Origin: a virus
Lineage: Duplodnaviria; Caudoviricetes
DNA length: 63,877 nucleotides
IMG/VR virus record: IMGVR_UViG_3300009027_000001
Span: 1-63,877 of that record
Reading direction: 5' to 3' (one strand)
In this document: positions 1 through 63,877 of the stretch, piece by piece
Layout of the letters: each line of letters starts with the position of its first letter
How positions within the stretch are numbered: position 1 is the first letter of the stretch
Program-made: the position numbers and the translations under genes
Notes under the pieces: model-generated
Told to the model about the DNA's origin: nothing
Database searches by the model: none
Seen by the model: only the letters and a program-made list of their open reading frames with translations

Positions 1-1
1 T

Positions 2-541
2 ATGGCTCTCATTCAGGCTTCGCCGGAGGTGCGAGAGCTTGACACGACTGCGTTCTTTGACGAGCTGAAGCTGCTTGAGGCGTCGGAGGCAGGTATGCCG
101 TGGCCGGACACTCAGCGGCACAACCTGTCGTATACCATTTCCGGTATAACCTACGCTGAGTCACTCGAGATCATCCCACCGTATTCTGTGACGTTCGAGG
201 ATGCCCAGTACGCCGTATCCCTCAAGGGAACGAACAACAACATCATCGACGTTGCGAACACTAATCAGGTACGTATCCTCGCCAACAACTCGGCGGGCCT
301 GATTGATGTACCGATTACGCAAGCTGACAAAGATGCGATTGTCAGCCAAGTTTTCGCACAGGTGATGGAAGGTACAGAGACGTTCGCCGAAGCTATACGC
401 CTGATACGAGCCGAAGCTGCTGGCTCCATAGCTGTGACTGGAACCGAGAACCGGATCAAGTCGGCTGATGGTGGTAAGGACAGAATTGTGGCGAATGCTG
501 ATGAAACCGGGCGAACTGTGACCTCGACGGATGGCGCGTAA
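2..541 (+). CDS. Virion structural protein, 3' part; true start is ATG 63702 across the junction (197 aa, MAVSVDWITGVITVPRADMALIQ...)
   Basis: ATG 63702 overlaps the TAA of the upstream gene and is in frame with ATG 63756 (= base 2). Confidence 0.75.
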   Translation: MALIQASPEVRELDTTAFFDELKLLEASEAGMPWPDTQRHNLSYTISGITYAESLEIIPPYSVTFEDAQYAVSLKGTNNNIIDVANTNQVRILANNSAGLIDVPITQADKDAIVSQVFAQVMEGTETFAEAIRLIRAEAAGSIAVTGTENRIKSADGGKDRIVANADETGRTVTSTDGA

Positions 542-1002
542 TGTACGGCACAGGCTACTACGCGGTCAGCTACTACGGGCCGTCCTATTATGTAGGTAGG
601 GCTGGTGCCGACGCTGGCGTTGCGCTGTTCACATACGAAACCTTGATCGCCGAAACCCGAGCACGCCTGAAGGACAGAGTCGCATCAAATTACCGATATT
701 CTGACGCCATGCTCATCTCAATCCTGAACCGTGGCCTCAACGACCTCAACAGGATCAGGCCGGATGCTTGGTATTCCTTCTATGGGATATACCCCACTGG
801 GGTACCTGAGATTACTGACAACTTCATCACTGAGGCTGGACAGGTGAATTGGGAGTCTGACTTCCAGCCTGACATCAGGTTCTACCCTGCGATGGTGGAC
901 TATGTCACTGGTTTCGTACACATGATGGAGGACGCCTATGTCGATGAAGGTGTCGCACAGGCGTTCATAAGCGAGTTCAGGAAGAAGGCTTTAATCACAT
1001 GA
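541..1002 (+). CDS. Head-tail adaptor-like protein, paralog of 3907..4284, with a Tyr/Gly-rich N-terminal extension
   Basis: Shares TYxTL..E.R..L.D...RY.D..L...LNRGL.DL..IRPD and VPEI...GQV.W with 3907..4284; TAATG coupling to the upstream gene. Confidence 0.7.
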   Translation: MYGTGYYAVSYYGPSYYVGRAGADAGVALFTYETLIAETRARLKDRVASNYRYSDAMLISILNRGLNDLNRIRPDAWYSFYGIYPTGVPEITDNFITEAGQVNWESDFQPDIRFYPAMVDYVTGFVHMMEDAYVDEGVAQAFISEFRKKALIT

Positions 1003-1016
1003 CCGGTCCCAGACAC

Positions 1017-1045
1017 TTGTTCTGAATTCAAGAATCTAGTACGAT
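1017..1045 (+). promoter_or_regulatory. Putative sigma70-type promoter for the scaffold/capsid genes
   Basis: TTGTTC-17 nt-TACGAT in the intergenic gap. Confidence 0.4.
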
Positions 1046-1082
1046 CAGCGTGAACTCTCTCACATAGCTATGGAGAATTAGG

Positions 1083-1316
1083 ATGAAAGGCAAACATTGG
1101 GGCAGCCTGACTGCTTCCGTAGAACCCGGATACCGCACGAACGTGCATGGTTCCCACGGTGGTTCGCCGAGTGGCAAGATGGTTGCTGTCTCGCGCACGA
1201 AAGAATATGCGACGAATGTCGTGGGTAGTCATGGCGGCACTCCCAGCGGCAAGTTCCTCGGCCAGACGAAGGGTAAGATTCGGCACGGTTCGGACTTCCC
1301 GGCGAAGGCATCGTAA
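1083..1316 (+). CDS. Small basic protein with an internal duplication (Y.TNV.GSHGG.PSGK x2)
   Basis: GGAG/AGG upstream; TAATG coupling to the next gene. Confidence 0.7.
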   Translation: MKGKHWGSLTASVEPGYRTNVHGSHGGSPSGKMVAVSRTKEYATNVVGSHGGTPSGKFLGQTKGKIRHGSDFPAKAS

Positions 1317-1543
1317 TGGCGAAGGTCATTAAATCGCTCAACCTGTCCTCGTTGGACGGGGTATATGACGTCGAAATTAACAAGGCAGCTCCCAGCGCAC
1401 GACGTCAGAGGGACGGATCGAAGGATGGCAAGGCAGTAGCCGCCAAGCAGAAGGCCAGCCAAGATACCGACGATGCCCGTGCCAGAGCGATCCATTATGG
1501 ATTCGATCCGGATGCGAAGCTGCCTATTGGCTTCTTTGAGTGA
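1316..1543 (+). CDS. Hypothetical protein
   Basis: Start/stop overlaps with both neighbours. Confidence 0.7.
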   Translation: MAKVIKSLNLSSLDGVYDVEINKAAPSARRQRDGSKDGKAVAAKQKASQDTDDARARAIHYGFDPDAKLPIGFFE

Positions 1544-1779
1544 AACTGAAACTAGACAAACAAACAGCGCAGTCATTAACTAATCTCCGGATAAACCCGG
1601 ACTTCAAACAAGTGTTGAAATGGCTCGAAGGACACCGCGCAAAGTTCGATGAGGAACTCCTCACCGCCGAAGGCACTCCCCTGTATAGAACGCAGGGGAA
1701 GGCTTTCGTCGTTGACGGAATATCTGAAGCGTTCGTGACGGCCCCCGAGATCACTGAAAAATTCAAACAGGAGAGGTAA
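1540..1779 (+). CDS. Small head-module protein preceding the scaffold
   Basis: GTGA overlap; helical 79-aa protein directly upstream of the scaffold gene. Confidence 0.65.
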   Translation: MKLKLDKQTAQSLTNLRINPDFKQVLKWLEGHRAKFDEELLTAEGTPLYRTQGKAFVVDGISEAFVTAPEITEKFKQER

Positions 1780-1785
1780 TACGCC

Positions 1786-2829
1786 ATGAGTGCGCTACCG
1801 AAAGCAGTACGAGAGCAAGTAGAGCAAGCCAACAAAATCGTCGAAGAAGTGTATGGCGACGACGGCAAGCTGAAAGTTGAAGAACCGGCCAACGAACCGG
1901 CCAAAGAACCACCTAAAAACGAGGCGGAACCACCTAAGATCGAGGCGGAACCGGCCAAGGAACCGGCCAAAGAACCGGCCAAAGCCGAGCCGACCGACTG
2001 GGAGCACAAGTTCAAAGTGCTTCAGGGCAAGTACAACGCGGAAGTCCCGCGCCTTCAGAAACAGCTGCAACAGAGTCAGGGCGACAACCAAGAGATGCGT
2101 CAGCGTATGCTGAACCTCGAAGGTATGGTCGCTTCTATGCAGACGTTGAAAGATAAGCCAGCGGAACCTGAACAGCCCAAGAAACCCATTATTTCCGATG
2201 AGGAACGTGAGCAATTTGGTGACGACCTCATCGACCTGATCCAGCGTGTATCGCTTAACGCTACACTGCCGGAAATCGAATCTCACCTGAAACCGCTTGA
2301 AGGGCGTGTGAAACAGGTGGATGAAAAAGTTGCAACTAGCCAGAAGTCTATGGCAGAATCCAAACGTCAACAGGTATTCGACCGCCTTACGGCAGCTGTA
2401 CCGGACTGGGAGGCCCAGAACGAGGACGAAAATTTCCTCAACTGGCTCGATGAACAGGAAGGACTGACCGGAAGACCGAGAGCATACTTTTTGACAGAAG
2501 CGATGAAGAACGCCGATGCCGATAAAGTCATTGCGTACTTCACGAGCTTTCAAAGCGAAAACGCTGCTGCTACACCAGCGGAACCTGCTCCGGAACCAAC
2601 CCCGGAACCACAGGTCAAGTTGGACGAATTGACGGCCCCCGGAACGCCTCAAACCGGGACAGCAAGCGCTCCGAACGAAAGCGGTAAGCGGGTATGGACC
2701 CGCGCAGACATAGCCCAGTTCTATGCTGACCGGAATGAGTTTGTAAAAAAGGGCAAACCGATTCCGAAAGAGATGACGAAGTTAGAAAGAGACATCTTCG
2801 CAGCTCAAGCAGAGGGCAGGGTTCGTTGA
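1786..2829 (+). CDS. Capsid scaffolding protein
   Basis: Acidic, EPAK repeats, coiled coil, C-terminal ...AQAEGRVR; GGAGAGG RBS; directly upstream of the coat gene. Confidence 0.75.
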   Translation: MSALPKAVREQVEQANKIVEEVYGDDGKLKVEEPANEPAKEPPKNEAEPPKIEAEPAKEPAKEPAKAEPTDWEHKFKVLQGKYNAEVPRLQKQLQQSQGDNQEMRQRMLNLEGMVASMQTLKDKPAEPEQPKKPIISDEEREQFGDDLIDLIQRVSLNATLPEIESHLKPLEGRVKQVDEKVATSQKSMAESKRQQVFDRLTAAVPDWEAQNEDENFLNWLDEQEGLTGRPRAYFLTEAMKNADADKVIAYFTSFQSENAAATPAEPAPEPTPEPQVKLDELTAPGTPQTGTASAPNESGKRVWTRADIAQFYADRNEFVKKGKPIPKEMTKLERDIFAAQAEGRVR

Positions 2830-2854
2830 AACCGACTCTAAGGAGTGATTAAAA

Positions 2855-3835
2855 ATGGCATATCCAACTACTACACCGTGGTCAGGCGCAGCCCCTACAA
2901 CGGCGTATGCTGGCAACTTCATCCCTGAAGTATGGTCCGGCAAACTCATTGAGAAATTCTATGAGGCCACCGTTCTTGGCGCTATCGCTAACACGGACTA
3001 CGAAGGCGAGATCAAGAATCAGGGCGATACGGTAAACATCCGTACCCGTCCCGATGTTGCGATTGCTGACTACAGTGCCGACATGGACCTCGTGGTTACT
3101 CGTCCGTCGAGCGCAAAACTTCAGCTGCTCATCGACCAAGGTAAGTACTTCAACGTAGCCCTTGACGATGTGATGGAGCTTCAGAGCGACATCGACATGC
3201 TGAGCATCTGGGCAGAAGACGCCGCAGAACAGATGAAGATTGCGATTGATACCGATGTTCTCGACTTCCTGACCAACGTCGCCGCAACCGGCAACGGTTT
3301 CGATGACATCGTCGCTGAGAACAAGGGTGCCACCGCTGGTGCCATCTCGGGTGACATCGACCTTGGCTTCAATACGCTTCAGACCAACGCGGTTCTGGTG
3401 GACAATGGCGGTACGAACGCTTCGCCGATTGACTACATCCTGCGTTGTGGTCAGGTGCTCGACGAGCAGAACGTCCCCGAGTCGGGCCGCTTCATGGTCA
3501 TCCCGGCATGGTTTGCCGCGCTGGTCAAGGCGTCTGACCTGAAGGACGCCTCGCTTGCTGGTGACGGCACTTCGATCCTGCGTAATGGCCGCCTCGGAAT
3601 GATCGACAGGTTCACGCTGTATGTCAGCAACCTGTTGCTCGACACCGAGACGACTGGTGCGTTCCCGGTTCTGTTCGGTACGACTTCCGGACTGACGTTC
3701 GCTGCACAGTTCACGAAGATGGAAACGATTCGCTCTGAGCGTTCGTTCTCCAACTTGCTCCGTGGCTTGCAGGTCTATGGCCGTAAGGTCGTGAAGGGCG
3801 AAGCCCTCGGCGTCGGCTTTATCCGTAAGTCTTAA
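2855..3835 (+). CDS. Major capsid protein (P22-coat-like, HK97 fold)
   Basis: FIPEVWSGKL, NTDYEGEI..GDTV.I and RGLQVYG.KV motifs; AAGGAG RBS; 326 aa. Confidence 0.9.
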   Translation: MAYPTTTPWSGAAPTTAYAGNFIPEVWSGKLIEKFYEATVLGAIANTDYEGEIKNQGDTVNIRTRPDVAIADYSADMDLVVTRPSSAKLQLLIDQGKYFNVALDDVMELQSDIDMLSIWAEDAAEQMKIAIDTDVLDFLTNVAATGNGFDDIVAENKGATAGAISGDIDLGFNTLQTNAVLVDNGGTNASPIDYILRCGQVLDEQNVPESGRFMVIPAWFAALVKASDLKDASLAGDGTSILRNGRLGMIDRFTLYVSNLLLDTETTGAFPVLFGTTSGLTFAAQFTKMETIRSERSFSNLLRGLQVYGRKVVKGEALGVGFIRKS

Positions 3836-3849
3836 TCGGACGCTGATCT

Positions 3850-3885
3850 GGACCCCAGTCTCATCATTATGGTGGGCTGGGGTCC
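3850..3885 (+). terminator. Strong hairpin after the capsid gene (attenuator or mRNA stabiliser; no U-tract)
   Basis: GGACCCCAG...CTGGGGTCC stem. Confidence 0.55.
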
Positions 3886-3906
3886 TCCCCTTAACCGGAG
3901 GGTCCG

Positions 3907-4284
3907 ATGGCTAAGACATACCAGACACTCGTATACGAAGCTCGTGAGCTTCTTCAGGACACGGATACCGACCAACAACGGTATCTTGATTCAACCCTCC
4001 TTAACATGCTGAACCGTGGTCTTCACGATCTGTCGAAGATCAGGCCAGACCTCACGTACACGGCATATAACGCCAACTCCCTCGAAGTCCCCGAGATTGT
4101 TGAGTCGGCTCCCGGTGCCGGACAGGTTGCTTGGACTGATACGTGGCCGTGGGAAATGTGGTTCTACAACAGGATGGTGGAATACGTTGTCGCGCTGGCA
4201 GAAGTCACCGATGACGAGTACACTGTGGACGGCAGAGCTGCACTTCTCCTACAACAGTTCCGTAATGGAGCAATAGGACTGTAA
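3907..4284 (+). CDS. Head-tail adaptor-like protein
   Basis: GGAGG RBS; follows the capsid gene; helical adaptor-like pattern. Confidence 0.7.
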   Translation: MAKTYQTLVYEARELLQDTDTDQQRYLDSTLLNMLNRGLHDLSKIRPDLTYTAYNANSLEVPEIVESAPGAGQVAWTDTWPWEMWFYNRMVEYVVALAEVTDDEYTVDGRAALLLQQFRNGAIGL

Positions 4285-4937
4285 TGGCTACCGAGTACAC
4301 AGAATCACTGGACACCCTGCTTCAAGACACGATCCCAGAACTACCCGGTGTGGTTCGGGCTGTCGCGGAGAGGGAACTCAGACTGACCTTTCGGGAGTTT
4401 TTCGAGAGGTCTTTTGCATGGCGGTCTGTCCTGACGATTGACGCCCCTAGCGGTGACACGGCGATCTGGCTTCAGGACTCAAATGACCTTGACGCCAATT
4501 CAGATGTCATTGCCATTCTACATGTAAGTTTTGAAGGTAACGGACTGGCTAGTTATGCAGCTAAGCCTGACCGCGTGGATACCACTGCCACCAACTTACC
4601 AGTTGGGTTCTACATGACGTCGAACCCCGACGAGTTCAAACTGTATCCCCAGCTGGAAGTAGCAAAACCCGGCGCACTTGAAGTTCATGTGGCGCTGACA
4701 CCTAAGATCGACGCAGTTACGTTCCCGCGTCAGATCAGCACCAAATACTATGATGCGCTGCGTGAGGGCTTCCTTGCCCGTATGTACGCGCACCCGAACA
4801 AACCCTACTCCGCCCCGATGGTAGCCGGACAGATGCGGCATAATTTCAGGCGACGGATTGGGTACTATAATGCACAGGCTAAGCAAGGCTATAATGACGC
4901 CCAAGCATGGTCGTACCCCGTTGGGTGGAGGAAGTAA
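4284..4937 (+). CDS. Tail adaptor / tail tubular protein A-like
   Basis: Position and size; ELPG...AV, ARMYAHPNKPYS. Confidence 0.6.
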   Translation: MATEYTESLDTLLQDTIPELPGVVRAVAERELRLTFREFFERSFAWRSVLTIDAPSGDTAIWLQDSNDLDANSDVIAILHVSFEGNGLASYAAKPDRVDTTATNLPVGFYMTSNPDEFKLYPQLEVAKPGALEVHVALTPKIDAVTFPRQISTKYYDALREGFLARMYAHPNKPYSAPMVAGQMRHNFRRRIGYYNAQAKQGYNDAQAWSYPVGWRK

Positions 4938-4940
4938 GAC

Positions 4941-6158
4941 ATGGCGATTCTTTTTGCAAACAACTGTAGTTCTACCCTGTCTGTTAGCATTACTGCTGGT
5001 TCGGGTGTTATTCAAGTAGCTGATTCGAGTACGTTCCCACAGCCTACAGGTGGAGACGTCATCTATATTACCCTTGAAGACCCGGCGGGAGACATCGAGA
5101 TTGTCAGGTGCAGCGCCAATGATGGTGCTGGCACTTTTACGGTTGATGCTGGCGGGCGGGGCATTGATGGTACGACAGCACAAGCGTTCAATGCGACAGA
5201 GACTCGTGTAGAGCTGCGTCTGGTCAAGACGGTATTAGATGCGCTTCTACAGACTCTAGGCGGCACGATGGCCGGTAACCTAGACATGAACAACAATGAC
5301 ATCATTGATGCTGTGTTGTCTGGTACTGGCACTAAAGTGACAGCTGGCGAGATCGTTGGAGTACCCTTGCGTGGCTTAACTGGTACATCGACGAATGAGA
5401 TTTTAGTTCCGACAGATGGTGTTAGCAGGGCCACAGCTGGCGGTGCAGAAATTGTTGTCTCTACTGATCCGTCAGTGGTTCAGGCCACTGAAACTTCTCT
5501 TGGTATTGCAGAGATCGCAACTCAAGCAGAAATGGACGCAGGACTTGATGATCTTCGTTTTGTCACCCCTAAGAAATTTGTTGATACAGCTGCTTCAGAA
5601 ACAGTTAATGGAACGCTTCAACTAGCGACGTCGGCAGAGGTTACGCTAGATACGCCTACTGTTACCGACAAAGCAGTTACGCCAGCTACGCTCGCTGCAC
5701 GTACCGCTACTGATACCCGTGCCGGTCTAGCGGAGAAAGCGACTCAGGCAGAGGTAGACGCAGGTACCGACACTGACAGGTACCTTACCCCGGCAACCTT
5801 CGCAGCTAGTTCTCAGTTAGCAGGAGGCGCAATACCGAGTTTCACTGGTACTTCTTCAATTACAGGATTAACTGTAGGTAAGAAATACCTAGTAAGCGTT
5901 TACGGTATTACAAGAGACGCCGGAACGGGTACGGCTACGTTGGGTGCAGTTCGTGTAGGTGATGGCGCATCAGTAGGGCAAGGTACACAACTTGCCACCA
6001 CAAATTCGCAGAGTATTAACTGGCCGGACGGAAACGTCCCTCAGAGTGCTACGTTTGTTATTACAGCCGCCACAGCCAATATTAACGGTGCAGTTGATTG
6101 GAGAAGCACCTCGCTGTACGTTGCAGCAAAAACTATGACGGCCATCCAGCTAGATTAA
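4941..6158 (+). CDS. Tail fibre protein with T4-fibre-type AT...G...AT.AE repeats
   Basis: N-terminal FANN...TL attachment-like segment; repeats ATETSLGIAEIATQAE, ASETVNGTLQLATSAE, ATDTRAGLAEKATQAE. Confidence 0.7.
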   Translation: MAILFANNCSSTLSVSITAGSGVIQVADSSTFPQPTGGDVIYITLEDPAGDIEIVRCSANDGAGTFTVDAGGRGIDGTTAQAFNATETRVELRLVKTVLDALLQTLGGTMAGNLDMNNNDIIDAVLSGTGTKVTAGEIVGVPLRGLTGTSTNEILVPTDGVSRATAGGAEIVVSTDPSVVQATETSLGIAEIATQAEMDAGLDDLRFVTPKKFVDTAASETVNGTLQLATSAEVTLDTPTVTDKAVTPATLAARTATDTRAGLAEKATQAEVDAGTDTDRYLTPATFAASSQLAGGAIPSFTGTSSITGLTVGKKYLVSVYGITRDAGTGTATLGAVRVGDGASVGQGTQLATTNSQSINWPDGNVPQSATFVITAATANINGAVDWRSTSLYVAAKTMTAIQLD

Positions 6159-6170
6159 CGGAGGTGGCGT

Positions 6171-8072
6171 ATGGCAGGCATAAAACTTGAAGGATTCCAA
6201 GGAGCCATTCCTAGAGTATCTCAACGCCTGCTACCCCCAATGGCAGCGTCAGAACTATCTAATACGAAACTGCTCCAAGGTGAATTACGGGGATACCGTA
6301 TACTGGTAGAGGAGGCAGATTTCTCTGCCGGAGCAGTATCGCCTGTCCGTCGAGCGTTTAGGATTCCGGATACCCCCACTGACTCATACCTTATATTTGA
6401 CACACGTGATGTTGACGTTATTCGATCCCCACTTGTGAACGATGTATGGGATAGGTATTTCTGGACAGGTGTTGGGACTCTACCCCAGATGAACTCCTCC
6501 GCCAACATTAAGGCGGGTCAGGTTAATGGCCCGTACTTACTTGGTGTGCCGGGTCCTGCTACTGGCCCTACTGTAACTCCCCCACCCGGCGATGGTGAAA
6601 GCGATGAGACGCGAGCTTACGTCTATACTTTCGTATCAGAGTTCGGTGAGGAGAGTCAGCCGTCACCACCTACCCTTGTAACAGGTGATGGGGGTATCCC
6701 GTGGCAGATTTCTAACATGGCTTCCACAATTAGCGGTGCGACGAGCCGTGCATTTCAAGGCGACCAAGGTCAGGCAGTAGTTAAAATCTATCGCACCGTT
6801 CCGGGTAATGCTTCGACTAGCTTCTTTTATGTCGGTGAGGTTAACTACGGTACTACATCTTATACAGATAATGAATCAAACGATACAGTAGCGTCTAACC
6901 CCCTACTAGAATCAACGACATGGGCACCTCCGATACCCGAAATGGAAGGCTTCGTCGTTATGCCGAACGGCTACCTTGTAGGTTGGGCTGGTCGGCGACT
7001 ACTGTTTAGTGAGCCTTATCGCCCGCACGCATGGCCCGCCGAATATGAACTATCTACCGAGTTCGATATTGTAGGTCTTGGTGTTGTTGGTGGTACATTG
7101 GTGATTGGTACTGAATCCCAACCGTACTTTGGTCAAGGTGTTAGTCCAGCGTCATTTACGACCCAGAAGGTCGATGCTGTTGAACCGTGCCTATCTCGTA
7201 GAGGTCTAGTTAGTACGACAGCTGGCGTACTTTATCCGTCGATCAATGGGCTTGTCCTTGCTAACAGCAGTGGCGTTCGAGTTATTACGGAAGACCTGTT
7301 TACAAAAGAAGAATGGGCAGACTGGCTCCCTGACCAGTTGTACGCCTCACAACTAGGCGTGCAGTACATCGCTTTCAACGGTCCTAGTACTGGGTTTGTA
7401 CTTGACCCAAAAGAACCTACTGCTCGCTTTGTACCATTGACCGGCTTCAATGAGATCGAAGGTATTGAGACTGACCGATATACTGGTAACGTATTTCTTC
7501 TTTCCAAAGACCGCATTTGGGAGTGGGATAGTGAGCGCACTGCCCAACGTATGCCGTGGCGCTGGCAAAGCAAGATGTACCAAACCCCGAAACCAGTTAA
7601 CTTCGGTGCGGCTCGATTACAGTTCATAACAGGTGATGTAACATTTGGGTATGAAATACGTGCTAAGTATCTCCCATACAACACCGCACTGATGACAGCT
7701 ATCGCATCCCAGCCGGGTAGTTTGGCACGCCTGAATACTATTAACGGACAAGTGTTAGGCGGTTCTCCGGCTTGGAACACCGGACTTGTAGCTGGATGGT
7801 CCGACGCTGAGATACGCCAACCCCTAGGTGGTAGCTTGGTATACCCTATAGCTCAACTGAGTGCTACAGAGAATACGGTCAGATTTTTGGTTCATGTAGA
7901 CTACCAGAATGGCGAAAGGAAGACTGTGTTTGACCGTACCATATCGAGTGAAGACATCTTTCGTTTGCCTACAGGATTTAAGAGTGATCTGTGGCAGATT
8001 GAAATGATTGGCAATACTACGGTGTACTCGTTACAGATCGCGGAGACTCCGAAACAGCTGGCTGGAATCTAA
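6171..8072 (+). CDS. Tail nozzle / DNA stabilisation protein (P22 gp10 / T7 gp12-like)
   Basis: 633 aa, beta-rich; RAYVYTFVS.FGEES.PSP, FSEPY.PHAWP; GGAGG RBS. Confidence 0.7.
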   Translation: MAGIKLEGFQGAIPRVSQRLLPPMAASELSNTKLLQGELRGYRILVEEADFSAGAVSPVRRAFRIPDTPTDSYLIFDTRDVDVIRSPLVNDVWDRYFWTGVGTLPQMNSSANIKAGQVNGPYLLGVPGPATGPTVTPPPGDGESDETRAYVYTFVSEFGEESQPSPPTLVTGDGGIPWQISNMASTISGATSRAFQGDQGQAVVKIYRTVPGNASTSFFYVGEVNYGTTSYTDNESNDTVASNPLLESTTWAPPIPEMEGFVVMPNGYLVGWAGRRLLFSEPYRPHAWPAEYELSTEFDIVGLGVVGGTLVIGTESQPYFGQGVSPASFTTQKVDAVEPCLSRRGLVSTTAGVLYPSINGLVLANSSGVRVITEDLFTKEEWADWLPDQLYASQLGVQYIAFNGPSTGFVLDPKEPTARFVPLTGFNEIEGIETDRYTGNVFLLSKDRIWEWDSERTAQRMPWRWQSKMYQTPKPVNFGAARLQFITGDVTFGYEIRAKYLPYNTALMTAIASQPGSLARLNTINGQVLGGSPAWNTGLVAGWSDAEIRQPLGGSLVYPIAQLSATENTVRFLVHVDYQNGERKTVFDRTISSEDIFRLPTGFKSDLWQIEMIGNTTVYSLQIAETPKQLAGI

Positions 8073-11000
8073 TGGCGCTTACAACTAAACCGAATAGATT
8101 CTACCCTAATATCCCCCCTGCCGAATTATCCCTTGCTTCTCTACAAAATTCGGTGGAGCAGATACGTGCGTCGATAATTACCCATGAACGCCGCGACAAT
8201 AACTACATGAAGTCGTTTGTGCGTTTTGAGGAGTTGGTAGAACTCGGCCTTATTAACAGCGACGGTACTGTAGGCACAGGTGGCACAGGTGGCACAGGTG
8301 GGACAGGTGGGAGTTCCTTCCAGACTCCGTGGCTGAGTAACATCGACGGTGCTGGCTACACACTTAATGACGCTACGCTCACTAACATCGGCGGGCTTAG
8401 TGTTACAGGTACTACAAACCTTAACTCAGTACTCAATGTTGGTGGACTCGCCACGTTCGATGCGTGCATACGATTTGACGGCGGGGATAATTATGTAGAC
8501 TTCTGCCACGACAATACTGACCTGAATATAACAGCTGGTGCCATCGTTCCTTCATCGCCAGAGGTTTATCTTCAGGCGAACTTTACTGAGTCAAATGGTG
8601 CGACTTCTCATATAGAGCAGGCTCTCAGTGCGAACCTTACCGCCATTGCACCTGCTACAGTACAAGACAACTACGCGAACGAAGGCAGTGGTGGTTTGTG
8701 GCGGTGCCTCGTTGCTGATGGAGGACAACCTGCTGGACTTGTTGCTGCACATGATCTTGGTTCGGGTGATTTTACTCTTGAGACAAAAATTTACTGGCCT
8801 TCATCGTCGAACATTGCGAATGATGTTGGCGGCTATGACTTTCTGGAATATAACGATTCCGGCGGTGGCGTAGGTATAGTTTGGGCCTTTACCTATTACA
8901 AGACCTCCGACGTCTTTTACCTAGAGTTTCGTCTCGCCGTTACTCAGATTGGCACCGGAGTCACGAACGATTTTCAAGGGCGATTCCCTATTGTTGGTGA
9001 TCCGTATGATGCTTTCTATCACGCTGTGGCGGAGCGAATTGGCAACACCCTCTGGATTGGTTGGAATGGTAGTGTTATAGGTTCTATAGACCTCGCCCAA
9101 GTAGGGGGTATTGGTGGGTGGCCTTCATACGACCCTGAAGAAGCTGTTACTGTTCGACCGTCCACTGGGACAACACCCTTCCTAGGGATGGTTGGGTACG
9201 GTACAGGTTCAAATCGTCGGATGGATGAAATCCGGCTTTCAAAAGACGGCTATCAGTACGGACTAGATACTAAGTCAAGCTACACCGTTCCGGGCGACCA
9301 TCCACCACCCGGAGACGGCCCTACATACACGCCTGTTGAACCTGATATTAACATCATTGGTTTGGATGTCAGGCTTGACACCGATGCTAGTATCGACTGG
9401 CAGAACAGCGCCGGAGCTTCTGTTGAGCTTTTGACTTTCAATTCAGGGGACCCCGGATTCGATCCGACTGAGGACCCTTATTGGAGCAACGTAGGTCTGT
9501 ATACGAAGCTCAACGGAACTGATGGCTCGACTGCTAACTTTAGTTCGGACGACGACAACGCGCATACACTGGTACCTACTAACGGTGCGCAGATAGACAC
9601 TGCACAGTCTAAGTTCGGTGGTTCCTCGATACTGCTAGATAATACTGGCGCACCAGCATACTCTGATTATGTTCGGATAAATGATTACGTCGGAATGGAG
9701 CTTCTCGATAAGGATTTCACCATCGAGGCGTGGGTCCGTCTGGCGTCGTTACCTAGTTCTTCGCCAGATGGCGGCTTCACGATTATCTCCCACTTCTGGA
9801 ATGCCTCGCAGGAGAGATGCTGGTATTTTAGGCTGGATGACAGCAACGCATTGGAGTTCTCGTATTCCACTGACGGACTAACGGTTGATAATGTATGCCG
9901 GACAGCATTCCCCTTTGCCATAGATAGATGGTATGCCGTGGCAGCAGTTCGTGAGGGCAACAACATACATCTGTATGTAGATGGCACGCGCATTGGGACG
10001 CACTCGGTTTCTGGCTCTGTCTATGACTCGTACCCCGCGTTCCCCTACATAGGGCTAACAGATACAACCTCGGGCTTCCGTGCTCAATTCGATGGATGGA
10101 TAGATGAGCTGCGACTTACTGTGGGTGTCGCTCGATACATTGGGCCAGCCTACACATTGCAGACCTCTGAGTTTCCTACAGTACAAGGCGACCCTGTCAC
10201 TATTGAACCTGATGGGTTTATCGTTGGTGATCCAGCCTACGACACAATAATTGATGGGGTATCCACAACAATCACTGGTAATGCCGTTGTTAACGGGACG
10301 ACGGTCTTGGATCAGACGTTGAATGTTGGTGGCGCTACACAGTTAGGATCGACGCTAGAGGTCACAGGCCCTACAGACCTTTATTCAGTGCTGCGTGTCT
10401 GGGAGGCCGCACAGTTTGACAAGTCAATGAATGTTGATGGCCCCGCTGACTTCCGGATGGGTGTCACGATCTGGGACTATGACGTTTATCCTGCTGGGAC
10501 ACATCTTACTCTCGCCTACTCAGGTATAAATGAAGACGCCAAGTTCATGCGTTTTGTAGAAGACCTCGATGGTAGTGACTCCGGCTCAAATGCAGGGTTC
10601 TATATTGACTACGAGGGGGTAGATAACTCGCCCTTTAACCAGCTGCACTTTGGCTGCGACAAACCCTCCGCCGCTGGGACGATCTTCTACATCGGTGAAC
10701 GTGGCCAAATGGTTCTCGAGGACAACCTAAACCACGCCGCATCGCTAACTTCGACAGAGCATCCTTTACAGATTGGCCCAACCGATAGCTTGAACCTGCG
10801 CTTCGGCAGGAATGAAATCCAAGCGGTCAACAATGGTGCGCAAACAGCGTTAGCGATGCAGCCGTGGGGCGGTGGCATCAGTTTCTTCGAGTCGGACTAC
10901 ACCACCGACTATCATAACTTCATCATCTACCTTGGCAAGTCAGGCACTATAAGTGGACGGTTCTACCTGAACAGCGACTCGGTCAATCTGAACACGTTCA

Positions 11001-12391
11001 TGTACTATGGCAATGCGTCCGGCAACGACTTGATCTGGACGTGCGGGCTTACCACAGAGAATCTGGACATCACTGGGTGGGACGAGGTTATCTTCAGCAA
11101 CGGGCAGCAAGTTAGCTGGGGCAACTTCGATATGTCCGATGCCGCCCAGTTCAAGTATGGCGCGGTAGCCAACCAGTTTGCCACGACGTTCGTTGACACG
11201 ACGCACTGGAACATCACGGGCCTCAGCACCGAACTGTACGTAGACAACGACATTCATACAGCGGGTGATCTGAAGGTTGACGGCACGTTCATCCAGTTCA
11301 ACTCAGACGCAACCGATCCGCCCTCTGAAAATGTTACGTTAGAAGTGTACCGTGGTGGCGTGGCCGGGACCGTGGCGATTCGCTGGAATGAAACCACTGA
11401 TAAATGGGAGTTCACGAACGACGGTTCGACCTACAATGACATTGGCGCTGGCGGAGGTGGCGGCATTAGCAATGTGGTTGAGGACCTGACGCCTCAGCTT
11501 GGTGGCCAGCTCGATGTGAATGGGTTTGCTCTCGGCGATGGAACCCTAGAACTCCTGACGTTTACCGAGACTGCCTCAGCGGTCAACCATATCAACCTCA
11601 CCAACGCTACCACAACCAACGCTCCCACGGTGGGAGCAGCTGGTGACGACACAGATGTTGGCCTTATCCTTGCAGCCAAGGGCACGGGCAACATTTCGGT
11701 AGGCAACTTCACGTTCGATGCAGACCAGACAGTAGGTGCTGGCCAAGACAACTATGTCCTGACGTATGACGATGCGTTAGGTACCATCCAGCTTGAAGCG
11801 GCGACGGGCGGAGGTGGCGGCATTAGCAATGTGGTTGAGGACCTGACGCCCCAACTTGGCGGCAACCTCGATGTGCAAGCTAACATCATCAATACCTCAA
11901 CGGTCAACGGTGGCATTACGCTTACGCCAAACGGCACCGGCAATGTGACCTTGGGCAATTTTGTATTCGACGGTGACCAGACTGTCGGTGCTGGTCAGGA
12001 CAACTACATCCTGACTTACGACAACGCTGGCGGAACGATCCAGCTTGAAGAAAGTATTTATGACATAGGGTTTTTCTATAGCGGTAAACCAACAAACAGC
12101 CAAGAGGTTTTCCGTATGGAGTCTGTCCGTGCTTGGACGCTTCCGGACCCCGGAACGGGTAGTACTGGTGAGGCTCGGGTGGCAAGCACCGGGAACGTAG
12201 CGTTTAGTGTTAGACGTAACGGTACGCAATTCGCCACCGTAACCTTTAACATCAGCGCATCAGGAACTTGGGCGTTTGATGCGGCGGCTGATGAAAACTT
12301 TGCAGCGGGGGATACTCTTACAGTACTTGCACCTGCTACTGCGGATGCAACCCTTGAGGATATAGCTATATTCCTGAAAGGACTGCGTTAA
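8072..12391 (+). CDS. Long tail fibre / receptor-binding protein with two LamG (concanavalin A-like) domains
   Basis: DFTLE/DFTIEAW...H/AVA.R.GN...DE.RL motifs twice; IDTAQSKFGGSS; internal repeats. Confidence 0.8.
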   Translation: MALTTKPNRFYPNIPPAELSLASLQNSVEQIRASIITHERRDNNYMKSFVRFEELVELGLINSDGTVGTGGTGGTGGTGGSSFQTPWLSNIDGAGYTLNDATLTNIGGLSVTGTTNLNSVLNVGGLATFDACIRFDGGDNYVDFCHDNTDLNITAGAIVPSSPEVYLQANFTESNGATSHIEQALSANLTAIAPATVQDNYANEGSGGLWRCLVADGGQPAGLVAAHDLGSGDFTLETKIYWPSSSNIANDVGGYDFLEYNDSGGGVGIVWAFTYYKTSDVFYLEFRLAVTQIGTGVTNDFQGRFPIVGDPYDAFYHAVAERIGNTLWIGWNGSVIGSIDLAQVGGIGGWPSYDPEEAVTVRPSTGTTPFLGMVGYGTGSNRRMDEIRLSKDGYQYGLDTKSSYTVPGDHPPPGDGPTYTPVEPDINIIGLDVRLDTDASIDWQNSAGASVELLTFNSGDPGFDPTEDPYWSNVGLYTKLNGTDGSTANFSSDDDNAHTLVPTNGAQIDTAQSKFGGSSILLDNTGAPAYSDYVRINDYVGMELLDKDFTIEAWVRLASLPSSSPDGGFTIISHFWNASQERCWYFRLDDSNALEFSYSTDGLTVDNVCRTAFPFAIDRWYAVAAVREGNNIHLYVDGTRIGTHSVSGSVYDSYPAFPYIGLTDTTSGFRAQFDGWIDELRLTVGVARYIGPAYTLQTSEFPTVQGDPVTIEPDGFIVGDPAYDTIIDGVSTTITGNAVVNGTTVLDQTLNVGGATQLGSTLEVTGPTDLYSVLRVWEAAQFDKSMNVDGPADFRMGVTIWDYDVYPAGTHLTLAYSGINEDAKFMRFVEDLDGSDSGSNAGFYIDYEGVDNSPFNQLHFGCDKPSAAGTIFYIGERGQMVLEDNLNHAASLTSTEHPLQIGPTDSLNLRFGRNEIQAVNNGAQTALAMQPWGGGISFFESDYTTDYHNFIIYLGKSGTISGRFYLNSDSVNLNTFMYYGNASGNDLIWTCGLTTENLDITGWDEVIFSNGQQVSWGNFDMSDAAQFKYGAVANQFATTFVDTTHWNITGLSTELYVDNDIHTAGDLKVDGTFIQFNSDATDPPSENVTLEVYRGGVAGTVAIRWNETTDKWEFTNDGSTYNDIGAGGGGGISNVVEDLTPQLGGQLDVNGFALGDGTLELLTFTETASAVNHINLTNATTTNAPTVGAAGDDTDVGLILAAKGTGNISVGNFTFDADQTVGAGQDNYVLTYDDALGTIQLEAATGGGGGISNVVEDLTPQLGGNLDVQANIINTSTVNGGITLTPNGTGNVTLGNFVFDGDQTVGAGQDNYILTYDNAGGTIQLEESIYDIGFFYSGKPTNSQEVFRMESVRAWTLPDPGTGSTGEARVASTGNVAFSVRRNGTQFATVTFNISASGTWAFDAAADENFAAGDTLTVLAPATADATLEDIAIFLKGLR
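11450..11850 (+). repeat. Perfect 44-bp direct repeat (11450-11493 and 11807-11850) marking a module duplication in the fibre
   Basis: ggcggaggtggcggcattagcaatgtggttgaggacctgacgcc twice; DQTVGAGQDNY.LTYD is also duplicated. Confidence 0.9.
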
Positions 12392-12411
12392 ATTTTGGAG
12401 AGGAAACACCA

Positions 12412-13428
12412 ATGGCACTATTAGGAATGAATGGATTTGAAGATTACGGTGATACAGCTGATATGAAGGCTGATGACTTCGTCACTACGGTTGGGACTAT
12501 GGCTTTTGAAACTGGCCGAATTACAGGTCGAGCACTAACCATAAATTCCTTTGACGATGATTATTACCACCATCTCACAGCACCAACCACTGCCACTTGG
12601 TACATTGGGCTTGGAGTAAAAGCCACTAGCCCTCCTTCCAGCGACAGTGTTCTTATTTTTACCCGCAACACTGACGGCGGGGAGGAGATAAGAGTTTATT
12701 TAGCAGTTGGCGGAACCATGCAGGTGCGTCGATCCGGCACACTTTTAGGCACCACCACTAACAGCGTCAACTTCGGCACTTGGAATCACATAGTCTTAAA
12801 GGTGTTTCAGAATAACACCACTGGCACTGTAGAGTTTTGGCTAAACGGTACCAAGGAGATAGACCTTACCAATGTGGACACGCTAAATACAGTAGCGAGC
12901 CTTCAATATGTACACATCGCCGCAGTAAGCGCATCCCTTCCGATAGCGATTGATGACCTATATATCGGTGACGATAGCGGCACGGATATGACAGATCAGC
13001 AAGGCGACTGCGTCATCGAGATGCTGACGCCGAACGCGAACGGCACCACCAACAACTTCACCGCATCCCCGGCGGTAAGCAATTACTTAAACGTGGATGA
13101 TGGCTCTGCCCCAGATGACGATACAACCTACAACCATAGCAGCACAGCTACCCATAAGGAACTCTATGCGTGTAGCAATATAACCGGCAACGTAGATACC
13201 ATCCACGCGGTCCAAGTGCGGGCGTATGCTCGTAAAGAGGATGCGGGCAACCGCCAAATAAACCTTATTTGTAGAAACAACGTAACAGAGGTAGACAGCG
13301 GACAAAAAGGACTAACAACCACCTACGGCTACAAAAGCCATATCTACGAAAATGACCCGGATGGTGGTGGCAACTGGACCGAGGCCGACGTCAACGCGAT
13401 GGAAGTAGGGCTTGAGATAGGTACTTAA
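12412..13428 (+). CDS. Tail-tip/fibre-associated protein with a LamG-like domain
   Basis: WNHIVLKV...VEFWLNG...IDDLYI; GGAGAGG RBS. Confidence 0.65.
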   Translation: MALLGMNGFEDYGDTADMKADDFVTTVGTMAFETGRITGRALTINSFDDDYYHHLTAPTTATWYIGLGVKATSPPSSDSVLIFTRNTDGGEEIRVYLAVGGTMQVRRSGTLLGTTTNSVNFGTWNHIVLKVFQNNTTGTVEFWLNGTKEIDLTNVDTLNTVASLQYVHIAAVSASLPIAIDDLYIGDDSGTDMTDQQGDCVIEMLTPNANGTTNNFTASPAVSNYLNVDDGSAPDDDTTYNHSSTATHKELYACSNITGNVDTIHAVQVRAYARKEDAGNRQINLICRNNVTEVDSGQKGLTTTYGYKSHIYENDPDGGGNWTEADVNAMEVGLEIGT

Positions 13429-13430
13429 AA

Positions 13431-14351
13431 ATGGCCAATTACACAGAAACATTTAGTGGCCAGACAACGGGTGCTAACAGTACGACGTTCACTAACCGAT
13501 GGGCGACCGAAACCAGCATCAGCGTCGAAAATCCGGCGATCGACGAGCAAGATGATCGCGTCCTGCGATTCAGTACGGGCGACAGCGGCTACCAGCTGCA
13601 AAGCATGGATAGCGTTGACTCAGACGGCAACCGTGCCAACTGCGAGATCGTGGCGCGAGTGCGAGTAAACGGCGACGACGACAACCTCGTGTATCTTATT
13701 GGCAGGGCCAGCGGAGCAGGAACCACCGAGACTGGTTACGTTTTACTCATTTCTAGCAACGGCACGCTGCGGATTTACCGAGCCGATGCAGGAACGCTTA
13801 CTCTAATAGGAGCGAACGGCCCGGACGTCGATCTTAAAGGGGTATCAGCATGGGCCGATTTTTTTGGCGACACCTACACCTACATGCCACCGAACGAATG
13901 GCTGCTGATGCGGTTTCGCATCAACGGCACCGGAGCAACCGTCACACTGTCGGGGAAAATCTGGGCTGACGGCCAAGAGGAGCCTACCGATTGGGATATG
14001 GTACGAACCGACACCAGCGCCAGTCGGATCACCACGGCTGGCTGGTGCGGCGTTGGACGAGGCGTTCATACGTTTACGACGTACTTGGATGCTATCGGCA
14101 TCGGCACCAACGGCGACACGGCAGTACTGCCAGCAGGTACCAGCCCGGTACGAGTTACCAACGTCGGCGGCCACGTGCTGCATCAAAATGAAGCCACGCC
14201 AGTTAGAGTTACCAACGTCGGCGGCCACGTGCTGCATCAATATGAAGCCACGCCAGTTAGAGTGACCAATGTAAGCGCTCAGGTTCTTTACACGCGAGCC
14301 GCAGAAGCAGCCACAGGGCAGACCATCGTAGCGTTCATTGGAACTGGTTGA
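13431..14351 (+). CDS. Tail-associated beta-sandwich protein with a C-terminal 18-aa tandem repeat
   Basis: PVRVTNVGGHVLHQ(N/Y)EAT about 2.7 times, 54-bp period. Confidence 0.65.
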   Translation: MANYTETFSGQTTGANSTTFTNRWATETSISVENPAIDEQDDRVLRFSTGDSGYQLQSMDSVDSDGNRANCEIVARVRVNGDDDNLVYLIGRASGAGTTETGYVLLISSNGTLRIYRADAGTLTLIGANGPDVDLKGVSAWADFFGDTYTYMPPNEWLLMRFRINGTGATVTLSGKIWADGQEEPTDWDMVRTDTSASRITTAGWCGVGRGVHTFTTYLDAIGIGTNGDTAVLPAGTSPVRVTNVGGHVLHQNEATPVRVTNVGGHVLHQYEATPVRVTNVSAQVLYTRAAEAATGQTIVAFIGTG

Positions 14352-14406
14352 CGGTGCCACGACTACCCCAGTAATATAGACAGGTTATTCAAGGTTATTC
14401 AATAAC
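14348..14406 (+). promoter_or_regulatory. Putative promoter and operator for the lysis cassette
   Basis: TTGACG-18-TAATAT, then AGGTTATTCA x2 and the palindrome GTTATT-C-AATAAC. Confidence 0.5.
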
Positions 14407-14425
14407 TCATAAAGGAACTGTATAA

Positions 14426-14650
14426 ATGAACATCTCAAACGAACAGCTAAAAGCAGCTATCAACTCTGGGCTGGTCATTACTGACCCGGCAAGCGAGGTA
14501 GCAGTACCCCTGAAACATGCTGGCGGTGTACTTATCCTCCATCAAGTTCTTCTTGCTGTTGCAAAGGGTGAACTGACTATCGTACAGGCAGAGGGCGACA
14601 TTGACCCCGCTGACCTGAAACCCGGTGGCACCAACGATGACGACGATTGA
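14426..14650 (+). CDS. Hypothetical protein
   Basis: AAGGA RBS; 74 aa. Confidence 0.65.
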   Translation: MNISNEQLKAAINSGLVITDPASEVAVPLKHAGGVLILHQVLLAVAKGELTIVQAEGDIDPADLKPGGTNDDDD

Positions 14651-15182
14651 CGACATCATCACAGACATCCTGAAGGCGGAAGGCTGGGATACGTACACCA
14701 ACGACCCAGTTGACCGGGGCGGTCCCACTAAGTGGGGCATCACCCTCAAGGCATGGCAGGACTACCGTGGTGACTGGACGAGCGTCAACGAGGACGACAT
14801 CAAGGCCATCACCGAGCAGGAGGCGCGGGATTTCTATAAACTCGAGTATGTAAAAGCCCCACGTTTCGATATGCTTCCACCGCTCCTTACCCCAATGGTG
14901 GTGGATTGTGGCGTCAATCATGGGGTACGTGCAGCCTCAAAATGGGTACAAAGAGCCGTGGGAGCCAAGCAGGACGGCGTCCTCGGTCCTAAAACCCTTG
15001 ATGCAGTCACCTCCACAAACCTGTTAGCAATCTACCAGCGAGTAGCGGCGTATCGGTTCCAGCTGTACGGAAAGATTGTATCTGGGGACCATTCTCAGGC
15101 AAAATACGCACATGGATGGAACAACCGTGGGTCTAAATGGTTGCTCCGGTTGGCAGACTACCTAGCAGGCGACGACACATGA
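14637..15182 (+). CDS. Endolysin, glycoside hydrolase family 108 with a peptidoglycan-binding domain
   Basis: EGWDTYTNDPVDRGGPTKWGIT (EGG...DPGG.T..GIT family motif), VDCGVNHG, DG.LGP.T, GW.NR. Confidence 0.9.
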   Translation: MTTIDDIITDILKAEGWDTYTNDPVDRGGPTKWGITLKAWQDYRGDWTSVNEDDIKAITEQEARDFYKLEYVKAPRFDMLPPLLTPMVVDCGVNHGVRAASKWVQRAVGAKQDGVLGPKTLDAVTSTNLLAIYQRVAAYRFQLYGKIVSGDHSQAKYAHGWNNRGSKWLLRLADYLAGDDT

Positions 15183-15634
15183 ACTGGTTGAAATCACTTT
15201 TCGGATTGGGCGAGATTGCAGGTGAGTACTTGAAGGACCGCCAGAAGCTCAAGCAAGAGCTGAAGATGGCCCAACTCAAAGGCAAGATTGACCTCGCCAA
15301 CGCGAAGGTTCAGGCCGCCATTGCACAGCAACAGCACGTGCAGACATGGGAACAGACCTACGTCAATATGCAGCGCGAGTCACTGAAGGATGAGATTGTC
15401 CTTGGTGTCGTGCTGCTGCCGTATGTCGGCGCGTTCATTCCTAGAGTGCAGGACCACATTCTGATCGGCTTCGAGTATTTGGCTAAGATGCCGTACTGGG
15501 CAGTCGGCCTCACAGTAACCATCTTCCTCGCTATCTATGGCATCCGCCACAAAAACGCGGCGAAGATTCAAGCGCCCGGTCTACGTGATGTAGACGTTAA
15601 GGAAAAGAGAAATGAAAACACATCAAGCGATTAA
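15179..15634 (+). CDS. Putative holin (two hydrophobic segments)
   Basis: ATGA overlap with the endolysin; SLKDEIVLGVVLLP and MPYWAVGLTVTIFLAIYGIR. Confidence 0.6.
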   Translation: MNWLKSLFGLGEIAGEYLKDRQKLKQELKMAQLKGKIDLANAKVQAAIAQQQHVQTWEQTYVNMQRESLKDEIVLGVVLLPYVGAFIPRVQDHILIGFEYLAKMPYWAVGLTVTIFLAIYGIRHKNAAKIQAPGLRDVDVKEKRNENTSSD

Positions 15635-16001
15635 CCAACTCCTGACATGTGTGTCAGTCGTCATTAAGGAACGGCACCTGCCTGAACTAGCAGAGGTTGT
15701 GAAGCAGGCTGGCACGCTCGTCAACTCTGTACACACTATGTCACTCGAGAAGATCGACGAGAAGCTCGCAAAACTCGTCAAGGATTTCGAGGCGAAGATC
15801 GTCGGTGGCGGTGAGGTTACGGCACAAGACCTAGTGATGGCCGGTGTCGAGCCGGTTGCGGTTGACGAGGAAGAAGATTTCACCCCGCTACCCGATGAGG
15901 TAGACGAGGAAGTCGCCGAAGCCACCATCGTAGTTAAGTCTCCCATCAAGGACCACGCTGCTGATGAAGACTTGTTTGACGATCTGGATGAGCTGATATG
16001 A
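15612..16001 (+). CDS. Acidic hypothetical protein
   Basis: ORF in the operon with a very acidic C-terminus. Confidence 0.6.
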
Positions 16002-16858
16002 AGATTGTACTCACAATCGCAACACTTATTCTCAGCACCGCTACATTTGCAGGTGGCAACAACGACGGCGAATGCGACCATCCAGTTTTTGTCGAAGTAG
16101 GCTGTGGTGAACCCGGTCCTGCTGGTCCTCCGGGTCCTGCTGGTCCTCCGGGTCCTGCTGGTCCTCCGGGTACTCCGGGTCCTGCTGGTCCTCCCGGCCC
16201 TGCTGGTCCTCCCGGCCCTGCTGGTCCTCCGGGTCCACAAGGTGAGCCGGGCGTCGTGGACTATACACGAGTCACAAAGCTGATTGATGAGTCGTATAGC
16301 TACCGCTTTGGTCGCTTCACTGACTACATGGCTGCATCCGCAGCACTTGACATTGACCTACCACAAGATCGTGGACATCGCCTTACTGCTACAGGTACAA
16401 GAGTAGATGGTAGGTCCGGTGTTGGTTTTGGTTATGCCTACATGAATGAAGACGGTGTCGCAATGAAAGCCGGTATCGCTCGCGCTGGCGATGAAAACAT
16501 TGTAAAGGTTGGCGTCAGCTTTGAGTTTGGTAATCGCAAGGAAGTTGCGGTATACGAAGCACCGAAAAACGATAACTACGACATGCTGCTGGCCCGTGTA
16601 AACGAGCTGGAACAACGCCTCGCGGCTATCCCGCAGGACGACGAAGTTGCGGTATATGCAGCGGAGCGGATTGAAGCGCACGAGGTAGTATCTGGCGCTG
16701 AGCACAGCGATCTGGCTACTAGGCTGGATGAGCTTGAGCAGCAGCGAAAAAGGGATGCAGCTCGCGCCGCGAGGATTGCTAGGGAGCAGGCAGAGTACGA
16801 AGCTGAACAACGTCAGTTCGCACAAGAAGCATTAACAGATTTGGAGAAATACAAGTGA
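15998..16858 (+). CDS. Secreted collagen-repeat protein with a YadA-like trimeric autotransporter anchor and a C-terminal coiled-coil extension
   Basis: Signal peptide ending TFA; 16 G-X-Y triplets (16106-16249); AASAAL..LP...[10 protein letters not shown]...KAGIA....VGVSFEF; then 109 helical residues. Confidence 0.7.
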
Positions 16859-17127
16859 TCCCAGAGTCAGCTAAATCGGTCGCCAGAAAAGTAGGTGAAT
16901 ATATTGCACTGCTTGCGGTGTTCGGTACAGTCGGCACGTATTGGATCAACACGGAAGTTGAGAGACGGATGGGTGAGCTGGCGGATGACCCCGGTAGCCA
17001 CCCAACTGTTGTTGCAAACTCGACTAAACTTGAAACCCTTGAGGCAGGTCAGGCACGTATCGAAGAAAAGGTTGATGCTTTCTCTGGCAAATTCCTTGAG
17101 TACCTAGAACGGCAGGCTGGGCAATGA
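16855..17127 (+). CDS. Membrane protein with an N-terminal TM and a C-terminal coiled coil (i-spanin-like topology)
   Basis: GTGA overlap; [16 protein letters not shown] followed by heptads. Confidence 0.6.
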
Positions 17128-17390
17128 CCTATGACAAGAGGGCAATGACCTATGAACAAGACGTCGAACTCCACGAAAGAGTTGCGAGGATCGAGGCCGA
17201 AGTTGACCATATCGACGCCATCGTCTCAGAGAGGCATGGTCGTATGCAGCGTATTGAGGACAAACTCGACGCTATGGAAAAGGATTTGGAGCGGTATCGA
17301 GGGACCGTTGGGGCTATTCTACTTGTCCTTACTGCTGTAACGACGTTCTTCAAGCTGTTCTGGCACGACCTACAAAGGTTTATCAAATGA
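17124..17390 (+). CDS. Coiled-coil protein with a C-terminal TM (holin/XhlA-like), duplicated start
   Basis: ERVARIEAEV...IEDKLD, then the TM VGAILLVLTAVTTFFKLFW. Confidence 0.6.
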   Translation: MTYDKRAMTYEQDVELHERVARIEAEVDHIDAIVSERHGRMQRIEDKLDAMEKDLERYRGTVGAILLVLTAVTTFFKLFWHDLQRFIK

Positions 17391-17887
17391 AGTATCGCGG
17401 CATTCAGCCATACATAGAGGACGACATTTCCATTGGCATCGAGAAAATGTCAGAAATCCTTGACGAGATCGCCCCCCTTCACAAAGCACACTACGCCGAA
17501 ACCGAGGAAGCCTACCTCGACGATCCCTACGACCCTGACTACGTAAGATTGTTCAGTCTTGAGGAGAATGGCGGGTACGTTGTATTCACGGTACGGAAAA
17601 ACATGGAATTAGTTGGTTATATCCAGTACTATGTCTTTCGGGACCTTCATACCCAACGTGTGTACACAGCCCGTGAGGATTGTCTCTACATCAAGCCAGA
17701 AGCGAGAGGGTTGGGTTTGGCCCCGAGGCTATTGAATTTTGCGGAACACGGCCTGCGCCAGCTGAATTGCAAATACGTAGGCATGACCAGTAAGTCACCA
17801 GTGGGCGGCCCGGACATCCGCCCGTTTTTGGAGAAGCGCGGCTACCGGATGGTCGCAGAGTACTTCTCAAAGAAGTTAGAGGATTGA
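17387..17887 (+). CDS. GNAT-family acetyltransferase
   Basis: EDCLYIKPEARGLGLA acetyl-CoA motif; LEKRGY; sits before the ejection genes as in many podoviruses. Confidence 0.85.
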   Translation: MKYRGIQPYIEDDISIGIEKMSEILDEIAPLHKAHYAETEEAYLDDPYDPDYVRLFSLEENGGYVVFTVRKNMELVGYIQYYVFRDLHTQRVYTAREDCLYIKPEARGLGLAPRLLNFAEHGLRQLNCKYVGMTSKSPVGGPDIRPFLEKRGYRMVAEYFSKKLED

Positions 17888-17890
17888 GAC

Positions 17891-18928
17891 ATGTGTTGCA
17901 GTTCGCCCCCACCGCCACCTGATCTTGGACCCAGCGCTGAAGCGTCGAAAGAAATTGCGGAGATGCAACAGCAAACTGCTAGAGAGCAGCTTGAATGGTC
18001 TAGAGAACAAGACACCATGAACCGAGAGCTACTCCAACAGGTGTTGGACGTACAGCTCCCGGCCATGCAGGAACAGTTTGAAACTGCATCGGCTGACCGC
18101 CAGCGCTACGAAGAAATGTTCCGCCCATTCGAGGATCAGTGGGCAGAGGAAGCGAAGAACTACGACACGCCGGAGCGCCGCGCACAGGAACGCGCCCGCG
18201 CCCTTGCCGACGTCAACACACAGTTTGATGCACAGCGCCGTAATGCCTTGTCGAGGCTTGAGTCCTATGGTGTCGATCCGTCGCAGACCCGCAACGCTGC
18301 ACTGGATGTCGGTGTACGCACCGCACAGGCCGCAGCAATGGCTGGTGCCGCTACGCAGGCCGACCGCCGTGTCGAGGACACTGGCCGGGCCTTGCAGTCT
18401 GACGTCATCAACCTTGGCCGTGGCGCACTGTCCAACGCCGCTGGCTTCTATGGTCAGGCCGTGAATGCTGGCTCTGCCGCACAAGGTAATGCACTCAACA
18501 CCACAGCCTCCGGCGCAAACGCTGTACAGTCCAGCCTTGGCTTCTCTGGACAGGCGTTGCAAGGTTATAACCAGAACGCCAACATTCTGTCACAGGGCTT
18601 TGGTAATCAGATGCAGTCATGGAACGCTCAACAGCAGCAGACAGCCGGTATGCTACAAGGTATCGGCGGTATAGCTGGTATGTTCATGGCAGACGGTGGC
18701 GAGGTAGAGAACCCTGTCGGTGGTCCGGCAGCGCCGTACACGGCTGATGGGCCGGTTGATGGGCCGGGCGATGGTTCGGGCGTGGATGACCGTGTCCCGG
18801 CCATGCTGTCACAAGACGAGTATGTCATCCCGGCAGACGTTGTACGGGCGAAGGGCGAGGAGTTCTTCGATAAGCTGCTCGAGAAGTACCACACACCTGC
18901 GTCACAACAGCGCAGAGGAGCGATCTAA
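17891..18928 (+). CDS. Internal virion / DNA ejection protein
   Basis: MCCSSPPPPPD start; Ala/Gln-rich helices; C-terminal GPGDG..DD.VPAMLS..EYVIPADVV segment. Confidence 0.7.
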   Translation: MCCSSPPPPPDLGPSAEASKEIAEMQQQTAREQLEWSREQDTMNRELLQQVLDVQLPAMQEQFETASADRQRYEEMFRPFEDQWAEEAKNYDTPERRAQERARALADVNTQFDAQRRNALSRLESYGVDPSQTRNAALDVGVRTAQAAAMAGAATQADRRVEDTGRALQSDVINLGRGALSNAAGFYGQAVNAGSAAQGNALNTTASGANAVQSSLGFSGQALQGYNQNANILSQGFGNQMQSWNAQQQQTAGMLQGIGGIAGMFMADGGEVENPVGGPAAPYTADGPVDGPGDGSGVDDRVPAMLSQDEYVIPADVVRAKGEEFFDKLLEKYHTPASQQRRGAI

Positions 18929-20814
18929 TGGCGGGTAATTCAGCACTGGGCGGATTCGTTGAAGGTTTGCAAGGTGGTATAACCCACCGGCAGCAGTCGC
19001 TCCGCAACAAGAAGATTGACCGGATGCTTGACCAAGAAGGCAAGATGCAAGCGATGGCGATTGAAGGCAAGCAAATGGACATCAACAAGGTCCGTGAGCT
19101 GAAGGGGCTGGCACCCCGTGACTTCACCCAGTTCGAGGCGGACCAAGACCCCTACGGGTTCAAGCTCGGTGATTTCTTCAAGCCCCGCAAGCTGTGGCAG
19201 AACTTCAAAGACAACACTGGCTTCGGCGGCGGGTCTATGGATGCCCCTACCTCCCCGGTGCAGTCCAACGAAGCGGCCATCGAAGATATGACCCAAGGAG
19301 CACAAGGCTCCTCGATGGGTATGCAGGGTAACACCGATGACATGTCGCTGATGGCCGCCGCTGATGGCGGGCCAGTCAGGAAGATGGCTAACGGTGGGTC
19401 CGTCGAAGAACAGCTCGACGCAATGGATCGAACTCGCCGTCCCAACCCCGGCTCAGCAGAATCTCAGCTAGACCGCGAACTCGATCAGAAGACCCGTGAC
19501 CGTATGAACGCTCGACAGAATCCGAGCCGTACACGTAAAGCACTTAATACTGGTAAGCGTGTGGCGGGTAAGGCGGCTCGGCTAGCGCGTGCTGGTGCTG
19601 GTGTAGGCGGCGCTTTAGCTGGGGCGCAAGGTGCGGTCCGAGGGGGTTTTACTGATACTGAACAGATGCGCCGAGAGTACACCATGCCAGAAGCCTTGAT
19701 GGTGGATAAGGACGATTCTGATTTTGAAATCTTCCTAAAGGATTTAGGCGCTCGTGCTATCGGCGTCGGTAACTATGTCGGCGATGCTGCTTTGGATATG
19801 GTTGGCTTTGGACGTGATGAAGCACAAGCACAAGCTATCCGTAGCTCTGACGTTGCACGTCCAACACAGCAAGAACCATCGGTAGCTGCCCAGCCACAGG
19901 CGGCAACGCCAAGAGCTGCTGTCCAGCCGCCCGCTGCACCCCAAGCCCCCGAAGTAACGGGTGGCCCGAACCAGCTGGCCGACGCCCCGATCACCGATCC
20001 GGGTGAGATGCCGACGATGAACACCGAGGAGTGGGTAGCCTACCGTGCCGCCAGTGTCGAGAGTATGCTGATGCAGGGTATGTCTCTCCCTGAAGCCCAC
20101 GATGCTGTCACCTCGATGCAGCAGAAAGGGTTCCTCAACTACGGCACACAGGCTCTACAGATGCTCGCAGCTGGTGATCCGGCTCGGGCAGCGATGGCGC
20201 TCAAGGCTGCGTACCAGTACTTCCCGAACGGAGTTGATGTCAGATTTGGCATAACCAAGGACAAGCAGGGGCAGCCCGCTCTCGTAGCGATGGGTGCCAG
20301 CGAGCAGACCGGCGAATCTACCGGCGCTCCCATGCTAATCACTGGTGAGCGACTGGCCGTGATGATGGAGAACATGACCAATCCGGATGCGTTCCGTACG
20401 TGGACGAAAGACTGGCGTGAGTTTGAGCAAGACCTCCGTAAATACTACGAGATGGAGAAGCCGCAGGCTGAGAGCGAGAACATCTATCGTGACCGTATGG
20501 GCCGAGCAGCGCTCAATCGCTCCGAGGCTGATCTTGTCGGCGCTTATAACGCTGGACGAGGGGGCGGTCGCAAACGCACTGACATGGACCGTAACTCTGC
20601 TGCTCTCCGTGACTACGTAGCAGAGTCCGGACTGCTTGAAGGCATTGATCCACAGACCCAACGATACCTCACACGTGTCATGGAAGCGCTATACCTGAAT
20701 TACGATATGTTGCAGGGTGAGATCATCGAAGAAGTGATGGTAGCCTACGAAAACAACCAGCTACCACAGCTGCTAGAGAGCTATGGACTGTCCAATGCCG
20801 AAAGTGATGAATAA
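18928..20814 (+). CDS. Internal virion / DNA ejection protein
   Basis: N-terminal LGGFVEGLQGG; Gly/Ala hydrophobic segment; TAATG coupling. Confidence 0.65.
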   Translation: MAGNSALGGFVEGLQGGITHRQQSLRNKKIDRMLDQEGKMQAMAIEGKQMDINKVRELKGLAPRDFTQFEADQDPYGFKLGDFFKPRKLWQNFKDNTGFGGGSMDAPTSPVQSNEAAIEDMTQGAQGSSMGMQGNTDDMSLMAAADGGPVRKMANGGSVEEQLDAMDRTRRPNPGSAESQLDRELDQKTRDRMNARQNPSRTRKALNTGKRVAGKAARLARAGAGVGGALAGAQGAVRGGFTDTEQMRREYTMPEALMVDKDDSDFEIFLKDLGARAIGVGNYVGDAALDMVGFGRDEAQAQAIRSSDVARPTQQEPSVAAQPQAATPRAAVQPPAAPQAPEVTGGPNQLADAPITDPGEMPTMNTEEWVAYRAASVESMLMQGMSLPEAHDAVTSMQQKGFLNYGTQALQMLAAGDPARAAMALKAAYQYFPNGVDVRFGITKDKQGQPALVAMGASEQTGESTGAPMLITGERLAVMMENMTNPDAFRTWTKDWREFEQDLRKYYEMEKPQAESENIYRDRMGRAALNRSEADLVGAYNAGRGGGRKRTDMDRNSAALRDYVAESGLLEGIDPQTQRYLTRVMEALYLNYDMLQGEIIEEVMVAYENNQLPQLLESYGLSNAESDE

Positions 20815-23800
20815 TGGCAACTTTCAAGGAGCGTTACGAGGAACTGTTCGGGCCAACGCCAGACTATGACCCGATAGCACAAACTGCCCCGGACGAGCTA
20901 ATCGGGCAGACTCGTCGCCGTGCGCTGGATATACAAGACGCTGCTCCTACTGCATCCCCGCGTCGAGCGGTTCCTATTCGTGACTTGTCTCCACCGGGTG
21001 AGGAGCAGGGTGCTATCTCTGGCCTGCTCAAGACAGGTGCCTCGAAGGTCGTGGCCGAACCGCTGGTCGGTGCAGCTGAGTACCTGACCCGGCAGACCAC
21101 AGGACGGCTCGGGTGGGAAGGCCCTACCGAAGCCCTGCAAGGAGTGCGGGACGATCTGGCCCAGTGGCGCGAAAGCGTCTACGCCCGGATGAACCCGGAG
21201 GTCATGGACATGGTGGGCCGGGAGCTGCTGACTCTCGACCCCGACAGGACTATCTGGCGTGGAAGCCCTCTCGATGTCGCCGAGGCTGTTGCATACAAGG
21301 TTATAGAACAGACACCCTCCCTGCTCGCTACACTGGTACCCGGCGCGATAATGATGCGGGCCGGTGCGATGGGCAAGGGAATCCAGTACCTTAGCGCGTC
21401 CGAGGCGGGTATATCACTGGGTGCTATACAGAACGAGATCGCTGACGGCATTAACGAGATGTCAGCTGATGAGCTGTCGGCTGAGTCGTTCCGTTTCAGA
21501 CAACTGATGGAGGAGTACGGTGACGAAACACAGGCGCGAGCCGACCTTATACGTGAAGCGCAGGGAATGGCACCCGTTGTCGGCGGTGTCGCTGTCGGAG
21601 CAATTTCAGCTGCCGCTGGTCGATACCTCGCACCTGTCTTTGACGATGCGGCTGGCCTTGGTTTCGGCCAGCGCGTCGGTCGAACTGCAATATCAGAGGG
21701 CCTTATCCAAGAAGGCCCGCAGGAATCTATCGAACAAATAGCCAGCAACATCTCCGCCGCTGTCTACGATGGTGACCGGGACTTGCTGGAAGGTGTGGCC
21801 GAGTCCTACGCACAGGGCGCTCTGCTCGGTGCCATCATGGGTGGTGGCGTCGGCGGTATACTCGGGCGTGGTCGGCAGGAGGAGCAGACGCCCCCAGAGC
21901 TGGACACGCCAGACGCCCCCAGTGCCTTCACGCCGGGCCGTGGTGGTCCCCGAGGGCCACAGCAGGCACTACCCCTCGACTTCGGTGAGGAGCAGCGCTC
22001 AGGCCCTATCACGCAGCAGGAGGATATGTTCGCCATACCGGACGAGCTGTTCGACGAGCAGGGCAACTACGTGGGTAACGTGGCTGGACAGGCCGCCGCT
22101 GCACAAGAGGAAAACATCGTTGATCCGGCTATCCGGGCGGCTATTCAGGCGAACATCCGTTCCGATCAGAAGATGGACGATATGTTCCAGACTAACCCAC
22201 AGCGGGAGCAGGAGTATCCCAGCCAGAACATACAGACTGAGATGTTCCCGAGGGCTGCTCCGACTGGTGGGTTACCAGCTCCTAACACCCGTCCTGTACC
22301 TGCTGAAGACCCGATGGCTCCGGAACAGCAGGAGATGCTGCCCGGCCCAGAGAAACGTACGCTTGGTAACAGGCGTACAGAGATGTATGACGCCCCAATA
22401 CCCGAGCCGCAGGTAGACATCTCGGCACAGATGGATCAGTTGGCACGGGGTATGCGTGATGGCGTCTATCTCGCTGCCGAGCAAGAGGTTGATCCTGCCA
22501 TCCTTGGGGACTTCCCGATGGTGCAGGACTTTGATGGTCGTGGCGGTGACATGATCTTCAAGGATGAGGAGACTGCCGACCAGTGGATGGAGGCGCTGGC
22601 GAACAGCAACCCCGAAGACCTGCAAGCCATCCTCGGTGAGATCACCGGGGCTGGTACTGGTAAGCCGATCGACGGTCGCCTTGCTGTACAGAAGATCGGA
22701 GAGAACGGAGGCGTCGAGCAAGAGACGCTGGTGTCCACCCTCGAAGAAGCACAACAGGTGCAGGAGGAGATGGGGGGTGAGACACGTGTACTGACGGCTG
22801 AAGAAGCTATAGCCCGCCGGGAGATGATGGCTGCTGACGACCTGTTTGCTGAGCCTGAACCAGAACCAGAGGGTACGCCGGGCGGCACACCTCGCACGGG
22901 TACTGGTCGTCACCGTGTGCGTTTCACTGATGATGCTGGGCAGGTCATTGAAGACCGCACGTTCAGCGACGTAAGGAGAGCGAACAAATATGCAGATCAG
23001 CTGGCCGACGAGTACCAGCTGGCTCAGCCTGAAGCTGATGCCCGCATTACTGTCACCCCGATACGCACTATGCCGAAGCGCAAGACCAAGCCTACTCAGG
23101 ATGAACAGAAGGCTGAGCTTGCCAAGCGAAAGAGAAAGGCTACGTATAAGACAGAAGGTGAAAAGGTAGCTGACGAAATACGCAGGCGTGTACCGTTCGA
23201 TGAGCGTCAGGATATGACTGAAGCGGCAGCTAAGGCCGGTACTCGAGAGGAAGCTGCACAGAACCTCCTACGCCTCGCCGCTAAGCAGATGGATGAAGAA
23301 CAGGCTCGCTCTATCGACGGGTTCTTCCCGCCTGACAGCTACGAGTTCAAGAACAAGCAGCTGAAGCAGGATTACACCGATGCGTGGCAGGCTCTCTACG
23401 AGGCTGACTTCATCGCTAAGAACAAGGCGGTCATTCCGCTTGAGTTTCGTGGGACTGTTGTCTCCAAGGCTAACCGAGACAAAAAGAAAGCCCTGAAGAA
23501 GATCGAGCAGGTACGGGAGGGGTCGAATCCCCGCCGTAAGGTCGAGAAGGCTGTCCGCGAAGCTCGATACACAAGTGAGGCAGCTGTTGCACAGTTGTCC
23601 TACAACGAACGTAAGATCGCTGAGCGCCTCGGGATCGAGATGCCCACCGATGCACAGAAGATGGAAGCGGAAATCCTGTCTGAAACACAGCAGCAGTTAG
23701 CAGACTTCCGTGAGTCGAAGATAGCAGAAGACGCTGAGGAAGATACCTACGTCGCCGCTATGGTGGAGGCTACCGCCCCCCGTACCAAGGACGACTCGGA

Positions 23801-26800
23801 CCAGCCCATCGGCGATACGCTGGAAGGCCCGGTCTACCGCTTCGACATGAAAACGACGAAGAAAGAACTGGAAGCACTGACCGAATCTGAACTGAACAAC
23901 GTCTTCGATGATGCGTTACGGTGGCGGCAGTCCACCAACAAACGTCTTAGCGATGGCCGCATCTCTGAAATGAAGCGAGAAATCACAACTCGCTCCGAGA
24001 GGATCAAAGAGATTATGCGGGCCGTAGTCAGTATGCGAAATAGCGCTGGCACGGAAGCACGGGCTAAAGGCGCATACATCGTCACCAACGTCACTAACAA
24101 GAAGGGTGGCGGCATCCGGCGTACGACTGTACGCAGTGGCCCGTTGACCTCCTCGTCAGAGAAGTACGAAGAAGGTGCTGACAAGCTGAAGGCTCGGGCT
24201 GAGAAAGCCAAAAAGATATACACCGATCTGTCGGACAACCTGAAGGGTGCCTTGAAACGTCTGAAGGCTGTGGCACCTGAGACTGATGAGTACGGCAACC
24301 TGACGGAACTCGGGCAGGATGAGGTCATGGGTATCTGGTGGGCTGAGTCGCTGGCTGAACTAGGGCAGGCTGTAGTTGAGAGCCGTAGGACAGACGACCC
24401 TGCTATGGAGCTGGCTAGTAAAATATCTACTGGCCTAAAACGTGTTGCCGGTAAGACCTCTGACCGTCTGTTTGGAACTGTCTTCGCCGACGCTGCTCGT
24501 CAGACCCTCATCATCAATGCGAAGGATATGGGCAAGGACCTCGCTACGATTGCAAAGCAGGTCAACAACTTCAATGACAAACTCGAGGCTGCTAACCGGC
24601 TGCACGAGGCCAAGAAAAAGTGGGTCAAAGACAGCGACTACAAGCAGTTCATTAAGCCGATCATCCGTAAGTTCCACGAGTCGTACTGGAACAACAAGGG
24701 TACGTACTACCCGACGCTGGCTGAAGCGGCAAACCTCAAGTGGGTACTAGACAACTACCGAGCGCAGGGCAAGAAAGATGACTTCTACCTGCCGCTGCGA
24801 CGGGTGCTGGAAGATTTCGGCTTCAAGTTCAAAAACAATACGCTAATCGTCAATGAGGTTGACGGCGAGTTCGACTTCACCCCGAAAGACGCTCACCTGA
24901 TGAACCGTTTTCGCCGTAGCGACCCGATCATTATGGACAGGACAGTCGTACGCCGTGAGACGGATAAACCTTACGAACCTGTCACCCTTACATACAGGCG
25001 TCCTGAAGGGGAGCTGGACAAGCGCATCGCTGAGCGTGAGAAGCGTACGGAGAAAGATCAGTTCATCGCTAAAGAGGAGCTGGACTCGATCAAGCATGTC
25101 CGTGCATCAGCCATCTTTGCACGGTTCCGTAAGATCGTGGACAACCCGAAGACCACGAGAGATAAGCTGGTTGATGCCGAGCTAAAGCTGCTTGAAGACC
25201 TAAAGAAAGAGGGTTTCCTGACCAACGTCGGCGCACAGATGGTGACTATTAAAGTACCTGACCGTCCGACGATTAGCCTCCGTCGTTCTGCACGAGCGCT
25301 GGACGACGGTATACTGACTAAGAGGGAAGCCCGCAGTCGCATGGCCTCCATCCGCAAGTCATACACCAAACCCCTATACAGGCACGAAAGTAAGGTCGGG
25401 CGCTACGCTGGTAGCGTTGCCGGTACAGCTATTGCTGATACCGAATCTGAGTGGGTATACAAAAAGCTACCGGGCTTTTTGCTTAAAAACATTAAGCCTA
25501 AACGGGTATACACTACAGCAGCTAACAAACTGCATGAGAAAATCAAGTATTCAAACTCAAGAATCTCGCTTAACGAGGCACTCGACATAATCATCGAGAC
25601 TCTACCTTCGTCTGACCCCTTGGGTAAGGTCGCTAGACAATTACGCAGCGTAGATGTCACCCGTGGTATCGGCCTCGGATATGCGTGGGGGATGAAGTAC
25701 GCGGTCGGTGGTTACTGGAATGAGTCAGGGCGAGTAGACATTGACTTTGAGTATTTCTACGGAGAAGAAGCGCTAAGCAAAACGAATAAAGATTTGGTTG
25801 ACGCCCAGTTTCTACAGGTAGTACTCCATGAAATTGCCCATGCAGCAACAGTAGAATCTATAGATCGCAGTCAAACGGCTGAGGCTATCATAGATGAACT
25901 AATACAGCAGGGGCAGCAAGCGTGGGGAAGACAACATACCGGAAAAATTCTGGAACGCATTCTTATTAACGATAAGTTCTTTAAGCAAAGGAAGTTTAGT
26001 GACGTAGCATCAAAGCAAGAACTCGCTGAAATTTTTACAGCTGAAATAAGTTTACAAGAGCCGAATAAAATTGCTTACATCAACAAGGTCGGTGACGACT
26101 TTGAAGTAATAGTTAAAGCCGCAAAAGACAAGCCCTACGGTTTTACCAATCCACATGAGTTTGTTGCTGAAGCATTTTCAAATCCTGAATTTCAAGATTT
26201 CTTAAAGGCTACCAAGTTCAACAAGAAGAACTGGCTGTGGGATGAATTCAAGAAAGCTGTGTTTAAGATTCTCGGTATTAAGACTGACGAAAACCTTGAC
26301 ACCATTTGGGATGTTGTACTAGCAGCAACGCCAGCGTTGACCAGATACGCAAACAGTTATGACCCGAGTAAATACCATTGGGAACCGGGTGGTAAAAAAG
26401 ATATGCGACCGTACGGAGAATACGTACAAGAGGCTCGTAAAGATATAAACAGCCATCGTCAAGCATACGACGATGCAGGTAATCAGCTTGGCGACTTGCT
26501 GAATGATCGCTACCGTTTGCGCGGGGCCAATACTGTACTTCAGTCACTCATCAGCTCACTGCCTGAACGCAGCGCACTAGGGATTACTGCTCGCAAACTG
26601 GCTGAGCTGGACCTAAGCGATGTTACGGTTCGCTGGGATTGGACTAATCTCATCAAGAACCCCGACACTAATGGTGTTTACCGTGGCAAACATCGCCGTG
26701 TAATCCTTGCACGTAAGGATGGAATGTCTGGACACAAGCTGGCTCGTGTCACGTTACACGAGCTGATGCACGCTGCTACGCAGGAAAGCCTGCAACGCAA

Positions 26801-29800
26801 CCAGACGCTTCGTTCACTGATGACAGATGTCCAGAGTGAAGTACGCCAAAAACTCATGGAGCAGTTCCCTGTTGGTAAACTGCCGTATGGTTTGCGCCCG
26901 CAGGATCAGGTCGATGAGTTCGTAGCAGAAATGTTCTCGAACGAAGCTATGCAGCAGGCAGCTAAGACCACTATGCTTGATAGCCGGATGTCTCTGTGGA
27001 GCCGGTTCAAAGACTTGGTCAAGCAGTTACTTGGTTGGGTGGGGGACTACGAAATTTCAGCTTTCGATATGGTTATGGAATTGCAGCCGCAACTATTCGA
27101 GTATGCTGAGTTAGACAACCCCAACGCCCCTGACCTATATCACGGAGACGTAGCATTAGGTAATAAAGCTCGTGAGGTTTGGAACAGAGCTAAGATGACC
27201 TACGACATCGAAAACCGAGCACGTACGGCTGCAACACAAGGCGCGACAATCTTCGGGCGTGGCAAGTTGAGCCATGCGTTCCACTCCATGCGCCAGCTGC
27301 GTGAGCGTTATGAACAGTACTTCGGCGGGAAAGAAGGTCCACTGGCGAAGTACATGGATGCGTTCAACGCTCGCAACTCCATGAACAATGAACTGATGCA
27401 GATGCCTGAACGCCTGTCACGTAAATGGTCAGAGTTCGAGCAGAAGCACGGTGTTAAGGTAGCTAACGATTTCAGTCAGCTTGCTACTGAAGCTACCATG
27501 CACACGCTCGACCCGAGCAAGGTCGCTGGGCATGAGAGGAACAAGAAGTCTGCAAAGGCTCAGCCGACTATGTATCGTGAGCTGCGTGCCCGGTACCAAG
27601 CGTTGCCGCAAGACTACAAGGATTTGTGGGCAGAGGTTACAGACTACTACCAGTCATCGCTTGAACAAGAAACCGGCCTGATGATGCTCAATGCCGTACG
27701 CGGAGTCGTCACCAAGGGAGCCGGTGAGACGATGGACCTTGGGACGTTCAACCGCAAGTACAACGAGACGAACATCCTGAAGTTCAGCACGCAGGAAGAA
27801 ATCTTGGCTGAGTTCGGTGAGTTCCTTGGTGAAGATGCTGCAAACCTCGCCAAGTTCATACAACGGGTGGCTAACGTACCGGCCATGAAACAGGGGGTCT
27901 ATTTCCCCCTCATGCGCTACGGGGAGTACGCTGTCTACGCCAAGACCATGCGTGACAAGAAGTACTTTAAGGACAGCCAAGCTGCACGGAAGTACGCAGC
28001 CGACCAGCGTCTTGAAGACCCGACCTACTCTGTCAACACACGTGAGGAAAGTGATGGACGGTGGAGCGTGCAGGTCACGGAGAGTGCTTTCGTCATGGGT
28101 GAGACTATCACCGAAGTGATGGAGAAACGCCAACAGCTGGTAGACGAAGGCTACGACTGGGTTGGAGATGTCGGACGCAAGCTAGAGATGCCGAGAGAGT
28201 CGGCGATCACCTCGAACGCAGCGCTGTCCAGCATCCTTGAAACGCTGTCGGATAATGCAGCTGCACAAAACGCGATCAAGCAGTTCTACTTGCAGTCGCT
28301 TTCCGATCAGTCGTTCCGTAAGAGAGAAATCAAACGACAGAACCGCCGGGGTGTGGACTACTTCACGCAGCATCGCAACTTCGCCAACTACGCTCGCCAG
28401 TCTGCTTACTACAGGTCACAGCTGAAGCATGGCTGGCAGATGGCGAAGGGGCTGTCTGACATGCGTGACTTCCTGAAGGACTACCGACAGGGCGCGAGCA
28501 AGATGTCTCGCGTCCAACTGGACAACGTGTACGAAACGCTGAAGACACGTGATGAGAAGATGACCGACCCAGTACAGCTCCACAAGGCTGTGCGGGGCGG
28601 CATCGCTCTGACCCAGTTCTACATGCTGACCAGTGCTTCCTACCACATGATTAACAGCACGCAGCCGTGGATGGTGTCGCTGCCCACGATGGGAGGTCGC
28701 CACGGCTGGGGCCAAGCCTTCGCAGCTATGAAGGGAGCGCAAGCCCTCATCAAAGACCCGATCTTCAGTCAGATAAAAGAGTCTAAGGGTGGTCTGGCGC
28801 TGCTGAAGAAAGGCAACCTCGCTGCCGAGCGTGCCTTCGGCGTTTTCGATCAGCTGCGTGATAGTCTCAAGGCCAACGACGCTCGTGCGGACGAGCACCT
28901 CGAGATGCTTGACAAGCTACGTAAGACAAGCGTGTTGGAAGTCTCCCCGCTGACGGAGCTGCGAGAGATCGCAACGGGCAAGGAGTCGTGGACGACGAAG
29001 GCGATGGATGCGTCACGTGCGATGGCGCACATGGTCGAAGTGAACAACCGCGTTCTGACGGCTATCGCTGCCTACGATTTGGAGTACGCCCGCCAGAAGA
29101 ACGGGGGGGCAGGCGAGGAAGCAGCACGAGAAGCGGCCACGCAGTACGCCGAGGACATGGTATCGCAGACGCAGTTTGACTACTCGACGGCCAACAAGCC
29201 GCCCGCGTTCCTGCGTTTCCCAATCGTGTTCCAGTTCATGCAGTGGTCGCAGCACATCTACGCACACATCATCCGCAACACGGCAGCAGCTCTGAAGGGC
29301 GACAAGGACGCCGCCAAGATTCTCGGTGGCGTTCTCGGTACCCACGCTGCCGTAGCTGGCGCACTGGGTGTGACGTTGCAGCCGATCAAGATGGCCTTCG
29401 GTCTGGCGATGATGGCGCTGGGCGATGAAGACGAGCCTTACACGTGGCAGAACGCCCTCAGCGGTGCGACCTTCGACCGGGTCACTACTTCGGCGATGAA
29501 CGAATTGTTTGGTACAACTGTTTCAACAGTGCTCGGCAAGGGGCTACCCGCCGGGCTGGGCATTGATCTCTCTACGCGCATGTCTTTGGGAACCCTGTTC
29601 TTCATCGACCTGCGAGGTGACACCCCTGAGTCGGTGGCTGGTTCACTGCTCTCATCCTTCGGAGGTGCGAGCGTCAACCAAGCTCTGACGTTTGGTAGGG
29701 GTATACAGTACATGGGTAGCGGCGACATAATGAAGGGCCTTGAAGTCTTCTCCCCCAAATTCCTTCGTGACATTCTCCGGGCTGGCCGGTTTGCGTCCGA

Positions 29801-30194
29801 GGGTTTGGTGAACAACTCCGGTGACACTGTGCTCGACACCAGTGCGCTAGGGTTTTACGAGACGGCATTGCAGGCAGTAGGATTTACTCCAACAGCTATT
29901 GGACAATTCTACGAAGGGCAAGCAGCAATCAAAGATAAAGAAGCCTACGTACGGAAGCAAAAAATCAGGTTGATGAAAGACTTTCGTACATCTAGTGCAG
30001 CCGGGCGTCGTGCGATCATAGATCAGATCGTTGAGTTTAACAGCTCATTCCCACAGGAAGCGATCACCCGGTCTGCGCTCCTTCGCAACCTGAAGGGCAA
30101 ACTCGAGCGTGAACTTCAATACGAGCGATATGGAGCAGCGATAGATGAGAAGAAAGCAGCACTCTACGCCGGTTATGGCGAACCCTACCGTTAA
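20814..30194 (+). CDS. Giant (3126 aa) ejection / polyvalent protein with two zincin-like HExxH domains and a PLxRFG-type motif
   Basis: LHEIAHAAT...HEFVAEAFSN and LHELMHAAT...DEFVAEMFSN; YFPLMRYGEY; Gly/Ala-rich hydrophobic helices near both ends. Confidence 0.75.
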   Translation: MATFKERYEELFGPTPDYDPIAQTAPDELIGQTRRRALDIQDAAPTASPRRAVPIRDLSPPGEEQGAISGLLKTGASKVVAEPLVGAAEYLTRQTTGRLGWEGPTEALQGVRDDLAQWRESVYARMNPEVMDMVGRELLTLDPDRTIWRGSPLDVAEAVAYKVIEQTPSLLATLVPGAIMMRAGAMGKGIQYLSASEAGISLGAIQNEIADGINEMSADELSAESFRFRQLMEEYGDETQARADLIREAQGMAPVVGGVAVGAISAAAGRYLAPVFDDAAGLGFGQRVGRTAISEGLIQEGPQESIEQIASNISAAVYDGDRDLLEGVAESYAQGALLGAIMGGGVGGILGRGRQEEQTPPELDTPDAPSAFTPGRGGPRGPQQALPLDFGEEQRSGPITQQEDMFAIPDELFDEQGNYVGNVAGQAAAAQEENIVDPAIRAAIQANIRSDQKMDDMFQTNPQREQEYPSQNIQTEMFPRAAPTGGLPAPNTRPVPAEDPMAPEQQEMLPGPEKRTLGNRRTEMYDAPIPEPQVDISAQMDQLARGMRDGVYLAAEQEVDPAILGDFPMVQDFDGRGGDMIFKDEETADQWMEALANSNPEDLQAILGEITGAGTGKPIDGRLAVQKIGENGGVEQETLVSTLEEAQQVQEEMGGETRVLTAEEAIARREMMAADDLFAEPEPEPEGTPGGTPRTGTGRHRVRFTDDAGQVIEDRTFSDVRRANKYADQLADEYQLAQPEADARITVTPIRTMPKRKTKPTQDEQKAELAKRKRKATYKTEGEKVADEIRRRVPFDERQDMTEAAAKAGTREEAAQNLLRLAAKQMDEEQARSIDGFFPPDSYEFKNKQLKQDYTDAWQALYEADFIAKNKAVIPLEFRGTVVSKANRDKKKALKKIEQVREGSNPRRKVEKAVREARYTSEAAVAQLSYNERKIAERLGIEMPTDAQKMEAEILSETQQQLADFRESKIAEDAEEDTYVAAMVEATAPRTKDDSDQPIGDTLEGPVYRFDMKTTKKELEALTESELNNVFDDALRWRQSTNKRLSDGRISEMKREITTRSERIKEIMRAVVSMRNSAGTEARAKGAYIVTNVTNKKGGGIRRTTVRSGPLTSSSEKYEEGADKLKARAEKAKKIYTDLSDNLKGALKRLKAVAPETDEYGNLTELGQDEVMGIWWAESLAELGQAVVESRRTDDPAMELASKISTGLKRVAGKTSDRLFGTVFADAARQTLIINAKDMGKDLATIAKQVNNFNDKLEAANRLHEAKKKWVKDSDYKQFIKPIIRKFHESYWNNKGTYYPTLAEAANLKWVLDNYRAQGKKDDFYLPLRRVLEDFGFKFKNNTLIVNEVDGEFDFTPKDAHLMNRFRRSDPIIMDRTVVRRETDKPYEPVTLTYRRPEGELDKRIAEREKRTEKDQFIAKEELDSIKHVRASAIFARFRKIVDNPKTTRDKLVDAELKLLEDLKKEGFLTNVGAQMVTIKVPDRPTISLRRSARALDDGILTKREARSRMASIRKSYTKPLYRHESKVGRYAGSVAGTAIADTESEWVYKKLPGFLLKNIKPKRVYTTAANKLHEKIKYSNSRISLNEALDIIIETLPSSDPLGKVARQLRSVDVTRGIGLGYAWGMKYAVGGYWNESGRVDIDFEYFYGEEALSKTNKDLVDAQFLQVVLHEIAHAATVESIDRSQTAEAIIDELIQQGQQAWGRQHTGKILERILINDKFFKQRKFSDVASKQELAEIFTAEISLQEPNKIAYINKVGDDFEVIVKAAKDKPYGFTNPHEFVAEAFSNPEFQDFLKATKFNKKNWLWDEFKKAVFKILGIKTDENLDTIWDVVLAATPALTRYANSYDPSKYHWEPGGKKDMRPYGEYVQEARKDINSHRQAYDDAGNQLGDLLNDRYRLRGANTVLQSLISSLPERSALGITARKLAELDLSDVTVRWDWTNLIKNPDTNGVYRGKHRRVILARKDGMSGHKLARVTLHELMHAATQESLQRNQTLRSLMTDVQSEVRQKLMEQFPVGKLPYGLRPQDQVDEFVAEMFSNEAMQQAAKTTMLDSRMSLWSRFKDLVKQLLGWVGDYEISAFDMVMELQPQLFEYAELDNPNAPDLYHGDVALGNKAREVWNRAKMTYDIENRARTAATQGATIFGRGKLSHAFHSMRQLRERYEQYFGGKEGPLAKYMDAFNARNSMNNELMQMPERLSRKWSEFEQKHGVKVANDFSQLATEATMHTLDPSKVAGHERNKKSAKAQPTMYRELRARYQALPQDYKDLWAEVTDYYQSSLEQETGLMMLNAVRGVVTKGAGETMDLGTFNRKYNETNILKFSTQEEILAEFGEFLGEDAANLAKFIQRVANVPAMKQGVYFPLMRYGEYAVYAKTMRDKKYFKDSQAARKYAADQRLEDPTYSVNTREESDGRWSVQVTESAFVMGETITEVMEKRQQLVDEGYDWVGDVGRKLEMPRESAITSNAALSSILETLSDNAAAQNAIKQFYLQSLSDQSFRKREIKRQNRRGVDYFTQHRNFANYARQSAYYRSQLKHGWQMAKGLSDMRDFLKDYRQGASKMSRVQLDNVYETLKTRDEKMTDPVQLHKAVRGGIALTQFYMLTSASYHMINSTQPWMVSLPTMGGRHGWGQAFAAMKGAQALIKDPIFSQIKESKGGLALLKKGNLAAERAFGVFDQLRDSLKANDARADEHLEMLDKLRKTSVLEVSPLTELREIATGKESWTTKAMDASRAMAHMVEVNNRVLTAIAAYDLEYARQKNGGAGEEAAREAATQYAEDMVSQTQFDYSTANKPPAFLRFPIVFQFMQWSQHIYAHIIRNTAAALKGDKDAAKILGGVLGTHAAVAGALGVTLQPIKMAFGLAMMALGDEDEPYTWQNALSGATFDRVTTSAMNELFGTTVSTVLGKGLPAGLGIDLSTRMSLGTLFFIDLRGDTPESVAGSLLSSFGGASVNQALTFGRGIQYMGSGDIMKGLEVFSPKFLRDILRAGRFASEGLVNNSGDTVLDTSALGFYETALQAVGFTPTAIGQFYEGQAAIKDKEAYVRKQKIRLMKDFRTSSAAGRRAIIDQIVEFNSSFPQEAITRSALLRNLKGKLERELQYERYGAAIDEKKAALYAGYGEPYR

Positions 30195-31782
30195 ACGGAA
30201 GGACAAATCAGGTCGGACCCAGTACTACAAGACCTGCCCCAAGTGCGGAGATCAAACCCTTCGCAGAGGTAACAAGGCGCAGTCAGGCAAGGTACGTTGG
30301 AATTGTCGTGGCACCACAGGTGATCGCCTGCACTGCTACTCGACGACCGACCCCAACAAACCGTACTCAGGTCGTAACAGCCGTAAGGATGCGGACAAAA
30401 ACCCACAGTTTCGCCGCAAATTAGGCGGAGTAAAACGCTTCGTCATAACAGCTGCACAGAACGCTACCCCTGTTCACGAACCATTCTTTATGTCACTTCT
30501 GACATACTGCAAGCATAACGATGCTGAATTGGTGGTGATTCCTCTCCGGTACAAAAATCCGACCTCGCAGTGGGTTGCATCGCAGGAGAACCTAGAATCG
30601 TGGGCCAGTGAACTACGCCCCTACCTCTACAACCAGCGCAAGAAACTCAATGAGAACCTTGTACTGCTCGGAGACATCAAGACGCAGCCCACCGCTGTCA
30701 ACCCCTTGCAGGGGTTCGAGAGCCTGACACACGGCGAGTCAGCGATCCTCGGACACACTAAACTGCAACTCGAAACCATCGCCACCCCATCCCACCGCTA
30801 CCCCAAGATCATTACCACCACCGGGGCAGTCACCATGCCGAACTATACGGACAGCAAGGCTGGCAAGAAAGGGGAGTTCCACCACGCTCTGGCCGCCGTC
30901 GCAGTAGACATCATCGGTAAGAAGTTCAGTATGAGACAGCTGAACGCAACCAAGGATGGGTCGTTTATCGACCTCGATGTTGCGTACCACGCAACAGATG
31001 TAAAGAAGGCACCAAGAGCATCAGCGCTGGTCTTCGGCGATACTCACCGAGCCGTCATGGACAAGACGGTAGAGAACGTCACGTTCGGGCCGGGGGGTAT
31101 GGTGGAGCAGCTTGACCCCGAACATCTGGTATTTCACGACCTCCATGACGGTAGCTCCACCAACCACCACACAAAGAACGACCCATTTGCTCAGGTGGCT
31201 AAGCGTGTGGACCTCCTCCATCTTGTCAGGGATGAAGTCATACAAGACGTCATGTGGCTGGCGCGTGTCTGTGCGGGGCGCTCAGGCGTTCTGGTGGCCT
31301 CCAACCACGATGATTTCCTAGCCCGGTGGCTGCGAGAGCAGGATTGGAGGCGCGACCCAGAAAATGCGGAGTTCTACCTAGAAACTGCACTACACCTTGT
31401 CCGAGAAGTCCGTCAGGGAAACGCCGTACCTCACCCGTTCACGTACTGGGTCGAACGATTGAAGAAGAACGCTCCCATCAGGTGTCTGAAACGTGATGAG
31501 AGTTTTGCGCTAAATAATGTCGAACTGTCGCTGCACGGTGACAAAGGGCCAAACGGAACAAGGGGTTCCAGAAAGAACTTGCGTCGGATCGGGGTCAAGA
31601 CCATCATAGGGCATAGCCACTCCCCCGGCATCGAGGAGGGGTGCTACCAGACCGGCACCAGCACCCCGCTGCGGCTGGACTACAACCAAGGCCCGAGCAG
31701 CTGGATGCACTGTCACTGTGTTCTGTACGCCAATGGCAAACGTAGCCTGCTGTTCATCATCGACGGAGAATGGCGACTGTGA
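30175..31782 (+). CDS. Zn-ribbon plus calcineurin-like metallophosphoesterase, T5 A1-like putative nuclease
   Basis: CPKC...C...C; ITAAQNATPVH; GDTH, HDLHDG, SNHD, LHGD.GPNG.RGS, GHSHSP. Confidence 0.7.
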   Translation: MANPTVKRKDKSGRTQYYKTCPKCGDQTLRRGNKAQSGKVRWNCRGTTGDRLHCYSTTDPNKPYSGRNSRKDADKNPQFRRKLGGVKRFVITAAQNATPVHEPFFMSLLTYCKHNDAELVVIPLRYKNPTSQWVASQENLESWASELRPYLYNQRKKLNENLVLLGDIKTQPTAVNPLQGFESLTHGESAILGHTKLQLETIATPSHRYPKIITTTGAVTMPNYTDSKAGKKGEFHHALAAVAVDIIGKKFSMRQLNATKDGSFIDLDVAYHATDVKKAPRASALVFGDTHRAVMDKTVENVTFGPGGMVEQLDPEHLVFHDLHDGSSTNHHTKNDPFAQVAKRVDLLHLVRDEVIQDVMWLARVCAGRSGVLVASNHDDFLARWLREQDWRRDPENAEFYLETALHLVREVRQGNAVPHPFTYWVERLKKNAPIRCLKRDESFALNNVELSLHGDKGPNGTRGSRKNLRRIGVKTIIGHSHSPGIEEGCYQTGTSTPLRLDYNQGPSSWMHCHCVLYANGKRSLLFIIDGEWRL

Positions 31783-32030
31783 AACACTACCATGTGGTAG
31801 AGGTCCGTTGGGAAGATGCGAGTATAGAAACACAAGATTTCACAAGGAAAGATGCAAAAAAGACCAAGCCGGTCATCCGATGGACAACCGGCTATCTGGT
31901 CGAGGAGAACGACGATACGCTTGTGCTCGCTACTGACTTCTACGAAGGCAAGAAGGAGGAGTTTGCTTCACCCATGCAGATTCCGTGGGGAATGATTCTC
32001 GAGTACTACAAGCGACCCTTATGGGACTAG
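31770..32030 (+). CDS. Small phage protein
   Basis: V.V.W.DA...T.G.LV.E......LA....IP.GMI pattern; GGAG RBS. Confidence 0.65.
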   Translation: MATVKHYHVVEVRWEDASIETQDFTRKDAKKTKPVIRWTTGYLVEENDDTLVLATDFYEGKKEEFASPMQIPWGMILEYYKRPLWD

Positions 32031-32167
32031 TCCTTGTCAACCTCTACGTCTTCGACAACTTCCTCGACTTCAACCACTGGTTCTTCAACCACTGGTTCCT
32101 CGACTACAGGCATAGCTTTCGGCTGTTTCCTGCGTTCCCATTCTTTTCTCAGTGTGCGACTCGGCAT
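32027..32167 (-). CDS. 46-aa basic/acidic protein (MPSRTLRKEW...EEPVVEEPVV...), not in the ORF track
   Basis: AGGAGAGG RBS; open frame to TAG at 32027. Confidence 0.6.
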   Translation of the reverse strand: MPSRTLRKEWERRKQPKAMPVVEEPVVEEPVVEVEEVVEDVEVDKD

Positions 32168-32176
32168 TGTCCTCTC

Positions 32177-32434
32177 CTAAATTGGACGATTTTTAGCGTC
32201 ACGTGCGTAGCTGCGGTTAGTCTTGCGGCTTACTACACGTGTGTTAGAAGTCGAACGGCTACCACCCTTCGACAGTGGAACTTTATGGTCTAGCTCTTTG
32301 CCATCACCCTTCTTGACCTTGCCTTCTCGTATGGCCTTGCGGCGTGCCTTGTTGCGGGCAGCACGATCTTTCTTCGCCTCGGGGGATGCGTGGTACTTCT
32401 CGTAGTACGCCTTACTTCTTTCTCTCTCGCCCAT
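32177..32434 (-). CDS. Small HNH-family protein
   Basis: DHKVPLSKGG....N.RVV....NR; TAATG coupling. Confidence 0.75.
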   Translation of the reverse strand: MGERERSKAYYEKYHASPEAKKDRAARNKARRKAIREGKVKKGDGKELDHKVPLSKGGSRSTSNTRVVSRKTNRSYARDAKNRPI

Positions 32435-32955
32435 TAGTCTACCCTGCGAAACGACCAAGCAGGGCCAGCGCCGTAGTTCCAGCGGAAGCTCTTGGGATCG
32501 TACCCTTCCCGCACATCTTTAGGGGTGCAGCGAAAGCCATACTTGGTGAAGTACCGCTTGCCGAACCAGTACCTACCGATGGACCCGTACTTACCCTGTT
32601 GCACGCGGTAGCCTTTATCGTTTTCATACACAAGTTTCATTTCTTCATGGTCATATTTGCATACGTGCCAGCTGTAGTTGCGGAGGCCGTCGCCACCATT
32701 GCGAAACGCATGGTACTGCCAGAAGCGCCAGAAGCTATGGTCGCCATCGTAGATGTTATCTGGGACACAGTTGTAGTCTACAGGCAACGCTCTGTAACCG
32801 CCGTACCAGTCTTCCGGGTTACACCAAGGAAGAAGTACCTTCGGCACATCACTGATGGGGGTCTTGCGGAACCACCACATGACGACAGGGACCACCACCA
32901 CGCCAGCGATGATGACAGGAATCTTACTCAGGTTTTGTAGGGTTGCGTACCACAT
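32434..32955 (-). CDS. Hypothetical membrane-anchored protein
   Basis: N-terminal hydrophobic stretch; Trp/Tyr-rich. Confidence 0.6.
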   Translation of the reverse strand: MWYATLQNLSKIPVIIAGVVVVPVVMWWFRKTPISDVPKVLLPWCNPEDWYGGYRALPVDYNCVPDNIYDGDHSFWRFWQYHAFRNGGDGLRNYSWHVCKYDHEEMKLVYENDKGYRVQQGKYGSIGRYWFGKRYFTKYGFRCTPKDVREGYDPKSFRWNYGAGPAWSFRRVD

Positions 32956-33205
32956 GATCCAACTTCTTCAGCCGCTTCAACTCCCGTTGAGCATACCAGA
33001 TAATCTTGTTCAGATCATATTCCTTACTGGTGTTGGCTTTGTGGCCGTAACGATAGCACGCTTTGAAGATGTTGGCCATCGCAAAGTTCATGTCCCGGTA
33101 CTCGATGAGGTCCTGCATTTCCTTGGCACCGGGGGGCAGTTGGTAGTAGTCGGACGACCACCCTGTAACGTCAGATTGCGTTTTCAATTTTCTATTTTTT
33201 GACAT
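32924..33205 (-). CDS. DUF3310-like protein
   Basis: YY.LP...E..DLIE...NF...N.FK..YR.G.K....DL.K..WY. Confidence 0.7.
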   Translation of the reverse strand: MSKNRKLKTQSDVTGWSSDYYQLPPGAKEMQDLIEYRDMNFAMANIFKACYRYGHKANTSKEYDLNKIIWYAQRELKRLKKLDHVVRNPTKPE

Positions 33206-33230
33206 TTTAATAGTGGGCCTTTAATGCACC

Positions 33231-36038
33231 TTAAAGCTGCACTTCATAAAGACGGGTTCTGGGCAGGTCACTGTTAGCGCCTATACCAAATATGGTATAC
33301 ATCATAGTCCCGCTGATTTCGTTCTTGAACTGCTTTTCGATGGACGAGAAGCTGATGTTGTGTGACGCTTTCAGCCACCTGTGAAAGTCGTGGACGGTGA
33401 AGCGGTAGGTGTCGTTCTCGCCTTTTATAATCATCAACTTTCCGGTTTTCGAGGGTTGCAGGATCACCGGGTCTTTCGTGTAGCGGCCCGGTTTCGGGAA
33501 CTGGTCAACGACCATCATATCGGCTTGGTGCTGCTGTAGGTAAGCGATGACGAGTTCTCGAGCAGACGCAGCTGCGAGCGAGTGACCTGTGCGAGTACGC
33601 AGTACCGTAACCCTGTCCAGAAGATACCGTTTCAGGGTTTTGGTGTCGATGGAGACGATACCGGCCTTTTTCGCAACAGCTGCACCAACTAGAAGGGCAG
33701 CGATAGTTGCACACCAGAACCTCTCTCCTTCTCGGAAATTGTGATCGGCATACAGACTTTGATATGTTTTCTGAACAGCCTGCTCCAAAGCCCCATGTTT
33801 GGTACTGATATATTCTGCAAAACGAAGTCCAGCGTGTCCGTAGTTCGAGTCCAGCAGTCCGAACATGGCGTTACGCGAAGCCCGAGTCGGGTCATTAAAG
33901 GGATCGACTTCAACCTCAAATGTTCGCGCTGTTGCGGCGTCAGAAGCCCCTCCAAGTCCGCCCATATAATCGAAGATACTCTCATTGCTGGCTCCTATGA
34001 CCATCGTCTTCCAGTCAGCGACTTCACGCAACTCAGCGTTCGTGGTAAGGCGTGTGCGCTCCTTCCCCTGTGCAATATCGAAGGCTGTCTTGTAAAAATT
34101 CTCGAGAGCGCCTTCACCACGTATCTCGTCCCAATACACCGGCAGGTTCTTCAGGAACGCTGTCTTGTTGATGATCGAGAGGTAGGTATCGCTGGTGGAG
34201 TTCATACCCTTGGTCGGGGACCCCCAGACCGCCTGTGCCGTTTTCAGCACGGACGACTTTCCAAGCCCTGACTCATTACTGACGATTGTGAGCATGGCAC
34301 CGGGCATACCAGTGAATCCAAACAGCGGCGCAGCAAAGGCAGAAGCGAGGATCGTCGTGAAAGCGGGGTTATTCTGGTCAGCGACGAAATCAGCCGACTC
34401 CTTCCAGTTCTCAAAGTCACCGTTGCACTGATAGTGCCGGGCAATTTCCCTATACTTGGATGCAACCCGCACACCGGCCTCTTTCGTGCCGTTAGCCATG
34501 AACGAAGTCGTGCCAGCGGTGAAACCAATAATCTTGATATTCTCGTCATCGGTACGCTGCTCAATCCAGCCGAGACGAGATACGGCGTTACCGACTTGGC
34601 GTTTTTTCTGTATCTCCTGAAGCCATGTACTCATAAGTTTATTCCAATGCACAAGTTCGGGCTGCTCAAGCGGGCAACCGTTCGACGCCAGTTCCTTTTT
34701 CAGCGAAACCGTGTCGCCGAGTAGCCTAGCATCCATTTCGATACTGATAGGTGTCGAGCCTGCGAGCCTAGACGCCACCGTGATGTTGTACTGGTTACTT
34801 ACAATGTCTCGTGACGCGCCTTGCATTTCCCACGTGCGGTTCAGCACCTTTTCCCAGAGGAACTGCTTGGTGCCGGGGTCGAACATCTTACGCTCCATAC
34901 CCAGATCGCCCTCGATGGGACGCCACGTTTTCAGCGGGAACTCTTTTCCTTCAGCTGTTACAACTTCTTCTTCGCCTAGGCTCAGCGGTGTCTTGACGCT
35001 CCCCCGGTGTGGACATGCTTTGCATACTTCTGGTCGAAAACTGGCGAAGGTGTCACAGAGTGTTGGCCCGGCATCGTTCTCCAACCGTTGGTTCCACTTC
35101 TCTGTTGTGTCTTCGGGAGTGTAGTCGGGGTGTCCTTCTGAGAGAGCGTGGTAGTAGAGTTCACCATCCGCACAGTGCTTTGCAAGTTGGAGGCAAGCAA
35201 CCCACTCGGGTTCAGAGCAATCCTCTCCGTTAGTTTGTAATACATGGGCGAGTACGCCGCACTTTTTGGCGATGTTGGGGACGAAACTTTCCACAGTCCG
35301 TCCAGCCACACCATTTGATAGCTCAGTAAGCCCGTTGTGAAGCCCGCGAAGGTAGTCGGGCACATTCCCGTGAATGTCCAGCTGTCCACTCGCTCCACCT
35401 GTTCCGAGAAGGGCCGCTTCCAAGTCTCGGGGGTCAAACAGCTTCCCAGACCAATGCAATGCTTTGACTGCCTTGGGGTCATTGCTGTCTTTAAGATTTC
35501 GGGTTCCAACAGGGCGTAGTACTCGGGCCGGGTCAGCTGTACATGTGGGGTCGGCAGGTAAGCCGTGAGCCGCCGCTTCATTTTTGAGAGCGCGAGCCAG
35601 TTCTTCCCATCGAGAACGCGCAATAGGAACTTCAAGAGGCCAGTATACATGGATGCCATTCCCAGAGTGGACGAGGATTGACGGTGCGGGCATCCTCGTC
35701 GCGTTACAAAACTCACGGAGAGCGGCGACTACTTCCGTGGGGTTCGACAGCCCGCCTTTGAAGTCGATGTCGAACCACAGCGCCTTGATCTGATGTACGT
35801 TATCACGTGTCCTGAGTTGGTTCTTACCAGTTTTCGGGTTCTCGTGCCAGCCTTGCTGGTAGCTACCCATTGCGTAGAATACGTTGAAGCCTGACTTCGC
35901 AGCCTTGATCGTCGCCTTTTGCAACTCAGCGTGGTCGTTACACACCACGTGCTGCATACCCTTGTTGGAGAGAAAAGCGAGTATCAGCTTCCCATCGTCA
36001 GCAGGGACTACAGCATTATAGAATTCCGATAGATTCAC
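33231..36038 (-). CDS. Primase-helicase (RepB/AEP-type primase N-terminus, DUF927-type helicase C-terminus)
   Basis: WFDIDFK, SGNGIHVYW, D.ARVLRPVGT.N.K, Cys cluster, Walker A SGLGKS, WDE. Confidence 0.85.
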   Translation of the reverse strand: MNLSEFYNAVVPADDGKLILAFLSNKGMQHVVCNDHAELQKATIKAAKSGFNVFYAMGSYQQGWHENPKTGKNQLRTRDNVHQIKALWFDIDFKGGLSNPTEVVAALREFCNATRMPAPSILVHSGNGIHVYWPLEVPIARSRWEELARALKNEAAAHGLPADPTCTADPARVLRPVGTRNLKDSNDPKAVKALHWSGKLFDPRDLEAALLGTGGASGQLDIHGNVPDYLRGLHNGLTELSNGVAGRTVESFVPNIAKKCGVLAHVLQTNGEDCSEPEWVACLQLAKHCADGELYYHALSEGHPDYTPEDTTEKWNQRLENDAGPTLCDTFASFRPEVCKACPHRGSVKTPLSLGEEEVVTAEGKEFPLKTWRPIEGDLGMERKMFDPGTKQFLWEKVLNRTWEMQGASRDIVSNQYNITVASRLAGSTPISIEMDARLLGDTVSLKKELASNGCPLEQPELVHWNKLMSTWLQEIQKKRQVGNAVSRLGWIEQRTDDENIKIIGFTAGTTSFMANGTKEAGVRVASKYREIARHYQCNGDFENWKESADFVADQNNPAFTTILASAFAAPLFGFTGMPGAMLTIVSNESGLGKSSVLKTAQAVWGSPTKGMNSTSDTYLSIINKTAFLKNLPVYWDEIRGEGALENFYKTAFDIAQGKERTRLTTNAELREVADWKTMVIGASNESIFDYMGGLGGASDAATARTFEVEVDPFNDPTRASRNAMFGLLDSNYGHAGLRFAEYISTKHGALEQAVQKTYQSLYADHNFREGERFWCATIAALLVGAAVAKKAGIVSIDTKTLKRYLLDRVTVLRTRTGHSLAAASARELVIAYLQQHQADMMVVDQFPKPGRYTKDPVILQPSKTGKLMIIKGENDTYRFTVHDFHRWLKASHNISFSSIEKQFKNEISGTMMYTIFGIGANSDLPRTRLYEVQL

Positions 36039-36093
36039 AGTCGTCGCCAGTAAAAAGGACCGGGGGCAGATAGCCCACCCCCGGCCAAGCTAC

Positions 36094-37152
36094 TCAACTG
36101 CTCAAGATGCTGTCGAGCATTGCGTCGAAGTCCTCACCGCCAGCCGGGGGATTGGCTTTAGCGGGTTCCGAGGGGGCCTCGTTACTCGGACTAGACTCAG
36201 GCGGCGCAACTGGTGCCGGGGCAGGTGCAATCTCATCGACCGTCTCGGCCTGTGCTGCTGCCTGCTCCTGTGCGACTGCGGTTTCCTCTACTGGTACCGG
36301 CTTCGGCTTAGCCTTCGCGGGAGCCGGGGTAGGTGCTTCTGGTGCAGCAGGCGCGACCGCTGCCCCTGCCTCGCTACCTTCCCCGGTATTTCCCGCGTCA
36401 GCGTACTCCGCCGACTCATTGAGAACTCGTTTGGCTTCTTCCGACTCGCGCAGTTCGGACGACGCCTTGAACTCATCTTCATTGAGGAAACGAAGACCTT
36501 TGAAGGTAAACTTCGGGTACGCTGCTTCAGCGTCGAAGCCTATCTTCGTTGCCAGAACGTAGTACGGGATGCCCTTCGGCTTCAGTACACGTTCGGCGTA
36601 ATCTTTGAGGGGGTTCAGTGACGCAGGCGGTACACGCAGCAACATCACATCAACGTCTTTCGGGTCACGTTTACCAGCTGCGACTTCTTCCAGCTGATAC
36701 AAAAAGGCAACCGCGACTCGGCGGACGTCCTGACAAGCCTTCGTTGACTTGCCTTGGTCAGTCTGTTTGGAACCCCAGACATTCATCGGGCAGCTGGCGC
36801 ACAGTTCATGTACCTTTTGTGGTACACCTGAGTCCGGGCGCACACCGTCGCTCGACCAGCAATCAGGCTTGCTGTTATCACCCTCGGCGTAGCTACCTTT
36901 GTAGTACGTCTTCGAGGGCAGGTTGTTCGAGCGCAGCATCACTACTTCGAGGCTCGGCATCGGGTCGCCATCGGCGTTCAGATACGGCTGCGTTTCGCCA
37001 CCGGACTTGACCTTCCAGACCTTGCCTTTGTAACTGATGACCGGGAACCCGGACGATACGCCACCGGACAGTTCATCAAATACTTCCTGACCGACGACCC
37101 CTTGTAGATGTGCAGGCAGTTGTGCTGCTGTAGTTGTAAGGTCATTACTCAC
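36094..37152 (-). CDS. Putative ssDNA-binding/annealing replication protein
   Basis: PDCWSSDG.RPD, C..CP.N..GS, KAC; Pro/Ala linker and acidic tail; located in the replication cluster. Confidence 0.55.
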   Translation of the reverse strand: MSNDLTTTAAQLPAHLQGVVGQEVFDELSGGVSSGFPVISYKGKVWKVKSGGETQPYLNADGDPMPSLEVVMLRSNNLPSKTYYKGSYAEGDNSKPDCWSSDGVRPDSGVPQKVHELCASCPMNVWGSKQTDQGKSTKACQDVRRVAVAFLYQLEEVAAGKRDPKDVDVMLLRVPPASLNPLKDYAERVLKPKGIPYYVLATKIGFDAEAAYPKFTFKGLRFLNEDEFKASSELRESEEAKRVLNESAEYADAGNTGEGSEAGAAVAPAAPEAPTPAPAKAKPKPVPVEETAVAQEQAAAQAETVDEIAPAPAPVAPPESSPSNEAPSEPAKANPPAGGEDFDAMLDSILSS

Positions 37153-37538
37153 GATTCTTTACCTCTGCGAATACCGATTTGGGTGGATGCGGTGAACTTG
37201 ACGCCGGGTACTTCCACGCCTTCGTCCAGTAACTCTTTAATGATCTTCTTGTTGGCACGAATGTCCATCGCCTCGAACTTGCGATTCTTGATTGCAAACT
37301 TGAAGAACTCGTCACGGTCTTTCACCGTAGCGCTGGTGCGTTCGATCTTGTAGATCGTTCCGGCGTCGGTGTTAGCCGAGTTGCTGCCGGAATCGTTCAG
37401 GTGTACAGCGAACTCCGACTCGAGTTTCGCCATCGCCTGCTTTACGCGATCCATACTGTTGTTAAATTCTTTTTTCGCTTCGTCAAGGTAGTCCCGAAGC
37501 TGGACGTACTGCATGATTTTTTGGTTTAGGTCTGTCAT
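37149..37538 (-). CDS. Hypothetical replication-cluster protein
   Basis: N-terminal coiled coil and C-terminal VPGV motif; ATGA coupling. Confidence 0.65.
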   Translation of the reverse strand: MTDLNQKIMQYVQLRDYLDEAKKEFNNSMDRVKQAMAKLESEFAVHLNDSGSNSANTDAGTIYKIERTSATVKDRDEFFKFAIKNRKFEAMDIRANKKIIKELLDEGVEVPGVKFTASTQIGIRRGKES

Positions 37539-37948
37539 GTTCTAATCTCCACTTCTCTGCCACTGGCATCAACGATAGTTGACTTGCGGCCCTTCAGCGT
37601 TCGCGCTGCCTCTGTCTTCAGCACTTCCTTCGGCTTCTCACCAAGTACCTTTTCAGCGTTGGCTGTAAGGGTGGCGAGGCCGATTCGAGCGCGTATAAGT
37701 AGAGACAGTCGTGAGTCATGGAGTGTCGTCATGTAGCGAATGAACTGATCCAGTTCGTGACGCTCACAGGTCATCACCACTTCATCAGCCTTCTTCATGC
37801 CACGTGTCATTATCTCTGTGGCTTCGAGCATCTTTGCGAACGCATAGACACCATCTTTGTCGCCGGAATGGACAGAAGTGCGTAGGGCAAGAGCAGCTAC
37901 TACACGCTTCAGCTTCCAGCGATAAAACCATTGCTTCATTCGTTTCAT
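37535..37948 (-). CDS. Hypothetical protein
   Basis: ORF in the operon; ATGA coupling. Confidence 0.6.
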   Translation of the reverse strand: MKRMKQWFYRWKLKRVVAALALRTSVHSGDKDGVYAFAKMLEATEIMTRGMKKADEVVMTCERHELDQFIRYMTTLHDSRLSLLIRARIGLATLTANAEKVLGEKPKEVLKTEAARTLKGRKSTIVDASGREVEIRT

Positions 37949-37957
37949 TTTATCGCC

Positions 37958-39508
37958 TTAGTTGTCGTTAAACATGTCGAGGAGAGCGCCCTGTAGACGA
38001 GCTTTCTGCCTCAAACGGGAATACAGCTTACGCTCGATTGCTGTGCCAGTCAAATGAATTACAAGGGTTTTATGTTCTTGACCGGGGCGGGTGATTCGGG
38101 CGTTCGCTTGTTCGTAAATCTCGAGTGATGTGGTAGGTGTGAACCAAACAATCGTGTTGGCAGCGGTTAATGTTAGGCCGTGAGCCATGCACTGAGGATG
38201 GGCAATTAACAGCTGTTTTTCAGGGCTGTCCTGAAACGTGTTGAAGATGTCGTTACGGTAGCCCATCGGAGTTCCTCCGTGAACTATTGCGGCGTTCGTC
38301 TTCTTCAGCACACGAGCATACAACTCCTCCGTGGAGTGCTTGAAGTTCGTGAAGCAGATGACCTTGCCAGCTGCCTGTTCATAAATGTCGATGAGTTCTT
38401 GAACTCTGTTCTTGTTGTCGAGTCTAACCACGCCCTTGTCCTGCGTGTATACCCAACCACAGCTGATTTGTAACAGCTTTGAGAAAAGCACACCTTCGTT
38501 CGCTGCCGTCACCGTCCCCTCTTGGAAGGCTAGCTTCAGCTTCTTCACCATGTTGTCGTAGGTGTCCTTCACCTGTTTAGAAGGTGTGACCTCAATGTCC
38601 TTGTAGGTAGTCTCGGGGAGTTCCACGCAATCGTCACGCTTGAACCGAACAGCTGGCTGCAACATGGCGTAAACCTGATCGTTGGCATCGGGTTTCGGCA
38701 CCCACCTGAACTCGGTGATCTGCGTCATGGTGCGACGGATGAACTCTTTCTTGTAGGGTGTGGCCCTGTTGGGGGTGAGTAGCTTCGCCAGCCCCCACGC
38801 ATCAGGTGGCTCGTTAGGAGTTGGCGATCCGGTCAGACCCCAGACATAGGGGGTGTTGCGTATCACGCTACGCGCAGCCTTCCATAACTCTGTGCTGGCA
38901 TTCCTGAAGGTCGCTACTTCGTCAATAATCACAACGTCATACTTCTGGTCGATCAACTGCTGCCGCATCATCTTCAGACCGTCATGGTTGATGATGTGGA
39001 TTTTGGCGGCGGCGTTATCACGGAGCAGCGCGAGCCGTTTCTTACGCACCGGGTGATGCAGGATCACGGTAGACAGGTGCATGAAGTACCGGAATATCTC
39101 TTTGTCCCACACCTGTGTCAGAGTAGAGAGCGGTGCAACGACGAGCACCTTCTCGATCTGGTTCTCTTTGAACATGTGGTCACAAGCATACAGAGCAGCG
39201 CGTGTCTTACCCGTACCCATTTCGGACAGGACGTAGGCACGAGCCTGCATGGTGAGCAGCGCGGCGGTTGTTTTTTGGGTGGAAAAAGGTGGGGGATCGG
39301 AGGGCCACTCGTACTGCGACAATACAGGTGCCGGTACTTTGTAGCCCATGTTACGTGCGAGGCGGGTTGTTTCCGTATTGTGTGGATACGCCATAACGCG
39401 CTGCCCCCGGAAGTCTACCATTCTGCCGGGAACGAGAGCAGACAATCCCTCATCAGGAGGAATAAGGAATTCTTTGCTTGCTTTGACGACTACGGGTTGA
39501 GCAGCCAC
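37958..39508 (-). CDS. SNF2-family (SF2) helicase
   Basis: MGTGKT, IIDE, LTGSP, HGLTLT, QANARITRPGQ. Confidence 0.9.
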   Translation of the reverse strand: MAAQPVVVKASKEFLIPPDEGLSALVPGRMVDFRGQRVMAYPHNTETTRLARNMGYKVPAPVLSQYEWPSDPPPFSTQKTTAALLTMQARAYVLSEMGTGKTRAALYACDHMFKENQIEKVLVVAPLSTLTQVWDKEIFRYFMHLSTVILHHPVRKKRLALLRDNAAAKIHIINHDGLKMMRQQLIDQKYDVVIIDEVATFRNASTELWKAARSVIRNTPYVWGLTGSPTPNEPPDAWGLAKLLTPNRATPYKKEFIRRTMTQITEFRWVPKPDANDQVYAMLQPAVRFKRDDCVELPETTYKDIEVTPSKQVKDTYDNMVKKLKLAFQEGTVTAANEGVLFSKLLQISCGWVYTQDKGVVRLDNKNRVQELIDIYEQAAGKVICFTNFKHSTEELYARVLKKTNAAIVHGGTPMGYRNDIFNTFQDSPEKQLLIAHPQCMAHGLTLTAANTIVWFTPTTSLEIYEQANARITRPGQEHKTLVIHLTGTAIERKLYSRLRQKARLQGALLDMFNDN

Positions 39509-39819
39509 GCCAGTAACTCCGATTCCCCCGAAAAGGAACCATCATGGTCATAGTATTCTTCCCCAACGACGAGCGTCTTACCGCCTGCATCCCTAATGTT
39601 TTCCATCGTCAGGATTTGTCGGGGTGTGGGGTGTTTGCCGGGGCGCTTTGTCTCGATGCCGAGGAAGCGTCCATTGTGGCAGACATGAAAGTCTACGCCG
39701 GGAGCGCCATGCCCACGCTGGACAGGCATGTGCCACCATGCGCCGTGGTTTCGTAACATGCGTTTGACACGTTCTTTTACAGTCTTCTCGAGGATGTCTT
39801 TCGGGTCACGGTTTTTCAT
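39490..39819 (-). CDS. VRR-NUC domain nuclease
   Basis: E..V, G..D, F.GIETK.PG..PT.RQ, AGG. Confidence 0.85.
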   Translation of the reverse strand: MKNRDPKDILEKTVKERVKRMLRNHGAWWHMPVQRGHGAPGVDFHVCHNGRFLGIETKRPGKHPTPRQILTMENIRDAGGKTLVVGEEYYDHDGSFSGESELLAWLLNP

Positions 39820-40487
39820 CAGTCTCTCTCGTACCATTCAGGGCAGGATTTCACAGGGCAGTAGCCACACAGGGGTGTCGGGTTCAGCGGCCAGTCGCCG
39901 GTCTTCTCTGCCTCATCAATAGCAGCGGCGCGAGGCATGAAGTCCAGCCACACCTGTTTCAGTTGGTCTTTGTGGATCGTTTCTCTGGTGAACTCGTTGT
40001 CCTTGAGCCACGCATAGACCAGCACGAACTGTTCTATCTCCGGCATCAGGCGTGACAGGATCGCTGCGGCCAGCTTCAGCTGATCGAAGCCCGGCTTCTG
40101 CTTGCCTGTCTTCCAGTCAATGACGAACGCGATTGTCGAGTTATCGGAAAGCAGTAACAAGTCGAGGACAGCACGTACCCATGCGTCCTTGGCGAAGAAG
40201 TCTACGGGCTGTAGCTTGTGGTTGAGGCACAGGCGCATTTCGCCATACCTCTCGTCGTGCGGTAGCGACATTGCTCTGTCGGCACTGCCCTGCATGTGAC
40301 GCAGCTGTACCGGAAGTGGTACACCCTCCATCACGTACTTGAACAGCGCGTCGTGGACGAACTTACCGTCAGCCTGCCACTGGTTGTCAGGTTCCTTAAC
40401 GTCCTTCTTTACTTTCAGGTGGTAGAACTTCTTGCGGCACTTCTCGAACATATCGAGAGCGCTGAATGACCATGCACGCTTTTTCAT
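39819..40487 (-). CDS. PD-(D/E)XK (Cas4/RecB-like) exonuclease
   Basis: WSFS.L..FE.C, IDWKTGK, QLKL, C.YCPV..C. Confidence 0.85.
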   Translation of the reverse strand: MKKRAWSFSALDMFEKCRKKFYHLKVKKDVKEPDNQWQADGKFVHDALFKYVMEGVPLPVQLRHMQGSADRAMSLPHDERYGEMRLCLNHKLQPVDFFAKDAWVRAVLDLLLLSDNSTIAFVIDWKTGKQKPGFDQLKLAAAILSRLMPEIEQFVLVYAWLKDNEFTRETIHKDQLKQVWLDFMPRAAAIDEAEKTGDWPLNPTPLCGYCPVKSCPEWYERD

Positions 40488-40645
40488 TTTTCCTCACTCG
40501 TAAGGTGGTAAAGCCCTCGGCAATGGGGGCATTTATAGAACCGTTTTACCCCTATTTCACGTTGTTCCTTTAACGCTATCCGAGCCTGTTGTGCGCTCTT
40601 GTACCCCACCTTCCGGCAGGTCTTTTTCTGTCGTCGTGAACCCAT
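40484..40645 (-). CDS. 53-aa zinc-finger protein (MGSRRQKKTCRKVGY...YKCPHCRGLYHLTS), not in the ORF track
   Basis: AAGGAGG RBS; C..K..Y...Y.CP.C...HLTS pattern; ATGA overlap with the next gene. Confidence 0.7.
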   Translation of the reverse strand: MGSRRQKKTCRKVGYKSAQQARIALKEQREIGVKRFYKCPHCRGLYHLTSEEK

Positions 40646-40724
40646 CGCATACCTCCTTATGTTCGTTGATTGCGATTTCTTCGTAATAGTTCTTACAGTG
40701 GGGGCAACGCCAGACTTCCCACAT
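40557..40724 (-). CDS. 55-aa protein with CxxC (MWEVWRCPHCKNY...), not in the ORF track
   Basis: TGATG coupling to the polymerase stop codon. Confidence 0.5.
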   Translation of the reverse strand: MWEVWRCPHCKNYYEEIAINEHKEVCDGFTTTEKDLPEGGVQERTTGSDSVKGTT

Positions 40725-42577
40725 CACTTGGCATCCCCGTAGGTCGGGCCGTGACCGGCCTCTGCGTCAATAGGTAAATTACGCGACCACTTAGGTTGCG
40801 TCTTCATAATGTCAAGCAAGCCCTGCTCCAACTGAGGAAGCATGGCCGTAGGGACAACATACACCAGTTCGTCGTGCGCCTGCAATGCGGGCCGGAGTCC
40901 GAACTGCTCGTAGGCTTGACGCATGTGTCCCGTAATGATGATTCGGGCGAGGGCTTGGATCAGGTTCTCTACGAACTTGCCGCCCCACATGGTACGGCCC
41001 TGTCCAGCGAAGTTGTACGTCCAGCCTTGGTACTTGGCGTCCTCAACCCACCTGAGATTCGGGTAGTCGAGTGACATGCCATTGGGGAGAATGATCTGAT
41101 TGCCCTTCACTGTGGCCGGGCCGATCTGTCGTGAGCCGCCGTTCACCATCATTCCGACAGTCTCATCACACAGCTTCCAGAGTGCCGGGATTTCGGGGTA
41201 CGACATTCTATACACATCTACGTAACGCCTGACTTGCTCGTCGGTTTCTTTGACGCCCTGAGCGCGGAGGGTTGCCTTCAGCTTCTTCCAGCCCATGCCG
41301 TAGCCGAGGCCGAGGATGCAGGTCTTGCCGATGAACCGCTCGTGCTGGTCGGCCTTGGTAATGACTCTGCCCCAGACCTTCGACGCAAACGCACAGTATG
41401 GATCACCACCTGTACGGAACACATGTAGCAAATCCTGACAGTTGGACAGCCATGCGTTCAGGCGAGCCTCGATCTGGGACAGGTCACACGCCAGAACTGT
41501 ATGACCGGGGGGAGCGCAAAGCGCGTAACGTAGGTGGTTACGGTCTGTGGCATCCTGTGGGATACGTGGGAGATTCTGGCAGTTGATCTTCTCCATGCCC
41601 CCATATCGCCCTGTGTGGGCCGCATAGTAACGTAGGGGGATTCTGAGACGCTTGTAGCGCTCTGCTATGTCAAGGAACCTCTCGGCACGTGACTCGGCAA
41701 TCGTGGATTTCACGCCTAGTCTCGCTGCCATGATAGGCGCTATGATGGGGTCGTCGCCGTAGGTGTCTTCCAGTTCCTTCCAGCCTGTGTCGTTCTTGGC
41801 GAACGCCCAAGTCGCTTTCCCGGTGGTGGGGCTGATCTTGTATGGTACTTCTACCCCTAGGCTTTCTAACAGCTGTGCGAATTGTGGGTTAGACGAAAGT
41901 TGTGACTTTTTCACATGGTCGGGAAGGGCTTCCATGAGCTTCTTTTTTCGCTCACGAGTTGAGTCTAGCACACCCTTCAGGATTTTAGCATCCAGAACGA
42001 ACTGCGGCTCGAGATACATACGCAGCGTCAGGTCGATAATGTCTAATTCATCACGAGGGAACTCAGCGAGTAAATTCTTGAACAGCCAGTAGGTACCTTC
42101 CACATCCGTCTTGCAGTACTCGCCATATTCGACCATTTCTTGAGTCGAGAGCGAGGCACGCTTCCGGCCAGCCATCAAGTGGACAGTTCCCATCTTTGCC
42201 CAAGGAGACTTTCTTACTTTGAGACAGGAAGCCAGCGATATACTCCTGTGGTACGGTTTGAGGAGGGCTTGAGCCATACCAAGTGTGTCCAGCAAGCGTG
42301 CTGGTAGCTGGGTCGGAAAATAGGTTGATAAGATCACGCCATCGAATAAGGTATTGTGACTCAACATAGCTGAGTCGCGTAGACCAAGGCGAGCGAAAAG
42401 GGCCGCATATTCGTCCATCGTGTCGTAGCTGTACCATTCGGCAGGTTCCTCATTGACTTTGATGCCGACCATGATTATCTCAAAGCGTGGGTCAGACACG
42501 TAATCCTGAGTAGACATCTTCGACAGGGAGTAGTCCTTGTCGTAGTATGTTTCCCAATCAAGGGTGATGAGGTTCAT
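40724..42577 (-). CDS. DNA polymerase family A with a 3'-5' exonuclease domain
   Basis: ExoI LDWET, HN..FD; HTGRY, NCQNLP, motif A DLSQIEAR, motif B R..GKTCILGLGYG, motif C HDELV. Confidence 0.92.
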   Translation of the reverse strand: MNLITLDWETYYDKDYSLSKMSTQDYVSDPRFEIIMVGIKVNEEPAEWYSYDTMDEYAALFARLGLRDSAMLSHNTLFDGVILSTYFPTQLPARLLDTLGMAQALLKPYHRSISLASCLKVRKSPWAKMGTVHLMAGRKRASLSTQEMVEYGEYCKTDVEGTYWLFKNLLAEFPRDELDIIDLTLRMYLEPQFVLDAKILKGVLDSTRERKKKLMEALPDHVKKSQLSSNPQFAQLLESLGVEVPYKISPTTGKATWAFAKNDTGWKELEDTYGDDPIIAPIMAARLGVKSTIAESRAERFLDIAERYKRLRIPLRYYAAHTGRYGGMEKINCQNLPRIPQDATDRNHLRYALCAPPGHTVLACDLSQIEARLNAWLSNCQDLLHVFRTGGDPYCAFASKVWGRVITKADQHERFIGKTCILGLGYGMGWKKLKATLRAQGVKETDEQVRRYVDVYRMSYPEIPALWKLCDETVGMMVNGGSRQIGPATVKGNQIILPNGMSLDYPNLRWVEDAKYQGWTYNFAGQGRTMWGGKFVENLIQALARIIITGHMRQAYEQFGLRPALQAHDELVYVVPTAMLPQLEQGLLDIMKTQPKWSRNLPIDAEAGHGPTYGDAK

Positions 42578-42639
42578 CCGAGAACTGCAATCAGCAGCAG
42601 GAAGAACATAAGCACAATTAGAGTTGTCCATCGTTTCAT
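42574..42639 (-). CDS. 21-aa hydrophobic micropeptide MKRWTTLIVLMFFLLLIAVLG
   Basis: ATGA overlaps with both the upstream gene and the polymerase start. Confidence 0.55.
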   Translation of the reverse strand: MKRWTTLIVLMFFLLLIAVLG

Positions 42640-43184
42640 TTTATGTATTTGTCTATCAGCTGTTGATACAGCGAGGGCTTCGGGGGTAGGGCGGCGCTGC
42701 CTAAAGTACTGGCTGATGATAACGCCTGCCCTGTGGACGTTCCGTTGCTGGTGATCGTGATGCTCGGAGACTGCACGTTTGCCAAGCCTGTAGCAACAGG
42801 AGGATCAATCAAATGGTGGCGTGGATAATACGCAGGGTTAGGTGCTTCTGGTCTAGGTGTTACCAAGTCGAAGTCACAGTCAGGGTTCTGACACTGAAGT
42901 GACACCCAATCGCCGGGCTTATTGTCCAGACCGTTGTCGGTTTCTTCGATCCAGAGTTGGAACACAAGCAGCAGACCTTTCTTCTCATCACGTGTGAGAC
43001 ACTGACGACAGAAGATCGTGTTGTGTTGACGTTCGTACTTCTTTAGCGAGTTCAGATCACGTGCGTGGAATGGGGTGAGATAGTGTGAACGAAACGTGTC
43101 AGGGTTGAATACCCCCGCCTGCATTTCAGGGTGAACTTTGGCAACAAGTTCGACAACTTCTTGCCGTACTTCATCTAGTTTCAC
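42636..43184 (-). CDS. Hypothetical protein with CxxC...CxxxxC
   Basis: First ORF after the promoter at 43217-43245. Confidence 0.6.
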   Translation of the reverse strand: MKLDEVRQEVVELVAKVHPEMQAGVFNPDTFRSHYLTPFHARDLNSLKKYERQHNTIFCRQCLTRDEKKGLLLVFQLWIEETDNGLDNKPGDWVSLQCQNPDCDFDLVTPRPEAPNPAYYPRHHLIDPPVATGLANVQSPSITITSNGTSTGQALSSASTLGSAALPPKPSLYQQLIDKYIK

Positions 43185-43216
43185 TTCAGTCGCCTTACTT
43201 AGTTGGTAGATGATTG

Positions 43217-43245
43217 AAGCTACCAGATGACCTTCCGCTCGTCAA
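43217..43245 (-). promoter_or_regulatory. Sigma70-type promoter for the replication genes
   Basis: TTGACG-17-TAGCTT with an extended TGn on the minus strand. Confidence 0.6.
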
Positions 43246-43248
43246 GAC

Positions 43249-43279
43249 AAAAAAAGGGGCCAGCCCGAAGGCCAGCCCC
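43249..43279 (-). terminator. Rho-independent terminator
   Basis: GGGGCTGGCC-TTCG-GGCTGGCCCC followed by T7 on the minus strand. Confidence 0.85.
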
Positions 43280-43306
43280 GAAGGATGACACACACAGTGT
43301 GTGTGG

Positions 43307-44026
43307 TTAGTGCGGATACCGTCTATCCAATTCCAAGTCGTCCTCCATGACAGCACAAGTTAGCAGCACTTGGTTAATATCGTCCATGAACGGCAAGTGG
43401 CGAAACTGCGTTAGCTGAGTCGCGCCCCAACCTTCAGGCATAGATGACTTCAACTTCTGCGCTGCCATGCGCTGCGTGTACTTCCTTTCAACGAGAGAAG
43501 CAAACTCGGGCCACGCACGATACAACTGCCCCGGCGTGTTCACCGGATTGATACTCAGGGTTTCACCATTACTCATCATAAAGTTACCCCCGCCCCAACA
43601 GATACCACGTGCATAGTTGTCGAACTTACGTTGCCAGAACGCCAACTGCTTGTGCCTAACAACCCACGCTAATACCTTGCTCCGAAGCGTGGGGTCTGTA
43701 ATGTCCGTATCCTTAATCTCTATCTCAGGATACGGCCATGCGTCATACGAATGACCAAAGGTTAAAGTGATTTCGGGTTTCTTGTTTAGGAACTCGCGCT
43801 TTTCTGCCAGCGACGGACAATGAATCGTCAGTTTGTTGCAGTACTTCAAAGCGTTCTTCTTACCAAGTAACTCCATCGCATCACGTTCATCCTGTGACCA
43901 ACCGAACCAGTAGTACTCCTCGGGGTTAAGCGTGTTCTTGTGTATCGTGTGTCGATACTTGTTGAACAACGCTGTACCCCGAGAAAGCATGAGTGACCTA
44001 CCGGATTGCGATAGTCGGCTACTCAT
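43307..44026 (-). CDS. Hypothetical protein
   Basis: Long ORF; start chosen at the ATG overlapping the end of the vWA gene. Confidence 0.6.
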   Translation of the reverse strand: MSSRLSQSGRSLMLSRGTALFNKYRHTIHKNTLNPEEYYWFGWSQDERDAMELLGKKNALKYCNKLTIHCPSLAEKREFLNKKPEITLTFGHSYDAWPYPEIEIKDTDITDPTLRSKVLAWVVRHKQLAFWQRKFDNYARGICWGGGNFMMSNGETLSINPVNTPGQLYRAWPEFASLVERKYTQRMAAQKLKSSMPEGWGATQLTQFRHLPFMDDINQVLLTCAVMEDDLELDRRYPH

Positions 44027-45206
44027 CGTCCAGTTCCACGTAGATCGTTTCACCGACAGGGGATTCCATTCCCTCGCTGGTGCTGCACCAGATCGTCGGG
44101 TAGCCCGGATCGTCTGGGAAGTCACCGTACATATCAGTGAAGTAAACTACGCAGTCAGGGCGAATACCTTGCTCCTCAATCCATACGAAGGGCGGCACAA
44201 AACTCGTCCCTCCTCCCCCACCGAGCGGTGGGATATTGTCTCGCAAAGAGTCACCCGCGTACAACTCATACACTTTGTTGATACGGGCATCGCAGCCGAT
44301 CAGCGTCACCTGTTGCGGGGTGCAGTCGAGCAGGATGTTGTCGCACTCACCCAAACCCTGTGCCATTTCCTTCTGTGACATAGAGCCTGAAGTATCGACA
44401 ACGAACACGATGTGTCCTGCCGAGAAGCCTGTGTAGCTAGGCATCACTACACCCTGTGACAGCAGTCGGCGACGATGGGGTCGCGTCCAAGTCGTAGCCT
44501 CACGGCCAGCACACTTGTTCATAGACTTACGCAACTTCTCCGTCCACTGTACTTTCGGGTCTAACACCTGTTCGACAAACCGTTGCAGGTCAGCAGGTAA
44601 CTTACCCTGCGCCTTGGCAGCGTCGGCAGCACTTGCAATCACACGTTTCATTTCTGCCTCAGTCGATTGAGCATTAGCAGGAATGTGGTGATCTAACGTA
44701 CCACCTTCGCCCGGCCCCGGCCCCTCTCCATCATTGGGGTCGTCTTTCAGCTTGCGATAGACTTCATCTGCCATATCCTGCGAAGTGAACCGGGACGGAT
44801 CATGCAGGATGTTGCTAGGCATCTTACCGATCTTGCAGTTGTACAGCATATCGTTAATGACGTAATCGCCAGCGCGATTCCATCTGCCGTGGTCAAAGGG
44901 TTCACCGTCGAAGCCCGTGTCTTGATACGCCTTGCTTCGCGCCATGTGCATCCACATTGCGTGGGCAATCTCATGGCACATAACAAAGACACGCTCAGGC
45001 AACGAACACTTGGCGAAGAAGTCCTCGTCGAACCAGATGTTCTTACCATCGGTTGCTGCCGTTTCGTTTCCCTTCATGTGCGGGGGAAACACATTGTCGA
45101 ACTTACCGACCTTGATGTTCATGTGGTCGAGCATGATCGACGCAAAGAACGGCACGTGCAACAGCATGGCAGTCTTTACTTCGGTGAGTTTGGTATTCTC
45201 ACTCAT
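44019..45206 (-). CDS. HExxH metallopeptidase-like plus vWA domain protein (DUF2201-type)
   Basis: TAATDG, HEIAH, N.A.DY.IN; MIDAS DTSGS, GGGGT.F, FTD. Confidence 0.85.
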   Translation of the reverse strand: MSENTKLTEVKTAMLLHVPFFASIMLDHMNIKVGKFDNVFPPHMKGNETAATDGKNIWFDEDFFAKCSLPERVFVMCHEIAHAMWMHMARSKAYQDTGFDGEPFDHGRWNRAGDYVINDMLYNCKIGKMPSNILHDPSRFTSQDMADEVYRKLKDDPNDGEGPGPGEGGTLDHHIPANAQSTEAEMKRVIASAADAAKAQGKLPADLQRFVEQVLDPKVQWTEKLRKSMNKCAGREATTWTRPHRRRLLSQGVVMPSYTGFSAGHIVFVVDTSGSMSQKEMAQGLGECDNILLDCTPQQVTLIGCDARINKVYELYAGDSLRDNIPPLGGGGGTSFVPPFVWIEEQGIRPDCVVYFTDMYGDFPDDPGYPTIWCSTSEGMESPVGETIYVELDDE

Positions 45207-45787
45207 GTTTTTTCTCCTCTACCTTTGTAGGTGTCGAACGGGACTCTCACTACAGCCTCGTCAGACAGCAGACGATCAGCCAACCGGATACGTTGGTCAG
45301 TCCACATATCCATGTGTTCGTCTACCACCTGTCTCAACTCAGTGAAGTGAGACTTCAGCGCCTCGTCCCATCGTGAATTGACGTTGATGATTAGCCCATG
45401 TGATCCACGTGCATACAAGTCACGAGCAGAGAACTTGTTGGTCATTACCAACTGCGCCTCCATGTGCTTGAGACAAGCGTCACGAGCCTCGCTGTCGGGG
45501 AACCACAAGCTAGCTTTGGTCTTACCCATGTAGCCGATATTCCAATCAACTGTCTTGAGTATGACTTCCAGCACCTTCTGCCACAGCGGTGAGCGTGATA
45601 ACGAATACCCACGCCGCAGAGCAGAGTCAATGGCCTTGCGTTCCTTACCGTCTAGGTCTTTCATCGTGACCTCGGAGTACCCACGTAAACGAATGGGAAT
45701 CTCATATTCACGTGGCCAACCTTTGTGACGCTTGTGAGCTGACACCCATCGGTTCCACGCAGACGTACCATTTTCAATGTCAGGCAT
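45203..45787 (-). CDS. Hypothetical protein
   Basis: GGAG RBS; overlaps both neighbours. Confidence 0.6.
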   Translation of the reverse strand: MPDIENGTSAWNRWVSAHKRHKGWPREYEIPIRLRGYSEVTMKDLDGKERKAIDSALRRGYSLSRSPLWQKVLEVILKTVDWNIGYMGKTKASLWFPDSEARDACLKHMEAQLVMTNKFSARDLYARGSHGLIINVNSRWDEALKSHFTELRQVVDEHMDMWTDQRIRLADRLLSDEAVVRVPFDTYKGRGEKT

Positions 45788-47015
45788 CGGCGTACTCCTT
45801 CATCGCTTCAACAATCTCGCCAGCATCCTTAGCCAACTGCTTACGAAGCGCGTCGTCCTTGCGAATGTCTTTCACATCGTACATGGTCAACTTCTTCTCG
45901 ACAGCCTCGCGGATTTCTTCGATCTTCGCATCGTTGGTTGCATTCAGATGTTTGAGCATCGAAGCCTGATCCTTCAGCTTGTCCACCATCGTGTAGTGGA
46001 ACAGCGCGTCGGGGTTACTCAGTCGCTCGAAGGCGTGGTTCACGGTTTCAAACAGCCGTTGCCAAGCATCCTGCATCGCGTTCTCGAGCATCGTGCGCGT
46101 CCGAGAGTTCAATGCCTCTGCCAACTTCTGTGCCTGTTGCCCTTGGATACCATCGAAGTCAGCACCCTTGGGGATAGGCTGGAAGTCGAAGTCCAGACCG
46201 AAGTGATCCCTGATACTTGCAAGGTCAGGGTAGTCATTGGCGTTATAGGCAGTACCGAGTTTCCTCTGCGCTGCCTGTAAGTCATTGGCGTACCCTTTCT
46301 CAAACTCAGTCAGGGCTGCCTCTGTCTCGGACTTGGCGTTTGCCACAGCTGCCGTGTACTCCATGAACAGGGTATTAGGAAGCAGCCGAGGCCCGGCGCG
46401 TTTCCCTGTTTCATTCACACCCACGACAGACCACGGAAGGGTCATGGCGTAGTGAGCAGTACGTGCAGCGTCGATGCACTTGTGGACTTTCTTGAGTCGT
46501 TCATCGGCACCGGCCAGCAGATACTTGTGAGTCTCAAACGCCGCAGCGTCAGCACCAGCCGCAGCCGCAGCATCCTTACTGGCTTTACGGTCCTTGATCT
46601 TACCGTGCCATCGTGCGGTGCGAAGTGTCACAAGTGTTCCAAACTGACGAATGTCGATTTGGTCGAGAATGTCCTCATCGGTGAACGTGGGGATGGGCAC
46701 ATGATCTACGCCCGTACCCTTTGCGAACACCTGATTGGAAGGGGTGTCACACACAGTGTGTGTTTCCGTAACTTCCGTAACTTCCGTAACTTCGGGTTCT
46801 GGTTCCTCCTCTTGTTCTCCCGCAGCTTGTGCGATCAACGATTCAATATCGTCAACCTCATCGTCAACTTCATCGTCAACCTCTGGCTCGTTCACCAAGT
46901 CATCGGCGGTGATAACGACTTCCTCCTCGGGTTCCGGGGTTTCAGTCACCTGTTCCGTATCGTCCGATAGCACGCTATCGAGCAAGGAACTAATATCGTC
47001 AAATGATGCACCCAT
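45780..47015 (-). CDS. Helical protein with an acidic N-terminus (DUF3150-like), associated with the AAA/vWA pair
   Basis: GGAGG RBS; TLPW...G.RLLP, Y...DYP....R..F. Confidence 0.55.
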   Translation of the reverse strand: MGASFDDISSLLDSVLSDDTEQVTETPEPEEEVVITADDLVNEPEVDDEVDDEVDDIESLIAQAAGEQEEEPEPEVTEVTEVTETHTVCDTPSNQVFAKGTGVDHVPIPTFTDEDILDQIDIRQFGTLVTLRTARWHGKIKDRKASKDAAAAAGADAAAFETHKYLLAGADERLKKVHKCIDAARTAHYAMTLPWSVVGVNETGKRAGPRLLPNTLFMEYTAAVANAKSETEAALTEFEKGYANDLQAAQRKLGTAYNANDYPDLASIRDHFGLDFDFQPIPKGADFDGIQGQQAQKLAEALNSRTRTMLENAMQDAWQRLFETVNHAFERLSNPDALFHYTMVDKLKDQASMLKHLNATNDAKIEEIREAVEKKLTMYDVKDIRKDDALRKQLAKDAGEIVEAMKEYADA

Positions 47016-47016
47016 G

Positions 47017-48102
47017 TTACATACCTCCACGTTTCGGGTCGATCAGGTTCGCTGCAACTAACAGGTCTTGATTCTGGCGCAACCAACCAGCGAACTTCTT
47101 TGATTGCACAAGTGATGGGCCGGTCTTACGCATAGCGGCCTTGATACCAGACACCTGAAACTCACGAGGCATACGCTTGAGATAATCAAACGCAGGCTCC
47201 GCAGTATCTCCGTCCACACGGTGAGCGATCATCTGCGTGGCAGCGTACTGGGCATCGGGACGCTCTTTGTCAGGCAGCTTGCACTTCATCGGATTCGCAA
47301 CGATGTCCTCAAAGTCAGGCAGTTGCTCTACCACACGCATGAATGAAACAAACTGTGCGGTAGTACCCTCGCCGATTGCACCGGAGCAGAGTTCAATGAA
47401 GTCACCTTCCGAGAAGTAATCGCCGATCAGGTGCGACACCTTGCAGAACGAGCGTGGCGTGCAGAACGGCCCCGGCTTGTCAGGTACCTTGTCCTGAAAG
47501 ATCAGTCCCGGCTGAGCCTTGGCGAAGGCAATCGCCGCCCAATGGATATTGCCCTCTTGCTCGGCCCACTCAACCCACGAGTCCAAGTGCGGCTCGACCT
47601 TCAGTTCGATACGCCTGTTCTCAATGAACGCGAGTGAACGCTGGACACCAGAGCGATCCGATTCCCTGTTGGACGCAGCTACCACCATGTACTCAATCGG
47701 CAGCTTACTGTCGCCCACCTGCCCTGCATTGAGCAGTTCGGCAGAAGGTTTCTGTACATCGTGACCAGACTGCCGGTACTCATCCAAGAAGATGAATCCC
47801 GCCGCAGCATCACCCTCCTTCGGCATCCAAGGTGCCTTAGTGAACCACATTTCACGTGCCTCAAGATCGGGGCAACCATAGCCACGAACATCGGGTGCTT
47901 CCACTGTGGACAGGAAGAACTTCTTAACGGTGAAGTCAGGCAGACTCCATTGTTTCTGTACCAGCCTACCGGCTTGCTCAACGCCCATTGACTTGCCAAG
48001 TCCGGGGCCGGATACCAACTCGACAGAGAAGCGTTCACCTGTCTCAACTTGTCGCTTCCACAACTGCGAAAGCATGGGTATTACTTGGTTCATGTATGCC
48101 AT
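47017..48102 (-). CDS. MoxR-like AAA+ ATPase
   Basis: GPGLGKS, FIFLDE, AASNR..D, NR, TPRS. Confidence 0.85.
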   Translation of the reverse strand: MAYMNQVIPMLSQLWKRQVETGERFSVELVSGPGLGKSMGVEQAGRLVQKQWSLPDFTVKKFFLSTVEAPDVRGYGCPDLEAREMWFTKAPWMPKEGDAAAGFIFLDEYRQSGHDVQKPSAELLNAGQVGDSKLPIEYMVVAASNRESDRSGVQRSLAFIENRRIELKVEPHLDSWVEWAEQEGNIHWAAIAFAKAQPGLIFQDKVPDKPGPFCTPRSFCKVSHLIGDYFSEGDFIELCSGAIGEGTTAQFVSFMRVVEQLPDFEDIVANPMKCKLPDKERPDAQYAATQMIAHRVDGDTAEPAFDYLKRMPREFQVSGIKAAMRKTGPSLVQSKKFAGWLRQNQDLLVAANLIDPKRGGM

Positions 48103-48107
48103 GAGTT

Positions 48108-48623
48108 TTATACCTCGATATGTTTTACTTGATGAAAAGGCACGCCCGAAGTACGTGCTATGATTTGTGCCATTGATTGACTCGTTAAGGCGACACTATC
48201 CTTGAACGGTAACGCGAATATATGTCCGGTGAATTCCCGCGTTAATCGAATCCACGCAGCTGTCGTGAGACAGTCGTCGTCTGTTGCTGTCGCATCACGT
48301 AAGATGATGCACACTTGCTCTCCTTCATCGCACTCTTTGTAACAGAATGGTAGATAGCCTTCGGGAGTGCTTGCCTCGGCTTTCAATCGGTTCCATTCTG
48401 GTAGGGTGCAGGGGTCAGCGAAGCAGAATTCCTGTGCCTCATGCTGCTCCCTACTCTGGTCAGGGAATAAAAGCATTTCGTTCTCCATCGCATCGACCAA
48501 TGCTTCCAGTATGTAATAGACGTTGCGACACCGTTCCATGAGAGCAACCTTGGTTAGCTGATCCCACGAACTGCCAACGGCATTGAAGGCACGCTTCGCC
48601 CGTTTCAGGTGTATTGATTTCAT
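48108..48623 (-). CDS. Hypothetical early protein
   Basis: ORF with ATGA coupling. Confidence 0.55.
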   Translation of the reverse strand: MKSIHLKRAKRAFNAVGSSWDQLTKVALMERCRNVYYILEALVDAMENEMLLFPDQSREQHEAQEFCFADPCTLPEWNRLKAEASTPEGYLPFCYKECDEGEQVCIILRDATATDDDCLTTAAWIRLTREFTGHIFALPFKDSVALTSQSMAQIIARTSGVPFHQVKHIEV

Positions 48624-48835
48624 GCCCGATGTGGTTTCCTCCCTTTGCTACTCCTGTTGGGAGCACCACGCTTCTCATACTTACGACGTCGTGGAGCTGC
48701 GAGCGCGGCTTGTGAGACAGCCATGTCACGACGTTTCATTTCACGGTTCCACGCAGCGAGCGATACGTCACGATCCCCGCCAGCGACAGATGTACCAAAG
48801 ATACGGTCAACCACCTTTTTAATTTGTTTCTTCAC
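48620..48835 (-). CDS. Basic hypothetical early protein
   Basis: GAGGAGG RBS. Confidence 0.55.
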   Translation of the reverse strand: MKKQIKKVVDRIFGTSVAGGDRDVSLAAWNREMKRRDMAVSQAALAAPRRRKYEKRGAPNRSSKGRKPHRA

Positions 48836-49064
48836 TCTCTACCTCCTCATGCCTGATACAGTCCCATAGTTCACGTGTTTCATCAGGCTTGAAACAGTGG
48901 GATATGTCGGGTCGCCAATCACAGGTTTCACACACAGTGTGTGGTTCTGCTGCCTTGGCGGACTCGAACAACAGAATGCCACCGATGATCCACGCACACA
49001 GCGCGAATACGGCGGCGATGATAACGAGTGCCAGCATGAAGTCTGGTGATGGACGATACCTCAT
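48819..49064 (-). CDS. Small membrane protein
   Basis: TM segment followed by a Cys-rich tail. Confidence 0.55.
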   Translation of the reverse strand: MRYRPSPDFMLALVIIAAVFALCAWIIGGILLFESAKAAEPHTVCETCDWRPDISHCFKPDETRELWDCIRHEEVESEETN

Positions 49065-49339
49065 GCGCCACCTGCCTTACGCGCACGCTGGACAAGTTCA
49101 TACGTGTCTGCGTCACCGATCACACAGTTCTTCACGATGTGATCCATTTCCATACGCTTACCAACGTACCTTCTATACAGCCGTTCGTAACGCTCAACCA
49201 AATCATCGTACTTGCGAAGACGCACGAACCCAAGTCGGTACAGTAACCTGTCGAGCATAGTCCCTTCGGGTTCTTCCCTACTCTTGTCTACCTTCTGCTT
49301 CAAACGCCCACGAATTTTATCTAGTTCTTTGTATTCCAC
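49061..49339 (-). CDS. Hypothetical early protein
   Basis: GAGGAG RBS before a GTG start. Confidence 0.55.
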   Translation of the reverse strand: MEYKELDKIRGRLKQKVDKSREEPEGTMLDRLLYRLGFVRLRKYDDLVERYERLYRRYVGKRMEMDHIVKNCVIGDADTYELVQRARKAGGA

Positions 49340-49832
49340 TTTCGTTCTCCTCTCCAAGCAGGATTGCTTGGCGTTGGTTAATACCCATCTTGTTTGGATA
49401 GAACCTAGCAACGAATGATGGGTAGTAGTCGTCGCTATAGTCTGTGCCGAATTCCAACACCGGCTTTGCTGTTGTAGTTGAGATCAGCTGTACTATTTCA
49501 CACCTGTCCTCACGATACCCATTGGGGTCGAAGTGATGGTCAATCAACTCCGACTGCTTTTGTGCGTGGTGTCCCATAACCTCCTCTGCCGGTTGCCACA
49601 CGTTCAACGGCATTTGATTGCAAACAATAATGTCCTCCATCATTGAACGGTAGCCATCGTTCGGGTCCTCCTGCACACGATAGATCACTCCGTCAAGCAT
49701 GAAGTACATATAGTCTACGGGCTGATCCTTCCACACCTTATCGGGTGGGTCTGCTTCCGCTTCGGTGAACCATACACCTGAAAGCAAACCCAACCGATTG
49801 TGGAAGTGTTCGAGCCTTAGTTGTCCAGCCAT
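49317..49832 (-). CDS. Hypothetical phage protein
   Basis: EDPNDGYRS and FGTDYSDDYYPSF motifs; GGAG RBS. Confidence 0.65.
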   Translation of the reverse strand: MAGQLRLEHFHNRLGLLSGVWFTEAEADPPDKVWKDQPVDYMYFMLDGVIYRVQEDPNDGYRSMMEDIIVCNQMPLNVWQPAEEVMGHHAQKQSELIDHHFDPNGYREDRCEIVQLISTTTAKPVLEFGTDYSDDYYPSFVARFYPNKMGINQRQAILLGEENESGIQRTR

Positions 49833-50158
49833 TCTATCTCTCCAACTTCCAGCCCACCTTCGCTTGATGCCTTGATGCTGAGTGATGCTTGCCTGTGTCC
49901 CATGTCGCTGTCGATCTTACTCATCAGCGCGGCCATGAATGGATCGTCAGCCATTTCATTGAGGGAGTTCACGATGTGCAGTACGTCCTGCATGAGATCG
50001 TACTGCTGTTGGGTGAGCAGGGGTTCACCGCAGTCAGGGCAGAGCGCCCCGATCCATGCTCCGTAGTCCTGCATGGCAATGTCGTCTTTGCGGTAGTCGC
50101 AGTTCTCGTTGTCGCACACGAGTCCGTTTGCTTGTACTTGGATTGGTTTCTGTTCCAT
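49817..50158 (-). CDS. Zn-ribbon hypothetical protein
   Basis: CDNENC...CPDCG; AAGGA RBS. Confidence 0.65.
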   Translation of the reverse strand: MEQKPIQVQANGLVCDNENCDYRKDDIAMQDYGAWIGALCPDCGEPLLTQQQYDLMQDVLHIVNSLNEMADDPFMAALMSKIDSDMGHRQASLSIKASSEGGLEVGEIEWLDN

Positions 50159-50192
50159 TGTAGTTCCTTAGTTGGTTTCAGTAATACTAACA

Positions 50193-50513
50193 TTAAATGT
50201 ACTGCTCGTTACACAGTTCGCAGAGTCCGTCCAGTTCTTCAAATGTCTCCTCATCTACATTCCTGTGACACTCGACGCAGAAGCACGCGGACGGTGATAA
50301 CGTGAGCGGATCGTCGTTCTGCACACGTGATGCCAATGCGAATCTGTCCCAATCAAACTTGGGGCTGTCGTTCTTGAAGTACCCCATGATCTTGTTAGTG
50401 AGGATCGTCAGGCACAACTCATGCTCACGCTCCTTCTGTACACCTGTAATGATCTTCTCATGCTCACGCCGCAGGATGCGTGCGATCGCTTCGTAGTCTT
50501 TCTTAGTTGCCAT
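50193..50513 (-). CDS. Hypothetical early protein
   Basis: AAGGAGG RBS; TKKDY..IA...F.ND.P.FD..RF pattern plus CxxC pairs. Confidence 0.65.
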   Translation of the reverse strand: MATKKDYEAIARILRREHEKIITGVQKEREHELCLTILTNKIMGYFKNDSPKFDWDRFALASRVQNDDPLTLSPSACFCVECHRNVDEETFEELDGLCELCNEQYI

Positions 50514-50769
50514 TGTGTCCTCCTTTTGACACACACTGTGTGTACCATTCTTCGTACCCGTCCAGCCAGTAAGTCAGGAAGCTGCCATGCCAAGCAATCT
50601 CGCCGAAGTACTGCTCAGTGAACTGTGCCGCCTTGTCAATGAACAGCATCCTGTCGTGCATACTTGTTAGCCTGTCGGGGTTAGAGCCACGCTGCCGGTG
50701 ATAACGAGGAGTGGGCGCACCAATCATCAGCAGCGCGGCTCTATAACTATCTTCTCGACTCTGCGCCAT
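50503..50769 (-). CDS. Hypothetical early protein
   Basis: ORF overlapping both neighbours. Confidence 0.5.
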   Translation of the reverse strand: MAQSREDSYRAALLMIGAPTPRYHRQRGSNPDRLTSMHDRMLFIDKAAQFTEQYFGEIAWHGSFLTYWLDGYEEWYTQCVSKGGHNGN

Positions 50770-51076
50770 AGCCGATGTACTTCCGCAATCTCTGGTACAT
50801 GGGTGTGATGGTGAAGCCCTCACCCCAACCACGGACAGCGCGGCTCACTGTCTCGTACTCGTCGCCGTACAGTTCAAGGTAATAGTGCTTGGGCGCAACC
50901 AGCCGAGGTTTACGCCACCTGTCTATAACCTCGTCCAGTACCCGCCGATCCTGTCGCGTCGGCGCAGTCTTACGTGCCTGTGCCAATGCCAGACACAACT
51001 CACGCTGAATCTCTGTAGTGCGCTGTGCGCCCACGTGTCCGAAATGCAGCCAGTACTTCCAGTCTCGAGATGTCAT
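50747..51076 (-). CDS. Hypothetical early protein
   Basis: AGGAGG RBS. Confidence 0.6.
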   Translation of the reverse strand: MTSRDWKYWLHFGHVGAQRTTEIQRELCLALAQARKTAPTRQDRRVLDEVIDRWRKPRLVAPKHYYLELYGDEYETVSRAVRGWGEGFTITPMYQRLRKYIGYGAESRR

Positions 51077-51084
51077 ACATCCTC

Positions 51085-51414
51085 CTATTCACAACGTATA
51101 CACGTGAATAGAACACCATCACGCTCACGTGCCGTGGGGTCGTCCCGCATATCTGGCACAGACCAGCAGTAACTCGCGGGGTTGTCGCTGCCGTCCTCGT
51201 TCCAGCAGAACTCACAGTTAGGTGTACCAACTATCAGTTCACCGAACATTTCAAGATCAGAACCGAACAGGTCAAGCACATCGCTGAACGAGTATGCAAC
51301 ACGTGTAGGTGCATCGCATATATTCTCAAGCGCGCAGCTTGCAATCGCACCATCTTCGATTACGTCCTGCTGCATTTGTTGCAGCATAATATCCATTGCC
51401 TTCATCTTACCCAT
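51085..51414 (-). CDS. Hypothetical Cys-rich early protein
   Basis: GAGGAG RBS. Confidence 0.6.
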   Translation of the reverse strand: MGKMKAMDIMLQQMQQDVIEDGAIASCALENICDAPTRVAYSFSDVLDLFGSDLEMFGELIVGTPNCEFCWNEDGSDNPASYCWSVPDMRDDPTARERDGVLFTCIRCE

Positions 51415-51432
51415 GTTACTTCTCCTCATCAT

Positions 51433-51983
51433 TGGCTTGTATCAGGTTTGACACAAGTGTTTTTGAAAACATCTGTTACACACAGTGTGTGTCCTATTAA
51501 GTGCAAAAGGTCTAAGTTCACGTGCAGTTTCGAGGGGCGAGTTTGCACTAATACTGGCCTTTGAAATCAACAGTATAACTAATACGTGAAATAAGTGCAG
51601 CGATCTGAGAGTACAGTCAGTTATAGATGCAGGGGTGAGGGGGTTGTCGCGCCCGCTTCCCCGAACCCCGAGTCTCTCTCGCTATGGGGGGTTCTTCTCT
51701 GAAATTGATTAACTTATTTAACCTATTAGATAAGTATATGTATTGTAAGGGCGCAATACGTTAAGGGTCACGTTAAATACGTTAATCACGTTCATTTCGC
51801 TGCCAAAAGTACGGCGCTGATGATAACGCCTCGCCCCTGCCACATGAAGGTTTGAAAACATCTGAAGCTGCACCGTTTACACACAGGTGTGTGTGATCCC
51901 CGGATTCCCTACACGGTGGTGATCCCGAATTTCCGCTCGTAGGGGCGAAAGAAAAGGGGCGCAAGGCCCCTTTCCAACACCGA
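51433..51983. other. Largest non-coding region; candidate origin or control region
   Basis: AT-rich core, ACGTT(A/C)A x4, TTTGAAAACATCTG x2, two palindrome copies. Confidence 0.45.
51948..51973 (-). terminator. Rho-independent terminator, possibly bidirectional
   Basis: AAAGGGGC...GCCCCTTT hairpin flanked by A/T runs, just after the stop of 51984..52550. Confidence 0.7.
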
Positions 51984-52550
51984 TCACTCGATGCAGTACT
52001 CGTACTTCTCAAACACCTGTACCAGTTCTTTGTACAGGTTGCTGCGAGGATCGAGATTCTTGATGACGCTGTTCAGCACCGTCAACCCCGGATCGCTTGC
52101 GGCTTGTTCGGTTGATTTGTAATAGGCGTTGCAAACCGCTTTCAGCGTCGGCAGCTTAACGCCACCGTTTTTCAGCTTAGTTGAAAGGTTCCGAATTTTC
52201 CGCGCTACCTTCACCCCATTGTGCCATGTGAATGAAGTCCCGTGTCGCTTGTCCGCCTTAACCGCGTTGCAATAGCTTTCCAACACGTAGTGCGTATCCA
52301 TGATCGCACGCGCCTCGCGGCCACGTTCTTGTCCGGTACGCTCCGCCCAATGCGAGTTAGTCTCGATCAGCGCTTCAACCAATTCGCGCTGCGCGTTTCC
52401 GGGGACTGCCGCGTCGGGATAATCTTCGCCGACTGCCACACACACTGTGTGTATGAACGACGTGTGATCCAATGCGCCTCGCATGGATTCCGAGAATGCG
52501 CCGACGATCTTTTTCTTAACCGTTGCGGGAACTACTGATTTATTAGCCAT
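51984..52550 (-). CDS. First leftward early gene, hypothetical
   Basis: GAGG RBS; 188 aa; followed by its own terminator. Confidence 0.7.
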   Translation of the reverse strand: MANKSVVPATVKKKIVGAFSESMRGALDHTSFIHTVCVAVGEDYPDAAVPGNAQRELVEALIETNSHWAERTGQERGREARAIMDTHYVLESYCNAVKADKRHGTSFTWHNGVKVARKIRNLSTKLKNGGVKLPTLKAVCNAYYKSTEQAASDPGLTVLNSVIKNLDPRSNLYKELVQVFEKYEYCIE

Positions 52551-52735
52551 GATATATACCTCTGTTCAGGGTGCGCCCTTCGCGCCCGTACACTAAACAA
52601 GTGAATGGAAAGAAATACACACACTGTGTGTGCTATTGTCGGGTACGGGGGTATCGGGCCAAGGGGGGCCGCCGGTGCGTACGTCGCTTACCTCCCTCAC
52701 ACATGTAACCCCTAAAAAATGAAAAGCACACATAT

Positions 52736-52763
52736 TTGACACACGGAACATTTGTGCTACTAT
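52736..52763 (+). promoter_or_regulatory. Sigma70-type rightward promoter, probably giving a leaderless transcript starting at ATG 52770
   Basis: TTGACA-16-TACTAT with extended TGn; ATG 7 nt downstream and no RBS. Confidence 0.55.
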
Positions 52764-52769
52764 CCACCC

Positions 52770-53012
52770 ATGAATGCTCTCCCCGAAAACCTGTCACCTT
52801 GGAGCTGGTCTGATCCTGAAAAGATGCTGCGCCCGGTGGGTGATTTCTCGAGCATCTGGTCGTCGGAGGTACTTCGCGCATACCGCGATGAACTCGTCGC
52901 TAACGCCGCAGCGAGCATGGCTGCCGCAATGGACAAATCAATTTTGGAGGCTGCTGAAAATGGAAAAAATCTGGATCGTAGCGTGGGTGTTAATGACACC
53001 TTCTCAGGGTGA
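52770..53012 (+). CDS. Hypothetical protein
   Basis: ORF directly after the promoter. Confidence 0.5.
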   Translation: MNALPENLSPWSWSDPEKMLRPVGDFSSIWSSEVLRAYRDELVANAAASMAAAMDKSILEAAENGKNLDRSVGVNDTFSG

Positions 53013-53226
53013 CGGGGTTACGCATAAAAAAGAGTACGGCATTGCCGGACCTTGGGAGGAGCACTCCTGTCTCGTTATAAGGGATGAAATCATACGCTTA
53101 GCTGCTGGCCGCTCTGAACGCCACGCGCTGATAGCAACGTGCCGAAAAATGAAGCCTGAAGATGCTACACTACTCGAGAAATCGAAACCTTTGGAGTTGC
53201 GGGACGATGCAGAACGGACAACTTGA
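52960..53226 (+). CDS. Hypothetical protein
   Basis: GGAGG RBS; hydrophobic N-terminus. Confidence 0.55.
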   Translation: MEKIWIVAWVLMTPSQGDGVTHKKEYGIAGPWEEHSCLVIRDEIIRLAAGRSERHALIATCRKMKPEDATLLEKSKPLELRDDAERTT

Positions 53227-53404
53227 CGCTGACATGTATCCGATGAATCAGGATCGGATGGACTTTGGACAGCTGATGTATGCAAACTCGGTTGACTACA
53301 TCGCCGGGCATATCAAGAGGCAGGGTATGGACGTTGATGCGGCAGTGGCGATGGTCGAGAAGGACATACGTATGATGCTTGACCAGAAGTTCAGGGGACA
53401 GTAA
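53207..53404 (+). CDS. Hypothetical protein
   Basis: GGAG/GGGA upstream. Confidence 0.5.
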   Translation: MQNGQLDADMYPMNQDRMDFGQLMYANSVDYIAGHIKRQGMDVDAAVAMVEKDIRMMLDQKFRGQ

Positions 53405-53440
53405 AGTCTGCTTTCCTAACCAATGTAAGGAAACCAAGAG

Positions 53441-53683
53441 ATGTTTACTATTCGCTTCGTTCAGCACCACGATAAAGAGCGCTACAAGTCATACAGTTGT
53501 CGGGCATACGATGTCCGGCACTCCGGCACCGGAGAGGCCACCGTCCGGATGCACTTCCCCGATGGGGAGATGTACGAGGAGCAGGTCGGCTCTGAAACAC
53601 CGTATGACGTCGCATACGTCACCAACATGGACTCGCGCACTATCGACGTCGTGCGTGAAATGATGTGTCTTAAAGATGCCTAG
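53441..53683 (+). CDS. Hypothetical protein
   Basis: AAGGA RBS; AYVTN....TID motif. Confidence 0.6.
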   Translation: MFTIRFVQHHDKERYKSYSCRAYDVRHSGTGEATVRMHFPDGEMYEEQVGSETPYDVAYVTNMDSRTIDVVREMMCLKDA

Positions 53684-53846
53684 ACGCAGTATGAATGGCG
53701 TTCGCGTTCACGTGATCGTCACGAAACCACAACATAGGCGGCTCGTTGCTCTCTCTGAGGGTACGGGCCTGCCTGTGTCTGAATTACTGAGGAGAGCGAT
53801 AGACAGTTATGTCACACCAAAAACTAAAGCAGGCGATCAAGGCTGA
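53676..53846 (+). CDS. 56-aa ribbon-helix-helix (CopG/Arc/MetJ-type) DNA-binding protein, not in the ORF track
   Basis: MPRRSMNGVRVHVIVTKPQHRRLVALSEGTGLPVSELLRRAIDSY: alternating beta strand, helix, G.PVSELLRRAI helix. Confidence 0.75.
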   Translation: MPRRSMNGVRVHVIVTKPQHRRLVALSEGTGLPVSELLRRAIDSYVTPKTKAGDQG

Positions 53847-54036
53847 CGCGAACCCCGAGAAACTCGTTGCCGCGATCCAACGCCGCGACAAGAGTTATAT
53901 TCGAGGAGCGCTGCAATGGTACGAAAGGAAACAGCCAAAAGGTTGCTTAACGACTTTTCTAAAGCAAGTATATGGCTCTTGCTGATATGGACAGTGATCT
54001 TCCTGTGGGTGATCTTCTGGCCGGTGAGGATATGGT

Positions 54037-55476
54037 ATGAGTTCCGGAGACGCGAATCCGAATGCACTGAATTTTGTGACGCCTCCCACCATTGGGAAGT
54101 TCATGCTGGACACATCATTTGTGCGCCTCATCATGGGGCCGGTTGGTTCGGGAAAATCGGCAGGATGCTTCATGGAACTCCTGCGTCGTGCGCGTCTTCA
54201 GGAACCGAATGCTCAAGGTGTTCGTCAGACACGCATGGCGATCATCAGAAATACACTCCAACAGCTGAAACAGACCTGTCTGGCCGACATTCTCCTCTGG
54301 TTAGCCCCAATCTGTACGTACAAGGTGAGCGACTCCACTATTTATATTCGTTTTCCTCTGCCGGATGGCACCAAAGTGGAATCGGACTGGATGCTCATAC
54401 CCTTGGACACAAAGCAGGACCAACAGCGGCTCTTGTCCCTGAACCTGACGGGCGCTTGGGTGTCGGAGTTCCGCGAAATCGAACCTTCCTTGATCGACGC
54501 GCTCTCTGGCCGCCTCGGACGATTCCCGTCGAAAGCTATTGCGAAACCGACATGGCACGGGATCGTGGCGGAGACGAATCCACCGGATGAAGACAGTGAA
54601 TGGTACACGAAACTCGAAGTCGAGCGCCCGCCGGGATGGGCCTTTTACCGCCAACCGGGAGGTATGGACCCTGATGCAGAAAATCTCGAGAATCTGCCCA
54701 CCCTTCCGGACGGAACAACGTATTATGAAAATCTCGTCAACAACAATAACTCTGATTGGTGCGACATACACGTTCATGCCAATTATGGCAAATCGCTGTC
54801 CGGTCAGGCCGTTTTCAGAGCATCGTTCAAGCCTGATTTTCACATAGTCGATCACGAGGAGCTGGAAAAACCGTCAACCAACTCTCCTTTGATGGTTGGG
54901 CAGGATTTTGGACGTACCCCGGCGTCCCTGATCGGTCAAATCGACTCAAGAGGTCGCCTCATCATATATGACGAGGTGACATCGGAGGATATGGGAATTG
55001 AACAGTTTGCGACGACATTGCTTAGACCCCTGCTCTATGAAAAATATTCAGGGCACAGTATCTTTATGGTCGGCGACCCGAAAGGACGAGATAAGTCGCA
55101 AGTCAACGAAGATTCTCCGTTCGATGTACTCAAGCGCCTTGGGTTCGACATCCATCCGGCCCCGACCAATAATATCGACTCAAGACTTCGAGCAGTGGAG
55201 CAACTCTTGCTTCATCAGTTTGATGGAGGACCACAACTCCTGATTTCCAACCGCTGTACCACACTTACGCAGTCAATGAAGTTCTGGTACAGGTATAAGA
55301 GGAAAACAACCGGGAAATTGGAAGACAAGCCGGAAAAAACACACCCGTGGTCGGACGTCGCTGACTGTTTGCAGTACATGTGTCTCAGCACGAACGCGAA
55401 CTACATCGGTAAGTATATGGCGAAGCAAATGAACCGGACACCCAAACCAGCACCACCAACCCGAGCTTGGACATGA
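54037..55476 (+). CDS. terL: Terminase large subunit
   Basis: Walker A GPVGSGKS, RNT..QL..T, TNPP, nuclease GQDFGRTP, S.VADCLQY. Confidence 0.92.
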   Translation: MSSGDANPNALNFVTPPTIGKFMLDTSFVRLIMGPVGSGKSAGCFMELLRRARLQEPNAQGVRQTRMAIIRNTLQQLKQTCLADILLWLAPICTYKVSDSTIYIRFPLPDGTKVESDWMLIPLDTKQDQQRLLSLNLTGAWVSEFREIEPSLIDALSGRLGRFPSKAIAKPTWHGIVAETNPPDEDSEWYTKLEVERPPGWAFYRQPGGMDPDAENLENLPTLPDGTTYYENLVNNNNSDWCDIHVHANYGKSLSGQAVFRASFKPDFHIVDHEELEKPSTNSPLMVGQDFGRTPASLIGQIDSRGRLIIYDEVTSEDMGIEQFATTLLRPLLYEKYSGHSIFMVGDPKGRDKSQVNEDSPFDVLKRLGFDIHPAPTNNIDSRLRAVEQLLLHQFDGGPQLLISNRCTTLTQSMKFWYRYKRKTTGKLEDKPEKTHPWSDVADCLQYMCLSTNANYIGKYMAKQMNRTPKPAPPTRAWT

Positions 55477-55901
55477 GCCATACGGTAATTTCGGTGCCGC
55501 ATACGGGTACCAACTTCATCAAGAAGCGATTTGGAGTGTTGAACTACATTCACTCATGGGTACCTTGGGGGCAACTGTATGAAACCGCCAAAAACGCCGA
55601 ACATATCTATATCCCGATGCGAAACCCGGTTGATGTCTACCACACGTGGGTCAGACGTAACAGATTGCATGGAATCCACGGTGTGGAAGACTGGTGTCGT
55701 TCTTGGTACCAGCTGAATGCTATCTACCACTTATTTGACTGCGATGTCATCTATGTGGACAAGCAGGAAGACCCGCGCATCGACAACTGGGAAAAAGTGG
55801 CATCAAACCCGAGGCCGATGCCTGAGAAGTGGATGAAGGTGGATTATGCCGTTCTGTGGCACCTACCGATCATCAGGAACCATTATCGGCAGCCTCGATG
55901 A
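55473..55901 (+). CDS. Sulfotransferase-like P-loop protein
   Basis: SVPHTGTNF (5'-PSB-like) and MRNPVDVYHTW (3'-PB-like); ATGA overlap with terL. Confidence 0.55.
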   Translation: MSHTVISVPHTGTNFIKKRFGVLNYIHSWVPWGQLYETAKNAEHIYIPMRNPVDVYHTWVRRNRLHGIHGVEDWCRSWYQLNAIYHLFDCDVIYVDKQEDPRIDNWEKVASNPRPMPEKWMKVDYAVLWHLPIIRNHYRQPR

Positions 55902-56349
55902 TTACAGGGGCAGATTTTACATCATCGCCGGTATTGATATGAATAGCGACGTTGAAACCGGCACCGGCAGCGCCACCCTCGGCTGCGCGTTGCGTCCGAC
56001 CTGCCAAAACCGCCAGTTGCTTCACTGAGTCGATTTTTGACTGCGTCGATCCTTCGACGTTGTGGATAATTTCATCAAGGACCGGCAAAGCCTCCTCGAG
56101 TAGCATTTCCGACTTCAGAGTGATGCGTCGGCTCGCCCCGAGGTCCCCGGAGAACTTTTCCCCGGCATCCTTCAACATCTGAATGAAAAACCTGCTTCTA
56201 CGAAGCCTGTCCCATTGTGCGGTTGTCAGATTGTATTTTACGGGTACGTCTTTGGCCTCAACCAGTCCGGAGGCCAGCTCGACGCAGATAGTTGGACTCA
56301 GATGGGTATAATCCAGCTGGTCATCTGTTTCAGTTATTTCTGTAGACAT
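55873..56349 (-). CDS. Putative terminase small subunit, antisense to its neighbours
   Basis: N-terminal HTH-like segment, helical core, C-terminal beta strand GFNVAIHIN; fills the gap between terL and portal. Confidence 0.5.
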   Translation of the reverse strand: MSTEITETDDQLDYTHLSPTICVELASGLVEAKDVPVKYNLTTAQWDRLRRSRFFIQMLKDAGEKFSGDLGASRRITLKSEMLLEEALPVLDEIIHNVEGSTQSKIDSVKQLAVLAGRTQRAAEGGAAGAGFNVAIHINTGDDVKSAPVIIEAADNGS

Positions 56350-56370
56350 AAGAGGTCTATTCCAGTACAT

Positions 56371-56399
56371 TTGTGGCACGCTCACTATACCTGTACCAT
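56371..56399 (+). promoter_or_regulatory. Putative promoter for a leaderless portal mRNA
   Basis: TTGTGG-17-TACCAT; ATG 56406 lies 7 nt downstream with no RBS. Confidence 0.4.
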
Positions 56400-56405
56400 A
56401 ACGAA

Positions 56406-58502
56406 ATGGCCACAACGATCGGACAAGCTATTCCCGTCTCCACAGGCAAAAGCCTCTTGAGAGTCGTTTCCAGTCAAGAACTGAAGGCTCGAGATGACGC
56501 TGTTGAAGCGGAGATGGAAGCAGAATATGACCAGCAAGACGAGGTCACTGATGCACTAGCGGCTCATATAAGAGCACGCATGACCGACATGAGGAACTTC
56601 CGAAACGCGGAAGGAATCTCAGAACGACTTCTTCACGCCCTTCGCACCTACAAGGGCATGTACAACACTTCCCAGCTTCAGGCTATCTCACAGTTCGGCG
56701 GTAGCGACATCTACGCTCGTGTGACTGCCACCAAGTGCCGAGCAGCCACAGCCTTGCTCCGCGACGTATATCTGGGACAAGAGCGCTCATGGGACCTTGA
56801 GGCAACCCCGGAACCCAAGACACCGATGGACGTTGAAGCAATGATTCAACAGCTCGTCGGCGTCGAGATACAGACACTTCAACAGGCCGGTCAGCCTATC
56901 GACCAGCAAGCCATCGCGGATCGAGTCGAGCTTCTTCGTAAAAGCGCTCTCCGCGCCGCCAAGAAACAAGCACATGACGAAGCAGTAAAGGCTGGCGAAA
57001 AACTCGATGACATTCTGACAGAAGGCGGATTCTACGACGCATTCGCTGAGTTCCTGATCGACCTTCCCATCTTCCCTTACGCATGTCTGAAAGGCCCAGA
57101 AGTGCGTAGAGTAAGCCAGACCAAGTGGGTAAACGGCCAAGCTGTCCAAGAGTCCGTTCCCAAGATGTTCTGGCGGCGCGTGTCGCCATTTGACATTTAT
57201 TGGTCACCCGGCGCGGCTCACCCGAAACAGGCGGAATTTGTTGAGCGTATCCGTCTGACTCGGGCAGAGCTTGCGTCGTGCAAAGGATTACCCGGATACA
57301 ATGATGAAGCAATCGACAGAGTCCTCGAAGTCGCGTACCTCGACGGCATCCACGAATGGTGGGACACCATCGACACCTCCCGAGCAGAACTCGAAGACAG
57401 GGAGCGCTGGGCACGAACGGCTACCTCCCTTATCGACACTGCGGAGTTTACCGGGCATATCAGCGGAAGACTTCTTGCCGAGTGGGGCCACCCAGTTGAA
57501 GACCTAAGCCGCGAATATTTTGTAACGGCGTGGATGGTTGACCGCTGGGTCATCAAAGTACAGATCAACCCCTCAACCCAGCAACGCGCCCCTTACTACC
57601 TCTCGAATTTTGAGAAGGTCCCCGGTGCGATGGTTGGATACGGTTTGGTAGACCTGTTGGAAGATGTACAGACAGTCTGCAACGCATCTGCTCGCGCCCT
57701 AGTCAATAATGCTTCAATTTCGTCCGGCCCGCAGGTAGTCGTCAACGATGCGGTCCTGATGCCCGGCGAGAATGATGACTTGTACCCGTGGAAACGATGG
57801 CATGTCGATTATGACCCGTCGCTTGTATCCAGCGGTACCAAGCCACTTGACTTTTACCAGCCTAACATTAACGCGGCTGAACTCATGGGTATCTTCAAGG
57901 AATGGTCGATTCTCGGTGACGAGATTTCGTCTATCCCTCGTTACATGACCGGCAACGAAAAGGTCGGCGGTGCGGGTCGGACGGCTTCTGGGCTGGCAAT
58001 GCTGATGGGCAATGCCTCGAAAACCCTGCAAAATGTAGCAGCGTCGATTGATCGGGACGTTGTACGTCCTATTCTTCATTCACTTTATGATATGATTATG
58101 CTCACCGAACCGGGGGCGTTCCAAGGCGACGAACAGATTGTCGTCAAGGGCGTCAACCATGCGGTTAAACGTGAGCAAGACAGAATGCGCCAGCTTGAGT
58201 TCCTGCAACTGACAGCGAACCCGATAGATATGGCGATTGTTGGACCGGACGGACGAGCGAACATCCTTCGGAGTGTGGCACAGAATCTCGGCCTTGAGCA
58301 TGAGAAGACAGTACCGGACAATGACGAGCTGCAAGCCCGTATGATGGCTCAGCAACAGGCAGCGGCTCAACAGGGAGGAGGTGATCCGAACCAGCAACCC
58401 GGACCTAGGGATCAGCGAGCCGGGCCTGAAGCCGCGAGAGAGGAAGTCGAGGGTGATTTTACAGGCCCAACCGGAAGACCCGGTATGAGGGCGGGAGGTT
58501 GA
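56406..58502 (+). CDS. Portal protein
   Basis: About 698 aa after terL; VSPFDIYWSPGA, G.GL.DLL.D.Q, RTASGLAMLM, Gln-rich tail. Confidence 0.88.
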   Translation: MATTIGQAIPVSTGKSLLRVVSSQELKARDDAVEAEMEAEYDQQDEVTDALAAHIRARMTDMRNFRNAEGISERLLHALRTYKGMYNTSQLQAISQFGGSDIYARVTATKCRAATALLRDVYLGQERSWDLEATPEPKTPMDVEAMIQQLVGVEIQTLQQAGQPIDQQAIADRVELLRKSALRAAKKQAHDEAVKAGEKLDDILTEGGFYDAFAEFLIDLPIFPYACLKGPEVRRVSQTKWVNGQAVQESVPKMFWRRVSPFDIYWSPGAAHPKQAEFVERIRLTRAELASCKGLPGYNDEAIDRVLEVAYLDGIHEWWDTIDTSRAELEDRERWARTATSLIDTAEFTGHISGRLLAEWGHPVEDLSREYFVTAWMVDRWVIKVQINPSTQQRAPYYLSNFEKVPGAMVGYGLVDLLEDVQTVCNASARALVNNASISSGPQVVVNDAVLMPGENDDLYPWKRWHVDYDPSLVSSGTKPLDFYQPNINAAELMGIFKEWSILGDEISSIPRYMTGNEKVGGAGRTASGLAMLMGNASKTLQNVAASIDRDVVRPILHSLYDMIMLTEPGAFQGDEQIVVKGVNHAVKREQDRMRQLEFLQLTANPIDMAIVGPDGRANILRSVAQNLGLEHEKTVPDNDELQARMMAQQQAAAQQGGGDPNQQPGPRDQRAGPEAAREEVEGDFTGPTGRPGMRAGG

Positions 58503-58503
58503 G

Positions 58504-58710
58504 ATGAGGCGCACCCATAAATACGCTGACGGCGGCAAGATCGTCAAAAGTGAGACTGACGCCGATAACCCGAGGAACATGACTCGGGAGCAGAAGATGG
58601 AGTGGATTAAGAAGCAGCCCCCTCCAAGGTTTATGTGCCCTCCGAAGAAGGACAAGACTGGTAAGATGGTTGCTAACTGCGGAAAGAGAGGTAAAGGTAA
58701 TGCGACGTAA
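58504..58710 (+). CDS. Small basic protein (YADGG motif)
   Basis: GGAGG RBS. Confidence 0.6.
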   Translation: MRRTHKYADGGKIVKSETDADNPRNMTREQKMEWIKKQPPPRFMCPPKKDKTGKMVANCGKRGKGNAT

Positions 58711-58897
58711 ACACACATATGCCAACGCCAGTCAGGTGAAGTGCTACTCAGACGGTGGCCCGGTGAAGAAGGCCAAGAAGAAAAAGGCCAAGAAGAAGGC
58801 CGCTACCCCAGAGATGCTTGGTACTGGTATGGCTGCCAAAGCAGGTAAATCTATACGCGACACCCGCAAGAAACAGATGAAAGACCTCGGTCTTTGA
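58700..58897 (+). CDS. Small Lys-rich protein (YSDGG motif, KKAKKKKAKKK)
   Basis: GAGG/AAGG upstream; N-terminus resembles that of the previous ORF. Confidence 0.6.
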   Translation: MRRKHTYANASQVKCYSDGGPVKKAKKKKAKKKAATPEMLGTGMAAKAGKSIRDTRKKQMKDLGL

Positions 58898-58929
58898 ACA
58901 CGACTACTCGGAAAAGTGAGAATTAGGCG

Positions 58930-61344
58930 ATGACTACTTATATTACTGTTGACTATGACGGTCAATCCGGCGGCGAATTTGTAGAGGAGGGGGCGCTTGT
59001 TACGTGGACGGTACCCAGTTCCTCGTCTGGATTTATCGTCACCGACATACCGGATGGTGCAGCTGGTTCACTCCGTATGGCGCTGGTCAGCGGTGTACTA
59101 CCTTCCAACAATGCTACCCTCACGCAGGGCGGCGTAACTGCACTCGCCAATAACGAGAACGGTGCCAAGATCGAGAATATGCTGTATCCGGCGTATGCTC
59201 GTGAGGACTTGGCTGTCGCCGCCTCCGGCGCGATTACGTGGACCGGCCCGGCGCTCGGTACCACCCACAGTTTCTTCTTCGACGGCCAGACGACCAACGT
59301 GGTCGCTAACGAGATTCTTACCTTCTCCGGCGGTCAGACTGCGGAGGTCATAACCGTTGAATCTGATGCTGGTGCTACGGGTGAGCTGTCAGTCCGGATC
59401 ATCGGTGACATTGATATTGACGGCCTCCCGGCAGACAACGAGACGTTCACTGGCGACATCGCTGGTGACGGTACGGTTAATGGTGCCTTCCACCCTCGAG
59501 GCTATACTCCTGAAGAAGTCCACAGGCTTCTCTCGGACCTCAACGACGACGAGACGATCTTCGGTGACGACGACCTCTCGATCATCGACCCGACCGCTTC
59601 TGAACGTCAGACCGGCGTGCAGGTCAAACTGCTCGGTACCATAAATATTAACGACACCGTCGCCCAGCACATGTATGGCGGTTCTATCGAGCAGGGCAGC
59701 GGCAATACGCAGGAGGTCTATTCGGGCCTCGGCGTCAACGTAACGTCACCTCTGACCACCTCGGTGCCGGTCCTCATCCAAGAAGACACGATCATCACCG
59801 AGTACTGGGATAATGCCTACTTCCCGAACTCTGTAGCCGGTAAAGTACGTATTCTCGTCAAGACCATCGAGAACGGCGTCAGGATCGACGGCCAGCGAGT
59901 ACGTGGTGCGCTCCTCGAGTTCGGAGAGACGTACTTCTTCGCAGGCACGACCATCGGCTTCGGTGAGGTGTCACTGGCCCTCGTATCCGCCGCAGACGGT
60001 AACAACAATACCGCTGTCGGTACGGTTGCAGGTGCTCCGTACAGCACCATCGTTTTGACTGAGGGCTACCACACCCTCGACTTCAACGAAGGCTCAGGAG
60101 CCACACCATTCGGTCTGGACATCGACTTCGGTTCGGCCAACAGTCTTCAGACTTACGAACGCACGAAGTACATCCAGCGGCGCGGAACAGCGGAAACTTT
60201 GTTCGGACGCAACGCCCAGCTGTTCACCGGCATCAACACGAACTTCGCCTACAATGGTGAGGTCGGCGCGATCGCCGAGGATGACATCCTTCAGTGGGGT
60301 ACAGAGATTCCCTACACGGGCGGTTCCGGTACGATTGTTGCTGTTGGCGAGGTTGTCGAGGGTGGTACCTCCGGCTCTCGCGGTCGGGTCATCTTTGTTG
60401 ACGACACAGCTGGCTCCGGCACAATTGTCGTGGCTGACCCCACCGGCAACTTCAATAACACTGAGTCCCTGACCACCCTGCGCGGCGCGTCGGAGTGGAC
60501 GGCCACCTCTGGTACGGTTGTGAACAACACGGCCTCTGGTCAGCTGCTCCTCGTTGCCAAGAATGACGCTGGCGCTACGGGTAACGTCTACGGTCAGCTG
60601 CTCACGGGTACGATCCCGGCCAATGGTCAGACCCTATTCGGCGCTACAGACGGTGACACGCTGGACGTCAACGGTGCAGTCAGCACCCGCACGGTTAACA
60701 GCCAGTTCGTCGGCTCCTACACCGGCTCGAACTACAACCCGATGAACTTCGGTATTGCGATTGCCGTCTCTGACGCCATCGCTGGTGACTCGTTCACCAA
60801 CCTGCTCGAAGCTACCATCGCCCCGCCGGACAACCGCTCCGGCTCGGTCACGAACCTCTCGGTTGGCGACTACGTTACGGTCTACCCGTGGGATGGTGCT
60901 GCGACAGACGTTAACGGCGATGCCGAGCCTGACTTCAACGAGATGGTGGCTACGACCACGATCACGGGCGGCGTCAGTACCTCGGTGGTTGTCGGTGCAG
61001 CTAACATCCCTGCCAACACCCCGGCAGCGGGTTACATCCGCGTCGAGCGTGATTCGGACGGTAACTACGACCTACTTGAATACAGCTCGTGGACAAACAC
61101 GACTGGTACGTTCACTCTAGTCGGTACGGCTACGAACACCTGTACGACACCGTTCAACGTGTTCAGAGCATTTATCGACCAGCTGGCAACGGCGACTTCA
61201 CACTCTTACACGGCTACCTACACCACTCCGAACGATGTGGCGGTGACGGTACGGCGCGGCGGAGTAACCCCAATCAAGACATTTAAGACGACGGCGGAGT
61301 TTGGAGCATTTAGCATCTCAACGATTCGTACGCCTGACTCATAA
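58930..61344 (+). CDS. Large beta-rich virion appendage protein
   Basis: 804 aa, Gly/Thr-rich repeated modules, no signal peptide. Confidence 0.65.
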   Translation: MTTYITVDYDGQSGGEFVEEGALVTWTVPSSSSGFIVTDIPDGAAGSLRMALVSGVLPSNNATLTQGGVTALANNENGAKIENMLYPAYAREDLAVAASGAITWTGPALGTTHSFFFDGQTTNVVANEILTFSGGQTAEVITVESDAGATGELSVRIIGDIDIDGLPADNETFTGDIAGDGTVNGAFHPRGYTPEEVHRLLSDLNDDETIFGDDDLSIIDPTASERQTGVQVKLLGTININDTVAQHMYGGSIEQGSGNTQEVYSGLGVNVTSPLTTSVPVLIQEDTIITEYWDNAYFPNSVAGKVRILVKTIENGVRIDGQRVRGALLEFGETYFFAGTTIGFGEVSLALVSAADGNNNTAVGTVAGAPYSTIVLTEGYHTLDFNEGSGATPFGLDIDFGSANSLQTYERTKYIQRRGTAETLFGRNAQLFTGINTNFAYNGEVGAIAEDDILQWGTEIPYTGGSGTIVAVGEVVEGGTSGSRGRVIFVDDTAGSGTIVVADPTGNFNNTESLTTLRGASEWTATSGTVVNNTASGQLLLVAKNDAGATGNVYGQLLTGTIPANGQTLFGATDGDTLDVNGAVSTRTVNSQFVGSYTGSNYNPMNFGIAIAVSDAIAGDSFTNLLEATIAPPDNRSGSVTNLSVGDYVTVYPWDGAATDVNGDAEPDFNEMVATTTITGGVSTSVVVGAANIPANTPAAGYIRVERDSDGNYDLLEYSSWTNTTGTFTLVGTATNTCTTPFNVFRAFIDQLATATSHSYTATYTTPNDVAVTVRRGGVTPIKTFKTTAEFGAFSISTIRTPDS

Positions 61345-61359
61345 GCATGAGGAGACGGA

Positions 61360-63702
61360 ATGGCTACTGTTTCCGTTTCATTTAACGGTACGAGAGTAAA
61401 CGACTCCGACGCAGCTACTAATACAAGTAACTGGGGATCGACTGGTCCTGCACCAGCGTCAGAGTTCCCTCTTGCGTATCAGGTAACATCTGGTACTACC
61501 ACGGGTGCAGTAAATAAGAAAATCAACTCAACGTCGTTGGGTGGTCTTCAGTTTGACCCCGCCACTGGTAGCCCTGTTGATATGACTGCCGCAGCCAACC
61601 GGCTGTGGTTTGTCAAGACGTATGTATCTGACTCCTTCGATCTGAACACGACTGAAGGTGTGCGTGTTGCGCTTGGTGATTCAAACAGCACCTACTACTA
61701 TTACAACGTCGCAGGCTCCGGTGCGAACAACACCCGCTTTAGTGCATATCCAGCGCAAGGCGGCTACCTGATCTTTGGCCTTGACCCCAACATAGCTCAG
61801 TGGCGGGAAGGTACTACGGGAAGTCCGTCTTTGACCGCTGTTGACTGGTTCGGTGTTCAGTGTGCCTTCGTAAACGGTACTGCTAAGGCTGAGAACTTGG
61901 CCCTCGACGCAATCGACATCGGAACGGGGCTTGTTCTGACCGGCGGGGACGGTGTTGACACTGACGGTGATTTCACGAGTTTTGTTTCGACCGATCAGGA
62001 TACCAAGACGAATCGTTGGGGAGTTGTAACTGGTAGCGGCAACGCCGTTAAAGTGAATGGCCTGCTTGAGATTGGCCGAAATACTGGCGGTACGGCTGTT
62101 GCAACAGGTTTTACTGATACTACGTCTATTGTCACGTTCCCCGATGGCTACCATAGCCGAGGGCTTGTCGGCGTAGATGTTGACCTCGGTAGCGCCAGTA
62201 CAACTGTTACGATTGACTCCCTGATGATCGGTGAAGGCTCTCTTAACGGCGCTGATGCCGACGACACTCGACCAGACTTTACTGTGAATGGGACGTCTGG
62301 GTCGCTGGCAGTCGGCGCTCAGATGCGTAATTTCCGCGATGTCACTTTTACTTCTGTATGTGCCGTAGATGGCGCAGATATTGAGTGTGTGCTTCTGACA
62401 CAGGCCAGCGCAGACATCGAGAACTGCGTCATCCGCACCAACCAAGTAACGCAGGTTGCTACACTGCAAGACCCGACTTTTGGTACGTCTACGGACCTGA
62501 ACAACACGGAGTTTGTGCAGTCAGGTGTGGGACACGCCATTGAGATTGACACAGTTGGTACATACAATCTTCAGGACATCACCTTCACCGGCTACGGCGG
62601 TACGCCCGGTACGAACAGTACTCCCAGCTCGGGAGCAAACGACGCTGCCATCTATAACAGCTCCGGCGGTGCGGTCACGATCAACGTCAACGGTGCGGGC
62701 AACCAGCCCAGTGTCAGGAACGCGGCTGGCTCGACGACCACGGTCAATCAGACGGTGACGGTTACGATCAAGGCGGTTGATACGGCTGGTGATCCGATTC
62801 AGCACGCCAAAGTCTTCTTGGAGACTGGGCCGGGAGGTACCGCGAGTATTTCTAATGTCGGTGCTACCAGTGTAGATGCGGGTGCGTCTGCAACAGGTGT
62901 CACCTTGTCTGAACCTGCTGGTACGCAGGAGGATGACCTGATCCTCGTGATCGTCAAGAACGATGCGACTACCTCAAACTGGACCCCCCCTGCCGACTTC
63001 ACACAGATTGACCAAGCCACAGGTACGTCTAACCAGCGTTTCTGGATAGGATACAAGGTACGTGGAGCCACAACCGGCAGTGGCTATTCCTTCACCCATG
63101 ATTTCGGTGCAGGCACTCATACGGCTGGGCAGTTGGTTGTCTACCGCGACGAGAACACAAGTACCCCGCTGGATGTTTCATACGTGCAGGCCAACCACAA
63201 GACAGACAGCGTAGATGACCTGAGTTACGCCCCCAGCGCCATTACAACTACGACAAACAATGCGTGGGTCGTCATTATGAGTGGCTGGTCAGGCGGTCCC
63301 GGCACGGTGAGCTGGGCAGGTATTTCTGGATACACGACTGATGCTACCCTTGAGGGTGGTAGTGGACGTAACCTGAATACTATATCCAAGCTGGTTGCAA
63401 CAGCTGGTACAGAAACACCGGGATCGTTCGGTACGACTGGTGACGCGGGCGAGGATGGTACGAGTTTCACTCTCGCTATCCGGCCCGGTACGACCTCTAC
63501 AGGTGGCGATGACTTGATTTCCTACGCCCTCACGGACTCTCTTGGCGAAACCAGTGTCAGTTACGGTGGCAGCACCCCGCAGGCTGTGAGAGGCTATGTT
63601 CGGAAAGGTTCTGTCTCTCCGGTCTATAAAGCCAGCCCGATTAACGCTACTATTGGTACCAATGGTTTGACCCAGACAGTTACGCTGGTAAGTGATGAAT
63701 AA
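61360..63702 (+). CDS. Large beta-rich virion appendage protein with a beta-helix-like region
   Basis: 780 aa; GAGGAG RBS; GHAIEI...GTY.L..ITF.GY, AIYN.SGG.VTINV. Confidence 0.65.
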   Translation: MATVSVSFNGTRVNDSDAATNTSNWGSTGPAPASEFPLAYQVTSGTTTGAVNKKINSTSLGGLQFDPATGSPVDMTAAANRLWFVKTYVSDSFDLNTTEGVRVALGDSNSTYYYYNVAGSGANNTRFSAYPAQGGYLIFGLDPNIAQWREGTTGSPSLTAVDWFGVQCAFVNGTAKAENLALDAIDIGTGLVLTGGDGVDTDGDFTSFVSTDQDTKTNRWGVVTGSGNAVKVNGLLEIGRNTGGTAVATGFTDTTSIVTFPDGYHSRGLVGVDVDLGSASTTVTIDSLMIGEGSLNGADADDTRPDFTVNGTSGSLAVGAQMRNFRDVTFTSVCAVDGADIECVLLTQASADIENCVIRTNQVTQVATLQDPTFGTSTDLNNTEFVQSGVGHAIEIDTVGTYNLQDITFTGYGGTPGTNSTPSSGANDAAIYNSSGGAVTINVNGAGNQPSVRNAAGSTTTVNQTVTVTIKAVDTAGDPIQHAKVFLETGPGGTASISNVGATSVDAGASATGVTLSEPAGTQEDDLILVIVKNDATTSNWTPPADFTQIDQATGTSNQRFWIGYKVRGATTGSGYSFTHDFGAGTHTAGQLVVYRDENTSTPLDVSYVQANHKTDSVDDLSYAPSAITTTTNNAWVVIMSGWSGGPGTVSWAGISGYTTDATLEGGSGRNLNTISKLVATAGTETPGSFGTTGDAGEDGTSFTLAIRPGTTSTGGDDLISYALTDSLGETSVSYGGSTPQAVRGYVRKGSVSPVYKASPINATIGTNGLTQTVTLVSDE

Positions 63703-63754
63703 TGGCAGTTTCAGTCGATTGGATCACAGGAGTCATCACAGTCCCAAGGGCTGA

Positions 63755-63877
63755 TATGGCTCTCATTCAGGCTTCGCCGGAGGTGCGAGAGCTTGACACG
63801 ACTGCGTTCTTTGACGAGCTGAAGCTGCTTGAGGCGTCGGAGGCAGGTATGCCGTGGCCGGACACTCAGCGGCACAA
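63755..63877. repeat. 123-bp direct repeat identical to bases 1-123 (assembly overlap of a circular or permuted genome)
   Basis: tatggctctc...cagcggcacaa is identical at both ends and lies inside a gene that reads in frame across the junction. Confidence 0.95.

Follow-up and report, generated by a model that had tools for sequence, protein, structure and literature searches.

Why would a phage lysis cassette encode a collagen-bearing autotransporter coupled to a small membrane protein, and what could the two build together? The window, that is, the whole 63,877-nucleotide stretch of DNA analysed here, is a complete phage genome of 63.9 kb, and the two genes sit two and three genes downstream of its endolysin gene, with overlaps of 4 nt (Table 1). 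The first-pass annotation had offered two answers: a beta-barrel-anchored spanin analogue, in which a periplasmic extension of the autotransporter pairs with the inner-membrane protein, or alternatively a surface protein on infected cells. Our analysis supports, in silico, a bridge from the outer to the inner membrane. As its best explanation we tentatively favour an autotransporter that displays a collagen stalk on the surface and has a partner in the inner membrane for anchoring or assembly.

Table 1. Features of the lysis cassette, in coordinates of the window.
Feature	Position	Strand	Basis
74-aa ORF, function not assigned	14426..14650	+	Pfam/PHROG searches: no family match
Endolysin, GH108 plus peptidoglycan-binding domain	14625..15182	+	Pfam (Glyco_hydro_108, E 2.8e-22; PG_binding_3, E 3.6e-9); PHROG (phrog_315 endolysin, E 5.6e-39)
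151-aa protein with two hydrophobic segments, holin candidate	15179..15634	+	phrog_2524 (unknown function), E 1.8e-16
129-aa acidic protein	15612..16001	+	No significant family (Pfam, PHROG, NCBIfam)
Mini trimeric autotransporter, 286 aa	15998..16858	+	Pfam, PDB profile, AF2, Foldseek
Tail C-terminal tip (residues 270-286), predicted docking surface	16805..16855	+	Interface of 3:3 model
Partner, 90 aa, GTG start	16855..17127	+	Position and model
88-aa protein, N-terminal helical region and C-terminal TM segment (residues 62-78)	17124..17390	+	TM by script
GNAT acetyltransferase	17387..17887	+	Pfam Acetyltransf_1, E 1.8e-11

Only one intergenic gap (14352-14425) lies upstream of the cassette, and the 74-aa ORF directly follows it; the GNAT gene marks the cassette end, ahead of the virion genes; the gene order through GNAT recurs in three related loci (L003, L005 and L007). 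A promoter-like site was located at 14348-14377, although shuffled sequence yields such sites at least as often. In fact, promoter and terminator scans of 12-19 kb gave counts of 3 vs 4.9 and 7 vs 6.5 in shuffles, and thus no operon boundary can be claimed. The start of the holin candidate overlaps the endolysin stop, and its homologues in L003 and L007 carry two TM segments by hydropathy script; its holin role is assigned from gene position only. The stop of the 129-aa gene overlaps the autotransporter start (ATGA), and inspection of its product revealed neither a signal peptide nor a canonical lipobox. The 88-aa protein, the third gene of the coupled run, matches phrog_689 'holin' (E 1.3e-6) and phrog_937 'hemolysin' (E 1.4e-3). 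Conservation of the 74-aa gene and of this third gene in a further locus (L030) was suspected, and BLASTP gave no match; nor does the third gene match the partner profile. A blastn search with the 8-kb region returned only collagen-repeat matches and one lysin stretch. Assembled RNA-library contigs from four runs cover the cassette, two of which (960 nt and 663 nt) extend from the autotransporter gene through all of the partner gene to the start of the third gene; since such libraries may contain DNA, the contigs do not establish transcription of the cassette.

The autotransporter opens with a hydrophobic, signal-like N-terminus (residues 1-19; AF2 helix 2-13), with a cleavage site between TFA and GG by inspection. 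It is followed by an N-terminal cap whose two cysteines, Cys26 and Cys36, are invariant or nearly so among 32 diverse homologues, and by 16 unbroken G-X-Y triplets (residues 37-84; 16106-16249; Pfam Collagen PF01391, E 1.2e-8). This collagen segment constitutes the passenger: Pfam gave no YadA_head or YadA_stalk match, and no head or adhesive domain was found in the protein. Matches to PHROG 'tail fiber' families are accounted for by the collagen repeats, and NCBIfam matches to the collagen-like surface proteins Scl1/Scl2 and Lcl fall far below cut-off. The match to phrog_5073 reaches residue 203.

Downstream of the stalk, AF2 places a pore helix at residues 89-116 and strands at 127-175, within a four-strand YadA-type anchor spanning residues 127-177 (16376-16528; monomer model, mean pLDDT 79.9). 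With the whole protein, YadA_anchor (PF03895) scores 21.5 bits, just below the cut-off of 22.7, while the anchor segment alone reaches 25.3 bits, and 21 of 23 homologous anchor segments match at E<=0.01. A profile of these 23 anchors searched against PDB sequences finds the YadA anchor 2lme as its best match (E 0.0035), the terminal FEF of the family aligning with YadA residue 104 of 105. Similarly, the five best Foldseek matches in the PDB are autotransporter anchors: Hia (3emo, 2gr7 and 2gr8), the AtaA anchor complex 9vnj and YadA 2lme (E 4.6e-5 to 2.5e-3). By these concordant profiles and models, the protein is a genuine YadA-type (type Vc) autotransporter, and we infer that it forms a homotrimer with a 12-strand barrel. 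The first-pass reading of the ORF as a signal, a Cys pair, 16 triplets, a YadA-type anchor ending at residue 177 and a 109-residue tail is thus borne out element by element.

The anchor ends in VGVSFEF at residue 177, which is not the C-terminus of the protein: 109 residues lie beyond it (residues 178-286; 16529-16855), with AF2 helices at 192-210 and 217-285 and pLDDT up to 98. Located after the anchor, this tail must lie in the periplasm, as had been proposed. The accompanying premise, that autotransporters stop at the last strand, was too strong as a general rule, in that a recent preprint puts the share of trimeric autotransporters with a periplasmic tail after the barrel at ~12% (10.64898/2026.01.22.700529). 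A homologous C-terminal helical module also occurs in two anchor-less proteins (P0081 and P0111), and the Atlas clusters nearest to the tail are YadA_anchor proteins, mostly from Bacillota, which we take as a lead only.

The autotransporter family comprises about 100 clusters, almost all from uncultured viral contigs; in 50,697 phage records, tblastn with the whole protein and with two further members of the family gave no match. All 63 full-length members carry the hydrophobic signal (hydropathy script), the Cys pair and 7-30 collagen triplets. They differ in what follows the barrel: 38 have a long tail, 8 a short two-Cys tail, and 17 none, ending at the anchor. The conserved core is therefore the surface part and the barrel, and the tail is optional. 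Contrary to what the first-pass annotation had expected of a spanin analogue, homologues ending at the aromatic residue of the last strand do exist. That the helical extension can be dispensed with, while the surface stalk is kept throughout, argues for a product selected at the cell surface; it argues against a spanin, in which a universally conserved collagen stalk would have no evident use.

Related loci were searched with sub-alignments, and all 16 assessable long-tail loci have a small gene with an N-terminal TM segment at the autotransporter stop, compared to none of three tail-less loci. These partner ORFs encode 87-110 aa and have their starts between 52 nt upstream and 2 nt downstream of the last nucleotide of that stop codon, and the co-occurrence of tail and partner gene spans about six clades. 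None of the three tail-less members with context belongs to a lysis cassette or has a small TM gene downstream; one adjoins a fibre-like gene and two sit among large non-membrane genes (591 aa and 650 aa). An hhalign probability of 3.4% gives no support for common ancestry of partners from different clades, and to speak of one partner family is consequently an architectural, not a phylogenetic, statement.

In the window, the partner has a short basic N-terminus, one hydrophobic segment at about residues 15-33, of moderate strength (mean hydropathy 1.34 over 17 residues), and then a helical acidic part. Its start codon overlaps the autotransporter stop by 4 nt. In line with the first-pass description, the coupled gene probably encodes an N-terminally anchored, helical membrane protein. 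It belongs to no Pfam, PHROG or NCBIfam family and shows no similarity to Rz families; the Atlas clusters closest to it comprise hypothetical viral proteins 87-96 aa long (again a lead only).

Modelling of three tails with three partners joins the C-terminal tips of both, with scores of 0.76, 0.76 and 0.75 in three runs, in agreement with the pairing proposed at first pass, whereas all three docking controls scored 0.00. The runs share at least 76% of contacts, the partner pLDDT is at least 83, and the modelled contacts connect tail residues 270-286 with partner residues 72-90 (17068-17124). In calibration, the docking mark was reached by 58 of 80 solved complexes and 2 of 110 mismatched pairs, a calibration that holds only roughly for these runs, which used our own alignments and 3+3 copies. 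Together, tail and partner would offer 166 periplasmic residues in the window (153-209 across 15 loci), and no periplasmic cysteines are found in the window's pair. The co-occurrence and the 3:3 docking therefore support, in silico, an outer-to-inner-membrane bridge. The same results make it improbable that the protein is ordinary adhesin-type cargo with an incidental tail, an unrelated downstream TM gene and a modelled contact that is a helix-packing artefact. Coiled-coil sequences do readily pack in spurious ways, homology of the partners is not demonstrable between clades, and the calibration does not cover 3+3 copies or our own alignments; yet such an artefact would leave the strict co-occurrence over about six clades, the null controls and gene overlaps that suggest translational coupling without an account.

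If the bridge is real, is it a spanin? As a spanin analogue, the barrel trimer would substitute for the outer-membrane lipoprotein and the 90-aa protein would be the i-spanin; after the endolysin removes peptidoglycan, the tip-to-tip complex would collapse or oligomerise and disrupt or fuse the outer membrane. The cassette invites this reading, in that the pair follows the endolysin and holin candidate through 4-nt overlaps, and homologues adjoin four unrelated endolysin types (GH108, M15, phage lysozyme and CHAP-like). The modelled C-terminus-to-C-terminus docking fits as well, as does the number of periplasmic residues, which resembles that of Rz plus mature Rz1. In addition, about 15% of phages are reported to lack a recognised spanin, so unrecognised outer-membrane disruptors are to be expected (10.1101/515445).

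The search for a conventional spanin points the same way in this phage. A six-frame lipobox scan of the whole genome yielded 17 start variants, all of them outside the + strand of the cassette, and a relaxed scan of 14350-17900 gave 4 matches, none plausible, in line with the earlier remark that the cassette holds no lipobox spanin. The autotransporter itself has no Cys at its signal cleavage site and so no lipobox. The sole free-standing lipoprotein candidate, a minus-strand ORF at 1229-1495, was rejected as antisense to three tiling + strand ORFs. We note that the counterpart of this ORF in one relative (G005) looks canonical as a lipoprotein. In sum, we found no plausible lipoprotein spanin in this genome, although the pipeline missed 2 of 6 positive-control lipoproteins and its negatives are consequently not proof. 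The nearest cultured relatives are Rhizobium phages, with no obvious lipoprotein in their lysis region, and spanin absence may thus be a trait of the lineage, which lessens the weight of this absence as an argument for a substitute.

Relatives, however, weaken the spanin reading. In 6 of the 16 related loci, a gene of ~142 aa directly upstream of the autotransporter has a lipobox and a C-terminal hydrophobic tail, the architecture of a u-spanin, and is preceded by an overlapping gene for an N-terminal-TM helical protein. The complete related genome G003 combines the module with a separate cassette, at a distance of 21 kb, that encodes an endolysin (phrog_465, E 4.8e-28) together with an Rz-like spanin lipoprotein (phrog_456, E 6.3e-9). 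Conventional spanin-type genes, which the first-pass annotation had named as counter-evidence if found elsewhere, thus coexist with the module, arguing that the pair is not generally required for outer-membrane disruption. Another complete genome (G002) encodes a 64-aa lipoprotein with neither a family match nor a lysis context. The pair itself resembles no spanin family of Pfam or PHROGs, and, together with the tail-less relatives outside lysis cassettes, these findings leave of the original proposal a predicted bridge but not its function as a general spanin. We therefore regard a spanin analogue as possible but unlikely, and the alternative already named at first pass, a surface protein on infected cells, as at least as likely. 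Slightly less probable still is the bolder version, a third structural class of spanin in which a barrel-anchored trimer, joined tip-to-tip to a type II inner-membrane trimer, would collapse after wall degradation to breach the outer membrane; it would be the sole outer-membrane lysis device in this lineage, and a second, redundant or host-specific one alongside lipoprotein spanins.

The coupling of the pair with the holin candidate and endolysin could also suggest a device for lysis timing or envelope sensing, in which a surface-to-inner-membrane link would signal surface events or wall condition to the cassette's membrane proteins; the 90-aa type II protein would be antiholin-like and the 88-aa tail-anchored protein holin-partner-like. 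The partner resembles the T4 antiholin RI in size (about 90-110 aa) and in its weak N-terminal segment, and many loci have a third small TM gene next in line, its copy in the window being the one that matches a 'holin' family. This reading proceeds by analogy throughout, and we give it little credence: Pfam, PHROG and NCBIfam searches revealed no antiholin similarity, the third genes of different clades are dissimilar, and the module is found far from the lysis genes in some genomes. Where it is not in a lysis cassette, it may lie beside a 204-aa gene, a putative small terminase (L022, L023 and L034).

We thus return to the surface stalk with an inner-membrane anchoring or assembly partner, for which we infer the following topology and role. 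The Sec system would export the autotransporter, and three copies would form a 12-strand barrel in the host outer membrane, through which the collagen triple helix of 16 triplets (roughly 14 nm), with its disulfide-bearing N-terminal cap, would be threaded to the cell surface. The 109 C-terminal residues would remain in the periplasm as a trimeric helical rod, whose tip would dock on the C-terminal tips of three copies of the 90-aa partner, so that the rod formed by autotransporter and partner would be fixed in the outer as well as the inner membrane. Most probably, tail and partner would serve to nucleate, anchor or stabilise the trimer. Selection would then act on the collagen stalk that infected cells display, whether as a shield, in exclusion of further phage or in adhesion, which are indistinguishable here; the pair itself would not be the spanin that disrupts the outer membrane of the host.

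This anchoring or assembly role agrees with the conserved surface part and barrel and the optional tail, with the joint travel of tail and partner gene, and with the coexistence of the module with spanin-type genes at varied genome positions. It also has a precedent: deletion of the coiled-coil tail destabilised three Veillonella adhesins, the tails being needed for stability (10.64898/2026.01.22.700529). Several observations sit less well with it. The gene is coupled inside a lysis cassette, the usual site of spanin genes, in a complete genome without a plausible lipoprotein spanin, and homologues adjoin unrelated endolysins; the stalk has no head or adhesive domain; an inner-membrane helper would account for assembly but not for persistent contact; and the partners of different clades are not demonstrably homologous. 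As to the surface function, the phage looks virulent from its gene content, since no integrase was found among the 20 large ORFs scanned and it encodes its own polymerase, primase and helicase, which argues against a classic role in lysogenic conversion.

If the modelled bridge is real, two small proteins of a phage would build a structure that starts at the cell surface, crosses the outer membrane and the periplasm and reaches the inner membrane. For autotransporter biology, the collagen helix would be the smallest natural passenger, served by its own inner-membrane partner, and protein engineering would gain a minimal trimeric scaffold for surface display. It would also extend work on phage lysis and envelope remodelling, where, by the figure cited above, ~15% of phages have no known outer-membrane disruptor. 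As for annotation, the 'collagen-like tail fibre' labels that these proteins draw are wrong. In the literature searched, we found no paper describing a phage autotransporter of this kind, and the predicted envelope-spanning pair of autotransporter and inner-membrane partner appears to be undescribed.

The closest known architecture is that of Veillonella parvula VtaA, VtaE and VtaF, in which a YadA-type anchor is likewise followed directly by a helical periplasmic tail (10.64898/2026.01.22.700529). Those adhesins are large bacterial proteins that carry head and stalk domains and come almost entirely from non-proteobacterial diderms, whereas the protein described here is phage-encoded, has only 286 aa and carries a bare collagen helix as passenger. 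No dedicated inner-membrane partner is described for them, whereas the tail here co-occurs strictly with a small membrane-protein gene. With Scl1/Scl2, Lcl and collagen-repeat phage tail fibres, the protein shares the G-X-Y triple-helix repeats, the matches spanning only residues 37-85; it differs from them in its anchoring, having no LPXTG motif and no fibre C-terminal domain.

With spanins, of which lambda Rz/Rz1 exemplify the two-component and T1 gp11 the unimolecular type (PMC9636201), the pair shares adjacent, overlapping genes in a lysis cassette, one protein predicted to be anchored in the outer and one in the inner membrane, and helical periplasmic parts whose C-terminal ends are modelled to join. 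Unlike in spanins, a beta-barrel carrying a surface passenger takes the place of the outer-membrane lipoprotein, the predicted stoichiometry is trimeric instead of dimeric, periplasmic cysteines and spanin-family homology are lacking, and relatives add spanin-type genes. Rz and Rz1 also join through their C-terminal ends.

A phage-borne trimeric autotransporter has a parallel in the Eib proteins of E. coli, prophage-encoded, immunoglobulin-binding trimeric autotransporters on the host surface. The Eib proteins differ in their greater size, in their YadA-like stalks and in having the anchor as their C-terminus; temperate phages carry their genes for lysogenic conversion. Finally, the inner-membrane lipoprotein SadB helps the autotransporter SadA, comparably to the role proposed here for tail and partner. 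Similarly to SadA/SadB and AtaA/TpgA, the pair combines a trimeric autotransporter with a small envelope protein, encoded by the neighbouring gene, that binds or assists the anchor region; unlike in those systems, the partner here is modelled as a type II membrane protein that touches the end of a long tail, and not the barrel.

The autotransporter architecture read in the first-pass annotation is real. The 286-residue protein, whose gene overlaps both the preceding and the following gene by 4 nt, begins with a hydrophobic, signal-like segment followed by Cys26 and Cys36, and its residues 37-84 form the 16 claimed collagen triplets, G-X-Y without interruption (Pfam Collagen, E 1.2e-8). The proposed YadA-like anchor is borne out by several comparisons, although the full protein scores 21.5 bits against YadA_anchor, below the 22.7 cut-off, and only the anchor segment alone passes (25.3 bits). 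The same model matches 21 of 23 homologous anchor segments; a profile of these 23 finds the YadA anchor 2lme as its best PDB sequence (E 0.0035) and aligns the family's terminal FEF with YadA residue 104 of 105. An AF2 monomer computed from an alignment of 32 diverse homologues (mean pLDDT 79.9) has a helix at 89-116, four strands within 127-175 and helices at 192-210 and 217-285, and its top five PDB Foldseek matches are all anchors (three Hia entries, AtaA and YadA). The anchor terminates at F177, and 109 more residues, largely helical as claimed, follow. The last strand of the YadA-type anchor fold terminates on the periplasmic side, and therefore this tail (residues 178-286) must be periplasmic. 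Residues 178-255 contain an internal duplication.

A word-based search returned only 12 close relatives; exhaustive HMMER with residues 86-286 gave 101 cluster representatives that reached E<=1e-3, and 31 also reached E<=1e-10. The anchor is present in 106 of 108 collected proteins, and all 63 that appear full-length begin with a signal-like segment and have between 7 and 30 collagen triplets (median 16), the Cys pair being invariant or nearly so across the family. Tails vary: 38 of the 63 have 61-147 residues, eight have 33-58 residues with exactly two cysteines each, and 17 stop exactly at the aromatic residue, an ending that the first-pass annotation had counted against its own proposal. 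The family was absent from the 50,697 deposited phage records searched, and scanning 185,579 species genomes for a pattern turned it up once; in essence its members belong to uncultured phages, and the literature searched describes no phage autotransporter of such kind. Two genes upstream of one short-tail member (L012) lies a gene whose 168-aa product has a hydrophobic stretch near its N-terminus and matches PagL, the lipid A 3-O-deacylase (above the Pfam cut-off, E 8.9e-7); match and position therefore make it a candidate for phage-borne outer-membrane lipid remodelling.

The long tail travels with a partner. The coupled gene with an N-terminal TM segment noted in the window has a counterpart at all 16 long-tail loci with downstream DNA (window, L003, L005, L007, L011, L020-L023, L025-L027, L030-L032, L034), where an ORF of 87-110 aa, hydrophobic near its N-terminus and otherwise acidic and helical, has its start between 52 nt upstream and 2 nt downstream of where the autotransporter stop codon ends. 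No small N-terminal-TM gene follows at the three loci with context whose proteins lack a tail (L009, L035, L037). This count leaves out L006, which stops 98 nt past the stop codon, L008, whose gene runs off its contig, almost identical copies found on further contigs (L018, L024, L038) and contigs already counted (L028, L029, L033, L036). Because the 16 loci are spread over about six clades, the association is strong; homology of partners between clades was not demonstrable (hhalign probability 3.4%). At six short-Cys-tail loci a 43-51-aa hydrophobic peptide adjoins instead, downstream in five and upstream in one. The downstream ORFs (L013, L014, L016, L017, L019) have one or two predicted TM segments (e.g. 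..LLMLGALLLMWLIITGIY..).

Modelling lends support, short of proof, to binding between tail and partner, the pairing that had been proposed. A 3:3 model of tail 178-286 with partner 32-90 scored 0.76, 0.76 and 0.75 in its three runs, and none of three controls rose above 0.00; the score mark, reached by 58 of 80 complexes of solved structure and by 2 of 110 mismatched pairs, is only rough for custom alignments and a multi-copy set-up. At least 76% of contacts agree between runs, partner pLDDT is at least 83, and the predicted contacts involve only tail residues 270-286 and partner residues 72-90. This docking segment is the tail's recognisable motif (..EQRxFAQEALxDLEKYK); tails of other clades finish with a similar amphipathic ..AAxxAL.. 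pattern, and the facing partner ends are uniformly acidic. That the partner is an unrelated neighbour gene and its docking a modelling artefact is improbable in our judgement. The C-terminal helical module (..AQQALxDLExYK) also terminates two anchor-less proteins, P0081 (228 aa, bearing a separate signal peptide and rich in Cys towards the N-terminus) and P0111 (113 aa), and may therefore be mobile.

Positions of the features described, in the window and at related loci
Feature	Sequence	Position	Strand	Remark
306-aa protein preceding cassette	window	13431-14351
74-aa protein, unknown	window	start 14426	+	first in listed cassette order
Endolysin	window	start 14625	+	GH108, E 2.8e-22; phrog_315, E 5.6e-39
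151-aa protein, two TM segments	window	start 15179	+	phrog_2524
Acidic 129-aa protein	window	start 15612	+
Autotransporter	window	15998-16858	+
Tail duplication	window	16529-16760
90-aa partner	window	start 16855	+	one hydrophobic segment, N-terminal
Direct repeat	window	17119-17160
88-aa protein, C-terminal TM segment	window	start 17124	+	phrog_689 'holin', E 1.3e-6
GNAT	window	start 17387	+
3,126-aa ORF	window	20814-30194
TM protein and lipoprotein pair	L020	4029-4725
TM protein and lipoprotein pair	L025	2372-3041
TM protein and lipoprotein pair	L026	4341-5004
TM protein and lipoprotein pair	L027	4059-4728
TM protein and lipoprotein pair	L031	3246-3909
TM protein and lipoprotein pair	L032	2234-2903
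Ig-like protein	L020	3316-3717
Ig-like protein	L027	3036-3437
Ig-like protein	L032	1192-1584
PagL-like protein	L012	506-1012

A membrane-to-membrane bridge is supported in silico; that its job is that of a spanin, as first suggested, holds up less well. In favour of that job, the pair lies after the endolysin, its endolysin neighbours come from four unrelated families (GH108 in the window, M15 in L008 with phrog_465 at E 2.7e-52, phage lysozyme in L011, CHAP-like in L020), the modelled geometry is tip-to-tip, and tail and partner together offer 153-209 periplasmic residues. The lipobox search found no plausible spanin lipoprotein in the entire window genome; because the scan missed two of six positive controls, this is good evidence of absence, short of proof. 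However, an obvious lipoprotein is likewise missing from the lysis region of the Rhizobium phage relatives, and therefore its absence in the window may be a lineage trait.

Against that job, relatives do have spanin-type genes. At six of the 16 long-tail loci (L020, L025, L026, L027, L031, L032) the gene directly upstream of the autotransporter encodes a ~142-aa protein built like a unimolecular spanin: its canonical lipobox and proline-rich beginning give way to a helical central part, and its extreme C-terminus is hydrophobic (..RGLIALG..). The gene before it overlaps it and encodes a lysine-rich, helical protein of 97-109 aa with an N-terminal TM; neither product matches a PHROG spanin, and the pair looks like a spanin of mixed two-component/unimolecular design. 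The complete genome G003 carries, 21 kb from its module of autotransporter and small membrane-protein genes, a conventional cassette in which an endolysin (phrog_465, E 4.8e-28) is accompanied by a protein with two TM segments, by two others with an N-terminal one, and by a lipoprotein, encoded in overlap, that matches 'Rz-like spanin' phrog_456 (E 6.3e-9); the 204-aa gene adjoining the module is taken, from its sequence, for a small terminase. Tail-less relatives, moreover, lie outside lysis cassettes (three loci with context), and every family member keeps the surface stalk.

A conserved module should do one job, evidently not that of a spanin in at least seven of 16 cases, and we therefore rank first, tentatively, an autotransporter that displays a collagen stalk on the surface and has its tail secured by the inner-membrane partner for anchoring or assembly. 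A barrel-anchored spanin comes second and appears doubtful; use of the pair as a lysis-timing device seems quite unlikely.

Several features surround the module. One clade's cassette contains, beside the CHAP-like lysin and before the holin-like gene, a gene for a secreted protein (130-133 aa) that matches an Ig-like domain (PF25523, E 4.3e-6, at cut-off). In the window, a near-perfect direct repeat (the stretch around GGGCAATGACCTATGA is present twice) spans the partner stop and the third-gene start; one RNA-library contig and relatives L003 and L005 lack 21 nt here, which leaves a third protein of 81 instead of 88 aa. The 306-aa protein has a ~16-aa motif three times in tandem near its C-terminus (..TPVRVTNVGGHVLHQ..). 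All sampled 31-mers of window 14400-17900 occur in 14 DNA runs (14 study codes, 2018-2025; labels estuary, sediment or soil) and part of them in six RNA-library runs; this points either to a widespread, unusually invariant phage or to sampling in one campaign.

The genome itself (63,877 bp, 53% G+C) has direct terminal repeats and is estimated 100% complete in its IMG/VR record. Every gene from 1 to about 32 kb is on the + strand, and among this arm's products are fibre proteins, a 3,126-aa protein, a 'DNA transfer protein' and a major head protein (phrog_267, E 6e-54); polymerase, primase/helicase and helicase are encoded on the other arm. No integrase was found among the 20 large ORFs scanned and no tRNAs in the window, and the closest cultured relatives are Rhizobium phages (capsid identity 53.8%). 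The 3,126-aa ORF follows two virion-protein genes and matches large phage proteins (phrog_10089, E 3.2e-54; phrog_37402, E 9.8e-69), one labelled DarB-like antirestriction; its product probably sits inside the virion and is ejected.

Periplasmic coiled-coil tails are a described minority feature of trimeric autotransporters (10.64898/2026.01.22.700529). The same study reports that in Veillonella autotransporters, where a periplasmic tail likewise follows the barrel as in the window protein, the coiled-coil tail is required for stability (10.64898/2026.01.22.700529).

Follow-up and report, generated by a model that had tools for sequence, protein, structure and literature searches.

A lineage-specific palindrome array in one putative early operon of an uncultured phage clade looks like docking sites for a fast-evolving phage regulator

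The window analyzed here, 63,877 bp in length, is a complete virus record with a terminal overlap of 123 bp. The phage belongs to a clade of uncultured 60-kb podoviruses that are apparently lytic and apparently distant kin of Rhizobium phage RHph_TM3_14A. On the minus strand, positions 43307-52550 hold a putative early operon, regarded as early from its gene order, position, and content, which consists of g1, a non-coding gap of 550 nt, and g2-g16. The first gene, g1 (51984-52550, minus strand), encodes 188 aa and is followed by the small ORFans g2-g11, the MoxR-like ATPase g12, g13, g14, the DUF2201 metallopeptidase/VWA protein g15, and g16. Searches of the PDB gave no match for g13 or g16, nor did the ESM Atlas for g16. 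An intrinsic terminator at 43256-43279 (minus strand), with a 10-bp stem containing 8 G-C pairs and a T7 tail, closes the operon, and the terminator with its tail TTTTTTGTCT is conserved in relatives. Over the whole window, Rfam returned no match at gathering score, and a tRNA scan found no genes.

The operon carries an array of eight (CA)3-N1-2-(TG)3 copies, which in a scan of the whole genome all lay within 43289-52631, from the divergent intergenic region to the terminator of this single transcription unit. The exact motif ACACACA[G/C]TGTGTGT matched at six positions (43290, 46749, 50529, 51478, 52438, and 52617) and not once in 100 dinucleotide shuffles. The looser pattern ACACAC-N0-3-GTGTGT added the copies at 48930 and 51879, with a mean of 0.06 and a maximum of 1 match in the shuffles. 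With up to three mismatches allowed, just two matches, both with three mismatches, appeared outside 43288-52633 (at 17649 and 63253), as compared with 3.8 expected by chance. Since the window is a complete virus record, the absence of copies elsewhere holds for the whole genome, and all three scans bore out the claim of an earlier note on this sequence that the eight copies are confined to this region. If placed uniformly, eight copies would share one 9.3-kb span with a probability of about 1e-5. The plus-strand centers of the copies read G, G, G, C, G, GG, C, and C; on the sense strand, the single centers are three G and four C. As to likeness to terminators, only the copy at 52617 was flagged, weakly (7 pairs, 3 of them G-C), and the other copies lacked a T-run. 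We rejected Z-DNA as an explanation because the purine-pyrimidine alternation is interrupted at the 1-nt and 2-nt centers.

Numbered along the operon, copy 1 (ACACACACTGTGTGT, 52617-52631) lies 66 nt ahead of the g1 ATG, within the divergent intergenic region of 223 bp. It is retained within a conserved block in the relatives G003, where it is exact, and G001 (TCACACATGTGTGA). A weak sigma70-like TTGGCC-N16-GACAAT, read by eye and not conserved in G001, stops 3 nt before this copy. Copy 2 (52438-52452) is written into codons 33-38 of g1 (FIHTVCV) and is retained in G003 and, as a 14-bp form, in G001, despite g1 being only 34% identical between the window and G001. Copy 3 (51879-51892; ACACACAGGTGTGT) is 14 bp long with a 2-nt center (AGG in the looser scan) and is intergenic, downstream of a terminator-like hairpin after g1; its homologue in G001 has CC for GG. 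Upstream of g2, the intergenic copy 4 (51478-51492) has a G001 counterpart on the opposite side of the conserved block CAGATGTTTTCAAA, immediately ahead of the RBS. Copy 5 (50529-50543) sits at the g4/g5 junction, 15 nt before the g5 ATG (50513) with 3 nt from its end to the g5 RBS AAGGAGG, and it encodes TQCV, the last codons of putative g4. Copy 6, which the earlier note had located at 48931 as a 13-bp element, is real, but its extent is a complete 15-bp palindrome in a shifted register, CACACAC-A-GTGTGTG at 48929-48943, within g9 (PHTVCE); the G001 homologue is TCACACTTGTGTGA. Copy 7 (46749-46763) falls in the acidic linker of g13 (EVTEVTEVTE-THTVC), and 16 of 18 group A loci have their own lineage's palindrome 1.1-1.9 kb after the ATPase start, which is this linker position. 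Copy 8 (43289-43305), a palindrome of 17 bp, separates the g16 stop codon (43307-43309) from the operon terminator; it lies 1 nt after the former and 9 nt before the terminator stem (43279-43256). The same order of stop codon, palindrome, and terminator, built with other palindromes, recurs in G001, G002, L049, L055, and L057. The sites occupy gene junctions, for example directly ahead of an RBS, and the gap between the final stop codon and the terminator. The placement at control points described previously, before g1 (52617), next to an RBS (50529), and before the terminator (43289), was found again, as were four copies within ORFs, which give the same HTVC peptide in g1 (aa 34-37), g9 (aa 42-45), and g13 (aa 91-94) and TQCV in putative g4.

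Comparison with relatives suggested what is preserved at these sites. In the collinear relative G001, both CACAC/GTGTG arms are retained at all seven positional homologues, as compared with 559 of 914 identical positions (61%) in the 60-nt flanks of those sites. The centers differ between the two genomes by G-to-C flips, GG-to-CC flips, or loss, and the spacing within G001 varies among 14, 15, and 16 bp. In more distant relatives, the corresponding places are occupied by other palindromes, for example TTACTCA-S-TGAGTAA, TTACAAC-S-GTTGTAA, and TTAACAG-S-CTGTTAA. We surveyed 60 related loci of at least 9 kb each with a threshold of five copies per family, and 33 of them contained a palindrome family of at least five copies, as opposed to one to three in shuffles. 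These palindromes are mostly of the 7-1-7 type (the commonest length being 15 bp) with an outer TTAC...GTAA. The inner arm bases vary among many lineages and are uniform inside each genome. Orthologous site positions are maintained while the site sequence changes between lineages. No palindrome family was found in KPP25 or in the distant locus L059, and cultured phages yielded no megablast match to the region. At the level of sequence comparison, the array is a clade-wide feature with a lineage-specific sequence. The comparison fits well with the core of the earlier proposal, namely selection acting on the DNA sequence of the sites itself and a putative array of binding sites along the entire early operon.

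Next, we considered whether the sites are more probably read as duplex DNA or as RNA. In group A, 111 sites have a 3-nt center; in 96 of these the two outer bases of the center complement each other, and 110 have G or C in the middle, in both orientations but with a modest excess of C on the sense strand (67 C to 43 G, the sites not being independent). Because a hairpin cannot pair the bases beside a single central base, this symmetry of the center fits a dimer on duplex DNA. The predicted RNA hairpins amount to -1.1 kcal/mol in G006 and L055, 0.0 in L057, and -4.9 in the window. The 55 sites with one mismatch divide into 11 G.U-compatible, 16 A.C, and 28 other changes, and without an excess of G.U over A.C variants there is no sign of selection for RNA pairing. 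The site in L057 is partly asymmetric and occurs in both orientations (four forward, two reverse, one symmetric, and one variant copy). In L038, a sigma70-like promoter matching at 9 of 12 positions ends 3 nt before the palindrome, with homologous sequences in L055 and L057, and the site would therefore cover the transcription start. A strict sigma70 scan beside the sites found one promoter overlap in seven genomes.

The main rival to a DNA site, which we consider possible although rather unlikely, is an RNA element, namely a hairpin or protein-binding site at the cistron boundaries of an early polycistronic mRNA. Such an element might act as a translational operator recognized by an RNA-binding repressor of the phage, for which T4 RegA and the MS2 coat protein are models, or as a processing or stability signal. 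Its strength lies in the link to gene starts: of the 273 sites found in 33 loci, 34% have an RBS and a start codon (of an ORF of at least 40 codons) within about 30 nt downstream, as compared with 7.8% of random positions, and a terminator-like site follows 7% of them as compared with 0.5%. In group A, the RBS starts 1-5 nt past the site. In group B, the right arm AGGTAA itself serves as the RBS at 27 of the 52 start-linked sites, and the center of the L111 palindrome coincides with the start codon. All copies in the window belong to one transcription unit, with the last one before the terminator. At the edge of copy 5, a metatranscriptome contig stops at 50530, which is an isolated instance and a weak hint. 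The RNA-run data are contigs, which carry no transcript ends and whose depth cannot rank genes, and stretches that they leave uncovered do not count as evidence. Tight start linkage and confinement to one transcription unit are at least as natural for an RNA element as for a DNA site. However, the link to gene starts may merely reflect intergenic gaps as the sole free space, and in group A, long ORFs run straight through 21 of the 143 sites, a long way from any start. The marginal or absent hairpins in several lineages (0.0 to -1.1 kcal/mol), complementarity reaching bases that a hairpin cannot pair, the lack of an excess of G.U over A.C variants, and centers in both orientations also speak against RNA, as does the predicted L038 promoter, which would initiate transcription within the palindrome.

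The remaining explanations appear weaker. The earlier note had raised the titration of a host nucleoid protein in the manner of matS or SlmA sites, and sites for a host nucleoid-associated protein or global regulator, recruited or titrated by the phage, would account for the outer TTAC...GTAA shared by very distant lineages (ATPase 25-60% identical) and for the failure to detect a phage-encoded DNA-binding domain in the scanned ORFs. Yet relatives with a 95% identical ATPase already differ in the flank and spacing of the site, and the 33 loci use many arms that are uniform within each genome, which disfavors titration of a conserved host protein. An exact-motif scan of 185,579 species' genomes, moreover, listed at least 120 stretches with scattered single matches of a chance type, revealing neither a host signal nor a host regulon among them; we consider a host protein improbable. 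A similarly improbable proposal is that of recombination linkers or a small mobile palindromic element, homogenized by recombination and marking cassette borders without a dedicated regulator, comparable to REP elements or T4 PeSL cassettes. In its favor, the RNA runs X17 and X18 represent a strain variant of 95-99% identity with a 726-nt insertion at 50516-50525 that adjoins copy 5, and an extra ORF in G001 is preceded by its own copy at 26626. The contigs from these two runs resemble DNA of a strain variant. There is also a precedent in Cluster O mycobacteriophages, where recombination at dyad repeats is described as explaining some indels (PMC4351075). However, only one of five indels listed from the RNA-run contigs abuts a copy, 15 bp is short for homologous recombination, the scanned ORFs contain no HUH or other transposase family, and the retention of orthologous positions while the sequence changes argues against transposition. 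N4-type single-stranded hairpin promoters for a giant virion RNA polymerase seem the most improbable. N4 early promoters have a 6-bp stem and a 3-nt loop, a fixed orientation, and a purine at the loop center on the template strand. The stem and loop geometry would match, and the genome has convergent arms and a 3126-aa ORF in the virion arm. That ORF matched LPD39 in Pfam (4.3e-09) and the DarB-like antirestriction family phrog_10089 (3.2e-54) and no RNA polymerase family, on which ground we rejected this candidate; besides, the center is G or C on either strand without fixed orientation, and copies also lie within genes and before the terminator.

The best reading remains the duplex-DNA one, to which we assign a probability of about 0.5. 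Here the palindromes would serve as operators or roadblocks, bound by a dimeric DNA-binding protein that the phage encodes and that evolves together with them. Three steps of this reading are inferred, namely recognition by a protein acting on duplex DNA, a phage gene for that protein, and a repressive effect. In this model, a symmetric, probably dimeric, sequence-specific protein would recognize the palindromes as double-stranded sites. The protein is probably encoded by the phage, and its specificity would drift jointly with the sites. The sites would occupy whatever spots the tightly packed first operon allows for 15 bp: the promoter region, gaps between a stop codon and an RBS, a low-complexity linker in a long gene, and the interval ahead of the terminator. 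The bound protein might then govern the entire transcription unit, for instance through autoregulation at the g1 end combined with shut-off or a roadblock downstream. At odds with a dimer operator are the 14-, 15-, and 16-bp spacings in G001, which many rigid dimers would not tolerate. The lack of a DNA-binding domain among the scanned ORFs, the sense-strand excess of C, the single promoter overlap in the strict scan, and the weak correlation of motif distance with g1 identity likewise count against this reading.

As the binder itself, g1 can be named only speculatively. In the window, in G001, and in 13 group A loci, it follows the first palindrome as the first gene, and of the early proteins shared by the window and G001 it has diverged most (34% identity as compared with 47-95% for the others). 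The family comprises 135 cluster representatives. The distance between motifs correlates weakly with g1 identity (Spearman -0.20, p 0.045, the pairs not being independent), as opposed to -0.03 for ATPase identity, a signal too faint to build on. No Pfam or PDB profile matched g1, and nothing in the ESM Atlas rose above chance, leaving no recognizable fold. Among the ORFs scanned with Pfam or PHROGs, we found no DNA-binding domain, and the scanned ORFs contained no integrase, repressor, or HTH family. A doubtful elaboration is that of a private address code for the first operon throughout the clade, in which a dimer of the fast-evolving g1 family would act on lineage-specific 7-1-7 palindromes at nearly every gene junction and shut off the operon by roadblock. 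With close relatives already differing in their code, co-infecting phages would also gain an immunity-like specificity toward one another.

Several known systems resemble the array in part. Brown et al. 1997 are said to have reported that stoperators favor intergenic gaps. In stoperator phages, repressor sites are numerous and distributed across the genome, their motif is specific to each genome and follows both relatedness and the repressor, the repressor gene has one site upstream of it, and the bound repressor blocks elongation (PMC9283540; PMC6550527). Silencing by roadblock or operator has its published precedent in these sites. The array resembles the stoperators of Cluster A mycobacteriophages (L5 gp71 type) in having many copies of a short, genome-specific site along transcription units, here eight in one operon. 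However, a stoperator is an asymmetric site of 13 bp that mostly keeps to one orientation and is bound genome-wide by the monomeric immunity repressor of temperate phages, whereas the sites here are symmetric 7-1-7 palindromes with centers both ways, limited to one operon in group A, in phages of an unrelated group with unrelated hosts and with neither integrase nor repressor detected in the scanned ORFs.

The dyad repeat of Cluster O mycobacteriophages, 17-bp TGTTCGG-N3-CCGAACA with an A/T-rich spacer, occurs in more than 30 copies genome-wide, in short intergenic gaps, near gene 5' ends, and inside genes; it is described as absent from the host genome, and its authors suspect a dimeric protein, the function being unknown (PMC4351075). 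Shared with the present array are 7-bp inverted arms that are invariant per genome, a center free of orientation, and both intergenic and genic copies. In contrast, the Cluster O spacer is 3 nt and A/T-rich and the repeat covers the whole genome of unrelated siphoviruses, as opposed to a single G or C and one operon here, and PMC4351075 describes no arm variation across a wider clade.

Odd-length, dispersed palindromes are likewise typical of KorB OB and ParB parS sites, and plasmid RK2 has 12 OB sites. These plasmid-borne systems need a ParB-family CTPase clamp, whereas our phage is apparently lytic and ParBc was absent from the 24 window ORFs scanned with Pfam. The OB sites, of which an oligonucleotide has a G/C center (TTTAGCGGCTAAA), are dispersed, some of them far from promoters, and mediate long-range silencing (PMC11790492). 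REP elements associated with RAYT are 20-40-nt imperfect palindromes with a GTAG/CGTC head and an HUH Y1 transposase (PMC3733652), unlike the perfect 15-bp palindromes here, which lack such a head in a genome whose scanned ORFs include no transposase family. Another likeness is to phage phiC31, whose early region carries multiple copies of a 17-bp palindrome, the conserved inverted repeats (CIRs), which are bound by the c repressor. Unlike the apparently lytic phage here, phiC31 infects Streptomyces, is temperate, and has a known repressor.

If the sites are operators, the array would represent a symmetric, one-operon counterpart of stoperators in an apparently lytic phage clade of Gram-negative type, a handle on the timing of early genes, nearly all ORFans here, in a large uncultured clade, and, with more than 30 natural specificity variants of one architecture, an available set of orthogonal operator/regulator pairs. 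Under the RNA reading, it would be a new multi-gene translational operator. In both cases, the motif offers an easy computational way to mark the early operon of these genomes. We found no description of these palindromes in the literature and no paper on RHph_TM3_14A, and the paper on Agrobacterium phage Miki mentions no palindromes, inverted repeats, or promoters. The exact motif occurred in 31 stretches of IMG/VR, as single copies except in one 6.2-kb fragment of a relative. Among the matches listed in the species' genomes, one Eubacteriales MAG carried five copies on four contigs.

The 15-bp palindrome ACACACA[G/C]TGTGTGT, with two 7-nt arms around a single central base (window-type site sequence ACACACAGTGTGTGT), occurs exactly six times in the whole 63,877-bp window, at 43290, 46749, 50529, 51478, 52438 and 52617. 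Two variant copies accompany these, one at 51879 with a 2-nt centre and one at 48930, which in fact reads CACACAC-A-GTGTGTG (48929-48943). Dinucleotide shuffles of the window gave 0 matches to the exact motif and 0.06 to the variant-inclusive motif. Allowing three mismatches added just two further matches elsewhere in the window against 3.8 expected, which is chance level and agrees with the earlier note in confining the copies to one region; its copy coordinates were also reproduced by our motif scan. The eight copies together extend from 66 nt upstream of the first gene to 9 nt before the terminator of the first operon. The three positions that the note had regarded as control points, namely before the first gene, next to a ribosome-binding site and before the terminator, were all borne out, as were the HTVC peptides it had read in g1, g9 and g13 of this operon (genes g1 to g16). 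The window is a complete virus record and has a 123-bp terminal overlap. We conclude that the palindrome array is real and under selection.

The array lies in an ORFan operon on the minus strand (43307-52550), which also encodes a MoxR-like ATPase and a DUF2201 metallopeptidase/VWA protein. A strong terminator (43279-43256, minus strand) follows, and after it a minus-strand replication module with PolA, SNF2, exonuclease and DUF927 primase. The plus strand encodes terminase, a portal-like protein, an internal virion protein and a DNA transfer protein. We infer that the palindrome-bearing first operon is early. The window ORFs scanned yielded neither an integrase nor a repressor or ParB, and the phage, judged by its gene content, is therefore probably lytic. 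Among cultured phages, the closest to it are the four RHph phages of Rhizobium (PolA 37%, ATPase 33%) and the Pseudomonas phage KPP25. An N4-like phage was ruled out; the 3126-aa ORF is DarB-like/LPD39. Among sigma70-like promoters in this region, the best one (52736-52763, plus strand, TTGACA-16-TACTAT with TG, 10/12) faces the plus-strand arm and is not conserved in the related genomes G001 and G003.

G001 (62.7 kb) is collinear with the window at 66-86% nucleotide identity and carries ten copies of TCACACA-N0-2-TGTGTGA, seven of them at positions homologous to window copies. Each of these seven has kept both arms, whereas the 60-nt flanks are only 61% identical, which argues that the arms are selected as DNA sequence, even within g1, a protein with only 34% identity between the window and G001. 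The centres changed from G to C or from GG to CC, or were lost, and one intergenic copy was shifted to the opposite side of a conserved block. Three exact copies were kept in G003, a 6.2-kb fragment.

Other lineages carry palindromes of different sequence at equivalent places in this operon (S, central G or C): TTACTCA-S-TGAGTAA in G002, TTACAAC-S-GTTGTAA in G006, cTTACACAG-S-CTGTGTAAg in G005, TTA[A/G]CAG-S-CTG[T/C]TAA in L055 and T[A/T]AACAG-S-CTGTT[A/T]A in L057. On its 46.7-kb contig, G005 has all eight copies inside 12.4 kb; the six of G006 all fall inside 8.8 kb of 49.5 kb. A scan by ATPase alignment yielded 64 viral loci, of which the 60 of at least 9 kb were tallied. With near-duplicate loci included, 33 of the 60 had a palindrome family (6-nt arms, at least five copies), against 1-3 in shuffles. 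The commonest length was 15 bp, and the outer TTAC...GTAA was widely kept while the inner bases varied. Of the 18 group A loci, 8 had a site 33-58 nt ahead of the ATPase start and 16 had one in the g13 acidic linker; in 11, the last or next-to-last site was followed by the operon terminator, as counted by a crude detector (more by eye). In RHph_TM3_14A, the closest relative in culture, TTACCT-N3-4-AGGTAA sites number at least 18 and are found on both arms. Its record (L051, MN988472.1) annotates an 'attL' (26780-26793) inside the ATPase gene and a 1027-aa 'putative integrase' (42239-45322); since this gene matches the window DUF927 primase-helicase by position, the integrase label looks doubtful. 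The exact window motif was also present, among the matches listed, on at least four contigs of a Eubacteriales MAG (L157, L163, L174, L177) in at least five copies; five copies exceed chance for one genome and may reflect a repeat family particular to this MAG.

A ribosome-binding site and start codon followed within about 30 nt after 34% of 273 sites, as opposed to 7.8% of random positions, and a terminator-like site followed 7% as opposed to 0.5%. These sites may have a translational role. Group A sites are followed by a ribosome-binding site that begins 1-5 nt further on. In group B, the right arm doubles as the ribosome-binding site; the L111 palindrome has the start codon at its centre. 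This variable register suggests that a site requires only a position at a gene junction. Of the 143 group A sites, 41 end an upstream ORF (23 at the right-arm TAA), while long ORFs run through 21. In a 95-99% strain variant from two runs, three gene junctions contain extra sequence: 726 nt at 50516-50525, adjoining the fifth palindrome copy along the operon, 259 nt at 48623-48636 and 242 nt at 52764-52793.

The linkage to translation starts, the strict placement within one transcription unit and the copy ahead of the terminator favour sites acting in RNA. The following observations favour duplex DNA. The stability predicted for RNA hairpins is marginal in several lineages (0.0 to -1.1 kcal/mol), one-mismatch sites comprise 11 G.U and 16 A.C cases, the partly asymmetric L057 site is present in both orientations, and one predicted promoter would place the transcription start inside a site. 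The bases beside the single central base are symmetric in 96 of 111 sites, and 110 of the 111 have G or C as the middle base, which is seen in either orientation (67:43, the sites not being independent). We estimate a probability of roughly 0.5 to 0.55 that the sites act as duplex DNA, and consider action in RNA about half as likely.

The concerted change of sites at orthologous positions implies, as far as comparison of genomes can tell, a trans-acting reader that drifts along with them. Because close relatives already differ, this reader is more likely encoded by the phage than by the host. A tentative candidate is g1, which in the window, in G001 and in 13 loci of group A comes first among the genes past the first palindrome. 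Of the shared early proteins it has diverged most, and in the window lineage it holds a palindrome copy within itself. The g1 family (135 representatives, about 185 aa) gave no Pfam or PDB match.

The array is a fresh variant among known phage cis-element arrays, its mechanism being a proposal. Stoperators of Cluster A mycobacteriophages vary from genome to genome in step with the repressor and terminate elongation (PMC9283540, PMC6550527), and KorB OB sites are likewise a dispersed palindrome array (PMC11790492). The 17-bp dyad repeat of Cluster O, of function unknown to its authors, who suspect dimeric proteins (PMC4351075), shares the 7-bp-arm design. The present array differs in its symmetry, in its restriction to one operon, in belonging to an uncultured clade that appears lytic, and in the natural series of specificity variants it provides.

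Other motifs were found in the region. The polar motif CGTTATCA[C/T]C has six exact copies (42715-51828, minus strand) versus 0.25 expected, and all six lie on the early-sense strand. Within the early arm, no other 8-mer is as common as CGTTATCA (7 versus 0 on the opposite strand). Relatives show matching polarity for GTTATCA[C/T] (L049 13:0, L061 12:1, L048 9:2, L068 9:0; overall 77:12), and polar-motif copies lie mostly within ORFs. The 550-nt gap between g1 and g2 contains a conserved structured non-coding element (about 51595-51725, minus strand) with an invariant ACCCCCCATAGCGAGAG, a TACAAT -10-like box ahead and 46 predicted pairs, 8 showing compensatory double changes among three sequences only. 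It had no Rfam match and may be a phage small RNA or leader. The block CAGATGTTTTCAAA occurs at 51851-51864 and 51462-51475, each time adjoining a palindrome copy, is kept in G001 and G003, and may act as a promoter or operator. The repeat GGCGTTATCATCAGC..GTACTTT.GGCAGCG (about 33 nt, minus strand) lies past the g1 terminator (51813-51845) and past the operon terminator upstream of PolA (42705-42737), and both copies are retained in G001.
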